Assembly (NCBI RefSeq): GCF_006345805.1
Contig: NW_021825323.1
Location: 1,116,001 to 1,180,000, forward strand
Origin: Octopus sinensis
Lineage: Eukaryota
Length of the DNA stretch: 64,000 bases
Direction of reading: 5' to 3'
Shown: piece after piece, positions 1-64,000 of the stretch
How the letters are laid out: each line of letters starts with the position of its first letter
How positions within the stretch are numbered: position 1 is the first letter of the stretch
Position numbers and translations under genes: made by a program
Notes under the pieces: model-generated
Told to the model about the DNA's origin: nothing
Databases searched by the model: none
Seen by the model: only the letters and a program-made list of their open reading frames with translations

Positions 1-862
1 GCCTCTTCCCAAGATAACTCCTTCTTCTCCAATTTTAATTCCTCGATATCTTTAATGGGAACAGTCTTCATTTCGTCAGTCTTTTCCAAAACTATTTTTA
101 AAAAAGTAATTTACATGTTCAAAAACAGTCATTTTTGGTACAACCAAACGAGATTCAAGCTCCTCTACTGAAATTCCATAATCTCCCGTCGAGACTAATT
201 TCCGGGCAGAAAAGAAGATCTAAAATATTGAAATTACATTAAAACAACTTTTGCTCTTTCTAAAAGTTCGAGGGCCTCTTTATTAGAAGGATCACGTGCA
301 AGGAATGACTGAAGATCTCGAACGGCCAATTCGTATTTTTTGGTTTTAAAATAAGCCGAAGCTCTCCTGAACAAAGCTTTAACAAATCCAGGCTCCAATT
401 CAAGACAAGACTCACAGTCCTGTATTACATTGGCGTATCTTAAATATGTTTAAATCAATATAAACAATTCTAATTTTAAATAAACTAATGCTCTATTGGC
501 GAATAGAACATAACTGGAGGGATCGGCCATCAAACCAGTGGAATATGCTTCCACAGCCTTGTAGTACTGTCCACTCTTGTAGAGTCCATTTCCCTTATGT
601 TGAATTGAAGGATTAATACTATATCTTTGTATTTTTCTCCTCTTTTTTTGTTATTTGTGATTTTTTCAGGATTCGGATCCTTTTTTGTGTTTTCTTGTAT
701 TTCTATGGTGAATAAATGGTCGATACTATTTGTTTCGGTTGGAAATGGGGGATCTTTTTTAGTCCTCTTTACCCATTTGTCAATTTCTGAGACAAAATCC
801 TCGTATTCTAGTTGATTTTGTTTTATGTTTTGCTGAAGATCAAAAGCACGTCGAGCATCCAT
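1..862 (-). CDS. RPAP3: RPAP3/Spag1-like TPR co-chaperone, 5' part (runs off window start)
   Basis: N-terminus MDARRAFDLQQNIKQNQLEYEDFVSEIDKW resembles the RPAP3 N-terminal coiled coil. Spliced TPRs: GNGLYKSGQYYKAVEAYS...ANRALVYLKLEL/YANVIQDCESCLELEPGFVKALFRRASAY. Introns are 26-29 nt GT-AG. Confidence 0.8.
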
Positions 863-1075
863 TTGTAACCACAAAAATAAACTTAAGATCTGGATTTTTA
901 TTAAAAATAATATTTATATTTTTTTAAATAAAAAATAATGAAAACTAATGAACACTAACCCTCTAGTATGTAAAACAGTACTTTCTGGGAGACGAGGATT
1001 TCAGAATTAAGGCTGTCTCCTATTTGTTCTTCCAATTTTGGCTGGATGAAACCTGCTGACTTTATCTGTGAGGAC

Positions 1076-1826
1076 TTTCTGGGAGACGAGAATTCCTCTG
1101 CCGTCGACACGTACTGACAAGCTCGTCATATATGCTGACGATATCCTGGTCATGGATACTCGAAAAGGATATCGCAGTCTTGGAGACGACTTAAATCATA
1201 CATTGCAACGCTAAAGATGTGGACTATAGAGAAGGGTTTGACCCTAGCACCGGACAAGAGCACCATTTCATGGTTGCGGAGAGGGAGTCGCTATGCGGAG
1301 TCGTGTGCATATGCGATGAGTAGCTATGTGATGGATCTCCCGAAAAGCAAAAATCTTTATTACCTGGGAGCAACCATCAACTGTCGTGGCTCGTACGTAG
1401 AGCATATAGCAAATCAGAGAAAGAGGAGTGTGAGGATCCTCAAAAGCTTAACCAGGTTCCATCTGGATCCGGAAACGTACATTTACGTATACAAAACGTG
1501 TGTGCAGCCAGTCCTCACATATGGCTACGAGGGCTGGTACGGTACGGAGGAGAGTGACTACCTGATCGAACAGTTGGAAAAGACAAGACGTTTCGCTATG
1601 AAATGGCTTACGGAGTACAACTTGACGGAAGGTTAAAAGACTCACAAGAATCCTCTGTGCCCACGATCCGGATGGTCTTGGAGAATTGTCGTCAAACATG
1701 ACTAGTATTGGGGATACGCATGGAAGAGACACTTCGGTGCCTTGTTTTTATCTCCCCGCCGATGATTTCTCCTTGTTTTTCTTTTTCTTTTTGCTCAATA
1801 AACACTATTCTATTCTATATTCTATT
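1076..1826 (+). mobile_element. 5'-truncated APE-type LINE (RT C-terminal fragment)
   Basis: LVIYADDIL motif at about 1125-1150, ORF 1217-1636, (CTATT)n-like tail, 9-bp TSD TGTGAGGAC at 1067-1075 and 1827-1835. Confidence 0.85.
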
Positions 1827-3340
1827 TGTGAGGACAGAACGAGATCTGATGAGATTACCTATTCATATTTTACAGCGAATTTTTCATTTTTGTGTCGGAA
1901 TTGGATCTTTATTCACACCTGCTAAAAATAATAAAAATTAAAAGTATATTTGCACCGTTGATGGCAAATACTTTTGTATTTGAGAATTCTGATGCTTACA
2001 AATCACCTGGATCTAATCAAAAAATCGAGATGGGGAATTTCAGGGGAGACCTGTGAAAAAATCGGGGTTTCATTAAGAAATTCTCGATCCTTATAGTAAG
2101 AAGCTATCATTAATTAGTAAATTACATTATTTTTTCTTACAATAAATCGAAATTTAATCAGTAAAAACAAGCTAAAAATAAAGCTACATTTCATTTCTAT
2201 TTGATATGATTGATTCTAGAATCTAATGTCAATAATCATCAATATGTACTAAATATTGTAGATAATAAATAGAACAATATTTTATTGACAATCAATATTT
2301 TTTATGGTTATATCAAATAAAACCGGAATACTAACATTTAGCTACACTCTTGACAAATATAAGACATCATTTCCGTTAGAAAAAACCTTGAACTTTTATA
2401 TTAAAAAACTCAGAAATAAATATTTACGAAATTAAATTATTCAAAACTTTGCTTTCATTTTATTAGAAACAATTTTAACTTTGTTTTTAATACAACTTTT
2501 GCGTTCATTATAATCCAATTATTAATTTTTATTATCAAATCATGTATTCTAAAATTCTAAATGAATATCAATCATTTGTGTTATAAGAAAATGAACTTCT
2601 TGCAAAAGGATAATAATTAAAAATTTCAGTTGATTTGACAACTAATTTTGTTTTCTTATTACATTTTAAGGAGAAATGTCGAGAAATGACGGATTGACGG
2701 TTGCCTAAAAAAGAAATCATAATTAGTAAAGAATGTTAATTTTATTTGTCTGTGTAAATAGTTGAAATATAAAAATTTAAGATAACGAAACTTAAACCAT
2801 AGTGATTTCTGATTTTAATAATGTTTTAAAATCCGAAATATCATAAATTGTTATTACAAAAATGCAGTGATGACTCATTAAAAAAAATTTTAACACTGAA
2901 TATCCTTCTTTGTACATTAAACTAGTAATTTGATTTATTAAGTCTTTCCTTAATAATTAGGGAATCAAAGTGAAGCAAACGATATCGTCAAAAAGTAATA
3001 AAATTTATTACTTTATTGAATAAATCAAGTGAGCGGATAATTTCTGATTATTTCAATGTCAATTAATGTAATTTTAGAGTATCACTGAAATCATTGGACG
3101 ATTATCTCCTTTTAATCAAGAATGCAAGGAACAATTAAAACATAAATTAATTTTTTAATAGGGCGGCCTTCTTTGAAATAGATGATCGGAATCTGATAAG
3201 AATACAATGAATAAGACATCAATACTATTAATGAAATTCTCTACTTAATTTTTGACGATAAACAATGATTCCGAGAAAGTCATTTCGATTCACGTTAATC
3301 ATTAATAATAAAATTAAAAATAACGTTTTCTGGTAGTGCT

Positions 3341-3948
3341 ATGACTTTATCGAACACGGACAATACAATTGACCCTAATTCACCCTCATCCACTGACAAA
3401 CAGTCCGAACACTCCCCTTCTGAAAGTCTTCAAGTATATCAAGGTTTTAACTGTTAAAATACGTTTTTAAGGCTGTACAGAAACCAGGAGATTTCGGACA
3501 GCGTTTAGTCGAACTCAACTTAACGAACTTGAAACGGAATTTCAAAAAGAAAATTATATTTCTAAAAGTCGAAGACTTCAAATATCCAACAAAATTGGAT
3601 TATCAGAAAATACAGTCAAAGTTACTTATTTTTGACTAATTTTAGGTTTGGTTCCAAAACAGAAGAATGAAGAAAAAGCGCCAAACTGTGACACCAATGT
3701 TCATTCCAATCAACTACGGAGGACCTCCAAACTGTTTCCCGATGGACATATTATTCAGAAATATAATGAATTGTGTTCATCCTGCAACGACAAACCCAGA
3801 ATTCTTTATTCCGAATATGAATGGTAATTTTCATGTCGGCAATAATTTTTTTCAACAAACTGCAAATCAAAAAAATAACATGCAGACAACCAAAGAGTGC
3901 GATAATGGCAAAAATAGACTTTTTAAACCATATCTTCATGATATTTAA
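3341..3948 (+). CDS. Evx: Even-skipped (Evx)-like homeobox protein, 2 introns
   Basis: Spliced homeodomain ETRRFRTAFSRTQLNELETEFQKENYISKSRRLQISNKIGLSENTVK|VWFQNRRMKKKRQ. The RRxRTAF, ENY and MKxKRQ signatures fit Evx; a 25-nt intron sits before VWFQNRR and a 28-nt intron just upstream of the homeobox. Confidence 0.8.
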
Positions 3949-4395
3949 ATTATATTTTTTTGGTGTTATCTATTTGATATAATCATTACCGAATTAGTTG
4001 TTGTAATTATTAGTTTAAGATTTTTAATTAAAAAATAAAATGTGCTATAAAATAACACAGAAACTAACAAATTTACTCAATAAAATTGAATATCTTATCT
4101 GGTTTTTATTAGATTCAGACATTAGTAAAATTTTACCGATTTCTGCCTCGGGTTTTATCTGGGTCCACATTTCACGATTTTATTAATCGAAAATAAATTT
4201 TTAATACTGTTTAGAGTTTTTTATAAGTTTTATAATATTTGAAAAATTATTTTACATGATTAATATATAATTTAACAATAAATAGGCGCCTGATTGTTAT
4301 ATATTTGACGGTTTGTTGTTGTACGTATTCTAACACTACTAATAAATTTTTATTTTTATAATCAAAACCTTAAAAAACATTAATTTATTTAGATT

Positions 4396-5546
4396 ATGGA
4401 TCAAAACAAAAATAACCGGTATCTGATTCATATATATATAAAGCCTAAACTTCTACAAACAAGTCAACACAATAAATGTGTCTAAGATGCAGACGGGACG
4501 AAGGAAAAGAGAACAGAAAGAACGATTCAATGCACGTAGAGATATGTCGGCCGTAAGTGCCTGCCCATCTATACACGGTAACTTACAAAAATCATTTTTT
4601 TCAGAAGATCAAAACCTGCGAAGAACTAAACTCGAAAATTGGATAAAAGATCGCCGTGCTGCACAAAACGCACAACGCAAAAAACCATTCGTTGTACCAG
4701 CCCACAGAGTCGAAAACCCACTGAAATCCACAAATCCAAAAACCTACGACAAAAAACAACCTTTGGTCTCAAAAAATACAGAAACCCTCCAAGCAAGTAC
4801 AATCAGCTCATCCCCATCAATTTAGCCCATTCCAAGATATCCAACATACGTCTTACAAGAGGGGCGGAATTAAGAATGAAGCATTTGGCTGAAGAGAAGG
4901 CCAAAGCAGAGAAATTTATTCGGTTTGAATTGATTTCCTTATTTTTAGAACCACAAAAAAATCGGCTGTAGTTGCCCCACAACGTCCCACCAAAATGCCA
5001 AAGTTCGGCCAAATTAAGAAGGAAAATGATTATCCGAAAAGTATATGTTAAAATGAAATAATATTAGTTCAAGTTGAAGCTGAAATTGAGCAAAAATTGA
5101 TTAATCTTAAACTTGGAGATGCTCCTTTGAAGAAATGCGTAGTTGAGAGTGCAGTTCATTTTTAGTCCCCCATTCCAGCAGTTCTTCCCGAAGAAAGCGA
5201 GTGTGGTCAGTCGGTTGTGGTTCACGACAATGTTTGAGTAATATTGTAATAACTTTAGGTTCATGCTCCATTAAAGTCGACTGAGACTTCTGTGGGGCAT
5301 ACTCCATATAGAAAGTCTCGTCGTTCTATCCGTATTTTACAAAAGTCGATGGATGAGTCCAGTAAAATAAGTCCATTGGTGATACTTCCTGAGATCCCGG
5401 AGAATGACATAACCTCGTTTGAGGAAAAGCAGTCGACGAGGAAATTTATATCTGGTTAGGGTACGAGGACTAATTGGGTAGATATTCTTAATAGTGGAAC
5501 TTTGGGGTCGATTGACGTCTACACCTCTACTCCTGTTGTATTGTGA
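4396..5546 (+). CDS. Uncharacterised multi-exon gene; basic N-terminal half, Ser/Thr/Pro-rich C-terminal half
   Basis: About seven 25-32 nt GT-AG introns join ORF fragments 4478-4825 and 4639-4971 plus downstream exons into one frame ending TGA at 5544-5546. No family recognised. Confidence 0.55.
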
Positions 5547-5628
5547 TGATATATTTATTAGATACCAAAAAAGAGTATTCTCAAGTCCAAGAATACTGTT
5601 TCTAATAAGAAATCGGTTAATTTCTCGA

Positions 5629-6377
5629 ATGGCTTGGGTAATTTGTTATAAGTGATTTTTTAATCTAATATCTGTTTCGATGTTTAATTTGTCCAGCTGA
5701 GCTGTCAGGGTTTAGTTTTGGTATTTGGGTAGGCAATTTACTAAACTTAAATGATTAAATTAATGCTTATAATTGATTAAAAATTTGAATATTATTATCT
5801 TATTAGCAACTGGGTTTTGTGGATGTTGGTCGACAGTAATAGGGAACGTGATCAGGCAACATGCACAAGCATAAAATTCCCATTAAATAAATTTATTGTT
5901 TCGATCGAATGTTGTTTTAGTATTTTGTTTCTTTTTTCTGGAATTTATTTGATTCAGATGCAAAATTACTACATGGGAGCAGTATCACTATTATCAGCAT
6001 CATTGGTAAGGATGATTAAATTAGTTTTTAGCTGATTTTTGTTATTTCATCCTGCATATTCATGGCTCAGTATAGCAGTTCGTTATATATTGTTAAAATA
6101 TTGTTACATTTAAAATTCATAGTTTCGAATTGGATCTGTAGGCTCGTTTTTGAGTTCTTTGACCAACATGATATCAATTTTTTTAATTACTGCATTCCCC
6201 TTTGAAACTGTATTTACAGTGGCCATTATTTGGGGATAGATCGACAGTCCTGGTCGTATGATGGCAATTGTTTCTTTGACAGTGATCTACAGCAGTATTT
6301 ATTCCTTTCTCATCACTTCCTACCAATACATCTCCTTCACTTGTTTTCAATATGAGATCAAGAAGACAGTAAGCTAA
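5629..6377 (+). CDS. Unidentified multi-pass membrane protein
   Basis: Hydrophobic exons joined by GT-AG introns, mostly micro-introns: ...GSSITIISIIADFLLFHPAYSWLSIA|FRIGSVGSFLSSLTNMISIFLITAFPFET|IDSPGRMMAIVSLTVIYSSIYSFLITSY...*. The 5' exons are uncertain. Confidence 0.5.
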
Positions 6378-7001
6378 CACTACTTTATTCTGATTAACTT
6401 TTTATTTTAATATCAATTTTTATCAACATCACTTAGGTTGTGTGCCAGAGAACCGCACCTTTACTCTGAGTTCTTTAAAATTATGTCACGGAAAAATCTC
6501 GGAACAAATTTTATTTTTTAAATTAATCATTTATATTCCATTTTAAATCATTGATTACTATCATTTTAGTAGATATTCTAATTTTAACGCAAAGTACTAG
6601 ATTTCACAGAAAGTGGTTGAATCTTAATCATAGCAATATTTTTGGAAGAGTATATATTTAACACGCTTCAGAAACTTTAAAAAATATAAACATGATTGAT
6701 TTAATATCGACAGGTATTTCTAATAAATGTACTGCATTGCTATCTGCTGAATAAATAGTTCGAAAAATCCATAAAACTAAATTTTTGTCTTTTTCTGCAG
6801 AGGTGACTAAAAATCTACATATTTAATTACTTTATTAAGAAAGAAAGTAATTAACTAAGTAATTTTACTAAGTCCAGAGCCTTCGAAGTGACATATTTAA
6901 TTATAATAATAAATACGCAAATATTTGCGGTTTCAATTGACTCAAATACTTTGTTTTTTGCGCATTTAGTTTAATCAGTTATTCCTGTACTTTAATTTGA
7001 G

Positions 7002-9110
7002 ATGATTGAGAGCGGATATGAATTTGCATCAGAAGACTTTGAACTAAAATATCCACAAGTTTTTAGATTTGACTACTCTGACTAGTTAGGTCACAAAAAT
7101 GGTGGAGATATCGAACTTTTAATGGATGCAATCATCTACGCAGGTTTCAGAAAGCCAAAATATGAACTAAAACAAATCATTGCTACTGTATTGAAAAAGA
7201 ATAGCAATTTCCAAATATGTGACTTAGATAAGGTCATACAAGCATAATTTTAGTTCAGATATGTCATTGGCTTTACCTGGATGAACGAAATAGAGCTGTT
7301 TCTTTAAGAGAGAGTAAAGGAATTGAGGCAAAGTTCAAGAAAGAAGACAGTATAAGAGCAATTCATACTTATGAAGAAGCAGAAGTTGTCGGATTTTCGT
7401 CCTGGATAACCAAGTTTGTCAATTTTTAAAAAGTACTCAGATTATTTGCCAATATTCCTAAATGTGAAAAGTATTTGCCTGTCACGAGGGACAATTTATT
7501 TCAGTCACTCGACGACGGCTTTTTACTGTGTTATATGGTTAACGAGGCGGTCCCAAATACCGTCGATGAGAGACTTATAAATGATGGTCAGGACATGTCC
7601 GTTTTTAAAAAATGTGAGAACTGCTCTCTTGCTATAAAATCCGCTGAGTCCGTCGGATGTTGTGTGGTTAATATTGGACCACAGGATATCCTTGACCAGA
7701 ACTCCATAATTATCTTGGGATTGCTGTGGCAGCTCATTAAAGTGGATATTTTTAAATAAAAATTCTAGAAAATGTTAATGTCTAAAATCAACTTGATTGA
7801 GCATCCAAACCTTTTTTTGTTGGTAGAAAACACGGACATGTCGTTGGAAAGTCTGGCTCGTATGAGTCCTGAAAAGCTCATTCTTTTGTGGGTCAACTAT
7901 CAGCTATCACGTTCGAAATGCAAGAAAAGGTTGAATGAATTTCCAAATGATATTATGGTTGAGATTCAATTTATTTTTTATAAGGACGGTGAAATATACG
8001 CTCATTTAATTTATCAAATCGCTCCTAAAGATCCTGAAAATGAGTTTGTCAAAATTTACGGACCAGTCAACCTTGCGTGTACTAAACCCTCTGTAATTCA
8101 TTTTTTTAATTTAAGGAACAATTTTGGGTTGAAAACGCACAAAATATATTGAAGGAGGCCGAAAAAATTGGAGCAAATGTTTTTGTCAAAGCTGAAGATA
8201 TTGTTAGCGGAAACCCAAAATTGAATTATGGATTTTTAGCATATTTGTTCAACCATTTTCCCAACTTGGAAAAAGAAGTGGTTCCAGTAATTAAGGAAAC
8301 GAGAGAAGAAAAGGGTTTTGATTTTTCAGCATTTTTCGTTAGGAATCAGAAACTGGATGAATTCTTTTGATTTAAATATCAATTACCTTTATTTTGATTT
8401 GCAGGACGGACTAGCTCTACTTACTACAATAGATAAAATAAAACCGGGATCAATCAACTGGAAAAAAACAACTACAAAATTTGATGAGAATAAAATGAAG
8501 TTTCAAAAAATCGGTTTTTAGACTTTAATTTAAAATATTTTGTAGAAAATTGTAATTATGTGGTAGACTTGTCCAAATCGATTCTCAATTTGTCTACAGT
8601 AAATATTTCCGGACTTGACATTTACTCTGGTAGTCCAAGACTGACACTTGGTTGTTTCATTCCAATGACTCTATTTAGCGCTGACTTGGCAGATAATGAA
8701 CTACGATCTCCTTGCAATATTGGGAACACTATCCAATAACAATTCTAGACCGTCCGAGTCTGATATTCTTACACTAGTCAACGAGAGAGTAAGTTATAGC
8801 TTGTATATTTTAGTTAAAAACTAAAATAAGTAGTTTCAAATCGACGGAATTTTCAAATTCAAGACCCCTTTTTGATTTGTTCAGAAATGTCAAGGGTAAT
8901 GTTGCAGGTTTGGATTTATTTGACGACGTGGACAGTCCAGATGTATGGAATATTCTGTTTTAATAGTAGGCAAAAATGAAAAATGCACGGCTGATTTTGT
9001 CTCTTTTCAGACAATGTGGAGGCCGTGCATTTATACTGCCTGAAGACATTGTTGAATGCAAGTCTAAATTGTTAATGCTGCTATGTGCCTCAATCATTTC
9101 GTTAAAATAA
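7002..9110 (+). CDS. PLS: Plastin/fimbrin (degenerate EF-hand region plus four CH domains), 11 introns of 23-32 nt
   Basis: CH motifs LFQSLDDGFLLCYMVNEAVPNTVDER, VVNIGPQDI...LGLLWQLIK, PEKLILLWVNYQL, EDIVSGNPKLN, ETREEK..RNWMNS, LQDGLALL, FILPEDIVECKSKL. Confidence 0.93.
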
Positions 9111-9337
9111 TCATTATAATCTTACTAATTTTGTTTCGCTATTTTTGACTTTAAAAAGTTGTTTTCTGAAATTTTTTTAAGTATTTTGTTACTAAATAGG
9201 ACAAATCATTTTTCTTTGCTACGATTAATTTTTTCAAACAGCAGAACTTGCTAAATTTAATCATAAATTTTGACAAAATCGAAATATACAGCTTGGATAT
9301 TCACTTATTGTATTCTAAAAGCCCACCATGACCATAC

Positions 9338-9733
9338 ATGGACTATAATAATATGAACAAGTTTCTATTATCATTAAATACTTTTATCGAGGTACTTCAC
9401 GACCTCTGCCATGTTTGAGCACTTTAGCGTTTCAAAAAATCATTTCTGTCCAATTGCAATCTATTTCGGTGGGATGTAGGTTTATTTAGGTGTTAAAATT
9501 CCTTTACCAGGCACTTAGCTATCTGTCAGGCAACAAGCCAATAAAACCGAAGCGTCTATACGCGATTGTTCTTTCGTGGAGAGATAGTTTGGATATTTAT
9601 ATTTAACAAACAGTCATCCGAAGTCTTACAAAATATGTTCTGATCACTTTTAGCCAGTAAACAACGTTTATCTGTGAAAAAATCATTCAGCTCAACTCCT
9701 GGCAAAGAAAATGAAAAGCTTTTCATGATATAA
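9338..9733 (+). CDS. Possible small spliced hypothetical protein
   Basis: Three GT-AG introns of 27-36 nt give an open frame (..ALSYLSGNKPIKPKRLYAIVLSWRD..). No homology recognised. Confidence 0.3.
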
Positions 9734-9982
9734 ATACCGCACTTGATTTAACTAGTCAAAATGTAAAAGTTTATAAGTAGCTCTGATAGTTGAAAGTATT
9801 TTTATACTAGCTAATCAAAAAAATGAATTTAATCGCATTTGGTTAGCCAAACGTCAAATAAACATTTCACATCAAAATATTCTCTTCTAATTTAAATCTC
9901 AACATGATAAAATAATCCTCTCTAAACTTGACCCATATAAAATAAATAACACTTAAATAACATTGTTAAAAATTGTTAATTA

Positions 9983-10529
9983 TTAAAAAATCAAATCCTT
10001 ATCCAAAGTCTGTTCCTTAAGGAAAAGCTGAAGAAACTTTAACCGATTAGCCAACGGATGTCCGACCACTCTAAATCATTAGAGGGTATTGAAACTTGCT
10101 CAAAAAACTCTCAAGACCCAACCTCCTTTCCTCTATAAAATCAGGATCAAATTTTCCCCCGCCCACTCCAAATAAAGTTTGCATTATTGCTTTACTTGGA
10201 AGCGAAGGAAGGATTATCTGAAAATAAATTAATTTTTTATTACTTTGACGTTTTTTGACAAAAGTTGCCTCAGCCAAACAAAGTCAGAATATCTCCTTCT
10301 TACTACAGATTCAGTGCAGTCAAAAATTGGTAAATTTGTCTAAAAACGTCGGAAATTATGCTAAAACCCTTAGACGTACTTCATAATCAGTATAGCTGGA
10401 ATTTCCCGTGTGGTGGGTTATTGGGTTGACAACTTCGACCTCGAGAAAGTTCACAGGTGGAGCATAGGCACTACTTAGGTCTTGGTTTTTTGTTTTAGGA
10501 GTCATTTTTGAAATAGAATAACCACTCAT
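9983..10529 (-). CDS. SNX3: Sorting nexin 3/12 (PX domain)
   Basis: AYAPPVNFLEVEVVNP, YTDYEVRLR|TNLPIF, VRRRYSDFVWLR, FIEERRLGLESFL, GHPLA; three micro-introns. Confidence 0.9.
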
Positions 10530-10940
10530 GACTTGAGAGAAAATAATTTAAAAACCACAACAAAACTAATTGTTCTTACAAAAAATAATGAATTTTTTAT
10601 CAAGTTAAATATTTAAAAAAATTATTTATAATTTAACTAAGTCTACGCTTTTTTCTATTTAAGAATGTTTTCGTTTTTTATTTAACGAGTTTTAAACTTT
10701 CATATATTTATTTTATGTTTCTAGATTTTAATATTATTTTAAATTTTGTTACAAATAATATAAACCAAAGCTATTTTAATCATATTTAAAGATTGAATCG
10801 CGTGTGCAGTGACCTCGAATCTTATCTGGTAGTTTTTTTAAGATTTGTGATCCTAAAATAAAATTTTTCTTGATAAAGATTTTAGCCGTGTCTATCTCAA
10901 TTATTTATTCTTAATGAATTTAAATAAAAAAGACTAATCC

Positions 10941-11796
10941 GGTCCTAAAGTGGCACTCGCTAGGACTGGAAATCCCAAAGGATCAGTATAAGCAATTTGT
11001 TTGTGACGATGTCCGCTTACAATCCCGAATCGAATCTTTACGTAAATCTCTCGACCAACACTGCTTGGCCTGCTTTGAGACGGCATGTCGCCCTCACAGC
11101 GGAGCCTGGCTAAATGCCACTCAACTGCCGAGCATTGGGAACCTTCTGGACTGCGAGTCCGTACGCACTGGAATCTGTTTACGTCTCGGTCTTCGCCTAT
11201 GCGAGCCACATGTCTGCCGCTGTGGCGCGAAAATCTGTCGCTTTGGACTGCACGCTCTATCGTGTAGACGCAGTGCTGGCCGCATCCCGCGTCTCTTAAC
11301 GACCTTATCAGGAGAGCCCTGGAAGTCGCCGGAATCCCCTCCCTGCTTGAACCCTCTGGGATCGATCGGGGGGACGGGAAACAACCTGACGGGATAACTG
11401 TGTTTCCTTTCAACAGGGGGAAGCCTCTCACCTGGGATGCCACGTGTGTGGACTCTTTCTCGCCTCAGAACCTGCTGATATCGGCCTCCGCTCCTGGATC
11501 TATTGTCACAACCGCGGAATGCAAAAAGATGCGGAAGTACTCCTCACTTACGGAGAAGTTCCAATTCCTTCCATTCGCGGTTGAGACTTCCGGTTCCTTG
11601 GGCAGTAAGGCAATCAGCTTCGTTCAGGAAATCGGGTCCCGCATGTCTGCCATCACAGGCGACGCCCGCGAATCGAGATGGTTTTTCGAACGGATATCCC
11701 TTGCGATAGTACGCTCTAACTCTTTCTCGATCGCGTCGGCTTCCCGTCCATGAAGCTTTTAATTAATTAACTTGTTGGTTTGTTCTAATAAAAAAA
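10941..11796 (+). mobile_element. 5'-truncated CRE-like RLE non-LTR retrotransposon (frameshifted)
   Basis: HVCRCG..HALSCRRSAGRIPR, RDGKQPDG..FPFNRGKPLTWDAT, K.RKY; A-rich tail; imperfect TSD AATAAAAAAGA(C)TAATCC. Confidence 0.88.
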
Positions 11797-11899
11797 AATA
11801 AAAAAGATAATCCCCACGATTAAGCTAAAAAATGATTTGAAAATTACTTTAATTCTGAATTATCGTTTCATAGTGGTTATTTTTTTAATAAAATGATCA

Positions 11900-12420
11900 T
11901 TTTATGGCATCAGTTGTACCTGATCACTTTTTAACATGACGCCCCTTATCTCAGACGCTATAACGAGGTGATCAAATGGTTGCATCTGCATCAATGTTGC
12001 CAATATGGGATTAAAAAATCGAAAAAATAAAAACCCATTTAGTCCACTATGTTACAACCAACGGAGTTGTAGAAATACGAATTGACATAAACCTTTCTAT
12101 TCAGAATAACAAACCCGACATTTTTGTTTACGAAAAAGTGAGGAAAACAATTACACTTATCAAGGTGGGGATCACTTCACAAAATTGTCTCAAGCAGGTA
12201 GAAGTGGAAAAGTTCAAAAAATTTACTGGAAGCGATCCACCGAGCGAAAGTGAAGATTGTCTCTGTCGTTATTACATGGGACGAAATTGTCTTTAAATTT
12301 TCAAGGCATATATCTAGACAGAGGTGTTGCGGAAGACCTTAGAGAGCATGCAAGCCGAGACAAGGCACAGGTTATTGATGCCTATTAAGGAAAGTAGCCC
12401 CTGAATCTAGACTGCGTTGA
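11900..12420 (+). mobile_element. Degenerate RLE non-LTR fragment of a second family
   Basis: RRYNEVIKWLHL..CQYGIKKSK and EIRIDINLSIQNNKPDIFVYEKVRKTITLIKVGITSQNCLKQVEVEK; stops and frameshifts present. Confidence 0.75.
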
Positions 12421-12622
12421 CATTCTGCGTATCCGTAAACTAACCGTGAGCCCTAGAAAGGTGAGGTGATATAACAAATACTATAAATTACGAAAACAAA
12501 GTTAATAACAATTAAAATCGTCAAGCAATCTTTAATAAAAAGTTCTTGTCAATTGTTTTTAATCAAAGTTATGGTGATTATTTGAATAATATATGTAACT
12601 ATTGGAAACAATTTTAATATAA

Positions 12623-14733
12623 ATGGTGAAACGATTTTAGAATTTTTGTAGTTTTCAAAATTATTATTCAACACAGGAAAGTCTAAAGAAGCAAAAAAAC
12701 AAATCGAGCTTTCAGTCCAAATTCCACAACTCGAAGATTATATTAGTCAACGAGATTACACTGGTGCAATAACACTTCTTGAGGGACAAAATATAGATTT
12801 GTTGATTTTCTAGAATCAAGAAAATGCCGATTCTGATCCTCAAATCCTTTCATGGATCGGTTATTGCTTATTTCACAACGGAGATTTTGAAAATGCTGCA
12901 AAAGTAAATTTCAGGAGTGTTAAAATCAATTTCTAGACATATAAAAGTATTTTAGAGCAGAATCAGAAACAAAAAAATATATGGATAAACTTAGCTTGTT
13001 GTTATTTCAAATTAAAAATGTACGAAGAATGTTTGGAAGCTTTAAAAAAATGTACTTCATTAATTTTAATCATCGTCAGCTGATAAAAGTGAATTAAAGA
13101 CACGACTACAATTTCAATTAGCTGCAATAAACGCTACACGAGGGTCAAAAGATGTGGTCCCTAAGTTAAGCACGTCAGTAGAGGATCAAATGTCAACGGC
13201 CGCCGTACATTTCTCCCAAGGGCAGTATCAAGAGTCACTCGATATTTACAAAAAGTTACTTCAAGAAAACAGGTAAGTTAAAATAAATTCATTTTTTTAC
13301 AAAAAGTGAGTTTATTGCATTAAACGTTTACGTTGCGCTATGCTATTATAAAATGGATTATCAAGACGTTTCACAAGTTGATTTTTGAGATTTAGTTATG
13401 AAAGGAACGGTTGGGACTGTATTTACAGCATTACCCGAAAAGCTCAATTGCATTGAACCTTCGAGCAGCAAATCGTTACAAAATGTATGGAACAATTGAC
13501 CCCTCAGAAGTTACAAATATTTATTTCTAAAATATTATCAGACTGATGTGTGTGAGTTACAAGAACTTATTTCTGGACAAAGAATGCAAAATCAGGATTT
13601 GACAAAGCACAATATGGAAGAATTTTGACTTTTTAATTTTTAGGTTGTTTTTAAAAACGGGGAAAATGCAATAAAAGTTTTTCCTCAAATAATAGACAAC
13701 GTTGATGAAGCCAAAGTAAATTTAGCTATATACTACTTAAAACACGGTTAGTCGTTTAAAAATACTATTCTTTATTAGATAATTTGGAGTCTGCCGCAGA
13801 AATAACAAAAAACGTGGAAACTACGAATCCGACTGAGCATGTACTCAAAGCAGTTATCAGCGCTTACATTGGACAGGAAAATAATTCTGTTTGTATTTAT
13901 TTTTGACTTTTAAGAGCGATCAAATCAAAAATTCAATTCACAATTATTTATCTGTGGGGAACTCAGCCACCGAATGCGGTGATAAATTTAATTTTATTTA
14001 AAGACACAATTCTAGGAAGACAATGCATGGCTTCCGCATACTTTCTAATGAAGCAATTTGAAGACGTCAGTGTATATCTTAATTCAATCAAAGTACTAAA
14101 ATAAAAATAACTTTCAGACTTATTTTACTAACAATGATATCTTCAATTTTAATTACGGACAGGCAAAAGGGATGCTTGGATCTTTCATTGAAGCAGAAGA
14201 GGTTAAAAATAAAAATGACTATTTTTAGGCATTGAAAAATATAAGAGACAAAAAACTAAAATCAACATTGATTTACAAACTTTGGCTTGCCTATGCATGT
14301 TGAAATCAAAAATAACTTTTTAGATATTAACAACAACAGTGCAAGTCTAGCCTGGGACATTTATCTTAAAATGGAGGCTACGAACGAATCTCTGACATTT
14401 CTCCAGCTTATTGCAAACGAATGTCACAGAGTAAAAACAATTTTTACAGGATTTTAGCTCGGGATTTATTATTACTCGGCAAAAGCATTTCATTTGCTAG
14501 AACGGCTGAATTCTGACGAAGAATACTGGGATGGAAAACGGAGTGCTTGTTTGGGGTTATTCCACATGGTGATCACAAAAAATCAACCAATGTTAAAAAA
14601 CAAAAATATTTTTAGTGAACTTTTGGAAGATATTGAAGAAATTCTTCACGAGAGTCTTAACCCACAGGCTGAATATATTCGAAGGCATATTAAAAAATGG
14701 CGACAGGACCATGTCATGGAAAAAACTAATTAA
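12623..14733 (+). CDS. IFT56: Intraflagellar transport protein 56 (TTC26/DYF-13), 15 introns of 25-34 nt
   Basis: [73 protein letters not shown]. First coding exon is ATG only. Two introns have non-GT donors (12784-12813, 13617-13643). Confidence 0.95.
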
Positions 14734-14801
14734 ATATTAATTTAAAGATAAAATAAAATGTTGTTTTTAAAATAAATTTAATTTTGCTCACGTGAATTCT
14801 G

Positions 14802-16099
14802 ATGGAACTGAACAACAAAATAGTGCAGCAACTTGAGGCAAAAAATGTTTATTTTAAACTTTTAGTTTTATTTTGGAGATCGAAATTTATACAGAGATAA
14901 ATTCCTTAATTCTCAGATAGAAAAAAATCCCGAAAAATGTATTTCCTTCCATAAATTCATTTACAGGGGTTCCAATCTCAGTCCTTCTAACCTTCAATCG
15001 TCTAAAATCCCTCACAGACAACCCTCAAATAATCGCACAAGCAATCTCTTCCGGGAACTCATCATTGATAGAGATAGATGAACAAGGGGCCAATATCCGC
15101 CGGATCCCCTCCAATGAAATGCCAGAACTGACCCAGGAGTCGGTAGAAGAAGAGAGAAATAGAACTGTCTACATCGTATTTGACCAGAAAGTCAGATTTA
15201 GGATGGATTTCCGCTTGAAACAACGATGGACGATTTGTTAGAATTTATGACCGACTTTGGACCATTTTTGGATTTGAGAATGAAAAAACAGAAGAAAAAA
15301 TTTGTGGTTTTTACAATTTTGGATCTTTAATTGACAGGGTTCGATTTTTTGTGTGTTCAAACAACTCGAAACTGCTCAAAAATTTGTGGATCTACAACAA
15401 GTCCTATTCCGTGATGTTCCGTTGTCCCGGATTTACTTGTTTGTGCAAATTTGTCTATCAGTTTAGGAAAGAATTCTACGAAAAAAAAGAAAATGACAAA
15501 AAGTTGTCAGTTTTGGAGTAAATTGTAGGGAAGATACAAAAAACAAAGAAAAAACGCAGATTGAGGATGCCCAACGTCAGTCAGTTTTATTTGTAGCGGA
15601 AAATCTTCCCGTTGGAGCAAAAGTGAAGGAAATCAGAGCATTTTTCAACTTTCACGTTCCGACGGTTTTTGTCGATCTTTTCGAAGAAAAAAAGGCATTT
15701 TTGACCGATAGACAGAAATAGGGAATTGTAAGAGTTCAAAGTGACCAAACCACGGAATCCGTGATTGAGCAGATTCTCAGAGCAGTGGAGGACAAGTTGG
15801 TGATGGACGAGTGCGATATTTCCCTACGGGTTCCTGAGGGTAGTTGTTTTGATCCGAGTCCTTAGAAAGCGAAGTTGATGGGTTTTGGAGTCGTTATGCC
15901 ACCAATTTGAACAATTTTAATTTAAAAGAGTCCAAAAAACCGAAAAAGGGCAAGTCTAAGAATAACAATGGTCGTTGTAATAAACATAAACTATTTACCG
16001 ATGAGGAGGTTTTTGGGGGGTTTTGTATTTTAGAATGACGAGAGTATTCCCCCTGCTAAAAGGCCGAAGACTCAAGAGGACGACGATTCTACCATTTAG
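14802..16099 (+). CDS. SSB: La/SSB RNA-binding protein (La motif, RRM1, RRM2, C-terminal NLS-like PPAKRPK)
   Basis: KIVQQLE|FYFGDRNLYRDKFL..W|VPISVLLTFNRL, RTVYI|DGFPLETTMDDL, GSIFCVF. Two probable GC-AG introns. Confidence 0.9.
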
Positions 16100-16211
16100 T
16101 TATTTTTGACTTCTGTTAATTCTTTTTTCCTTATTTTTCTTTATTTTTTAGTAATAATATTTCGAAAATTTTAATAAATTAATTAAAATAATATTTTTTT
16201 CTACTGTAATT

Positions 16212-17360
16212 ATGGCTTTGGGTTATTTGTAATTATTTTAAATGTTTAGTTTCGTCTTGTCTTACGTTTTTGTTTGATTCACTGATACTCTTTTTAAGCG
16301 GTCGGTTAAAAAAGAAATTAACCTTTGTAGGCTTTGGAGACTCCCTCATTGGTTTTTGTAAAGCTCTTGAAACTATTTTGAGCTCACGGGGAAACGTAGT
16401 TGTAAAAGATACAACTCTCCGTAAATTGTGCTTCAAATTGATGTGCTTTAATTGCGTAATTTTTGTGGTATTTGATTGATTATTACATAAGCCGATCATG
16501 TTCACTGCCCATATCGTCATTAGATTTTCACTTCTTTTTTCAACTCGTCTATTTTTGAAATGTTTGTATTCTCTAATTTCATCAGTTTAGGTTTCAGTAT
16601 GGAAGAATATGCGGATATTATTAACAGAATATTCATTTTTTTCATCGAAGGAGTTATTTTCTCACTTCTTTATATTATTTCCAGCGTCGCAAATTTCAAT
16701 TGGCTGAATGTAACTCTCTTTATGGTTAATGTAGACGATTTATATCTCATCTAATTCATATAAACAGGTTTCCCCTGTACAGAAAAGTGTTTTTGAACTT
16801 GTTGCAGATAATGTCATGTGTTTTCTGGTCCAAATATTCTTCAGTATTCAGGTTTTATCATTCGTAATGATTGATTTCAGATTCAGATATTTGCTTTCTT
16901 TCCACATTTGTTGTTTAGGGTGCTGACTATTGCTAAATTGTCTCTTCTTTATGCTTTTTATTCTTTCGATTATCGCTGGGTTGATATTGGTGTATATTAT
17001 ACTTGCTGAATTTTAAGGTCTATCTTTGAAAAAACGCATTTTTTTGCTTGAGACATATTGGCAATACTACGTTGGATTTGGTCTGCCGCTAACGCTAACA
17101 CAATTTATTCCAATTTATTTTTTGAGGTATCTGTTTTGTGCCATGTGATTAAGATTGGGAGCTTTTTTGTCGATATTTCATTTTTTTGTTATGAGCGCAA
17201 ATGTATCGAATTTTTCAGATGTTTCGATAGATGAAAGGTAGTCAATTTTCGAATCTTTAATAGTCCTAGTGAAAGACTCAGACCGCCTATATTGTGGCCC
17301 GTCTTTAAGATTTCTTCATATTTGCTGAATTTTGTTGCAGCTTTGGTTAGACGTCGTTAA
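16212..17360 (+). CDS. EI24: EI24 (etoposide-induced 2.4) membrane protein
   Basis: LYAFYSFDYRWVDI|GLSLKKRIFLLETYWQYYVGFGLPLT matches the EI24 motif; about eight micro-introns. Confidence 0.82.
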
Positions 17361-17975
17361 TAATTTGTTTTTATAAAGTTGCTATATATTCAATAAAAAT
17401 TTTTTACTCTTTTTTCATGTCATTAAAATTATTTTCTTTTCTAATATTTTAGTTCATTTAGTGACTAATATATTTTAAGAAACGACATTTTTTGCCGAAG
17501 AAAATCATGAAGTTCAATTCATAAAATTATACTTAGTGAGTACTACTTGAGTATAGATAAACCTTCTTATGAAATCCGATAAACTTTGAATTGTTTGTAA
17601 TGCTATGATAAGATTTATGAAAAGCACTTGTAAAGTTATATTGACAAGAATGAGTTAAAAATTCGACAGATTGTCGTTTAGTTGATTTGTAATTTTATTT
17701 TGCAAATTTGATATTTTACACTTAAATTTTGAATTTTTTGTTTTTTAAATTTAATAATCACAAAAGTATCTAAGCTTTTATAATTATTAAAAAAGAATTC
17801 TTAGTAAATATCTATTTAAGTATGGAAATCTCCAAAAAATCAGACGATTCAACAAAGTCTTTAAATTTACCGATTTTTATTTTGAACCTTTAAATGTTCT
17901 TAGTTTAAAAATTTAAAGAGAAACAATAAAGCATAAATGTTTATACAAATCGTTAAAAGTGATATTATAAATTTA

Positions 17976-18860
17976 TTAATTTTCATGTGCTTTCTTATGA
18001 ATGGTAAAGTAATGAATTCGGTCTGTACCAAATGAACACAATTCGCATTGATAAAATGTTGAATTTTTTTCTCGTGCCCGCATCCTTTGGTCATTAACTT
18101 GTTTTTGAGTTTGTAGTATAAGGCGACCATTTACTTGTTCTGCGGAATATCCATTCTTCTGTGGAACTGGACAGTATCCAAACACGTGTCCATAGTTTCT
18201 ACAATGTTTCATTAAATCGCATTTCCATGTGGAATTGTAGCTGCATGAACCACATTTGAAAATACGCGATAAATCTCTGTTGAAAGAATTATTGAACTTT
18301 GATTCTTTCTTTCGAAATTTTTCATTCCTGTTTTCTGAAATATTTTTGTTTCTATAAGGGACATTGTTAATCACATTTTCAACAGTCAACGTTCTGGGAA
18401 ATCTGTTGTAGTTCAGGCAAGAATTCGGAAAACACATTCTAGCTGGAGCTAGTATATACTGGCCATAATAAGGTTCGAAAAAACACGGGTTGATAGGTAA
18501 ACGGTTCCGACATGTAACATAACATTGATATCCTTGCGCCATTTGTTGATATAATGTTTCATTCATAGAATTGTATTTGAGATTATTGGAAATTTCATAA
18601 TTATAAGATTGAGAATGTGTAATTTGATTTGTTTGATTGAACACTGGTTGACTATTTGAACCATCAATTGGAAATCTTTGAGTAGAATCCGATTTTAGCA
18701 AATTTTCAATAGAATATAGTTGCTCCTTAGATACGGAATGTGGGATATTCTTTTGATCTGGTTGAATAATGTCATCCACGTGTATAGGCATCATTTCCTT
18801 GTCTTTATAAATATCGAATTTTTTATCATTCATGTTTTTTTGATAGTAATTCCAAGACAT
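17976..18860 (-). CDS. C2H2-type zinc-finger protein, apparently intronless
   Basis: FKCGSCSYNSTWKCDLMKHCRNYGH and YQCELCSFGTDRIHYFTIHKKAH within a single 296-codon ORF. Confidence 0.75.
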   Translation of the reverse strand: MSWNYYQKNMNDKKFDIYKDKEMMPIHVDDIIQPDQKNIPHSVSKEQLYSIENLLKSDSTQRFPIDGSNSQPVFNQTNQITHSQSYNYEISNNLKYNSMNETLYQQMAQGYQCYVTCRNRLPINPCFFEPYYGQYILAPARMCFPNSCLNYNRFPRTLTVENVINNVPYRNKNISENRNEKFRKKESKFNNSFNRDLSRIFKCGSCSYNSTWKCDLMKHCRNYGHVFGYCPVPQKNGYSAEQVNGRLILQTQKQVNDQRMRAREKNSTFYQCELCSFGTDRIHYFTIHKKAHEN

Positions 18861-19101
18861 TCTCAAATTTGCCGTTTCCTAAAAAGTAATTTATATATAA
18901 ATAAATTCCGCCATCTTTAATTCTATTATCATCAAAGCTTTAGATATGCCAATATTTTTTTTAAAAGCATGAAAAGTGCTCAAGCGTCAGTTCACAAGAA
19001 AATAAGCAAATTTTAGGTCCTCAAGAACCTCTCAAAATACCAACTGTCACGCCAACGATGCTTGCAAACTAAAATTCGACACACTCACATATGAACAAGA
19101 G

Positions 19102-19140
19102 GACAATTTTCTTGATCTGGCAGATCAAAGAAAAATTGTC
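19102..19140. repeat. 39-nt near-perfect inverted repeat
   Basis: GACAATTTTCTTGATCTG-G-CAGATCAAAGAAAAATTGTC; an 18-bp stem with two 1-nt bulges. Confidence 0.8.
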
Positions 19141-20109
19141 AAAACTCAAAAAAATTGAAATCGTTAATTTGCAAATAAGTTAAAAATACCTTACTAATCT
19201 AAGAAATATAAACGCGGAACGAGTATAAATAATTAATTAAAAACGTAAATGGAATACGAAATGAATTTACAGAGAATTATTAAAAAAACGAAAAATAAGA
19301 CAACGCCATGCTATCATGATATATAAAATAATATCTGAAGGTCACATGTCTTGTCTTGTCAAATTATATTTTTTAGCCACAGGAAACAGGTCATGAGAAA
19401 ATTAGATCTAAAAATTATGTATTACTTTCTGCGTTAAATTTATCCAGTATTTAGCCTCTATCGACGAGTTTAATAAACTCGATATGTATTGACGATGAAT
19501 ATAAACTTGATAAACCTAATATGTATTCACAAATAATATTAAGTAAAAGATTTTAATTTAAATTCAAAATCAAAAGTTAAGTATTATTGATAACACTTGG
19601 TCAAAAATCTGTCAAAGATGTCCAAAAACGTTCGTTTTACATAATTTCTGTCTAAAAAATTAACATTGCGGTTAGGTCAGATTCTAAATCTAGTCAAATA
19701 TAAAACTTCAATTTCTTTTAGCTAAATTGCATTAATAAATTAGTCCAGGAAAGTCTCTGTTAATTATGTTTCTAATTGTGCAGGAACTGATTTGTCAATC
19801 ACAAAATTCAAATATCACATTCAAATCAATTTCCTTTACAAAATTGAGAAAAATTTACATATTTAGGTTAATTGTGACGTTAATCCCAATTTAGTTAACA
19901 TAGCAAATAAAGAAAATTCATTTCATAATTTTTAATTAACATGGGCAGAGATCTTCGGTGCAAAGAATTGCGCAACAAATAATTTTGCCATCCTCAATGC
20001 AAAAAACCTTTAATATGGGCTACACACGGATGTATAGTCACCAAGAATAGCCTAATTTAATCAATTATTCAAAATATGAAAAAGTTAACTCAGTCTAAAA
20101 AAGTAATAA

Positions 20110-20935
20110 GTGTTTCATTTATTTATTAACTCCAAGATCACAGAGAAAGATAGGTCAAAACTAACTAATTAGGTGATCCCTGCCTCCAACAACAGCCGGA
20201 CTCTCCTTATATGATCTACTGATGACCAAACTGTATCCCGGAAAAGCCTTCTCTTCCTTCTGCAGAGGAACTCAATTAGAGTGCATTTCTTTATAACGAC
20301 CGAAATTCCTCTGCATGGGCCACCTTTTCCTTAAATCGGTTTCCCAGTTACTTGCAGAAACGTAGGAAACCCTGTCCATTCTTCTGCGTCGCCTCCTCGG
20401 AAGCAAGACTGCCAACTGAGGTGTCAGTGTGGAGCATAATCTTCCTTCTGAGTGAGTTCAAACGTTCCGCTTTCGAACAAGCAATTGCAAACCTCCAGGC
20501 TGAGCAGGCATACTCAACCGTCGGGGCAATCACTTGTTGGTAGACCTTGCTGACACAATCTTTCAGGGGGAAGGGACTCTTCTTTAACAAAGCTTTCAAG
20601 ACGTTTTACTTCCAAAGACCTTTAGCTAGAGCATCCTCCACGTGACTTGAGAACGTCATTAAGGAGTCGAAAACTACGCCAAGGATCTTCTGGGAACGCG
20701 AAGAGGGAATAGGCTTGTCTCCAATGAATAGTTTCAGTTCATCCTTGAATCTTCTATCAGTAGTGAGAGGGTGAATTGGGATTTAGATGCAGACACACAC
20801 AACATGTTTGCAGATAGCCAATCACATACACGGTTGAAATGTGACTGGACCATTGCAACAGCCACAGAAGAGGTTTATCTCTTGCAGCGATCGGATAAGA
20901 ACATAATTTCTGGGTCATTAGTAATGGGTAAGTCA
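20110..20935 (-). mobile_element. 5'-truncated LINE (RT C-terminal region, degenerate)
   Basis: KILGVVFDSLMTFSSHVE, YQQVIAPTVEYACSAW, AERLNSLRRK; ends in an AATAAAT-rich tail. Boundaries approximate. Confidence 0.75.
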
Positions 20936-21081
20936 TGTAGAAATAGGTTAAAAAGGAGTGTCTTATAAACTCTCGTTTTTGTTATTTTTATAAAAAATTG
21001 ACCAAAAAGCTTATTTTAACCTGCAAATTGCATTTATATATTAACAATATAAAAAACAAAATAAAAAAATCAAATTGGAAA

Positions 21082-21903
<822 letters not shown>

Positions 21904-22243
21904 ATGTACAACAAAAATATAAATATTTAAAATATTTATTTATATTATATTTTTTTATAAAATACTTTTAAAATTTTTATATAATAAAATATTCATATTT
22001 TTATTCATTTTGTTTGAAAAGGGATATCATGTCTATCTAATTTGGCGGAATAGCCCACTATTAAGCTCGATTTAAAAAGATAAATAGAAATATTTTTTTG
22101 TTGTAAGTTATTATAAATTTCAAAAAAATAATTTTAAATTATGAATTTTTAAAAATAAAATCACCGCTGTTTTTTGTTGTAACGTGGTTATTATTTAAAT
22201 TAATATTAATAAAAAATAATATTAAAAACCACTATTTTAGACT

Positions 22244-24366
22244 ATGGGTGATAGTGTAGAAATAATTAACGCCAAAAGAGAGTATCGGGGGACTAAGGTA
22301 GTTGTCTCATAAACAATCATACAACCAGCTTGACGGTCAACTGAAACTCAACACTTCAGGCATTTCATTCTCTCAAAAGAGTTCTTCAAGTCCTCTAAAA
22401 ATCGAAAAATCACAAATTTCGTCTGCAGGTCATTTTAAGCAGCCAAAACATTCAAATTGTCTCAGAATCTTAACCAACGACGGAATTGTAGAAAGATTCA
22501 CAAATCTCTCGGAAAATGTGAAAATATTTCAATTAAATCACAGGATTTGAACAAACTTGAAAAATACATCTCAAAACATTACGGAATGAACCTAAATCCA
22601 ATAAAAATGTCAATTTCCGGTTCAAATTGTGGCCAACTTGAATTAGAAGGTAATTTCTAACCAAAATGACCCCAAAAGGGAACTCGTTGTTATTCAAAGT
22701 GGACGGAAACCCTGCTTTTGAAATCCCACTAAGCAATGTGTCTAATTCAAGCCAGTCTCGGTCGGAAGTGGTGACAGAATTCCATCAGAATGAATCCTCG
22801 AATGTCTGTTTGGTCGAAATGAGATTTCACGTCCCTTCGGCTAACGACACCGAGCCAGATGCCGCGGAATCTCTTCATAACTCGATCATGTCCAAAGCCG
22901 ACGTAATAAAAGCGACTGGTGGGGCTATTGCTTCGTTTTCTGAGTTGTACTGTCTTACTCCACGGTGGGACTTCAATTTGACTGTTTTAGAGGTCGATTT
23001 GATGTCAGATTGTTTAATAATTTTCTACAACTCAGAGGAAAGACTGTGGATTATAAAATATCGTATTCTACTATCCTTCGGACATTTTTACTGCCGAATT
23101 TATTGACGAGGAGTGTGTTTTATGTGGTGAGTATATTTAAGTGGATTTTCATCATAGATTGGGATAGATCCTCCAATCAAGCAAGGACAAACTCGCTATC
23201 CTTATTTAGTATTCCAATTCGACCAGGACGATCATTCTGACATTGAATTGACACTCAACGAGTTTTTTTACTATTTTATTGATAGGGAGGTTGAGAATAA
23301 ATTTACAGAATGTGGAATATTTAGGCATATGAGTGGAGAAGTCTTTGATTTGGTTAGTCAGCTGATATCCGTCCTTATGGTATCTCGCCCAATCAAGCCT
23401 GGGACTTTCGAGAGGTGTATTTTGGTCTTATAGTTTAGTAATAACGGAGGAAAGTCGATTGCGTGTTTCTATAAGGCTAACTCGGGGTATTTATTCCCGT
23501 TGGAACGTGGATTTATATTTGTTCATAAACCAACATTTTACTTCCGGTACGAAGAGTTGAGTCACGTGGGATTTGATCGGTCGATTTCCGGGGAGACCAA
23601 ATCATTCGATTTTTCCATCGAGACAAAACAAGGAGGGACGACCTACGTTTTTGCTGGAATGATGAAGTTTTATTTTTGTAACAATTTAGATCTGACTACG
23701 AACATTTGTCGCGGTTTGTGGCCGAAAAGAACCTGTTAGTCCGTGATGCGGAAACCAAGAGGCTTAGGTTTGGTGGTGACTGATAGTTTAGTATGAAAAA
23801 AAACGAGGATCATGGAAATAGTTCTGTCAGTTCTGCGGAGGCTGAGAGTTCAGGGTTGGAGTCGGATGACGAAGGTTGTTCTGTTTGTGATATTCTCAGA
23901 TGTTAACTCGCAAGAGCTGAGTGAAGAGAAGAGCAGTAGTGAGGGCTCAGAATCAATGTCGACGGGGGAATCGTCGACGAATTTGGAGGAAAGTAGAGTC
24001 AGTAAAAGTTCTTCGCACAAAACGTCTGTAAAAAGGAAAAAGAAGTCGTTTGAGGGGGGTGAAAAACGTAAAAAGAAGCCAAGAGATCCAACAATGCCAA
24101 AAAAGCCAATGTCGGCTTATATGTTGTGGTTAAATGAGAATCGTCCTCGAATTAAACGTGAAAATCCGCGAATAGTGTCCGTGGTTGATCTTGTGAGACA
24201 CGCTGCGAGTGTTTGGAACGAACTGAGGGATAAATCGGTGATTATGCGGGTTGTTATGTAATAGAAGTGGGAGAATATGGCGAGAATTGCCAAGGAGGAG
24301 TACGAAAAGGCACTCAAGGATTGGAAAAAGAGGAAGGCTGCTGGGGAATTGGATTTCTCAGATTGA
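22244..24366 (+). CDS. SSRP1: FACT subunit SSRP1 with C-terminal HMG box
   Basis: PAFEIPLSNVS, EMRFHVP, CLTPR|GRFDV, DPPIKQGQTRYP, GYLFPLERGFIFVHKP, PKKPMSAYMLWLNENRP; about ten micro-introns. Confidence 0.95.
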
Positions 24367-24915
24367 TTTTTTGTTTTGGAATTTAAAGGTCTTTATTGTG
24401 ATCTTGATAGTTGTAAATAGCCTTTTTTTGAGGTATTGAATGTATTGAATGTAGTTTTTTTGAAATTAAAAACTTAATAAAACAGTTTTGCACTAAATTG
24501 TTTTACGGCTTATATTAATTTGATGTTTTTAGTAAATTTGTATTGAAATAAGAGTTGATAAATTTATCTATTGTAGAGCAGTGGTTCTCAATTTTTTAGA
24601 CTGGGCACACCTAAATAATATTATTTTTTTGCTACTAGCTCACAATTTTTGGCCTCGTCAGGGACAGGCCTAGGCATTTTCGGCAATTTATTATATAAGA
24701 ATAACGTGAAAATTATCAAAATAACAGACAATTTAGCAGTAATTCGGGGAGATTTCTGATACTGTTTGTTCAGAATAATTTTACTTATGTCGGGGTCTAT
24801 ATTCGACGAAGCTACTCGCATATCATGTTGTACCCGTAGTCTATATCTATATTTTGTTTTTAGAAAAGTCAGACACGACATCGCCATTTCACAGTGATAA
24901 GTACAGTCCGACCCC

Positions 24916-27900
24916 TCCCCAATAAAACCTCGGCCTTCAGCAGGGATTTCCTAAGCCCATTTTTAACAATCCACATTGGTCAAAAACAACTCAAATAGTC
25001 AGTATATTTGTCAACCTATCTTATCTTTTTCTTTCATTTTATCTCTCCATCTATCATTTCTTTTTCTTTCATTTTATTTGTCCTTTATCTCTTCCATTTC
25101 TTTATTTCATTTCTTTCTGTCCATCTTTCTTTTCTATTCTTTTTTATACCTTTCCATCTTTCTTTTTTATTTCTTTCCTACGATGGCTATTTGCTCTTCG
25201 TGCAAAACTAGCAACGATCGGAAGAAAGGTAGATACTGTTCTGGCTGCAACAGTTTCTTCCACCTTTCGTGTGTTCGACTTTCCAGGCGCGTTTCAGCTT
25301 CTCTCATAACCTGGGACTGCCCTGTTTGTCGTTCTTGCAGGCCGGTCCCGGCCAACTGTCCGCTGGAAATCCCTGCTGAAAGTTCATCTCCGTCAGCCGA
25401 AGATGCTTTAAGATTCATCTATTCTTCTCGCTGTAACCGCCAAATTCCGGCACGGATACCGAAGGCAGCGAGGATTCAAGCTGCTCTCTCTTTGTCCACA
25501 GCTATAAACCGCGCTTTGTCATCTAATGACCAGTCTGACTGGTTACTCCTTTTTGGTTTTGCTGTTTTCGGTATTGGGATCCAACCTCCCGGCCCGACAG
25601 CGAGTCTAAAAAACTTTCTCCCGCATCGATTATTAAACAGCAACTCGCCCTATTCGATCATTGTACTTCTCTGTTTCCCTCCCAGTTCGATTCCCTCCAC
25701 TCTGACTCTCACAAATGTGTCGCCCCTTCTGTGGTTAACACTAAAACTTCCTCCGATTGCATTTACCTCCGTCGTAAGGTGAACAGCAAGCTTTTGGATG
25801 GCGATGTCCGTGGAGCTGTCAGACTTGTTGCCTCCTCTAACCGGCTTTTGTCCCCATCTCCTCCCGTTTTGTCTAATTTGAGATCCAAGCACCCCAGTCT
25901 TCCAAAAAACTCCCGCACCCAACCCGCTATCGATACAACCGCCCTTCCGCAACTGCTGGTTACCGCTTCACAGGTCGAGAAGGCACTGAAAAGTTTTTCC
26001 CCAAGCAGTAGTGGGGGTATAGATGGGCTGAAGCCCGGATACATTAAAGACTTGACTTTACCTCTTACTGCTGAGGCAGGCCTTCTCCTCTTGGAATCTA
26101 TCACCAATCTCTGTAACCGTCTTATCGGTGGTAATTTACCGGATTTTGCCCGAGCGATTTTCTTCTCGGCTAATCTCACTGCTTTAGGTAAAAAAGATAA
26201 CGGGGTCAGGCCGATCGCCGTGGGTAATGTTTTCCGCAGATTGGCCGGAAAGCTCGTTTGCCACGTTGTGATCCCCGAGTTGGTCCCGAAATTTTTGCCA
26301 GTCCAATTGGGCGTCAGTGGAGGGTGTGAATCGGCTGCCCATGCCGTAAGAGAACTTATGGATTCTTCATTGGAATATCTTTTAGTTAAACTTGACATAT
26401 CAAATGCGTTTAACACAGTGAGACGGGATCATTTGCTCGAGACCTGCCTTTCTCTCGCCCCCTCCGCCTATCCTCTGGTCCACCTTTCGTACTCACAACC
26501 CAGCCTCCTCCTGTTTGGCGATTCCTTTATCGTCTCATCGACCGGAGTGCAACAGGGAGATCCCCTGGGGCCTTTTCTATTTGCTATGTGTGTCAACTCC
26601 GTCGCTCATTCTGTCCGCTCTCCGGTAAATATCTGGTACTTGGACGACGCGACGATTTGTGGACCTCCCCGCTCTGTCTTAGACGACCTGCGGAGCATTA
26701 TCCCGGCCCTTTCATCCATCGGTCTGGAGATAAACTCAAGCAAGTCCGAAGTCCTAAATCTGAATATTCCTTCCGATTTTTTTGCCGAAACTCTGGACGC
26801 CCTGGAACCTATTCTAAAAGGCGCGCGGGTATCAGAAACAAAGGACCTTGTAATCCTTGGTTCGCCAATTGGTTACGAGGCCCTCTCACAAACGCTCATC
26901 GCCAAGGCAAGCAATCTGTCAAACATGATCGAACGGCTTTCCCTCATTGATGCCCACGTCGGGTTATTTCTTCTGCGTAACTATTTCTCAACTCCGAGGC
27001 TTTTGTACACCCTAAGGAGTTCTCCTTGTTTTCGCATGCCTAATCTGTTATCCGATATCGATTCTATCTTGAAGTCTGGAGCCGAGTATCTGTGCAATAT
27101 CCATTTCGACGCTCTGGGGTGGCTTCAATCTTCTCTGCCTGTTAATCTTGGGGGGATTGGCCTTCGTTCGCCCGTTTATCTGGCTCTTCCTGCCTTCCTC
27201 TCGTCCCTGGCATCATCCCGTGCCCTCACTGACATCGTTCTCAGAAACCTTCCCGAACGAAAAATGTCAGTTGATCACGTGGCCGCTCTGGACCTTTGGG
27301 ATTCTGCGTATACCAAAAGACCTGCCGACCCATCCGTCCAGGGTCAGTGGGATCCTCTGTCCTGCTTCAGAGTCGCTATTTCTCTGCGTCCGCGTTTGAA
27401 GATCTGCGAAATCCACAAGTGCCGCTGTGGGGCCATGATCGACCAGTACGGTCTACACCCTCTTTCCTGCAGACGCAGTGCTGGGCGGGCACCACGCCAC
27501 ACAGCCTTAAATGACGTTGTCTTGAGGGGTCTCAATGCTGCCGGTATTCCATCAATCCTAGAACCGGCTGGGCTTGCTAGGGGAGACGGAAAAAGACCTG
27601 ACGGTCTATCCACCTTCCCCTTTGAGTTCGGCAAGTCGCTGATTTGGGACGCGACATGTTCAGATACTTTCTCTGAACCTAATCTTCCCTTGTCAGCCGT
27701 CGCAGCCGGTTCGGTGTCCCTTAGAACAGAAAAGCTTAAGATTGCGAAATATAGAGAACTCTCGGAGCGATATCTATTCGCCCCTGTTGCTGTCGAGACT
27801 TCAGGGGTCATTGGGGAAAAGTCTTTGACTTTCCTCTATAAGCTCGGACGTCTGATCTCTCTGAAGAGAAATGACACACGCGAGACGGGCTGGCTCCTTC

Positions 27901-28050
27901 AGAGGATTTCCCTTGCCATCGTACGAGGAAACTGTTTCTCCCTCTACGAAGCGGGGAAGTCCTCTAACTAACTGTAGTTTCATTTTGATTTTTCTGGTTA
28001 AAAAAAACATTAGCAAATTAAAAAAAAAAGAATACTAAATTAAAAAATTA
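24916..28050 (+). mobile_element. Near-full-length CRE-like RLE non-LTR retrotransposon (3135 bp)
   Basis: 8-bp TSD CCGACCCC (24908-24915, 28051-28058), TC-rich 5' UTR, PHD-RT-RLE coding region, A-rich tail. Confidence 0.9.
25183..27971 (+). CDS. PHD finger-reverse transcriptase-RLE polyprotein (one frameshift near 25600-25740, in-frame deletion before the RLE knuckle)
   Basis: C4HC3 PHD motif CSSC..CSGC..FFHLSC..WDCPVC. RT motifs RPIAVGNVFRRL, KLDISNAFN, GVQQGDPLGP, WYLDD. RLE motifs HKCRCG..HPLSC..RH..RPDG..WD..K..KY. Confidence 0.85.
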
Positions 28051-28895
28051 CCGACCCCGCTTATTAGGACTAAAATTTTTATGCATTATATTATTTTAAA
28101 TTATAGCGTGTAGTTTACTGGTCATGCCAAAAAAAAAACTTTCTCGTGCTTTAAAGAAAATTTTTTTTGAAGCGTTGGTAAACTCCATATTTGAAAGGGA
28201 GATATCCAAGATGTATAAAGTTGGGAAGGGAACAGTATCTAGAATAAAAATGGAAACTAAACAAGGATTTGATTCTTATCCTATTATTGACGTAGTCCTA
28301 TAAAACAACTATGAATCAGATCTATCGTTGAAACTCGATCGTCTGGTTTTTGAACTTCTTAGAAATCTGAGGCAAGATGGAATTTCAATTTCGGGATGTG
28401 TAATTAAAAAAATTGCCAGAAATATCGCGACTCGGGTAAATTTTAACAGTTTTAATAGATGGCTAGATAGACCGCTTTAAACAAAGTCATGAACTATCTT
28501 TTAGAGCAATTTCTAGTGAAAAGAATTCCTCCGACAAAAATTCAATTAAAAATTTTTAAGAAGAGTATGATGACTTTATGAATAAGTTCAACATGGAAGA
28601 CATTTTTAATTGTGACGAAACCTGCCTTTTCATTAAGAAGAATCAGAATAAATTATTTGTCATTATAAATGAAAATTGCTTTGACAATGAAAATTGCTCC
28701 GTCTATGTTATTTTATTAAACGTTAAAAGTTAAAACCTTTGATTATTATAAAGAATAAATCACCCCGATGCCTTAAGAACTGAGGATTATGAAGTAATTA
28801 TTTTAAATTATAGGTTATATATGCGTTCAAAAATTTTTTCAAAAATTAAAAGAAGCATGGAATCGAGTAACAAAAGACGCATTAACTAATTGTTT

Positions 28896-29539
28896 ATTTA
28901 TTTATAACCCCCAAGCTTGCACAACATGGCAAGCCCAGCACAAACAGTCACAACTAACTAATCAAATGAAGGAGCAAGGAACGAAGGGATTGCTTGTGCC
29001 GATCAACATTAGCCTCCAAATCTTCATTACAGCCATCCGTCTCCAAAGAGAGGTGGGGAAATTCTGGTATGCCCAGTTCCCATTTGTAAGCCTCCTACCG
29101 TAGCTCACCGCACTTCATTTGAATCCGGACGGGTTTTTGCATAATGGAGATTCTTCATCGGTAATGTGATCAGGGGAAGGTAGGAGGTCCCCCTTTCGAC
29201 ATCTGTGTCGTGCCAGATGGACTCATCACCTCACGGGTGGGGAACGTTGACAAGATTTGACCCCGGCTGAAAACTTGGTTCCATAGGATTCGAACCAACG
29301 ACGTTTGAATTCCAACATCCATAGTCTTCAGCCAACTTGGCTTAGCGTGGCGTTACGGGGTCCACCATGTCAGTTGGAAATTCCTTCGGATATGGCAACG
29401 CTCAGGAGGCACTTAATGCCTACCGAAAAAGGACTCTTAGCTTCTCAGACCCTGGGACATCGTCGTCTCAGGCCGATCTTGCGGGAAGGATTGAACCTTT
29501 CAGAAGGATCTCCCTCGTTTGGATCGGCGATCACGGGAA
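28896..29539 (-). mobile_element. SINE-like insertion with an internal tRNA-derived segment
   Basis: 13-bp TSD TAACTAATTGTTT (28883-28895, 29540-29552) and (ATAA)n tail. A-box-like TAAGCCAAGTTGG and B-box GGTTCGAATCC at 29344-29286. Confidence 0.6.
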
Positions 29540-30284
29540 TAACTAATTGTTTGAATAAAATAAATAAATTAATGATTTTTAAATTAATCAAAACATTCGA
29601 TATGAACTTTTGGAGACTTATATTTCAGATGTAATGCAAATAGAATTTGATGGAACTGAAAATGACTCTCAATTTTATGATGTGTGTGATACTGAAATTG
29701 TGAATTATAACATCAAAGACACCATGAATATACTGAATATTTTAGAAAATTCATTATTCAATTTATGTCCCAAAGCACTTAGTGAATATTATGTTTTCAA
29801 AATGAACGTCTGCAAGAAACTGAGGAAAAAAAGTAATATTGGATGGAAAATTAGTGATTACTTTTTCTAATTGATAAATAAAATGGATTTTCTGATTTTT
29901 AAATGCTATTTTATTTGAAGAACTTAAAGAAAAAGTTGGAAAAAAGTATAAATTATCATACCCTCTATATTTGGGGTAGGGGTTCAACTGTAGATGTGAA
30001 TGCAAGTATTGATTCTAGTGCAGTTCTATTCAAAATGAAAAATTCTTTCTTCATCTGAAACCTAAAAATAAAAAGTAATTATTCACGAGAATATTACAAT
30101 CCAATAATGAAGTACATTTTAAAATAATCGAGACCTATTTGTTTTAGATACAAATTAAAATTACAGCATAGAATGCTTTATCTTGGGATTTATTAAACCA
30201 TTCAAGTTTTGGCTGTGAATCAAATTTCGTTCTTTTGACTTAAAATATTCATGTGAGCAACAATTTTCTGGTATATGTCATAAC

Positions 30285-30834
30285 TAGGGCAACCAAAAGT
30301 CATATAAGTCATATTATTTTTTATTGGTATAGATTGTGATGAATGCGAAAAATGCTGTTAGCTCTGAAAATTTGGAGAAAAATCTGGCAGAGTTAATGGC
30401 TTCATACAACCCTATTATTGATGAAATCAGAAAATGCCAAGAAAAATTTTATACAATTAAAGATGCAATTGAATTCATTGATTCCGTTAATTTTGGTGAG
30501 GATAATTGTGACATCAACAAGTATTTTTTAAAGCGGATAAGTATGTTACCATGGACGAATATTAAAAATGCTAGAATTTCTAGTATTTCTCCAGAAACAT
30601 TTATTTACTTATGGAAATGTCCTTCAACATAAATATCTGCAGAAAGAAGCTTTTCTATGCTGATAAATTGCTCGAAAAGGATAGAACTTCAAGCCAGAAA
30701 ATATTAAATATTATATGATGCAATATTATAATAAATTCATTGATTGAAGTTATATTTTAGAATTTTAAAGTCATAAAGTCATATTTTTTACGATCATATT
30801 TAACTTTTTTAAGGTCATATTTCTGGTTGCCCTA
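30285..30834 (+). mobile_element. 550-bp non-autonomous hAT derivative
   Basis: TIRs TAGGGCAACCA / TGGTTGCCCTA, perfect 8-bp TSD GTCATAAC, internal dimerisation-domain remnant (CPST*ISAERSFS). Confidence 0.9.
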
Positions 30835-31099
30835 GTCATAACAATAATACTAAGAAGTCTAAAGACTTTAAACCTGATAATTACTCATTTGCATTGTATG
30901 CTAGATCGACATTTCCTTTTTTATTAATACATTGTGTTTTTAGAAAAGTAATAATTTTTTGACAAAAAACTTGTAAAAATATGTTGATTGTCCGCAAATT
31001 TTTTTATTCACTCACAAAGGACCCAAGTTTGAAGAACGGGGCAAGTATCAGAACAAGGAAATAATGTTTGGATTCATTAATTAATGAATTAATTTTTTA

Positions 31100-31320
31100 T
31101 TAAAACGGAAAAGCCGAAAAAAGAGAGAGAAAGTTAATGAGAAAACGTATGCCTCTTCTACGTTTTTTCCCTCTTTTTTATGTTTAATTAGAGATTCGAG
31201 AGGAAAAGGCTCTTTCAAGAACACTTCCAACCGTTTCCGTCGCATCTTCCATCTTTTGATGGCATATCGTCACGTCTTTTCGAGCTTAGAGATAATGCCA
31301 TCCCTCTCAGCAGTAGGATA
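31100..31320 (-). mobile_element. Small degenerate LINE 3' fragment related to the 1076-1826 family
   Basis: IISKLEKT*RYAIKRW resembles LIEQLEKTRRFAMKW in the 1217-1636 ORF. Confidence 0.45.
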
Positions 31321-31475
31321 CCAAGTTCATTAATTAGAGACAAAGTAAAAACTTTTTCTCTTTAATCAACAATTTTCTAAATAAAAAAATGTTAATTTAT
31401 ACTATTTTTTATTTAATAATTTAGAAAAGTGGATGAAAATAAATTCATTCAAATAAAATATTTATCTTATCCGGT

Positions 31476-32100
31476 AAAATTTAATTACAGTCAACCCTCG
31501 TTAATCCAAAAAATTTAAATCGACTTTCCCTTCTGATTTCGAATTATGAAGGAATCTAAAATTTATATGATTGTTTAGATAAATGATCAAATTAGTGATC
31601 AAATTACTAATCTGTTTATAACACAATTATTTATTGAAAAATCGAATAAAGTTCTTTGTATAGTGTTTTTTTAATTAATTTTTGTAAATCATCCGAGATG
31701 TGTTTCAATGTGTTCTTTACAGTATCGTTTGTTATATTTGAGAAAAGCAATTTGAACAATAATTAAACAAATAACTGGTCATCCAAGCTTTTGAATTTCA
31801 TAATAATGACAGTATTTTCTAACATTGAATCCTTTGAAACACCTTGGTTCTTGCTGTGTCCAATAACAATTCTGGGTCAATTACTGTCAATTTTTCAACC
31901 ATCTTTTGTCTATGTGCTGAACATCAGCATCATCCATTGAATTTGCTTCTCCGTGAATACTTTTAATTTCAAATTGAACCGATTTTTGAATCTATTTTGT
32001 CAAAATTCCTTTGCTTTAGTAATAATTTCATCTGTCAGCTAACCGTTAATAGCATCCATTAGAATATCCATTCTATCAATGAATTCTCAAGCAGATAATG
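31476..32100 (-). repeat. 625-bp duplicate of 34609-35241 (pogo end) flanked by a 29-bp direct repeat
   Basis: ATTCAAATAAAATATTTATCTTATCCGGT at 31447-31475 and 32101-32129. By eye the copy differs from the source only by nine 1-nt deletions and one 1-nt insertion. Confidence 0.9.
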
Positions 32101-32129
32101 ATTCAAATAAAATATTTATCTTATCCGGT

Positions 32130-32653
32130 GAGGATGTATGAAGCCTTGTCAAACCAATCCTGACATATAATTCGGCGACCTGGGGAATGTCTAGTACTGA
32201 ACAACGTGGACTCGATTCTTTTCACCGCAGGCAACTTAGATCCCTACTGGGATTGAACTGGCCTATAAGAATCAACCAGGAATCGCTATACAATAGATGC
32301 AGAACTGGCCCTCTGAGTGTGGAAATCGTTAATATGCGGTGGAGGTTATTTGGCCATATTCTACGAATGGACATGCTTGCCCCAGCTAACATAGCAATGG
32401 AGGGCTACTTCCTGAAAGAGGGATCGAGCTTCCGTGGACGTCCACGTGTTACGCTGCCGGAAACACTTGACGGAGACCTGAAATGTGTGAAGAAAAGGCT
32501 AAGGAGTGGTGAGGATCTGGACGAGCTGAGGAAACTCGCTCACGACAGAGGAGGTTGGAGGAGGCTGGTTCAAAGGATTGTTTTTAATGCTGCACGAGTA
32601 AAATTATAACTAATATGATTCTACGTATGTTGCAAATAATAATAATAATAATA
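32130..32653 (+). mobile_element. 5'-truncated RTE-clade LINE
   Basis: LTYNSATW..LDSFHRRQLR..WP..MRWRLFGHILRM..RGRPRVT..AHDRGGWR; (TAA)n tail. Confidence 0.88.
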
Positions 32654-32706
32654 TCCGTAATCATGATTTCTGCTTTTGGTTAGTATTTTAATTTGACTAA
32701 TTTTAG

Positions 32707-33250
32707 TTTTTGCACTCACCCTCGTATCAGCAAATGTTTTTTTGTAATTTAAATATATTTTAGTCCATACAAATACACTATCAACTCAATGTATTGTTTT
32801 AATCAACATAAAATTAGGAATCTGAATTTAATCCTGCCAATATCGAATGTAGGAAAGGCACATATGCATTTTTCAGATTTCTGGTACAAACAATAAAATA
32901 ATATTAGTTTTCTCATTTCCAAGTCGAACTTCCTTCACATTTACTATCAAAATACTTCTGCGAATCCTTAAATCTGTCTATTTCGAAAGAACAGAAATCA
33001 TCGAAATGTAATGTTTGCATAGAAACTGTAGAATTACTTCAATCCCAATTTTTTCGAGTATTGACATAGTGTTATCTGATTAGAAATATATTGACAGGGT
33101 CGTTCAATTAGGGTGTAAAGTACTTTCAAATTACTGTCTTGAAATCCAAGAAAACGCAGATTACTTTCTCGGGCTTGAACCCCGATATCCTTGTCAGGTT
33201 CTTCAAGTTTGTTGATTTCTTCCTTGTTTTTTCAATTTCTCTCGATTGAT
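32707..33250 (+). CDS. Probable unidentified multi-exon gene fragment
   Basis: A run of GT...AG micro-intron-like segments alternating with open exon-like sequence. Frame not resolved. Confidence 0.3.
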
Positions 33251-33499
33251 TTTAATTGATTAATTTTGATGCAATTAAAACTGCATATATTGGGCAATAT
33301 TTTGCATTGATTTTAGAGATAAATTAAAAAAAATTGATTGACAAAGAAAGTCTTTAATTTTGACTTTGAGTGGAATTGATACGGGCTGTAAATCTAGCAA
33401 ATCTGTCGAGTTTGTGTTAGTACTCAATACGACACTGCATAAAGTTTTAGGATTTTACCTCAATAATTTTTGTTCATTCAATTAATTAAATAATAAAAG

Positions 33500-33830
33500 C
33501 TAGGATTACTACGTTCCATTTCCGTGAAGACAAGCCTTTTGTCTGGGATGTCACATTCTCTCAAACTGCCCTTGTCGGAGACAGCTGGGAGACATGTCTG
33601 TTCTGAAGCCAAACTTCAAAAAATCAAAGTACGCCTCTCTTCCGAACAGTGTCATACATGCGTTCAAATAGAGTGGTGTCATTGATGAGAACAGAAAAGC
33701 ACTCTTTCAGGATATTTAAAATGATTTTGAAACGCACTTTGAAAAAGAGTGAGACGTTTTAGCTTTTCTAATGAATCTCATGACAATCCTAAAAGGGAAA
33801 TGTCTGGCTATCCGACGGATTTTTCATTTC
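33500..33830 (+). mobile_element. Highly degenerate CRE-like RLE remnant
   Basis: GLLRSISVKTS / PFREDKPFVWDVT-like and K..KYASL-like remnants. Confidence 0.55.
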
Positions 33831-34149
33831 TGAAATAATTAAATTAAATTTGTCTAGTCATGGCTGTCGAGCATCAATCATTCGCAAAAATAATATTTTT
33901 CATTAATAATTGTATCAAACATTTGTTGATTTTAATCTGAGGCTGGATTTTTTATAGAATGATCCTCAATTTTCATACATGCTTTCTATTTTTGTCAACG
34001 CTTGTGGGACGACATCAGTCAGAAAATTTGGAACAACTCTGGACCAACAGGTTTTTGCATGTTTCAACTCCGTGTTAATAATTTTTTACTTTTTAAGTAA
34101 CCAAAAAGTTTTCTTTTTAAAGTTAAACGTGAACCCATCGAGTTCAATC

Positions 34150-34490
34150 GGTTTGTCAGAAGGTGTGCATTAAGGTGGATTCTTCCATACGCATCTCGAT
34201 TGTTTCCCAGCACAACAAACCCGATATTGTGGTCCACGACAAGGTCACCGGGAGATTTTTATCGTGGAGATGGGCATCACGTGCCTAGACAGTTTACAAA
34301 CAGTGGAAGTGGATAAAAAAAAGTATGACCTCCTTGCAAACGAGCTAGGACTGATGTACCAGTGCAAAGTTCATGTCATCCCGTGTATGACAGTGCCAGA
34401 GAAGAGGAAGAAGAAGGGGAAAAGGTGCGTGGAGTGCCACCCTCTGCTCACTTCGAAGGCTCTGGACTTAGAAAAATTACTTAGTTAATT
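34150..34490 (+). mobile_element. RLE non-LTR fragment, same family as 11900-12420
   Basis: HNKPDIVVHDKVT..IFIVEMGITCLDSLQTVEVDKKKYDLLANELGLMYQCKVHVIP. Confidence 0.75.
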
Positions 34491-34620
34491 AATTTCTTTT
34501 TTTATTAATAAAGGTTAAGGTTAAACCATTTATAGAAAAATTATTTTAAATTCAAATATTATCAGATCAGAGGAAAATTTAATATTGATGAATTATTACA
34601 ATTTATCAAAAATTTAATTA

Positions 34621-35400
34621 CAGTCAACCCTCGTTAATCCAAAAAATTTAAATCGACTTTCCCTTCTGATTTCGAATTATGAAGGAATCTAAAATTTATA
34701 TGATTGTTAGATAAATGATCAAATTAGTGATCAAATTACTAATCTGTTTATAAACACAATTATTTATTGAAAAAATCGAATAAAGTTCTTTGTATAGTGT
34801 TTTTTTAATTAATTTTTGTAAATCATCCGAGATGTGTTTCAATGTGTTCTTTACAGTATCGTTTGTTATATTTTGAGAAAAGCAATTTGAACAATAATTA
34901 AACAAATAACTGGTCATCCAAGCTTTTGAATTTTCATAATAATGACAGTATTTTCTAACATTGAATCCTTTGAAACACCTTGGTTTCTTGCTGTGTCCAA
35001 TAACAACTTCTGGGTCAATTACTGTCAATTTTTCAACCATCTTTTGTCTATGTGCTGAAACATCAGCATCATCCATTGAATTTGCTTCTCCGTGAATAAC
35101 TTTTAATTTCAAATTGAACCGATTTTTGAATCTATTTTGTCAAAATTCCTTTGCTTTAGTAATAATTTCATCTGTCAGCTAACCGTTAATAGCATCCATT
35201 AGAAATATCCATTCTATCAATGAATTCTCAAGCAGATAATGATTTTTATAAGTATTTGAGCTCTCACTATTTTTCCAAATTATTAGAGAGCTAGGTGTAA
35301 AAGATGGAATAATTTACAACTGTCATTGCTGAAATAATTTAAGAGAAATAGAAATGTCAGAAGATAGATTCATTTTTAAAAATTGATACAATACTAAACA
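34621..35400 (-). mobile_element. Internally deleted pogo/Tigger element
   Basis: TA|CAGTCAACCCTCGTTAATCC TIR; KVIHGEA, IGHSKKPRCFK and YYENSKAWMTSYLF segments. Far end approximate. Confidence 0.78.
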
Positions 35401-35503
35401 AATTTACAATTAATTTAATAATTTAGGATTATGCCCCTATATTCTTTATGTTTATTAACTAATTAATAATTCATTAATTTCGTTATTAAATAGTGAAAAT
35501 TGA

Positions 35504-38469
35504 CTAATTTAATTCATCTTTTAAGATTTGAGAGAATGAAAATGGTTCGAACTTTATTCCTTCTCCTTTATAGAATTTTGACTGAAATTCTACCCTTTGA
35601 AATATAAATCGTTTTAAAACCAATGAAGTCTAAGAGAGTGCAGAAATGCCGAGAGTCCTTCCATTATTACAAGAATCAAAATTGTAAAAATAGCCCAAGG
35701 AATAAACAAAAAAAACAACACGATGAATCCCCCAGTAGATTGTTTCAGACCAAATCTAAGGACCATATTCCACAAAACTTTTGAAAGCTCTTTAAATAAT
35801 TATAAAATAACGAACAAAACCTTTATGAGCCAAACTTAAAGCCCAGAGTCTTAAATAAGATGCTGTATGAGATATACAACTCAAAAAAAATTCGATAGTA
35901 TGAATTATACGCTCAGTCATCGTAGAATTCACAGGAACCTAAGACAACATTAAAAACGAAACAACGGGTTCTTCATGAAATTCGTCAAGATTAATATTGT
36001 CAAGAGGTTGATGTTTTTTATTTTGGTAATATTGAAGTAATGGAGATGCAAAAAGTAGCCAAGGAAAACACAACAATTGCAAAAATATCAAAAATTGTTG
36101 AATTCCTTTCTGTTTTTATTAAATAAAAATGATAAAACTTGGCCATGATAAAAAATCCAAGAGCTACATGATGTATTTGGTGTATATGGCTCGATATAGT
36201 TAAACATCATCATATTTATAAAATCTTAATTCATACGTAAAATAAAAAATACGAATTAGAATACTGGGGACACATTCAGCACGACTGCCATTGTATGCTA
36301 TCCATTTTGCAAAAATCAGAATCACAAGATAGCCAATTGAGGATAAGAAAAAAATCAACATTGGAAGAAATTCAGTGAATATTCGAACTTTTTCCATAAA
36401 TTTTCTTAAATATAAATTTCAATAAATGTCTTACAGGTGATTAAGTACTTGGAGAAAAATTCCAAACATCATGTGAATTACAGCAATTATTATGGATAGC
36501 TTCATTTTATAGGAATTCATGAAAGTCATTTCATTATTTGCCAAAGTCCATATCTAAAAATAAAAATAGCATAAAACTGGATCGATGCCATAAATATACG
36601 GATTACCACTATAGTCTGATTTGACTCCGGTTGTGAACGATCCTTGATTGAGAAATGTAAGATCAGAATAATTTTTATAATTTTTAAACGAAATTCTATT
36701 ATTAAGCAATTTATAGAAAAACCTGTGATATTGTGTAGACCAGGACGATCCGAATATATTAATTGATTTCGAAAAAATGTCGTTATAAAGAAATCCAGTA
36801 TAAATAGAAAAAATACCCATCAATAAAATCATATAACGCCCATCAAAGATAAGAGATATAATCTAATCATATTATTTCATTGTTTATTAACATCATCCTT
36901 ATTCTTCAGTTTGGATATACTATCTTCGAAAATTATGATCAAAAAAGCGGCTATGAGTAATATTATTCCATGTCCAGCATCTCCAAACATGAGAGCAAAG
37001 ATATAAGGGAATGTAATAATTGTAAAAATTGCTTATATAATTATTTTATATATGATACCCGGATTAACTTCCATATAATTTCCAATTCCATAAACGTCAA
37101 TTATGTTTTGAAACGCTCTTGTAAATTTATTTGTTGGGTTATATGTCGGATGAGGCAACGATGTAAAATGTCGTTCAAGAAAAGACGAAGTGCTCCAGCC
37201 GCTCAATTTCTACAATGTTTTCAATATTTAAAAATTACATTTGACTCTTCAAGAACCAGTTTGACCTTTTTAACATCTTCTAGAGGACACCAACATTCAC
37301 CAATAAGCAAAGATTTTGACGAATCAGAATTAAATAGATTTAAGGTAAAATAAATTGCTTTCAATCTTTTAACTTCAAATTTCCAAGCCTTTAAATTGGA
37401 AGAAATTGAATTTAATAAAGTTCTTTTGTAATTTATTGTTTGTTCAATTATCTATAAATAAAATCAATCATTAAACTATTTCTAATTGGTAAAGATTTTC
37501 ATTTACTTCTTGCGATAATGTAGCTCGACTTTCAGAATCACGTGGACAATCAAATAAATCACTTTTTAGTCTGAAAATATTTTATTTGAAATTAATACGA
37601 TAAACAGATTTGGTTTATTTTCGGCAAAAGTCGATCACCGCGGCGAATAATCAAAAAATATCTTTCTGCAAATCTTTCTTAAAATTAAGTAGTTTGATTA
37701 CGTTTTCGCTGTAAAACATGTGTTTGTCGACGTTAAAATTCTTAAAAATTATGTTTCCGTGGCAAAAACGCCAAAGAATTCGATGTAAAATAGGTATTTT
37801 TTCCGAATCAATTATGCCAGTAATGTAGCTTTACTAAAAAGTATATTAAAATAAACTTAAAGCTGTCAAAATTTGAATTTAGAAGAGGTTCATTAGAATC
37901 AGCACATGACCTATTAGAGAAACTATTTTGTTGCTATCAATATTATATCACACATCATTAAACGAAATTTGCAGTTAGTTTGTGTGTTTTCTGCAAAATC
38001 TCGTTAATTTTTAAAAGTCGGCTGTAGCTATTTTGTGATTCTGTCAAATTTTGATTGACATTAACAATTTTTTGATAAACATCGTTGACTTTTTCCTAAA
38101 AAATGTAAATTATAATCAGAATACTTCTAAAAGTATTAAATCAGTTTGTTTTGGAAGAATACAGTCGTCAAAAGTATTACTAATACAAATATTTTCATCA
38201 TTTGAGCATTCTTCTATATAAACTGAATTGATTAGATATAAAAAAAACTTATCTTCTTTTCGAGTTCATCACAAAATCTGACCTCTTTGATGAATTTGGA
38301 ATGAAAACAGTTAGAACCTATCTACATTATTCATAAAGTCTGAATAAAAATTTACATCTCTAAATTCAACAATCCCAATGTCTCCGAATTCTGCCAAACA
38401 GTAAAATGCCGCTTCTTGTTGAATATAGAGATGAAATAATCCCATTTCTTTACTTCTTAATGTCGACAT
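35504..38469 (-). CDS. ATP6V0A: V-type H+-ATPase V0 subunit a
   Basis: [25 protein letters not shown]|[63 protein letters not shown]|VEFQSKFY; many 24-34 nt introns. Confidence 0.95.
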
Positions 38470-39826
38470 TTAATATTTTCTGTCGACAAAATAAATTACA
38501 TACTTATTAGTAATCGGTTAATTAATATTATTTTAATCAATATAACCTTAATGACTTTATTGATTTATCTTTATTTTGTAAGATAGTAACCCCTTTAAAT
38601 CACCAATAAACATACAATGACCCTATATTACATATGGCCTATCGATATGGAACCGACGAAGTTTGAAATTACCACAATGTCCGCGAATTCTTGGTCAGCA
38701 TATTTATTGAGATATCAATTAGGACATGGATTATAGTTTTACAAAAAAATAGAGGAAAGATAGAAATTTATTTCCCAATACACTCAGGAAAAAGTTAATC
38801 AGTGCAAATCATGAAAGAAAACTGTACAGATAGTGATCATTTAATCAAATCAAATCAAAATTTATTCCAGACATAATGAAGTAATTAAATGAATTCACAT
38901 TCATTGTTAATGCAAAATGAAATTAAAAAAATCAAAGAGTCTCAATACACATTCATTAGTTAATGCTTTTGTGAAGATACTAATAGATGCCGCAATATTT
39001 AATTGTCAAGAATAATAACTTCGTGTAAAATATTTTTGCGTTGGATATGACAACAAGCGCCGTAACTTTAATTGAGGCAGGGATCACTAATCAGCAAGTA
39101 TTAAAATAAGTTAAAGATTCATAAATACAATCTGCCTAGCAGTAAATTAGCATTGATTTTCAATACTAGAGTGATATAGTATCTTGGGTGACAACTTTAA
39201 ATAATATTTTAAACAATTTTTACAAACTCTGTCAGAATATTTTCAAAGTAGATAAAGCATATATTCAGAGTAGTGTGATAAGGAAAATCGTTAAATACAG
39301 AAATGAGTAGATTAACAACAGATTGAGGTCACAGGAAAACCCACAACTCCAATTGGAAATCGTGGCGAAATTTTGTGACAAAAAAGAAGACTGCGAAGAG
39401 AATGGAGAGTACTTCAAAAGAAGACGTACAAATGAAACTATGTCAAATTCTTGTGGACATGTAAAAACTGACTTAGCTAATTTTTTATTTTTTAGAATCT
39501 TCCAAAAGCTTCGACAGTTTTATATTATGGTATTTTTCACCAGTTAGTCGATGGAAATCAAGAATGTAACAAAACAAAAATCATTCCAAGATCACAGTTT
39601 CTCACATTTTAGAATCAGGAATGTATTTGCCATGTAGAACCAATCACTGTCGACTCTGCACTTTACATTTGAAACATTTTCTCACCGACTCGTTTTCCCA
39701 AAAAAATCAATTTGGAATTCTAAAAGAAAAATCCGTTCGCCAGCTGTGTTGTTGATCCTTGTTAATTCTGACAAATATTATTGTTAAAGTTGTGTATATA
39801 AATTTTCACACTAAAAATAGAAAAAT

Positions 39827-40134
39827 ATGAAACACAATGTTTTGATTGGGTGTACGGGAAATGTGGCCAGTACCAAGACTCCTCATCTAGTTGAACAATT
39901 GATGGTTAAAGTTCAATCATATTTTCAGAAAACACGACAATGTGGGACCATCCAGCCACTTCCGAGGTTTCGGAAAAACTGCAGAATTGGGGATATGTGC
40001 TTATTCCCTGCATTTATAAGCATTTGGCTTGTGGGGATACTGGTTAGACCTAGTTTTCTTCTTCCCCAGGATTTGGGGCAATGGCTGAGGTGGATGACAT
40101 TTGTAAACAAGTCTCGAATTTTCTTGAACAATGA
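39827..40134 (+). pseudogene. PPCDC: PPCDC (phosphopantothenoylcysteine decarboxylase) with the central portion missing
   Basis: N-terminal HNVLIGCTGNVASTKTP is joined out of frame to C-terminal NTTMWDHP..GYVLIPCIYKHLACGDT|GFGAMAEV. A 27-nt intron is retained at 40043-40069. Confidence 0.75.
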
Positions 40135-40607
40135 ATATATTAAACTTTCTTTTCGCATTTCACTTTTTTCTTTAAGTCTTGATTTAAATTTATTTCACCT
40201 CAATATTATAAAAATCAACTTCTATTGAATGTTCACGTTGAATTGAAATTCATCCTTGCCTTGGAGTGGGATTCAAAATAATGGGAAGCTAACCCTAGCT
40301 GGCATCTAACTTTGTTCTTTTATTATTTTAATCAATTTCTCACAAAAAATTCAAGGATGTATAGTTATGAAGAGGGTAACCAAAATTCTGAGGAGTCTAA
40401 TTTATTTCAAAATGAATGAGAAAATTTCCATTTTGTGCCTACAAGTCTGTGGTCGAGCCAATATATGAATACAAAAGCTGGATGTTCTCTAATGAAAGTG
40501 GAAGGATCAACTTGTAAGAAATCAATAGGTCCAAGAAATTAAAGATAGTTAAAAAATTGTAAATATAATGATAACGAAATCAAGAACCATTGACAAATGA
40601 AAAAGAA

Positions 40608-40680
40608 TACCCCGACTGGGAGTCGAACCCAGAACCTTTCGCGTGTAAAGCGAACGTGATAACCGCTACACCATCGAGGC
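40608..40680 (-). tRNA. tRNA-Val(TAC)
   Basis: GCCTCGA/TCGGGGT acceptor stem, TTCGC-TT TAC AC-GCGAA anticodon arm, GGTTCGACTCC T-arm, downstream T-rich terminator; 73 nt. Confidence 0.95.
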
Positions 40681-41888
40681 CTCCATTACTCTCACGTGAA
40701 AAACTCAACAATTATATAGTTTAATTTAACAATCTGGACAGTGCCCTTCCTCGTGATAACCATCGTATTTCGGTATGTAACAATAAATTTTTATAACTTG
40801 CTCCAAAATTATTGCATTAAAATTAAAAAGTCTAGAATTTTTAGACCATGTTTTTCAAATTGCTCAGCCATTTTTCATGCTTTTATTGACAAATTAATAA
40901 AAAATTTAATCTTACGCTTCATTTTTTATTCTAATTCTTAAGTATATTAATTTATTAATGCCATTTTATTTCAATATAAGGAATTTAAAGCATAAAAATT
41001 TAAATCTCGTGACAAAAAACATTGCTCACTTTTCTTGTTATTGCATATGCCACGTTCTCCCAAGAAACAGTTAACTGAATTTAAAAAAGGGATGATTATT
41101 GCGTACTTTAAAGAGGGTAAATCAATCAGAGAAATCTCAAAAATACTTAATTTGCCGTATTCCACAATTTCATTTAATATTCGAAAATTTCGAGAATTTG
41201 GAACACTGCATCGGAGACCGGGCTCAGGACGTCTTCCGAAACTAAGTTCCCCCCAAATACAATTTTTATGTAATGAAACCGAATCACATCCTAAATTGTT
41301 GGCAGTGGATTTGTCCAACAAAACTAAAGAAACTTTCAATATTAATGTTTTCCCTAGGACAATTCTGAGAACTTTGAATAAAAATGGGGTATATTGTCGT
41401 GTAGCAAAAAGAAAGCCATTGCTTTCTCAAAAAAATATTATTTCGAGATGGTCTGCGTCACTACGATTTTTATCGATATCTGATAGTACATAGAAATCGG
41501 TGATATTCTCAGATGAGTCAATGTTCGATGTTTTTAACAACAGAAAACATCAGCTTGTTTACAGAAAAAATAAAACGGAGTTAAAAAATGCACATTTGCT
41601 GCCGACTGTTAAGTTCGAAGTAGGGAGAGTTATGATTTGGGGCTGTATATCGTATAGTGGTGTAGGCAATTTGGTTTTTATCGAAGAAACTATGAACTCT
41701 GGATATTATATAAATTTACTGTCTAATAATCTGGACCAATCAGCTGAAAAATGGGCTTATCCTCGTTTATTTTTCAACAGGATAATGCTCCATGCTATAC
41801 ATCTCGTATGGTTAAGGCATATTTCGAAACCAAAAAATATATTATTCTTGATTGACCATCGCAATCACCGGATCTTAACCCAATAGAG

Positions 41889-44048
41889 CAGTGGTTCTCA
41901 AACTGGGGTACGCGTACCCCTAGGGGTACGCGAAATTCTGTAGGGGGTACGCGAAAATTTTTTGAAAATCTATTTAATTTTCGTTTCACATAAAAAAGTT
42001 ATTAATTCTAATTATAATAAAAATCATAATTAAATTAAATAATTAATAATAAAATAAATCTCCACGCTACTAGTTTTTCTTATGAGTTTACCTGTTAACA
42101 AGATTCGAAAATACAACGATAGTTATCTCAACTATGGATTTTATTTTGTGATTAAAAACGGTGTGCCACATCCGCAGTGTATTATTTGCCAAAAGATTCT
42201 TTGCCCTGAATCCATGAAACCTTCATTACTTTCTCGGCATCAAGTTTCTAATCATTTCGAAACTATCGGAAAACCAAATGACTTTTTTAAGAACAAAAAA
42301 GATAATATTCGGAAAATAGACGATTCTTTCAATTTTGACATTAATTTTTTACTATCAAAACTCTCTTACATGATTTCATATCGGATCGCAAAAGCCAAAA
42401 AACCACATACAATTGCCGAGAATCTTATTATACCGTGCATTAAGGACATGTTTGAATGTTTCCCTGGCAATAAATTGGAGCATATTGTTCGAAAAATTCC
42501 ATGTTCAAATGATACCGTCAATAGAAGAATACGAGATCTATCCGAAAACATAAAAGAACAAGTTATTTTCTGGTTAATTATTATTAGGTCATTACTGAAA
42601 TAAAAAGTGCTGCCTTTAAAAAATTTTCAATTCAATTGGATGAATCAACAGATGTAGCAAATTGCTCTCAGTTACTCGTTTATGTGCGATATATTTATAT
42701 GGAAAATATTAAGGAAGAATTTTTGTTCAACTATTCCTTACCTTTAAACACAAAAGGTTCTGATATTTTCGATGCAGTTAATTGTTTTTTTGAAACAGAA
42801 GGTACATTTTTGATTTTTTACTTATGATAGGCCTATTGTGGCAAAATCTTAGTGCATGCACCACAGATGGAGCACCAGCTATGCTTGGATGTAACTCTGG
42901 TTTCCGAGGTAGAGTACAATCTGTCAATCCAAATGTAAAACATCTTCACTGTATGTTGCATCGTTATGTTCTTGCTGTGAAGACAATGCCTCTTGAACTT
43001 AAAAATGTTCTTGACGATGTTATTAAAATTGTCAATCATATCAAAAAAAGTCCTTTAAATTCGCGAATTTTTTATTCAATTTGTGAAGAATTTGGTTCAG
43101 ATGAGAAGGTTTTACTATATCACACAGAAGTTCGATGGTTATCCAAAGGAAATGTTCTTTCCAGAGTGCACAGTTTGAAGAATGAAATTTATGAATATTT
43201 TCTTCGCGAAAATACAAATTTATATTTATCAAAGTTATCAAATATGTATTGGGGTGTAATGCTATCTTATTTAACGGACATTTTTTCGCGAATTAATGCT
43301 TTGAATTTATCGGTACAAACTAAGGGAGTTACCATTGTTGACTTTTTAGAAAAAACAAGGTTTTTTACGAAATAATGCAATATTGTAGGTCTTTTCGTAT
43401 GAAGCTCCAACTGTGGATAGATAATACAACAAATTCTAATTTTACTATGTTTGATAAGTTGAATGAAAACATTTTCCATCTAAAATTAAATGAAATAGAA
43501 AATTTAAAACATCAAATAACTTCCCATTTACTTGGATTGAAGAATGAAATTGAAAAATATATACCTGAAATTAATGAAGTAGATCTTAAGTTTTTTGTCA
43601 ATCCTTTTTCCGTAAAAGTTAATGTTTTGCCTTCAAATATTCAAGAAGTTATTGAATTAATAAATTCTTACGAGTCAAAAATCTTATTTGAATCTGCACC
43701 ATTAATTGAATTTTGGTGTAAAATGACATCAAAATATCACAATATTGGATTTTATATAATCGATTTTTTGCTTTTGTTTCCGACTACATATCTCTGCGAA
43801 CAAGGATTTTCATCGTTGTTTAATTTAAAATCAGTTCATCGTGCGAGGCTGAATGTTGTTCATGATATTCGGGTGTGTCTTTCGTCAAAGGATCCAGAAA
43901 TCGATAGATTAGTGATTGATAAACAACACCATCCATCTCATTAATTAAATATTTTTTTTCCTTAATTTTTTAAAAATCAATAAGGGGTACGCGAAAAATT
44001 ATTTAGATGGCAAGGGGTACACAAGGAAAAAAAGTTTGAGAACCACTG
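41889..44048 (+). mobile_element. Complete hAT (Charlie/Buster/ZBED8-like) transposon, 2160 bp
   Basis: Perfect 16-bp TIRs CAGTGGTTCTCAAACT and subterminal GGGGTACGCG repeats at both ends. Confidence 0.93.
42082..43944 (+). CDS. hAT transposase, 592 aa after removing three introns
   Basis: Exons 42082-42561, 42588-42801, 42831-43359 and 43389-43944 sum to 1779 nt in one frame. BED-like CIICQK..H, DESTD, TTDGAP, HC..H, EVRWLS, TTYLCEQGFS. Confidence 0.9.
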
Positions 44049-45199
44049 CTCTAGAAGATAATATTTTCAGTACATGTCCACAATTTTTGAAAATCTACTA
44101 CGAATTTAGAAAAAACCTATCAGGAGAACTGAAAAAAAAACCAATTCGGTGAGAAAATTACTGATTACTTTTAATAGTATTTTTTGTTGGATTTATTAAA
44201 ATTTTTAAATTTTATTAAGAAAGGACTATGTTAGAATTTTTATTAATATTAAATAATTTTAATTTATAGTCTAAAATGCAATAAAAATCTATTGAGGAGA
44301 AAATAAAAGCAAAAAATCTTTACCCTCGCATTTTGGGGCACCCCCGCTTTTTGGGGCACTATGATAAAAATGCTGCCCCAAACCGGGGTCGTACTGTAAT
44401 GCTATATAAAGACATAAACATTGGTGAGCAATTTTTTTTGACGACCACTGTATAACTGATTTCAAAACAGGCGGGAGAGTTTTCGAAACCAATACTTCAC
44501 GATGTAAAAAACAATGTGTAGATAGTATTTGATCATTCTATGCTTTTAGTACAGAAACCTGAATTTAATTATATAAAAAACAATATACAAGTCCATTAAA
44601 TCTTCCAGATAGTGCTTCATCTGTGCTGTAAATATCAATTGCACAATTTTAGGAAAACTTATTTTATCTTTCAGAAGTCGAATCTTTTTAAAATTAAATT
44701 TTGAAATCCGTGAGGCTGAAAGGGCGTCCTAAACTGCGTAGTCTTTTATGTTATTTACGTCTGTTTTTTTCTCCTTTATAATGTTTATAACTTTAGAATA
44801 AAAAAACGGTCGAGAGCACAACGGGCAACGCAACCGTAATAAAAAAATATGTTTCCGAAATCTCTTGATTGCGATTCCGTAGACATCAAAAAGACCAGAC
44901 CATAAGGATCGAAACCCTTTTTGGTACGGCATTTTGGTTCAAAATTAAATGTATTTAAATAAAATACTTTATAATGTCATATTAGTACATCTTTATATTT
45001 TGGGTTCTCAACAGAAAATTTAAATGTAATAACACGATTCTATTTATATCGACTCAATAAATAATACATATTTAAATTTATTTAAAAATCAACTTATTTT
45101 TTTGTCGACTTACACACTATTAAAGAATGAATATTTATATATTATAATTAATTTTTATACAAAATTATGAATAACTAATTTTTTTTAGAGACATGTATT

Positions 45200-47919
45200 A
45201 TGGAGTCCTGTCTTGTTGAGTCCTTTTGTTCAGTTCTTGGAAACGCAGGTTACTTTTTCAAATATTTTCTAGAATTATTAAAAATTATTGATGAAAATGA
45301 TTCAGAATTCCCCATCGACAAGTTAGTTAGTAGCGAAAATATCTGCCAATTTTTGGAAGTTTATACGAAATCTCCAAATTTTAATCAACTCACGAATATT
45401 GGGAAATTTATATCAATTTTTATTCCAACTTTGAAATTAATTACAAACAACAACCTAAATATATTTCCATTAGTCGATTACATTTCAAAAAATATATTTT
45501 CCGAATCATTATTTTGCCCAATCTGCACAATCTTCACTGTAACTAATTCTTTTAAATTACTTGATAAGTCTTATGTTGATATAATTTATAAAAAGTAATA
45601 TTTTAAATACTTTTTTAGTTATTTTCAAAATGTTTTGACTGCCCTGCATTCTGCCATGACTGTCCCCTGCCAAATAGTGTGTGCCTCACAGATTTGTCTA
45701 GCTCGGAAAGATGATATAAAAGCTATTCTTAGCCAAACAGTGTCTGATCTTATACTTCCTTCACATTATCGTCGACATGTATATAAAGTAATATTGAATC
45801 CATCATCTCAATCTGTTTCTTTTCGACGTTTTTGTTCTCAATGTTTTGCAACGTTAGTTTCTCAACCAAATGGACTAAGGGAACTCACTACTGAGTTGTG
45901 TTCTGAAAGTAAACATATTTTATGATATTTTTTTAGAATTACCGGTTTCTGTCGATCTTCAACAAAATGCAGTGGCACAATTATTGGTTTATTGCCCACT
46001 TACTCGTTCTTTCATTCCCAAATATTTGAATTGTATGATAAAACAAGTATGATCTGGAAAATGTTATTTTTAGATATTTCTTGAGAAGAGTGAATCGTGG
46101 CCAGGTGTATGGTTGGTTATATTGTCGTTCATTGCTTCTAAATATACTGATTTGTTCGAAGAATGTTTGGATCAAATAATTCTCCCCAATTTGAGGGATC
46201 AAAATATTTTGGATCATTTGCTCAAAGTTCATTAAAAATAAAACTTTTATTAGATTGAGTCTGATTTTCGACTCACTCAAGCAGTTAGAAGATATTTGAC
46301 TGACAGAAAAAGACTTTCTAATCTCTTTAAGTTATATGTTGATTTATATCCTCGAGTAGAACTCACAGGGTTTGTTTGATTGGGTAATATTAGTCGTGTT
46401 GTTGGACAACTCATTTCTCGTTGTCTTGATGGAAACAGTTCAGCCGGGGATATTCTTTTTGAATGTTTAGTTCAAAACTGTCAATCTGACGGAAACGTGG
46501 TTTCTTGTGTTATTTCGATAATTGATTCTGTTTCTGATAGTGGGAATGTCGTGTGCTCTCTATTGCAGTTGATTTTTCAGGTTAGATTAGTTTTTGTCGA
46601 CTTTATAGACTTATAATCGAGCAATCTCTGAGCAGGATATTCCTGAATACGTAATTTGTCTTGTCGAATATCTTCCACATATAATTGAGCATTATTTGCC
46701 GACCCTGTTTACTCAGGACTCTACAAAAATAGCTGAATTTGTGAAAGTAATTGATATAATCACGTAAAGATGTCATTAAATGATTTATGCTGTAATCTCC
46801 CGTCTCCCGACGAAACAGAATTGGGAGAAATTAGACAATCTACTGTGAATATTACTCTAAATTTAATGCTCACACTGCTTTTCGGATTTGAGAACGTTTT
46901 TTGTAGTTTGTAAATTTTTTAGTTGGATTGGAAACAGTTTGATGAGTTGATTGTGCAATTGACTGATTTGGGAAATTTGTGGAAGTCCTACTCGTTTGAT
47001 GTCTACGAATTATCCACTCAAATAACCACACTTATTACTTCTCGTGGAAAAGAAGGATTTGATAAATTACTGTCGGGATGTGGGATTGTAGAGTCGAATA
47101 AGAGTTGTTTTGAATTGGCATATGAGAATGCTTCTTGTGTGGGGTGTATAGTGACGAAAGGGGAGGGAATTATTAGTCTAACTAGATTGATCTCAGCTAA
47201 TGATTCTGAAACTATGAAAAACGATAAAAAGATTTTACGTCTATTTATTGACTGTTTGAGTGATGATGACAGTTATATATATTTGTCTGCTATTAAAGGT
47301 ATTGTGAATACTTATTAAAGGAATTGTCGAGTTGTGTGATCGCTTTCATGATCATGTCGTCCCTCTTTTGGTTTCGGAGTTTGCTGGATTAAATGTTCAT
47401 ATGTCCTCTCTCGAGGTACGACTGGAGATTGGTGAAATTATTGTCAAAATTTGTCGCAGATTAGGTCAGTTAGAATAAAAGTTTAGGTTTAGGTTCCCTC
47501 TTGCCTATGTATAAAAATAAACTTGCAAATCTACTTCTTTTGGCGTGTAGGGATGTGAATGATCTTATTCGTGCAAGTGCTTTGTCTGCTTTTGGGGAGT
47601 TCTGCAAATGTGCACGATTTACAGTGGGCACATATTTGGTAGAGGTTAGAAGTGTCTGGAATAATGGCAGATTATTGAATTGATTCGATCTGGACTGAGG
47701 GACTCTTCTAAGGAAGTTAAAAGAGCTTCTATTAATTTTCTCCTGCTTTTATTGCAGGGAATTGAGAGAAATGAATTGCTTTATTTATTGAAGGACTCTT
47801 TGTCTGAGATTGCCAAGATTATTCGTGTAGCCAGTCAAGATTATAGCGACGAGGGTGTCCAAGTACTTGCAGTGCTTGTCGTAGAAGAGTTGGAAAAACT
47901 TTTATTTTCGAATTTATAA
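45200..47919 (+). CDS. TANGO6: TANGO6/Rtp1 ARM-repeat protein
   Basis: C-terminal DCLSDDDSYIYLSAIKG, RLEIGE..RLG, DLIRASALSAFGEFC, EVKRAS..LLLQG; about 11 micro-introns. Start codon uncertain. Confidence 0.78.
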
Positions 47920-48199
47920 ACTCTTATAGTCTTTTTGTAAACATTTATATCTTTTAAATATAATAATAGTTTATTAATGACCCAGTAGTATTATGTTTTG
48001 TTAAAATGCATTATTCTTTCATGATAAAATAGTATGATTTGTTCAAGGTAAAATGCTGATTTGTTCAAGGTAAAATGTAACCGGTTTCCCAAGCGTATCC
48101 AGCCTCCCATGTCACAGAATAAGCTTGTAGTATATAGCAGTTTCATCCAGATTGTAGATTTGATGCGGCTTAAATAATTTAGAAATTTCTTCAAGAATT

Positions 48200-48640
48200 A
48201 ATGTCAACTATTTTATCAGTTCGTATCTCAGTAAGCATTCTAAAATCATGCCTCTTTTGAATTTTGCCAGAAATCCATTAGAATTTTTAAAGTTAACAAG
48301 TTTCAACTCTTCGGCAAAATGCGCAGTCTTACACAATATCAGAGAATCATTCAAAAAATCGCCTAAAAATTAATTTTCAATTAATACTTTTAGACTATAT
48401 TGTATCCATCCAATCTACCAATTTTTCTTCAAGAGTAGGAAATTTCGGTTTGCGAGCGCCATTAAAAAAATTTTGATAGATTTTTGAATCCCATAAAATA
48501 GTCTTTATTAAGCTGAAATTTATTAATCGTTTTATTCAAGAGCGTCTTTCGAAATAAATGTGGGAATCTGTAAGCCAAAAGCTGACACGAAACACTATCA
48601 TTGTCTTCCTTGTAGTTTATAATTTTTATTTTTTCATAAA
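48200..48640 (-). mobile_element. pogo/Tigger CENP-B-HTH remnant with a 25-nt intron-like segment (48363-48387)
   Basis: RKPKFPTLEEKLVDW..LNDSLILCKTAHFAEEL..FKNSNGFLAKFK. Confidence 0.65.
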
Positions 48641-48679
48641 AAGTGAACGAGTATAAGGTCCTCCAGAAATTTTATGAAA

Positions 48680-51240
48680 CATGTGATAAAAATAGTTTAT
48701 TTTCTAATGAGAGCGTCAGTCCTTTTGATATGCACCACTCTTCCACTCTTCTTACGTCTCCTTTTAATTTCCTTACGAGATATCTTTTCTCCACGAAGCA
48801 TCCGTTATTAGTATGTCGTCCGCGTAAATCATGAGACGACTGGTAGGATCTTTCGGTTTTGAAATATCAGCAACGTAAATATTAAAAAGCAGAGGGCTCA
48901 AGACCGAGCCTTGAGCTACTCTTCTTTTGAGATCGACAGACTCCGACAAACGGTTTCCGCATCGTATGTATGACCTCCTCATTGATAAGTAGCTCTTCAG
49001 CCAATTGACCGTTCTAGACCCGGGTTTGATTTTGGGGACACTTTCCAAGAGGCCAAGGTGCCATACGCTGTCAAAAGCTTTTGAGACATCGAGGCAGATA
49101 GCAATAGTCGCTGTATTGTTAGCAAGACTAAGCGAGATGACTTTCTCGAGTTCCCCGAAACAATCTCCACAGGATCTTTTTCGTCGGAATCCCCACCGCT
49201 CCGCTGCAAGTGCACCTGATTCCTCTACGAAGGTGAAAGTCTTGTGAAGACAATCCGTTCTATAATTTTAGAGACGGAGCATATTAGGCTTATCGGCCTA
49301 TAGTTCTCTGCATGGTACTTCATTTTTCCAGGCTTTGGAATCATACGTACGATTGACTTTTTCCAAGAGTCCGGTACGTATCCAAGTCTCCAGCTTGCAT
49401 TGTATAGTGCGGTCAAGTATCGTAGGATAATAATTGAAGCATGTTTGACTACAGTAATTGGAATGTAGTCATGGCCGTGTGAATTGTTCTTGCAGCTCAT
49501 AATTGCGGCATACGTTTCTTCCAACGTTATGTCTCTGCACAGTGGTACTGTATAACTCAAATTAGATCGCAGACTTCTCTGTGCCTCACATATAAATTCT
49601 TTCGGAACCATGTCGATCGGATCCACTTCTTGAACTTTTGCCAGTTGACTTCGCAAATGTGAGGGAACTTCATCGAGCGGGATAGCTATTCCTTTAGTTG
49701 TTTTTAGTCGGATCTCTTCTCCTTTGTTCTCCATATTACTTAGTCTGTTGAAAACCTTCCAAAAATGAGGGTTTTTCTTATTCAGTTTCTAGCATTGACT
49801 CTTCCAAGCAAGGTCTGAATATTTTTCTGCGACATCATTTATTTCTATTTTCACGGTACGAATCTTATCCCGAAGACGAATACGATCTATGGGGTCACTG
49901 CATTGTCTTAGCTTCTTTTCAAGGTTTTCCCAAAGATTCGTCTATCCGGGTTTTTCTGTTAGTATTTGACATGATGTATTTTCTGATTGAAGATTTTCGG
50001 AGAAAGTCCAGTATAGCTTTCTGAGAATTTTATCAAGTTTTTCAATTTGTATATTCGAAGAGATGTTTTCTATTGAATACGGTATCAAATGCATTTTCAT
50101 GATATCTCGAAGTCAGACCAGATTGTCCGAGACGTATCATATCCGATGAAAAGATCTTCGCATATCGTAGATGATGTTCGCATACGTAAAGATTGAGGTA
50201 GGTGATCACTACCAATGTTTATCTCAATTCTTGGTATGCTGCATTGATGAACAAGATCAGCCGATACGAGGAAAACTCCAAGACAATGGTTTGGTTCTCG
50301 TGAGGTCAAAACACTAAAGCCGCAGTTCTCCGATAATCTGAGGAGTATATGACCGTCCGAATTTATATTAGCACATCCGTACAATGTGTGTTTTGCGTTA
50401 AGGTCTCCTATTAGAATTCCTCTATCATTGTTTTGGAAAAATTCTTCAATAAGATTTGAATAATTCTTCATTGCTTTAGAATACATAGCTCCTACAGATA
50501 TCCATCCAAGGGATGTTAGTAGTTTCAATGTAATCAGTTCGCACAAATTTTGTTCGACGATTTTCAAGTCCCTCACCATCAGATTGTCTTTATAATATAT
50601 GGATGTCCAAGTGCCAGCCACTGCGTCAGGTCGCCATGGGATATCAATCGACTGAAAACCATGGATTTTGTGATGCTGCTTTCCCTTAAGCTTCGCTTCA
50701 TTAACAACCAATATGTCCATGTTTACCGATCTAACCAAGTAGGTTAGCTCAGTAGCCCGTTTCCGAATTGACCGGGCGTTGATAAGCGTAAAAACGCTCA
50801 TCTCGTCAAGTTTTGGTGACTGTCCTCCATAACGAGCGCCACCAGTTCCAATAAATTTTTAAACGTTTTTTAGTCGTCGTTTTCGATTTAAGATGGAGAT
50901 CCTCCAGTTTTGCTTTTAAATGTTCAATTGCACTTGTCTTTTCGTCTGCCACCAGTATGTTGCATGGTGGTTGTCCCGGAATTGATTTAGAAGTGTCCCC
51001 GAATTTCAAAGATGCCATTCCTTTTTTGGGTTGAATCATATATTCGGTTGTTCTAAGTTTAATTTTGGTTTTTGCGTAGATATAGTGGGTGTCGCAGTTT
51101 TCGAAGTGTTTGACATGGATTCATAGATATCGTCATCATTCTTAGAAATGTGCCAATATTCAGTCAAGTTAGCGAACCCTGCTGAATTAATAGAATTCAA
51201 AATTGTAACATTGTGATAATAAAAATTATTGGTTCAAATT
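48680..51240 (-). mobile_element. APE-RT LINE, frameshifted and truncated in the RT C-terminus
   Basis: APE motifs INARSI, NEAK, IGDLNAKH, SDHLP. RT motifs YRPISL, CLDVSKAFD, GVAQGSVLSPLLF-like, IYADD. Outer boundaries approximate. Confidence 0.88.
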
Positions 51241-51874
51241 CACGAAAATAAAAAAATTGCTTAAATTAAATGAATATTTGGACACTCATAAAATTTGGAG
51301 TGGTCATTTGGGTATTTTTAGTTATCAGTTTAGTAAGATTAAAAAATTACACCATTAAGGACAAATTGTAATTATTTAAAAATTAAAAAAATACTTACAA
51401 ACTTTAATGACATAAAAATCATGATTATTAAAAATTATCGACAAATAAATCAAGCTAAAACTGCCATGAAAAACCCAGTTTGAGAAACAACAAAAAATGA
51501 ATTTGTTAAAAACCTTGTCCGAGTCGCGAGGGTGTAGGTTTTTGATTATATTCAAATAATAAATACTTATTGAATGCTTTTGTATTTTTCAAAGTGGCTG
51601 AAAATATTCCATAAATGTGAAAATCAATTAAAAATGTCAAATCAATTTACTTAAATAAATTATTGTTCAAATAAAATTAAAAATGATATACTAAGATTCA
51701 TTCAACACAATTAACTTAAAGCTAAGTAAAATTATTTTTAGCAAATTTTTTTAATTTTAAATTTCTTAATATTATTTAAAAATATTAATTTTCTTGTTGT
51801 TTTTCTGGGTTGATCTCGAATATAGCTGTACTTAACAAATATATATTTTTATCTAAATTATCATATTTAAGGAT

Positions 51875-52540
51875 ATGAAAACTAACGAAAATTCAAATCC
51901 CCGACAATATCGCCTCGTTCTACTAGGAAATACAGCAGTGGGGAAATCCAGTCTTGTCATACGTTTCGTAAAAGGTCAGTTTCTACAATTCCAGGAACCC
52001 ACGATCGGCGGTTTTTTCAAATTTATCCATTAATTAGCCTCTTTTTTGACTCAATCTGTGACCACACAGGACACAAATGTGAAATTTGAAATCTGGGACA
52101 CAGCAGGACAAGAACGGTACCGCAGTCTGGCCCCAATGTACTACCGGGGTGCCCAGGCTGCGGTCGTCGTTTATGACGTCACCTGCAACGACAGTTTTTT
52201 AAAGGCCAAAGAATGGATAGGCGAATTAAGAAGGCACGCCTCTGATAAAATAATTGTGTCCCTGGTTGGGAATAAAGTCGATTTGGCTACTGAAAGTCGA
52301 CAAGTGGACTCTGAGACTGCAGCTGAGTATGCCAAAACAGAAGGACTACTTTTTTCGGAGGCCTCTGCCAAAACTGCCTTCAACGTTAATGAAATTTTTA
52401 TCAATCTCGGTTAGTTTTTTTAAATTATTTAAGCTGCGGCACTCTTAAAAGTGGCACAAAAGACTTCCTCTGATGCCTCTAGAGGCGACTCTCGTACTTT
52501 AAATATTGACAATTCCAAACCCACAAAACGATGCTGCTGA
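51875..52540 (+). CDS. RAB5: Rab5-family GTPase
   Basis: [27 protein letters not shown]|[40 protein letters not shown]-terminal CC. Confidence 0.93.
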
Positions 52541-52598
52541 ACTAATTTATTTTGATATTTATTTTCGGAAATAATTTTAATAAAAACTGAAACACAAT

Positions 52599-54282
52599 TC
52601 ATGAATTAACTTTATAATCGACGAGTTCAATACAAGTGGTGGCATCCACAAGACTGTCATGCCCAGTAGCATCTAAGAATAAAAAAAGACAGCACCATTT
52701 TGAATCACTTTATTGAGGTGGACCATGGCGAGAGTGCGGAGGGCACACTTGTAGGGAAACCCACGATTATGGGGATACATCACCGAGGTGTCGATGACTG
52801 TGTCGTGCACAATCTGTGTTCAAATACACTGGAAATGTACTTTTAGACTTATCAGGTCATTTTCCATGCTGTGTCCTATCAAAATTGTCTTCTTGCATAA
52901 AAGACTGAGAATTATATTCTGTGCGTCCTTGAAATGACATTTGGCCTCCTTCATGCCCTCCTCAGTGATTCCACTATATCTTTAAACATTAAAAAAACCA
53001 ATAAACCGAGTGTTGTAGTCAACTACTTTGTTCTGAGGCACTACAAGCGAGTCATACACCATCTGAAGGTTGTGGTCCACCAAAGTAATTCTGGCCAGTT
53101 CGACTCCGTGAGTAGTATACACCATTTCACAATCCAACCCGTATATTCCACAGTCACACAAATCTCCGTTGCATTGGGGAGTCCTCACAAACTTACTCGT
53201 TCGTCCGACATTCCCTTCGTGCACATGAAACTGTCAAATTAGTATTCATATTACTTTGTGAGACGAACAAGCTGCGGCAGAACTGTCAACTGCATCACAA
53301 CACGAATATTGAAGTTCTAAAATTAGTTTTATTCCACCAACCGCCCTTCTTTCCGCGAGAAAAACGCTTTCCGGGGTGATAAAAACACTGATCTTCCTCT
53401 GGTTCCTCTGAGTAGTGTTTCTCTGGCTCAAAACTAGTCTTGCATCGAACACAAACCAAAGAACCGTCAATGTTTGGTCCTTAAAGTTGGAATTGATTTA
53501 TTAATTTTAAGTTTACCCATCCTTTGATGAAACTGTGAACTGCAGAATTTAACATGACCGGGATTTTCGTCGTCAAAAATGGGATATCCGTTACGAAACA
53601 ACTCCTCCTCCGACAATACATGTTTCACTGCTTTTTCACGAGATAAGGAAACTTGAGTTTGTCAAATCAATTACTAGTTTTAATGATTTTTGTCTGTATG
53701 TCTTCTTTCCATATCTTTTTCCCATTTTTAAGCTTACAGGCCAAAGCACATGTCAAATTTGTGTACGAATTCCAATTTGTGACCCTTTTAGCTATCGAAC
53801 TCTCTTCAGATCTAATCTAAATGTTTAAACGAGGAAACTACAGATTCAATTGCCTCATTCCTTTCGTCCTCTGTGCATAATTGTAGGGCTTTTTCTAACA
53901 AATTATCGACTTTTCGTTGTCTCTTTTTACGAGAAATTTTTGAATCGCCTTCCACCTGGATAAGTCCACTGCAGTCGATTTTGCTCGTATTTTTGGAGAT
54001 TTTATTTGGTTTTTTCGGTTCTTTGAAAGATTTCTCGCAGTTTTTGGATATTTTTGGTTTGGTTGACAAATTTTCTGAATCATCGTCAACATTTGAAGAC
54101 CATTCACTTCCATCAGACTCAATTTTAAGGAAATTGTCGATATCTTGAGTGTTCGTCATTGGAATTGCGTCCAGGGAATTGATCTTAATCTCATCTGAGC
54201 ATTTTATCATCATTATTTCTTCATCGGAATCAAATCCAAACAATTCATTAGAAGTAACAATTTGTATTTTCTTGTCCTTCAT
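52599..54282 (-). CDS. REXO1: RNA exonuclease 1 homolog (DEDDh)
   Basis: CFYHPGK, YSCC, GLDCEMVYTTHGVELARITLVD, DYNTR|YSGIT, LIGHSMENDL, IDTSV, GHDSLVDA; acidic N-terminus. Confidence 0.88.
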
Positions 54283-54560
54283 TAGACAGAATGAAGCACA
54301 CAAAAACACACACAAATAATAAATTTTATTTATATCATATTTAAAATAAACTGAATATAGTTATATGCTATTAAATTTTGTATAATAAATAATTCATTTT
54401 GACAGAAATATTAATTAATTAAGAATCTTTAAATTTTATATGTTTTATGACTTTAACAATTTTCAAAAACAGTCTGTAATAATTTTAATTTTGTTTTTTA
54501 TTAAATTAAACTATATTTAAATTATTAACAAATTTTTGAAATAAAATATGAACAACATTA

Positions 54561-55116
54561 ATGTCTGACACCACTTCTAGTGATAGTGATTTCGAGCCAC
54601 AACATGAATCCGGTAAAAATAACAAATTTACTCGTTTTATGTCAGAAACAACCGAAAGTCAATCATCCGACAACGAATTCCAAGAAAAATCCGTAGATGA
54701 TTCGATTCCACCTCAAAAATCTGAAAATTTGACTCAACATCCTGAAAATTTAGGGAAAATTTTACTTTCCACTCTGAAGGAAGAACCAAATAACAAAAAT
54801 ACTCAACAAAAAGAGGAACCTCCAACAAAAAAGATTCCAAAAATACCCAAAAAATCGTTGGACAATATTTTGAACCAAAAGAACAGCCAGAAACGAAAAT
54901 CGGGGATTTTGGTTTTTAAATTTCAAAGTAGAATTGCAGGAAAGGTCAAGACAAGAGTGGGACGAATTCAAGACAGTTGAAGGAATCGAGGACGAACTGA
55001 GGATCCACAACAAAGGGAGAGATGGGTATATTGAAAAAGATCAATTCATCAAACGTACTCAGATGAAACAATTTCAGTTATATTTGGACAAAAACAAAAG
55101 GTTTAAAAGAAACTAA
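54561..55116 (+). CDS. CFDP1: CFDP1/BCNT (Swc5)
   Basis: MSD..SDSDFEP acidic start; a 28-nt intron joins KRKSGIL|ERSRQEWDEFK..EGIEDELRIHNKGRDGYIEK (BCNT-C domain). Confidence 0.88.
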
Positions 55117-55499
55117 TCATTTCTGATTTAAATGATTTTTCATACATTGTTATAATTTGTATATACAATGATGTTCTCTAGGAATAGTGTTGTTGGTTTC
55201 CGAGATTATTTGTATAATTAATAATGCTTTTTAATAATTGTATTAAATGTAAGCTATTTCAAACATGTTTATACAAGAACATTGAATGATCCAATGGAAA
55301 ACAGGGAAGATTGAGTGCATGAATAAGACATGTGTGCAATAGAGGGACGTCACCATCTCAACCAAAACACGTAACAGGGGAGCGTGGATACGACTAACAG
55401 AGCGTATCCTGAGTCGGATGGCAAAAGTGGAATCTTAATTAACTTTTTGATTCCGCGAGATTGCTTTAATAATAATAATTATACAAGAACATATACTTT

Positions 55500-56200
55500 G
55501 TGTGAAAAACTTGAAAATAGAATGTTGGTTCAAAATTTTTTTTATCAATATTAGAAGTAGAGATCGAAAATAATTATCACAATCTAAAGCTACTGATGAT
55601 CGAGAAGACGTTGCCACTCAGGATCGCAATGGATATTCTTTGGAACAACCATTGCTTCTCCCGAAGCTCTCTCCGTCTTCTCGAGATCAGATTCCCGATT
55701 TTCCCGACGAGTTCGAACGATTTTTGGCTCATGACCCCGGAGGTTTCTACGGATATTGGGAAGAAGATGAAGTTGTCCAACAGGTTGGAATATTTCTGAA
55801 CTTTATGTACCTCAGCCTTCTCAGCGGCTGAGCCTGGACTGATCGCGGAGTCAACTATATTGGTCTTTGAGAAGGTGTCTGTGCACGTGGAGTCCCACGC
55901 GAGGCATTTCCCATTGCTCCACGGGAAAATGGTGACTCCATCTGGGCGTTTACCGTCTCCACGGTCAAGCCCAACGGGTTCCAGTTCTGTCGGGAATCCA
56001 GCTGCTTGTAACGCAGCCGAAATAGTCTCGTTGATAGCGGAGTGTCTGGGAGCACGGCCAGCACTCCTTCTGCATGACAGGGGATGTAGTCCTTTGGTAT
56101 CGACTTTACTACCACATCGGCATTGGCCCCCCGAACAGACATTAAGTCCCAAGCGTATTGCTACGCCAATCCTATTTTCGTTATGTTCGTTATTTTGGAT
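55500..56200 (-). mobile_element. 5'-truncated CRE-like RLE element
   Basis: ORF 55577-56152: QCRCG..LHPLSCRRSAGRAPRH..RGDGKRPDG..WDST..KVQKY. Confidence 0.88.
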
Positions 56201-56231
56201 GTCGCAGAAAAAGTGAACCGTGATTGTAACT

Positions 56232-57770
56232 CAATTTGTTAATTTTTTTTTTTTTTTTTTTGAAAACCGAAACTTTAATACAGTCAAATTAATTAATAGA
56301 GAATTAATGTCGTGAACTTGAGGGTTAGTCCGACGACGAAGCACTGCGGATAGAGAGGCAGTTCCCGCGAAGAATTGCAACCGAGATGCGCTGGAAAAGC
56401 CAGCTCGTCTCCCTCCGGTCATTTGTATTCTGTGAGATTCTTCCTCCCACAACCCGTAACAGATTTTCTACCTTCTTTCCAACCACACCGGAGGTCTCAA
56501 AGGCTAGGGGGACAAACTCAACGACGTTCGGAAGCACAGCGTACTTCGTCAACTTCCTTTCTTCTGCCAGCGCACATGCGTAGCCTGGTGTACTGGCTGT
56601 TCCTGTGAGCACAGTATCTGAAAAGGAGTCGACGCAAGTTACATCCCAAACAAGAGACCTTCCTCCTCTAAAGGGGAATATAGTCATCCCGTCAGGACGC
56701 TTTCCGTCACTGCGGCAGAGCCCAATAGGTTCAAGGGTCGATGGGAATCCCGCAGAATCCAAAGCCCTTTTCACCACTTCATTGAAGAGGACGTGGCGGG
56801 GAAATCGGCCAGCACCCTCCTACAGGACAATGCGTGTAAACCGTTCGAAGGAATCAAAAAACCACAGCGACAACGGTGAGGTTGGCAGATTTCAAGTCCA
56901 AGTCGAAGACACACTCCGATACGTATAGTTTCGTCTTCCATAAGCAGACCATTGGACGCCAACGGAAGTGCGTTTAGCCAGTCTCCTGAGTGAGGCTGAC
57001 AGGCACAGTTCAAAGAAGCCAGTTCCAACTGGTCGACTCGCGTGCGAAGACTCTCCAACAGGTGTGTGCACCAGATGACATCCCAACTCTTCTGTATTGA
57101 AGGAATCTCCGGAAGGCCAAGTCCGAGCGATCTCCAGGCGAGAACAGCAACAGGGTATTCCGTAAGCTCATCAAGTTCGAGTGAGTTGATAAGAACAGAG
57201 CGAACGAAATTGCCGGAAGCAGACATCGACGAGAGATAACAAGGCAAAGCAAGATCTGCACAAGAACGAACCCCAAGGCCACCAAAGCGGAGTGGAAGTG
57301 CGGCACGTGTACGTCCCACGTCAGTGAACAAAGTGTTCAGTAGTAACTGTAATGATGATGTAACCGCGTCATCCAAATCCAAAAGTTCTTGACGTGAGCG
57401 AAAACAAGGAGACGTTCGGAGCAAAAAGGTTAAACGGGGGATAAAAAGAAAGTTTTTCAGCAAAAACAGCCCCAGATGGGAGCCAAACAGTCGTAATCGG
57501 TCGCAGAGAGGAGCAATCTTATCTCGTTGTGAAACGATAGCCTTCGCAATTCCCTTATCAGAAATCGGTGAACCCAGAATCACAAGATCCGCGAGAGCGG
57601 TTATACGAAGGCCGTCAATTTTCTCCGAAAGGGCCATAAAAACCTCACTCTGTTGGGTTAGCGGCTCCGTAAGTCCGATTAGTTCACATTTTGCACCATT
57701 TAGAGAAAGGCCAATCTTCAAAAATTCAGATATTATGTCACATGCCTCAGGGATTACTATGCCCCACTCG
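56232..57770 (-). mobile_element. 5'-truncated CRE-like element (RT C-terminus plus RLE), long poly(A) tail
   Basis: ORFs 56771-57721 and 56325-56777 (frameshift in the CxxxxGxxxRH motif); about 20-nt A tail near 56243-56262. Confidence 0.9.
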
Positions 57771-57849
57771 TTACCTCCGAATTATTTCTGAGAAATAATT
57801 GATTAATGATTTTTCAATTTTTTAGAAAAATTAATAATCAATCACAACG

Positions 57850-59366
57850 AAGGAAGGAAGGAAGTTTTATTGGAAACAGAGAAGGGTTAAAGGTTAGGGG
57901 GGAGTTTGTATAATGAAACAATAGGACTACCCTATCGACTTCTTCCCAGAAAAAAAAAAGAGACCCCCTCAAGTAATTTTTTTTTTTTTTTTTTTTTTTT
58001 CTTTTCTACCTCTGCAGGTACGTCCCAGTGACAATTGAGTTGGATTTATAACCACTTATAGCTTTTTCGACAGTTTCACCGACCATGGAGGATTTACTTT
58101 CAAGCCACAGGGGGATTGGATCTTCAACTTTTTGGTGGTAAGCAAGCTTCAAAGCGAGCCTGCGAGACTTTTCAAATTTAGTTAAGATGGTGTCCTTCTT
58201 TTTAGAGAAGTACCATCCCTCTTTTCCGTATAGTAGTCCCGGTAGGATCACCGTATTGAAAACGTAGAGGAAAGTATCAGGCTCCAAATTTAACTTCCTC
58301 AGGCAGAACAGAGCATTAGTTGCTTTCCTTTTACTTAATTTTGCGTTTTCGAGATAGTTTCCCTTTTCATCGATGAACAAGCCAAGATATTTAATTGAGT
58401 TTTGTCGAGGTATGTTCTTGATCAGACACGGTAAATTTATTAAATTTCTGCTTTCTGTGATTCTCAGTAATGCGGACTTCTCACGCGCAATAATGAACAT
58501 ATTTTCATCGCACCATTGCTCCACTGTATTCATATATGATATAATCCTTTGTTCGGATAAGGCAGGTTTCGATGAAATGTCAAGGATTACAACATCATCG
58601 GCGTATATCAAAATTTCCGTCCGTGTGTTGACAGGAGACGGCAGATTGCTCATCACAATGTTGAATAATAGAGGACTGAGGACTGATCCTTGAGGACGCC
58701 TCTTTTAAGTTTCAGTTCATCCGAGTCATAGTTCAGAAAGCTTATCACAGAGCGCCTGTCGCGGAGGAAGTCTTTTAGCCATAGGAATAGTCCTTTGTCT
58801 ATGTGACACTTCGCCAGATGTCTAAGGAGACGAGGTGCCAAACCATATCAAAGGCTTTTGAGATGTCTAGAGACACAATTGTCAGACACTCTTTGAAATC
58901 CAGAGCCTTTACAATCGACGAATTGAGTGTATAAAGACAGTCAGCACAGGAACGACCCCTCCGAAAGCCCCACTGCACGTCTTTGAGATAACCATTTCTC
59001 TCGACGTGTTCAGAGAGTCGTTCAAACATTACCCTTTCCATTATTCGACTGATGGTAGGAATTAGGCTTATAGGCCTATAATTGTCGCCAAGTAACCAGG
59101 TTTTCCAGGCTTCCGTATCATCCTTACCTCCGTCAGTTCCATGAAGAAGGGACGTATCCCAAGCTCACACTGCGGGAGAAGAGACATCCCAAATATTCGT
59201 AAAGTTGCTTGGGAGCTTCTTTGAACATGCGCATGGTTATCTTGTCCTTTCCCGGAGCGTTATTTTTGGAGTATCTAACTGCATTTTCCACGTCTTTGCA
59301 CGTTATAGATTCCGAGCACATTGGTAATTCAGTAATACCGTGCTTCCTTAATGGGAAAGTTTGCAA
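57850..59366 (-). mobile_element. LINE RT remnant with 3' UTR and (TTCC)n tail
   Basis: KNNAPGKDKI, QWGFRRGRSC, SLDISKAFD, IYADDVV, IKYLG; several frameshifts. Confidence 0.85.
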
Positions 59367-60049
59367 TCACAACGACATAAAATTACATATAATTAGGTTA
59401 ATTAGAGTACATTTAATGATATACAAAAGATGCTTTAAAACATAAATTAAAATAATATTTTTATAAAACAAACCATTTGACTGATAAGCACATTAAAACA
59501 TATTTAAAAATGTGAATTGTGTGAAACGCTTTAAAGGCACATAATTTGATAGTAATAAAAAATCCAAGTAATAAAAAAAAAATTTGTTAATTGATTTGTA
59601 AAGTAATAAAAAATCCAGTCGGTGTACGGTCTAATTGCATAAATAATTGATATTTTATCAAATAATCATATCGTGTTAAACCTAAACATTTAATCTAGTA
59701 AAAGAAAAATGTTAATAATATCCAAAGTCAAGGAAATGACCCATATAAACCAATAGCCCTTCTAAAGACCCTTTACACGTGACGCTCGCTAACTCATCCT
59801 CAAATCTCGATACTCAATTTTTATTCATGAAATTGGTATAAACATTTAAAAACGTAGCTAAAAGAATTTAAAATCAACAAAAAGACAAAAACTATTAAAA
59901 TTAGTCATTTTTTTAGTCTTGCCATTGGTACCGTCCATATCTCCATTAGCATATTTTATCTATTAAATAAAAATGATTGATTTATTTCGACTCGATTATT
60001 TAATAAAATGTTAATTATTTCAGCGGCCAGATAGAATGGAGACTCGAAT

Positions 60050-61040
60050 TTATCCAACCGCAACGAAGGGTTGTTTCATAATCTTTTTTAACTCGGACAC
60101 ATCTATAATTTTTTATCTAAACTTTATCTCCGACACTAAATTCGTATTTACTATTGTGGACATTCATTTTCCTATTCATTGCCTTATAGTAGGGTGAGTT
60201 TCCATCAATCGGATTTAAATTAAATTTGAATTTTTTGGAATCGCCTAGATATAAATTCAAAGTTAAAATACTTGAATTTTCAATTGAGTCTAAATTTTAA
60301 CAAATCTCTGAATTTTCAAAATGATTTTTAATATTTTCTATAACATAATTTGATAATTATCAACAGTGTTTATTTTGCTTATCCCTCGATATCTTTCGAA
60401 AGGACTCTGATTTGAAAATGAGTGTACAGCCTTGTTATAACAGTACACTGCTTTTTCTAGAATTTCCAGCCACTTTTTTTCATCTGTGTCTATCATTTTT
60501 GACAGTTTTCAGGTAATGGTTTGATTAAAACGTTCTACAATCCCCTGTGTACGGGGACTTTTTTAGATCTATTCGGAGAAGAAGCAAAATATGATGATTC
60601 ATACCACCAACCTACATTAAAAATTAAAAAGAATTAAAACTTTCAATGGACAGGCAAATTTACATACTTCAAAATTTCGAATGACTTTTCTAATTATGTC
60701 ATTTTTAACAATGAAGTATCTTTGTCAACACTCATATTCAATCTTGTTTACTCCTCCGTGTGAATATTCGTGTAGAAATTTAGCTACATGCTCCATTTCA
60801 GTTTCATTGTTCAAAGTAACGACGAGCTTTGGATCGTCAGATTGAAGATACAATCTGCGCATTAATCGTAAATCTGGAGTACCTTTCATTGATTATTGTA
60901 AAATTCTCGATCTTTTTTACAAGTCTACATTTTGCTTGTCTAGAAAAATCTTCCGGTAATTTATTTTCCAAAGCATCTTTTAAAATTCGATACTTTGAAG
61001 AATCTTTGACATAGCCTCTATAAGAAACCATTACAATAAA
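60050..61040 (-). mobile_element. Degenerate integrase-encoding element (Gypsy/Ginger-type)
   Basis: HEYSHGGVNK..IRKVIRN..VC zinc-binding remnant, PRTQGIVERFNQT, WLEILEKAVYCYNKAVHS..SPFE, YEFSVGDKV. Confidence 0.7.
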
Positions 61041-61261
61041 AATTATAGCACGCTAAAAATTTTTAAAAAACATAACTTTTTTAAATTATTTAAGTACATG
61101 GACAAAAACTAATTTAAATCAATACAAGGCATAGTTAAACTTTATAACTGGCCATAAAAATAATATTTGTGATAATCAAAGGATATTACGTGGAAAATGC
61201 CTGTCCATCCACTCGGCGACTCATCTAATTTAGTTAACTTCTATAATAATCTAATCAGATT

Positions 61262-62282
61262 TTGACGAAATGGGCTGGAAACAGGCTATCCTGCCTATCA
61301 GGCACGGGGGTCTCGGATTCCAAGCCCCCTCGGTCCTCTCCTTGCCATGCTTTCTTTCTTCCTCTCACCGATGCATGCCTCTCGTAGTCCAGATCCTTCC
61401 TCCTCCCTCTGGATCGGTCACGGACTTGTTGTGGACAGATTGCGGACTAAAAACTCCCGTGGACCTATGCCTTATGCGCGAGTGGACGGAGATCAGCAGC
61501 TCTCAGTTTTTCCGGTACTTACTGTCTCACGGAGACCAACACCGGCGTGCTTGTCTGTTGTCTGGAGCATCTCCACGGACTGGCGCCTGGATCAACGCCT
61601 ATCCTTCCCCTGCAGCTGGAACCTTCCTGGACCCAGACTGTTTAAGAATCGGAATATCTCTCCGACTCGGCTTGGACATTTGCCAGCCTCACCAATGCCG
61701 TTGCGGGGCTCATATAGACCGCAAAGGTCTACACCCGCTCTCCTGCCGCAAATGCCCTGGGAGGCTCCCCAGGCACGGACAGCTTAATTCCATAATAAAG
61801 CGTCTGCTCGAGGCAACCTGCATCCCGTGCCAGCTGGAGCCCTCTGGCCTTAACAGGGGCGATGGCAAGAGGCCGGACGGCGTCTCGCTCTTCCCGTTCA
61901 AGTGCGGCAAAGCGATCGTCTGGGACGCGACATGCTCTGACACTTTTGCGTCAACATGCCTTCTCGCGTCCGCGATCGAAGCTGGCACAGCGGCGAGGAG
62001 GGCAGAGACCCGGAAGAAAGACAAGTACGCCTCGCTCGCCGACAGATTCCTCTTTGTGCCTGTTTCAGTCGAAACATCAGGCACATTCGGCCCAGCCACG
62101 CTACGTTTTCTCACCGAGAGAGGCCGTCACCTCGGGAGGATTAGAAACGACCCCCGCGAGGTAAATCGGCTTTTTGAGCGCGTCTCAATAGCCGTACTCA
62201 GGGGGAACAGTTTCTCTATTCTCTCTGCGGCTAGTAGCTGACTTCCTGTTCCATTTTCTTTTCTATTTCGAAAAAAAAAATT
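61262..62282 (+). mobile_element. 5'-truncated CRE-like element with an open RT-C/RLE frame
   Basis: ORF 61270-62241; 13-bp TSD ATCTAATCAGATT (61249-61261, 62283-62295); A tail. Confidence 0.92.
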
Positions 62283-62349
62283 ATCTAATCAGATTAGTAG
62301 AAAACTAAAAAAAGTTAATTCCACCCTATCAAGGTCAAATTTGATAACA

Positions 62350-62725
62350 ACTTTAATTTTGATTCATAATCAAAGGATTCGGCAAGTCTCTGTTATGGGA
62401 TGCGACGTGTTCAGACACTTTCTCGGAGCTTAACCTTCCTTCTTCAGCTGTCGAGGCTGGCTCAGTCTCTCGCAAAACCGAGAAGATGAAGATTGAAAAG
62501 TACAAGAAGCTCTCTGAACGGTATCTGTTCACTCCCATCGCCGTCGAGATTTCCGGCGTCATCGGCGAAAAGTCTCTTTCCTTTCTGAAAAAGCTTGGCC
62601 GCATGATCTCCCATAAACGGGGAGACCCACGCGAGTCCAAGTGGCTTCTCGAAAGGATTTCCTTGGCTATAGTACGTGGAAACTGTGTTTCCATTTACGA
62701 GGCCGGGAATTTAGTTAGTTAATAA
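62350..62725 (+). mobile_element. Short CRE-like 3' fragment, close to the 24916-28050 subfamily
   Basis: GKSLLWDATCSDTFSE..KIEKYKKLSERYLF..ERISLAIVRGNC..YEAG. Confidence 0.85.
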
Positions 62726-62739
62726 CTATTTGTCTTTTA

Positions 62740-63180
62740 TTATTATAATTGGAAAAAAAATCAAAGAATTTAATTCTGACATCTACAGGGTCAAAAAATC
62801 TAACCGGTTGCCAATGCGTAACGCGTTGCCCATGTCACATATTCCATCAAAAGAATATGCAAAAACCGATTCCAAGGAACAAAAATTTTAAAGACCATGT
62901 GTCTATTATGCTTTGTTCAAACATTACAGGAAGCCATAAATTAAAAACAGTTATAATTGGTTTAGATGCTTTATAAATTTTTACGATGGTCTATTCTTAT
63001 TTTATAGTTCACAGAAAGCTTGGATGACTGAATATATTTTTATTGATTGGATTATTAGTTTTCATCTCAAGCGTAAAATCAAAAAGAAGTAAATTTAATT
63101 ACTAATAGGTCATTGTCCTGGACATTGTATCCCTCGAAACTTGGATTGTATTGCGATTTTATTTTTCCTAAAAATTCTAC
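62740..63180 (+). mobile_element. pogo/Tigger DDE remnant
   Basis: KDHVSIMLCSNITGSHKLKTVIIG, SSQKAWMTEYIFIDW. Confidence 0.7.
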
Positions 63181-63861
63181 CAAAATATAAAGCAAATTTA
63201 AAACGGGCAAAAGAAAAAGGAATTAGGGATTAAAATTTATTTAAGTAAATTTAAACGTGATTTTTTTCAAATTGGCCATAAACATGTACCAAAAATAGCC
63301 AATTTGCAAGGGTTTATTGTATATAGAAACATGTTATGTTATTTATTTAAGAGAATAAATTGGTTTTGTTAATCTTTTTTCCTTTTATATGATTTTACGA
63401 CTAAGTATGGTGCCTGTCCAAATAATATAACTATTTTCAAGAAATTTTTGGTCATATTTGGACTTATCAGTCAGTTTTATTATTAAAAAACATTTTTTAA
63501 CATTTTATATAAAAATCTATACTTCAAAAGAAATCGTTCAATACTAATGAACTTATTGAATTACATAATTTGACCGAATCGATTATGTTTTTCAATATGC
63601 ACGAAATATTTTGTAATTAAATTTTATTGACTTTTATTGCGTTTATGTGGTCTTCTATTTGTTATAACTTTTTAAATGTTTTTTATTATCCATATTTTAA
63701 TTTTATTTAAGTTTAATATAATTATGATAAAATAAAATTTTTTGATCGCCTTATTTCGAATAGTACGTTTAAACTGTTTTTAATACGTTTTTGTGGTTTC
63801 ATTTAGAAAAAAATATCATTGTTTAAACATTCTTAGATAGGATTAGTCAATAATCTACAAA

Positions 63862-64000
63862 ATGGACGAATTAAAGGTCGTTTTCCTAAAAAACATGTAT
63901 TTTCAGAAATTCACATTCAAAACCATGAAAAAACGTCAACCTAAAAAAATTGAGGTCAAAGATACCAAAGAAGTGGACGAATTAGACTCTCTGAACGTCG
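63862..64000 (+). CDS. Probable start of a gene running off the window
   Basis: Open frame MDELKGRFPKKHVFQKFTFKTMKK... to the window end; not identified. Confidence 0.35.
   Translation, partial: MDELKVVFLKNMYFQKFTFKTMKKRQPKKIEVKDTKEVDELDSLNV

Follow-up and report, generated by a model that had tools for sequence, protein, structure and literature searches.

Few bases in eukaryotic genes are as fixed as the U at position +2 of the 5′ splice site. Among human introns, GA donors make up about 0.006% and GG donors about 0.014% (PMC5714493). The copepod Eurytemora affinis carries GA or GG donors in 10 to 12% of its introns, mostly newly gained and lineage-specific ones (Robertson 2017, PMC5714493), and the introns of Oikopleura dioica are rich in GA-AG (PMC7072748). 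In Fritillaria borealis, about 95% of the introns are noncanonical at both ends (e.g., AG-AC), and U2AF is encoded by duplicated genes; in this and other tunicates the major spliceosome handles introns that break the GT rule, and modification of U1/U6 has been proposed (PMC13326754).

Ultra-short introns have been described in dicyemids. The median intron length of Dicyema sp. is 27 bp (PMC6543705, with Ogino 2010 cited there), the 5′ splice-site logo of Dicyema japonicum is reduced to "GTa" (PMC13644364), its genome has 36.7% G+C and 49% repeats (Lu 2019, PMC6736024), and introns this short are found among 51 animal genomes only in myxobolid myxozoans and D. japonicum (Hadjez 2026, PMC13644364). 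As far as the accessible sections of these papers go (PMC6543705, PMC6736024, and PMC13644364), they describe only GT donors, and the dicyemid annotation pipelines (TopHat, AUGUSTUS, and BRAKER) accept canonical junctions only and do not call GG/GA donors (PMC6736024). Our literature search found no report of noncanonical donors in dicyemids.

We analyzed a candidate GG-AG intron in the IFT56/TTC26 gene of a 64-kb stretch of DNA, here called the window. Judged from the sequence, the candidate is probably an ultra-short, U2-type spliceosomal intron whose noncanonical donor is tolerated in splicing. Like the introns of Eurytemora and Oikopleura, this candidate and a second, GA-AG intron of the same gene appear to be U2-type, keep G at +1 and AG at the 3′ end, carry A or G at +2, are needed for a full-length protein, and are overlooked by standard annotation. 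In contrast to both systems, the IFT56 introns are only 24 to 34 nt long. As in the tunicates, the major spliceosome would handle introns that break the GT rule, but unlike in Fritillaria, the 3′ AG is invariant and GT is dominant. The window shares with dicyemids a median intron of 27 nt, a conserved exon/intron structure, a GT(a) logo, and an A/T-rich, repeat-laden genome; the GG and GA donors differ from the GT donors described there. The GG/GA donor class is thus already known, and the traits that set the present case apart are the ancient intron positions and the extreme shortness. The features of the locus are as follows.

12623 to 14733, forward strand: whole IFT56/TTC26 gene, 17 exons and 16 introns of 24 to 34 nt (gene model).
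12652 to 12783, forward strand: IFT56 exon 2 (homologue alignment).
12764 to 12820, forward strand: competing canonical GT-AG excision of 57 nt in phase 1 (de novo dynamic programme and enumeration).
12784 to 12813, forward strand: candidate GG..AG intron, 30 nt, phase 0 (spliced alignment and conserved position).
12811 to 12813, forward strand: in-frame TAG stop (three-frame translation and unspliced read-through).
12814 to 12903, forward strand: IFT56 exon 3, 30 residues (homologue alignment and spliced alignment).
13617 to 13643, forward strand: second noncanonical intron, 27 nt, GA..AG, phase 0 (gene model and spliced alignment).

The segment at 12784-12813 reads GGACAAAATATAGATTTGTTGATTTTCTAG, is preceded by ACA CTT CTT GAG (TLLE), and has the stop as its last codon, after which the reading frame picks up again and aligns with IFT56 homologues. 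Sequence and three-frame translation therefore agree with the original prediction, which had described an in-frame TAG at the end of the segment followed by an IFT56-like frame; the sole internal GT (12801) likewise gave the predicted 13-nt, frame-shifting excision when the sequence was read again. Because the TAG blocks the frame between two homologous coding blocks, no full-length IFT56 protein would be made if the segment were kept. The 3′ end of the candidate intron is TTTTCTAG, with a T-rich stretch before AG, GATTTTCTAG. Since AG both precedes the segment and ends it, excision of 12784-12813 (GG..AG), 12783-12812 (GG..TA), or 12782-12811 (AG..CT) gives an identical spliced mRNA, and the boundary is therefore set only by the AG-acceptor convention and the conserved phase-0 position. 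The 30-mer occurs once in the window, and a repeat or insertion origin was rejected. Stop read-through or a variant genetic code was rejected as well, as the exons elsewhere contain no in-frame TAG, TAA, or TGA and as a retained segment would stretch the linker from the 14 residues of homologues to 23 residues and a stop.

After removal of the 16 introns, the gene has a 553-codon open reading frame, and no other error, frameshift, or stop was found in its 1.66-kb coding sequence. In a protein database search, this frame matched the IFT56 proteins of many animals collinearly over its full length (E about 1e-165, 45 to 49% identity, and 94 to 99% coverage); the same search returned no near-identical IFT56 protein, with a best identity of 49%, and thus neither a protein nor a transcript from the source organism itself. 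The 11-residue string that closes exon 2, including its TLLE end, is found unchanged in 42 of 120 homologues, and G39, A40, L43, and L44 are invariant in the homologue alignment. The second noncanonical intron, at 13617-13643, carries an in-frame TGA and is flanked by KHNM and VVFKNGE.

We next turned to a protein-guided spliced aligner (BLOSUM62), in which a GT-AG intron was charged -8 and a G[ACG]-AG intron -16. With Branchiostoma IFT56 as the guide, 15 introns were recovered, including 12784-12813 (GG) and 13617-13643 (GA), and the former was chosen in spite of the double penalty on non-GT donors. The 16th intron, directly after ATG, comes from the gene model and not from the guide alignment. 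For comparison, the IFT56 proteins of Trichoplax sp. H2 and Lottia gigantea were each aligned to their own locus and gave 18 and 14 introns, respectively. In each of them, a phase-0 GT-AG intron falls precisely between TLLE and F and another between KHNL and VVFR, the position of 13617-13643. All 14 Lottia introns match window introns in position and phase, and 15 of the 16 in the window have such a counterpart in Lottia and/or Trichoplax, though shrunk to 24 to 34 nt. The shared phase-0 position therefore points to 12784-12813 as an ancient intron that has shrunk and whose position, on the evidence of these gene structures, predates the bilaterians. The V-ATPase subunit a introns show the same pattern of kept positions in comparison with Nematostella.

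These results support the original prediction of a 30-nt intron with a donor that reads GG in this assembly. The same proposal had allowed a 33-nt version with a GA donor, which lost ground, as the introns of the orthologues directly follow the E codon. The GA case that it had mentioned nearby is equally well supported, with the position and phase of 13617-13643 common to Lottia and Trichoplax.

For a census of donors in the window, homology-guided gene models were built for six genes.

V-ATPase subunit a: 18 GT-AG introns (homology-guided model).
Plastin: 10 GT-AG introns (homology-guided model).
SSRP1: 11 GT-AG introns (homology-guided model).
NUDT21/CFIm25: 5 GT-AG introns (homology-guided model).
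Rab5: 2 GT-AG introns (homology-guided model).
IFT56: 14 GT-AG introns (homology-guided model).

In total, 60 GT-AG introns were confirmed by homology, and the only 2 solid non-GT donors (2 of 62, about 3% of the window introns) were both in IFT56; in the five other genes, 46 of 46 confirmed introns began with GT. G at +1 was found in all 62 introns. GT is thus still the rule, at about 95%, and T at +2 is strongly preferred in the window. The original suggestion that any base is accepted at +2 goes beyond these data, and tolerance of GG and GA at low frequency is the best reading. The 60 confirmed introns showed hardly any donor consensus beyond G-T-(T/A), with G at -1 in 40%, and a T-rich acceptor profile at -6 to -3. 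All but one (59 of 60) were 23 to 37 nt long, with a median of 27 nt and 77.5% A+T; the exception was a very A/T-rich NUDT21/CFIm25 intron of 72 nt (21597-21526, reverse strand).

Several further non-GT donors were considered. The segment at 37709-37678 (reverse strand), in the V-ATPase subunit a gene at 38469..35525, is the one GC case that came up; it is readable either as a 32-nt GC-AG intron of phase 1 or as a 44-nt GT-AG intron of phase 2 and is thus ambiguous. Nematostella has no intron at this position, so the conserved-position comparison cannot choose between the two readings. In the same gene, a GC-AG "intron" at 36190-36164 was dropped as unneeded, since the sequence there keeps the frame and contains no stop, and a GA-AG call at 36001-35939 was replaced by GT-AG 35962-35939. 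A 30-nt, A/T-rich GAATTT...TTTTTAG segment at 18908-18879 (reverse strand) directly follows ATGGCG and stands upstream of a 300-codon open reading frame (17979-18878); as a third G[AG]-AG donor, without homology support, it is speculative. De novo gene finding with codon log-odds and an intron model served only to nominate junctions; the codon signal was weak in the A/T-rich genome, and genes were fused with transposon reading frames. Six of its 10 non-GT calls fell in transposons, 3′ ends, or DNA between genes and were discarded.

G at -1 and A at +3 are present in both solid non-GT donors and in the speculative case at 18908-18879. With only two or three instances, this context may hint at an echo of the AG/G[AG]A donors of Eurytemora (PMC5714493), where exons end in AG and A is found at +3. 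The GG donor (GAG/GGA) matches both features, whereas the GA donor (ATG/GAA) matches only G at -1 and A at +3, as it follows TG and not AG. Unlike the large share in Eurytemora, the 2 of 62 noncanonical donors in the window are at ancient conserved positions and would be mutated old introns.

The donor of the candidate, GG at 12784, is neither GT nor GC, in contrast to the GT of 60 out of 60 reference introns. Its length is within the 23- to 37-nt range, and its A+T content (73%) compares with a mean of 77.5%. Composition agreed weakly: the Markov score of the 30-mer was +0.6 bits, at the 12th percentile of true introns (average, +4.2 bits), and 5.9% of exon decoys scored higher. Removal of the 30 nt leaves a linker of 13 residues, where 88 of 89 homologues have 14.

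To find canonical ways around the stop, every in-frame, stop-free excision bypassing the TAG was enumerated. Those with standard ends were GT-AG 12764-12820 (57 nt), 12746-12820 (75 nt), and 12715-12813 (99 nt) and GC-AG 12766-12813 (48 nt), together with several long AT-AC options; in the full enumeration, no GT-AG, GC-AG, or AT-AC excision past the TAG spares (G)AITLLE. The original prediction had considered the GT inside its segment; beyond those coordinates a canonical excision does exist, GT-AG 12764-12820, at the cost of GAITLLE and NQ. A larger canonical intron (57 or 48 nt), whose protein would lack GAITLLE, would have standard dinucleotides and keep the frame, and the 57-nt version was picked by the de novo model under a heavy non-GT penalty. 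However, it would lose the four invariant residues G39, A40, L43, and L44, which are encoded in frame, and break the string identical in 42 of 120 homologues, shift the intron off the conserved phase-0 position, and fall outside the observed length range. Its composition is also exon-like, at -5.6 bits for the 57-nt excision (below every confirmed intron) and -5.1 bits for the 48-nt excision, and we consider such an intron very unlikely.

Other boundaries with noncanonical ends were also compared, namely, GA-AG 12781-12813 (33 nt), GA-AG 12785-12820 (36 nt), and CA-AG 12787-12813 (27 nt). None of the three contains a stop, their lengths fall in or close to the local range, and the 27-nt version restores the 14-residue linker length of 88 of 89 homologues. 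Nevertheless, the orthologous intron lies exactly after the E codon, which the 33-nt version loses; this version also has a lower composition score (-1.2 bits), and the CA donor lacks the G at +1 common to all 62 introns. The chance that one of these three is correct is very small, and all readings with other boundaries taken together are still improbable.

The G+C content of the window is about 33%, and fragments of LINE, Tc1, and hAT elements abound in it, a transposon load that fits the roughly 49% repeats of D. japonicum. The best V-ATPase and plastin matches lean spiralian, and the presence of a ciliary gene speaks against a myxozoan. The short introns, the base composition and repeats, the ciliary gene, and the spiralian-leaning matches therefore point to a dicyemid, and the DNA very likely comes from a Dicyema-like animal.

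The GG and GA donors were then weighed against two explanations without unusual splicing. G at 12785, and A at 13618, could stem from a mistake in sequencing or assembly, or the consensus could show a minor allele, with GT as the true donor. Each of the other 60 confirmed introns begins with GT, as do the orthologous Lottia and Trichoplax introns, and published dicyemid assemblies were made from pooled animals (PMC6736024), both of which would suit such an origin. However, two independent errors exactly on donor +2 in a 2.1-kb gene are very improbable at realistic rates; by our own arithmetic, the chance of at least two such errors among 62 introns is about 0.002 at an error rate of 1e-3. In addition, the coding sequence is otherwise free of errors, frameshifts, and stops. 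An error or a minor allele is therefore unlikely, and if the base call is right, the rule-breaking start signal is probably tolerated by the splicing machinery of the animal.

The location of both solid non-GT donors in one gene counts against tolerated splicing and also fits a damaged allele; this clustering therefore keeps both the error and a dead allele under consideration. In the latter case, an IFT56 copy or allele would be newly inactivated, with splicing stopped by two donor mutations, the introns kept, and translation ending at 12811. Gene loss is frequent in parasite lineages, and a PPCDC-like gene in the window also looks truncated. In contrast, the 553-codon frame is otherwise intact and 47% conserved, like the neighboring housekeeping genes, and a newly dead gene should also show nonsense or frameshift lesions; from target sizes, we estimate a chance of about 0.003 that both of two disabling hits would fall on donor +2 and none elsewhere. 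Moreover, dicyemids are ciliated. Inactivation of the gene is thus improbable.

If splicing of the candidate is tolerated, the following history may be proposed. The donor of the ancient intron would have changed from an ancestral GT to GG while excision continued, and GA-AG 13617-13643 would have had the same history. The 5′ splice-site consensus would have decayed to little more than G-T-(T/A), with length held at about 23 to 37 nt, and such a poor consensus would leave only 2 to 4 base pairs with U1 at most introns. The pairing of splice sites would then depend probably mainly on G at +1, an AG placed a short and constant way downstream, and a high A/T content, and intron definition across 23 to 37 nt and the T-rich stretch before AG would probably hold most of the information. 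A transversion at +2 could thus lower efficiency without abolishing splicing and be tolerated at low frequency, and G at -1 and A at +3 may aid this tolerance through added pairing with U1/U6. More tentatively, the requirement at +2 may be relaxed genome-wide in dicyemids, with a few per cent of the ancient introns carrying GG or GA, and perhaps GC, donors; this is possible, although we would not yet expect it. Recognition in that case would be by G at +1, a length ruler of about 23 to 37 nt, and the 3′ AG, splicing would be normal, and GT/GC-only annotations would systematically break such dicyemid genes.

If confirmed, the IFT56 introns would add a third lineage of animals that uses GG/GA donors constitutively, and they would be ancient introns that have lost GT, not new gains, in the bilaterian with the shortest introns. 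They would link splice-site decay to intron miniaturization and provide a natural test of the minimal 5′ information that a spliceosome needs. Dicyemid gene sets would then need reannotation with noncanonical donors allowed.

U12-type introns can have unusual termini, as the candidate does. However, GGACAAAATATAGATTTGTTGATTTTCTAG has neither the 5′ RTATCCTT motif nor a TCCTTAAC-like branch site near its 3′ end, and U12-type identity was rejected. A motif scan of the window showed no excess of U12-type motifs, and an RNA gene search found no U1, U2, or U6 snRNA gene in the 64 kb. A U11 snRNA gene is located at 44805-44922 on the reverse strand (Rfam RF00548, 63 bits versus a gathering score of 39); its 5′ AAAAAGGG is intact, and it has an Sm-like U-run. 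Because of this gene, the minor spliceosome seems to have been retained in the reduced genome.

Other features were observed in the window, as follows.

1139-1633, 10924-11750, 25539-27968, 40996-41883, 42058-43941, 48776-50858, 55580-59366, and 61255-62700: many RT/LINE-like reading frame fragments, a Tc1/mariner-like transposase, and a hAT-like reading frame.
39827-40131, forward strand: PPCDC-like (phosphopantothenoylcysteine decarboxylase) gene, with N- and C-terminal parts present and about 95 central residues absent.
40608-40680, reverse strand: tRNA-Val (anticodon TAC).
3471-3945, forward strand: homeobox gene.

The frames of the PPCDC-like gene, compared with a guide sequence, are not joinable by any G*-AG intron, and the gene is possibly truncated or a pseudogene. 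The homeobox gene encodes ...RRFRTAFSRTQLNELETEFQKENYISKSRR...WFQNRRMKKKR and has a short intron inside the homeodomain.

Follow-up and report, generated by a model that had tools for sequence, protein, structure and literature searches.

Splice donors without U at +2 are rare exceptions in most animals; GC donors occur at a level of about 1% and all eukaryotes tolerate them, and GA and GG donors are normally far rarer. The GA-AG class is already known in a few animals, with introns of this type used in Oikopleura dioica, in Eurytemora affinis and in human FGFR genes (Frey & Pucker 2020, PMC7072748). In one of the two species Oikopleura and Eurytemora they reach 3.2% of the supported splice-site combinations, and for Eurytemora a variant-snRNA explanation of the GA donors has been proposed (PMC7072748). 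The GA-AG intron of human FGFR1-3, with its 'dead-end' GA 5' splice site, is described in the same paper as depending on a canonical site 6 nt upstream (PMC7072748). In Fritillaria borealis 95% of introns depart from the GT/AG rule, the 3' ends vary, U2AF is duplicated and snRNA m6A is altered (PMC13326754). Very short introns form the other relevant background: published papers give a median intron of 27 bp for Dicyema (PMC6543705), present D. japonicum as the sole non-myxozoan animal reported with introns below 30 bp, with reduced splice-site motifs (PMC13644364), and place 27-nt-mode introns among animals only in the dicyemids and the myxobolid myxozoans (PMC13644364, PMC6543705). Literature connecting non-GT donors with Dicyema, or with other animals whose introns are ultra-short, was searched for in full text and none was found, and term searches within PMC6543705, PMC6736024 and PMC13644364 met no mention of such donors.

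The intron described here, the eighth of an IFT56/TTC26 gene, is most likely a real and rare non-standard member of this GA-AG class. It lies in a 64,000-nucleotide stretch of DNA, which we refer to as the window. The host gene is IFT56/TTC26 with the expected TPR architecture: the product of a gene model built by hand from the three-frame translation (ATG at 12623, stop TAA at 14731-14733, introns of 24-34 nt) has TPR/ANAPC3 Pfam matches, and BLASTP aligns it with annotated animal IFT56 proteins at 45-50% identity over 93-99% of the query, with E values down to 2e-168. The frame of ~552 codons is free of frameshifts and exonic stops, and 14 of the 16 introns are GT-AG, the exceptions being 12784-12813 (GG-AG) and 13617-13643 (GA-AG). 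We give a probability of about 0.7 to the reading that 13617-13643 is a genuine U2-type mini-intron of IFT56 whose 5' splice site is GA and not GU. The features that define the locus are as follows.

12623 to 14733, plus strand: coding region of IFT56/TTC26, manual model with 17 exons separated by 16 introns
13542 to 13616, plus strand: IFT56 exon 8, 5' of the GA donor, 25 residues, from the gene model and the alignment
13617 to 13643, plus strand: IFT56 intron 8, 27 nt, phase 0, GA donor and AG acceptor
13644 to 13746, plus strand: IFT56 exon 9, 34 residues plus 1 nt, from the gene model and the alignment

A GA-AG micro-intron at this place, free of GT and holding an in-frame TGA, had been proposed in an earlier note on this DNA, and its letters and coordinates prove exact by direct reading. 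The segment is GAAGAATTTTGACTTTTTAATTTTTAG, preceded by ...CACAATATG and followed by GTTGTTTTT; there is no GT dinucleotide within it, and when read in phase with the exons on either side it contains not only the TGA (13626-13628) but also a TAG (13641-13643), so that an RNA retaining it would not yield full-length protein. Excision of exactly these 27 nt gives ...DLTKHNM/VVFKNG (a slash marks a splice boundary). We aligned the IFT56 product with 11 animal IFT56 sequences drawn from cnidarians, a placozoan, spiralians, arthropods, a priapulid and chordates, and the KHNM/VVFKNG junction runs against the HN(L/M)VVF motif with a gap in none of the 11 homologs, H258, N259, V261, V262 and F263 being invariant; the collinearity with conserved IFT56 that removal had been said to give is thus gap-free. 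A GT-only model loses about 40 IFT56 residues, the invariant HN(L/M)VVF motif included. The closest GT on the 5' side is at 13555, 62 nt from the GA donor, the 61 nt that precede 13617 holding none, and its use as a donor would cost 20 residues, invariant ones among them. We infer that 13617-13643 is excised from the RNA. The FGFR1-3 intron, as presented in PMC7072748, is alike in being a GA donor within an otherwise GT-AG gene, and is conserved and functional there, but it differs in having its canonical site 6 nt upstream, where the window has the nearest upstream GT 62 nt away.

Only three 27-nt frames yield the identical mRNA, namely GG..TA (13616-13642), GA..AG (13617-13643) and AA..GG (13618-13644), and GA..AG alone among them keeps a G at +1 together with a 3' AG. 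Boundaries that change the protein have also to be considered, since GAAGAA is a tandem of GAA GAA that offers a second in-frame GA donor 3 nt downstream. The intron could then be a 24-nt GA-AG intron at 13620-13643, leaving an extra Glu, or a 21-nt TT-AG intron at 13623-13643, leaving Glu-Glu, and the latter was what the unconstrained dynamic programme preferred on coding score alone. Both options, however, add residues inside HN(L/M)/VVF, which is gap-free in 11 of 11 homologs, and both leave the conserved phase-0 position; TT lacks the G at +1, and lengths of 21 and 24 nt are locally less frequent than 27 nt. We regard these boundaries as very improbable. Almost no credence attaches to the idea that there is no intron here and that the 27 nt are kept in the mRNA and dealt with by readthrough, recoding or bypass: a length that is a multiple of three would permit it and nothing specific otherwise speaks for it, whereas both the TGA and the TAG would need recoding in a gene that itself ends at a stop TAA, nine residues would be inserted into an invariant motif, and the segment has all the local intron features and an ancestral intron position. 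Two further origins were rejected. An origin from a repeat or a transposon, of the kind seen in Fritillaria, does not fit a 27-mer that has no second copy in the window with up to 3 mismatches allowed; and editing of the RNA to GU fails by reasoning, since A-to-I editing at +2 reads as G and a C to edit is absent.

What we take to be the strongest new evidence for the intron reading is that an orthologous intron position exists in other animals. Two outgroup IFT56 loci were used, one from Trichoplax sp. H2 and one from Lottia gigantea, and in each the protein was matched exactly to the DNA of the locus. Trichoplax sp. H2 has a phase-0 GT-AG intron of 121 nt, CAC AAT TTG/GTAAGCTT...TTTTAAAG/GTT GTC, and Lottia gigantea a phase-0 GT-AG intron of 206 nt, CAC AAT TTG/GTTAGTTT...ATTTCTAG/GTT GTA, the window counterpart being CAC AAT ATG/GAAGAATT...27 nt...ATTTTTAG/GTT GTT. 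The HNL/VVF boundary of the two outgroup introns is the same codon boundary as that of intron 8, so that the GT-AG introns at this boundary join the gap-free alignment in bearing out the micro-intron as it was first proposed. The agreement extends over the gene: all 16 intron positions of the window IFT56 are common to Trichoplax and/or Lottia, and the intron directly 3' of the start codon is common to the window and Trichoplax. Judged from these loci, the position of intron 8 is older than the placozoan/bilaterian split. The shared positions show 13617-13643 to be an intron of ancient standing, since shortened to the length commonest in the window and now with GA as its donor, and neither an insertion nor a decayed exon. 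The locus would thereby offer a dated case in which an ancient GT-AG intron position persists, the donor having drifted and the intron having been kept.

The second departure from GT in this gene lies upstream.

12784 to 12813, plus strand: IFT56 intron 2, 30 nt, phase 0, GG donor and AG acceptor, GGACAAAATATAGATTTGTTGATTTTCTAG

This segment reads GGACAAAAT...TTCTAG, follows the E of AITLLE and contains an in-frame TAG. There is no GT donor usable without deleting the invariant G39/A40/T42/L44. The in-frame donor alternatives are GA at 12781 (33 nt), CA at 12787 (27 nt), AA at 12790 (24 nt), AT at 12793 (21 nt) and GA at 12796 (18 nt). In Trichoplax and in Lottia the TLLE is directly followed by a GT-AG intron, and since the gene is interrupted at this E in the two outgroups we place window intron 2 at 12784-12813, as GG-AG. 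The second non-GT donor that had been claimed for IFT56 is therefore real by the alignment and the outgroup intron positions together. The argument built on it, that two such donors in one gene speak against both sequencing error and decay, survives in its first half: the pair counts against random base-call error, but taken alone it leaves room for relaxed selection or early decay.

The surroundings were surveyed with a coding-chain dynamic programme trained on the window. Run with GT-AG as the sole intron type and with lengths limited to 20-40 nt, it produced 13 strong chains, in which the 111 GT-AG introns have a length mode of 27 nt (22 of 111); the description of 27 nt as the modal length therefore holds for the window. 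Intron 8 is 81% AT against a mean of 76% for these introns. Donor consensus beyond GT is essentially absent among them (the top hexamer is GTTTTT), and a score blind to the donor dinucleotide gives intron 8 11.5 bits, the 14 GT-AG introns of IFT56 scoring 3.6-14.3 bits. The GT-only chains break at three places, which are the two IFT56 sites and a point at ~15700 in the neighbouring gene, which is for a La protein. When 11 gene spans were run again with GT supplemented by each of five other donor sets in turn, the same three non-GT sites were used under every set, and the G-first sets recovered 12784-12813 (GG) and 13617-13643 (GA) exactly. Other non-GT picks appeared in the control non-G-first sets only, inside a 72-nt CFIm25 intron that was over the length limit, at 5439-5459 (AG, 21 nt) and at 13667-13695 (TG, 29 nt), and were treated as artefacts. 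A low-penalty ab initio census open to any donor returned ~190 non-GT 'introns' on both strands, with the whole window chained, and was rejected as noise; the GA share of its picks was ~7% by hand count, near the GA dinucleotide frequency. Anomalies in the V-ATPase a-subunit gene that might have passed for non-GT introns turn out to be canonical, GT-AG with lengths of 34 and 31 nt, and the gap in CFIm25/NUDT21 is the 72-nt GT-AG intron and not a non-GT one.

The third of the recurrent sites is the following.

15695 to 15721, plus strand: probable intron of the La-protein gene, 27 nt, GC-AG, EEKK/GIVRV

Its removal gives FVDLFEEKK/GIVRV, which fits the conserved ...EG.VRF strand; a 51-nt GT-AG and a 30-nt GA-AG alternative were set aside for a poorer fit to database La RRM_3 regions. 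Alignment of the La product with PDB entries covered only the La motif and RRM1, and a search of the protein database with the La query returned matches at 28-46% identity, none closer. With this site the donors of the window number ~111 GT, one GA, one GG and one GC, so that roughly 2.6% are non-GT, all of them G-first and all of the introns AG-ending. The La intron, 2 kb away, resembles intron 8 as GC-AG introns do in general, the G at +1 being kept, +2 being something other than U and the acceptor being AG.

Apart from the three non-GT sites, no strong coding chain in the window is broken by a frameshift or a stop, from which the local assembly looks accurate. This bears on the possibility of an assembly or base-call error, in which the true donor would be GTAGAA (by substitution) or GTAAGA (a T having been dropped). 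One base change does restore GT, and GTAAGA, which is among the classical donors of animals, would result if a T were inserted; but over a span of 840 nt two donor Ts would have to be lost, the one at 12785 by a change to G and the one at 13618 by a change to A or a deletion, in a window whose strong coding chains show neither frameshift nor nonsense break, neither site lies in a homopolymer, and the sequence context that the two sites have would arise in only ~10% of cases per random error. We consider an error of this kind quite improbable.

That context is G/GNA, which all three non-GT donors have (ATG/GAA, GAG/GGA and AAG/GCA). A G at -1 together with an A at +3 is found in 11 of the 111 GT introns, and the chance of three such sites is (0.099)^3, or ~0.001, a post hoc figure for three sites. 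It is the context one expects if these donors have been selected to keep their remaining pairing positions, and neither chance errors in sequencing nor decay under neutrality would bring it about. The AG/GAA context of the GA donors of Eurytemora and Oikopleura is similar (PMC7072748). Intron 8 is like the introns of those two species in being U2-type GA-AG, in belonging to a compact animal genome with percent-level use of such donors, and in having A at +3 and G at -1. It differs in what lies further upstream, a strongly conserved AG in those species and TG at the window GA donor (ATG/GAA, with T at -2); the other two non-GT donors of the window do have AG upstream (GAG/GG and AAG/GC). The introns of those species are not ~27 nt long, the window host belongs to another phylum, and the window frequency comes from 114 introns recognised from sequence.

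The main rival to the U2-type mini-intron accepts the GA as real and holds that the intron is spliced poorly or not at all, this IFT56 copy or haplotype then being hypomorphic, null or a young pseudogene. In yeast and mammalian experiments a change of the donor from GU to GA allows the first splicing step and blocks the second, and GA donors in model systems are accordingly second-step-defective. The distribution of non-GT donors also leans this way, two of the 16 introns in IFT56 departing from GT against one (the GC) of the ~95 elsewhere in the window. So does the divergence of the protein: over the whole 12-sequence alignment its identity to the homologs is 45-48%, and in the comparison of divergence it is 46-48% identical to homologs that are 77% identical among themselves, agreeing with them in 63% of their invariant columns. 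Like the distribution of the donors, this unusual divergence would also fit relaxed selection on the gene. Closer relatives were looked for in the protein database, where the full-length IFT56 query found nothing above 45-50% identity and a 119-aa query spanning the junction found a single match at 38%. At the heterozygosity given for D. japonicum in PMC6736024 (1.24%), a defective haplotype could moreover have been assembled.

Against a lesion, the reading frame is intact and the other 14 introns are perfect GT-AG introns at conserved positions. A rough target-size estimate of our own, setting ~64 splice-critical bases against ~250 sites in the coding sequence where a change would be disabling, gives P ~0.04 for two splice lesions and no coding lesion under neutral decay. 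Both donors keep the G at +1 and the uncommon G/GNA, as does the unrelated GC-AG intron of the La gene. IFT56 belongs, furthermore, to the conserved machinery that builds cilia, and cilia are present in the presumed host. We judge an unspliced lesion to be unlikely, and hold to the spliced GA-AG mini-intron.

If intron 8 is spliced, two features near its 3' end are candidates for the branch site.

13635 to 13643, plus strand: 3' end of intron 8, AA at -9/-8 (candidate branch adenosines), a T run and a TTTTAG acceptor
13626 to 13630, plus strand: TGACT motif, A at 13628, a weak second candidate for the branch site

The 3' end reads ...TTTAATTTTTAG, and its AA at -9/-8 falls in the zone of the local introns that is enriched for A: in the 111 GT-AG introns the frequency of A peaks at -8 (0.46) and -7 (0.40), positions -6 to -3 are T-rich, and TTTTAG is the most frequent acceptor hexamer (15 of 111). 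This A-rich 3' end agrees with the weakly conserved A residues that PMC13644364 describes for D. japonicum introns. A TGACT motif had been pointed out as branch-like, and it is indeed present; but TGACT occurs in 5 of the 111 local GT-AG introns, and TGAC in 7, so that it is not a general signal here. Of the two spliceosomes the minor one can be set aside. As criteria for a U12-type intron we used the donor /RTATCCTT and a branch site TCCTTRAY near the 3' end; the donor of intron 8 is GAAGAATT and its 27 nt contain no TCCTT, and with donor and branch motifs both absent we reject a U12-type intron. The U2-type description calls for GU at the 5' end, and of this 13617-13643 retains the G at +1, with A at +2. 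RTATCCTT is not enriched in the window (7 matches against 5.8 expected), and no U1 or U6 gene was found in it. A U11 snRNA gene is present in the window.

As to its history, intron 8 is an old GT-AG intron that was miniaturised, after which its +2 position changed from T to A or a GTAAGA donor lost its T. The major spliceosome would remove the intron, the missing U at +2 being made good by the G at +1, the G at -1 and the A at +3 in combination with a fixed short distance from donor to branch site and acceptor. Such an arrangement would reflect a modest lineage-wide relaxation at +2 and not a one-site oddity. A more general form of this proposal, which might be called a GN-AG rule, is that +2 is generally relaxed in the lineage with ~27-nt introns (probably the dicyemids), that GA, GG and GC donors together make up ~2-3% and are offset by G at -1 and A at +3, and that the donor is set mainly by the G at +1 and the short distance to branch site and acceptor and not by extended pairing with U1. 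We put this forward tentatively, and think it more doubtful than the status of intron 8 itself. Fritillaria borealis is comparable as another lineage-specific loosening of GT/AG in a compact animal genome with the major spliceosome, but differs in extent, as the window is ~97% GT-AG, its acceptor is always AG and +2 alone varies.

Were intron 8 shown to be spliced, it would follow that a spliceosome working on consensus-poor introns of ~27 nt can use a donor without U at +2, and the nearby GG-AG and GC-AG introns suggest that a few percent of the introns of this genome break the GT rule. Predictors limited to GT-AG truncate or mis-splice such genes, so that gene counts and lists of 'missing genes' in reduced parasites may be affected. 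If the GN-AG rule were true, GA and GG donors at percent level would extend to a third animal lineage, and for the first time to a parasite of spiralian grade, and the relaxation of the splice site would be tied to extreme intron shortening. The interest is moderate, mainly for specialists in splicing and genome annotation, and hinges on RNA confirmation.

The host would be an animal with introns of ~27 nt and nearly no donor consensus past the first two bases, most likely a dicyemid. The best database matches are to animal proteins, none of them closer than 50% identity. Myxozoans lack cilia and dicyemids are ciliated, and of the two a dicyemid is the better match for an intact intraflagellar-transport gene. 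The likeness to Dicyema, as the dicyemid papers describe it, covers 27-nt introns, a similar GC content, reduced splice motifs, A residues before the AG and a conserved exon-intron structure; the D. japonicum genome is given as 36.7% GC and 49% repeats in PMC6736024. The GC content of the window, 34.5%, and the reverse-transcriptase elements present in it, one with an ORF of 746 aa, are both in keeping with these figures for D. japonicum.

The second non-GT intron of IFT56 lies, after TLLE, at the exact site of a GT-AG intron in Trichoplax and Lottia, and GTACAAAAT is a single substitution away from it. The position of the last intron is also common to these two outgroups, and in Trichoplax an intron likewise follows straight after the start codon, as does the first intron here. 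Were the last intron kept in the mRNA, the product would gain 8 residues and would not be truncated.

12626-12651 (+), first IFT56 intron, 26 nt, immediately 3′ of the ATG start codon
12784-12813 (+), second non-GT IFT56 intron, GG-AG, 30 nt, GGACAAAATATAGATTTGTTGATTTTCTAG
14592-14615 (+), last IFT56 intron, 24 nt, a multiple of three with no in-frame stop

The La-protein gene (about 14840-16090, +) contains a candidate intron at 15695-15721 (+), probably a 27-nt GC-AG intron; when aligned to La RRM_3 regions, the resulting EEKK/GIVRV junction fits better than the product of either alternative, a GT-AG intron of 51 nt or a GA-AG intron of 30 nt. Window-wide, all three non-GT donors (12784, 13617 and 15695) share a G|GNA context (-1 G and +3 A), a combination present in only 11 of the 111 GT-AG introns of the window, although this comparison is post hoc and the sample of three donors is small. 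The longest of the well-supported introns seen in the window is a GT-AG intron of 72 nt and about 90% AT (21526-21597, -), in the CFIm25/NUDT21 gene, which has a Pfam NUDIX_2 match (E = 2e-70).

A U11 snRNA gene is found at 44805-44922 (-), where Rfam RF00548 scores 63.2 bits (gathering score 39); its 5′ end is AAAAAGGG and it has the Sm-like AUAUUUUUU. This genome, with introns of ~27 nt, therefore appears to have kept the minor spliceosome. Donors of the U12 type (RTATCCTT) show no enrichment across the window, with 7 matches against 5.8 expected.

The remaining gene content includes a tRNA gene and a series of predicted coding chains, listed below by the extents of the chains; for those of the proteins that were searched, the database has no close relative.

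3-874 (-), TPR protein
6999-9089 (+), plastin/fimbrin-like protein with CH domains
22439-24354 (+), SSRP1
35557-38454 (-), V-ATPase subunit a, predicted to have 22 introns, of which one or more are spurious
40608-40680 (-), tRNA-Val gene, anticodon TAC
45185-47904 (+), RTP1_C1/HEAT protein
51872-52513 (+), Rab5-like GTPase
52587-54342 (-), RNA-exonuclease-like protein, Pfam EloA-BP1 match

A further predicted coding chain, transposase-like (42079-43859, +), gave no match in a Pfam search. Two intronless reverse-transcriptase ORFs are LINE-like retroelements; both are GC-rich (about 46-50%), and their surroundings are AT-rich and dense in introns.

25731-27971 (+), reverse-transcriptase ORF, 746 aa, Pfam RVT_1 match
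56442-58617 (-), reverse-transcriptase ORF
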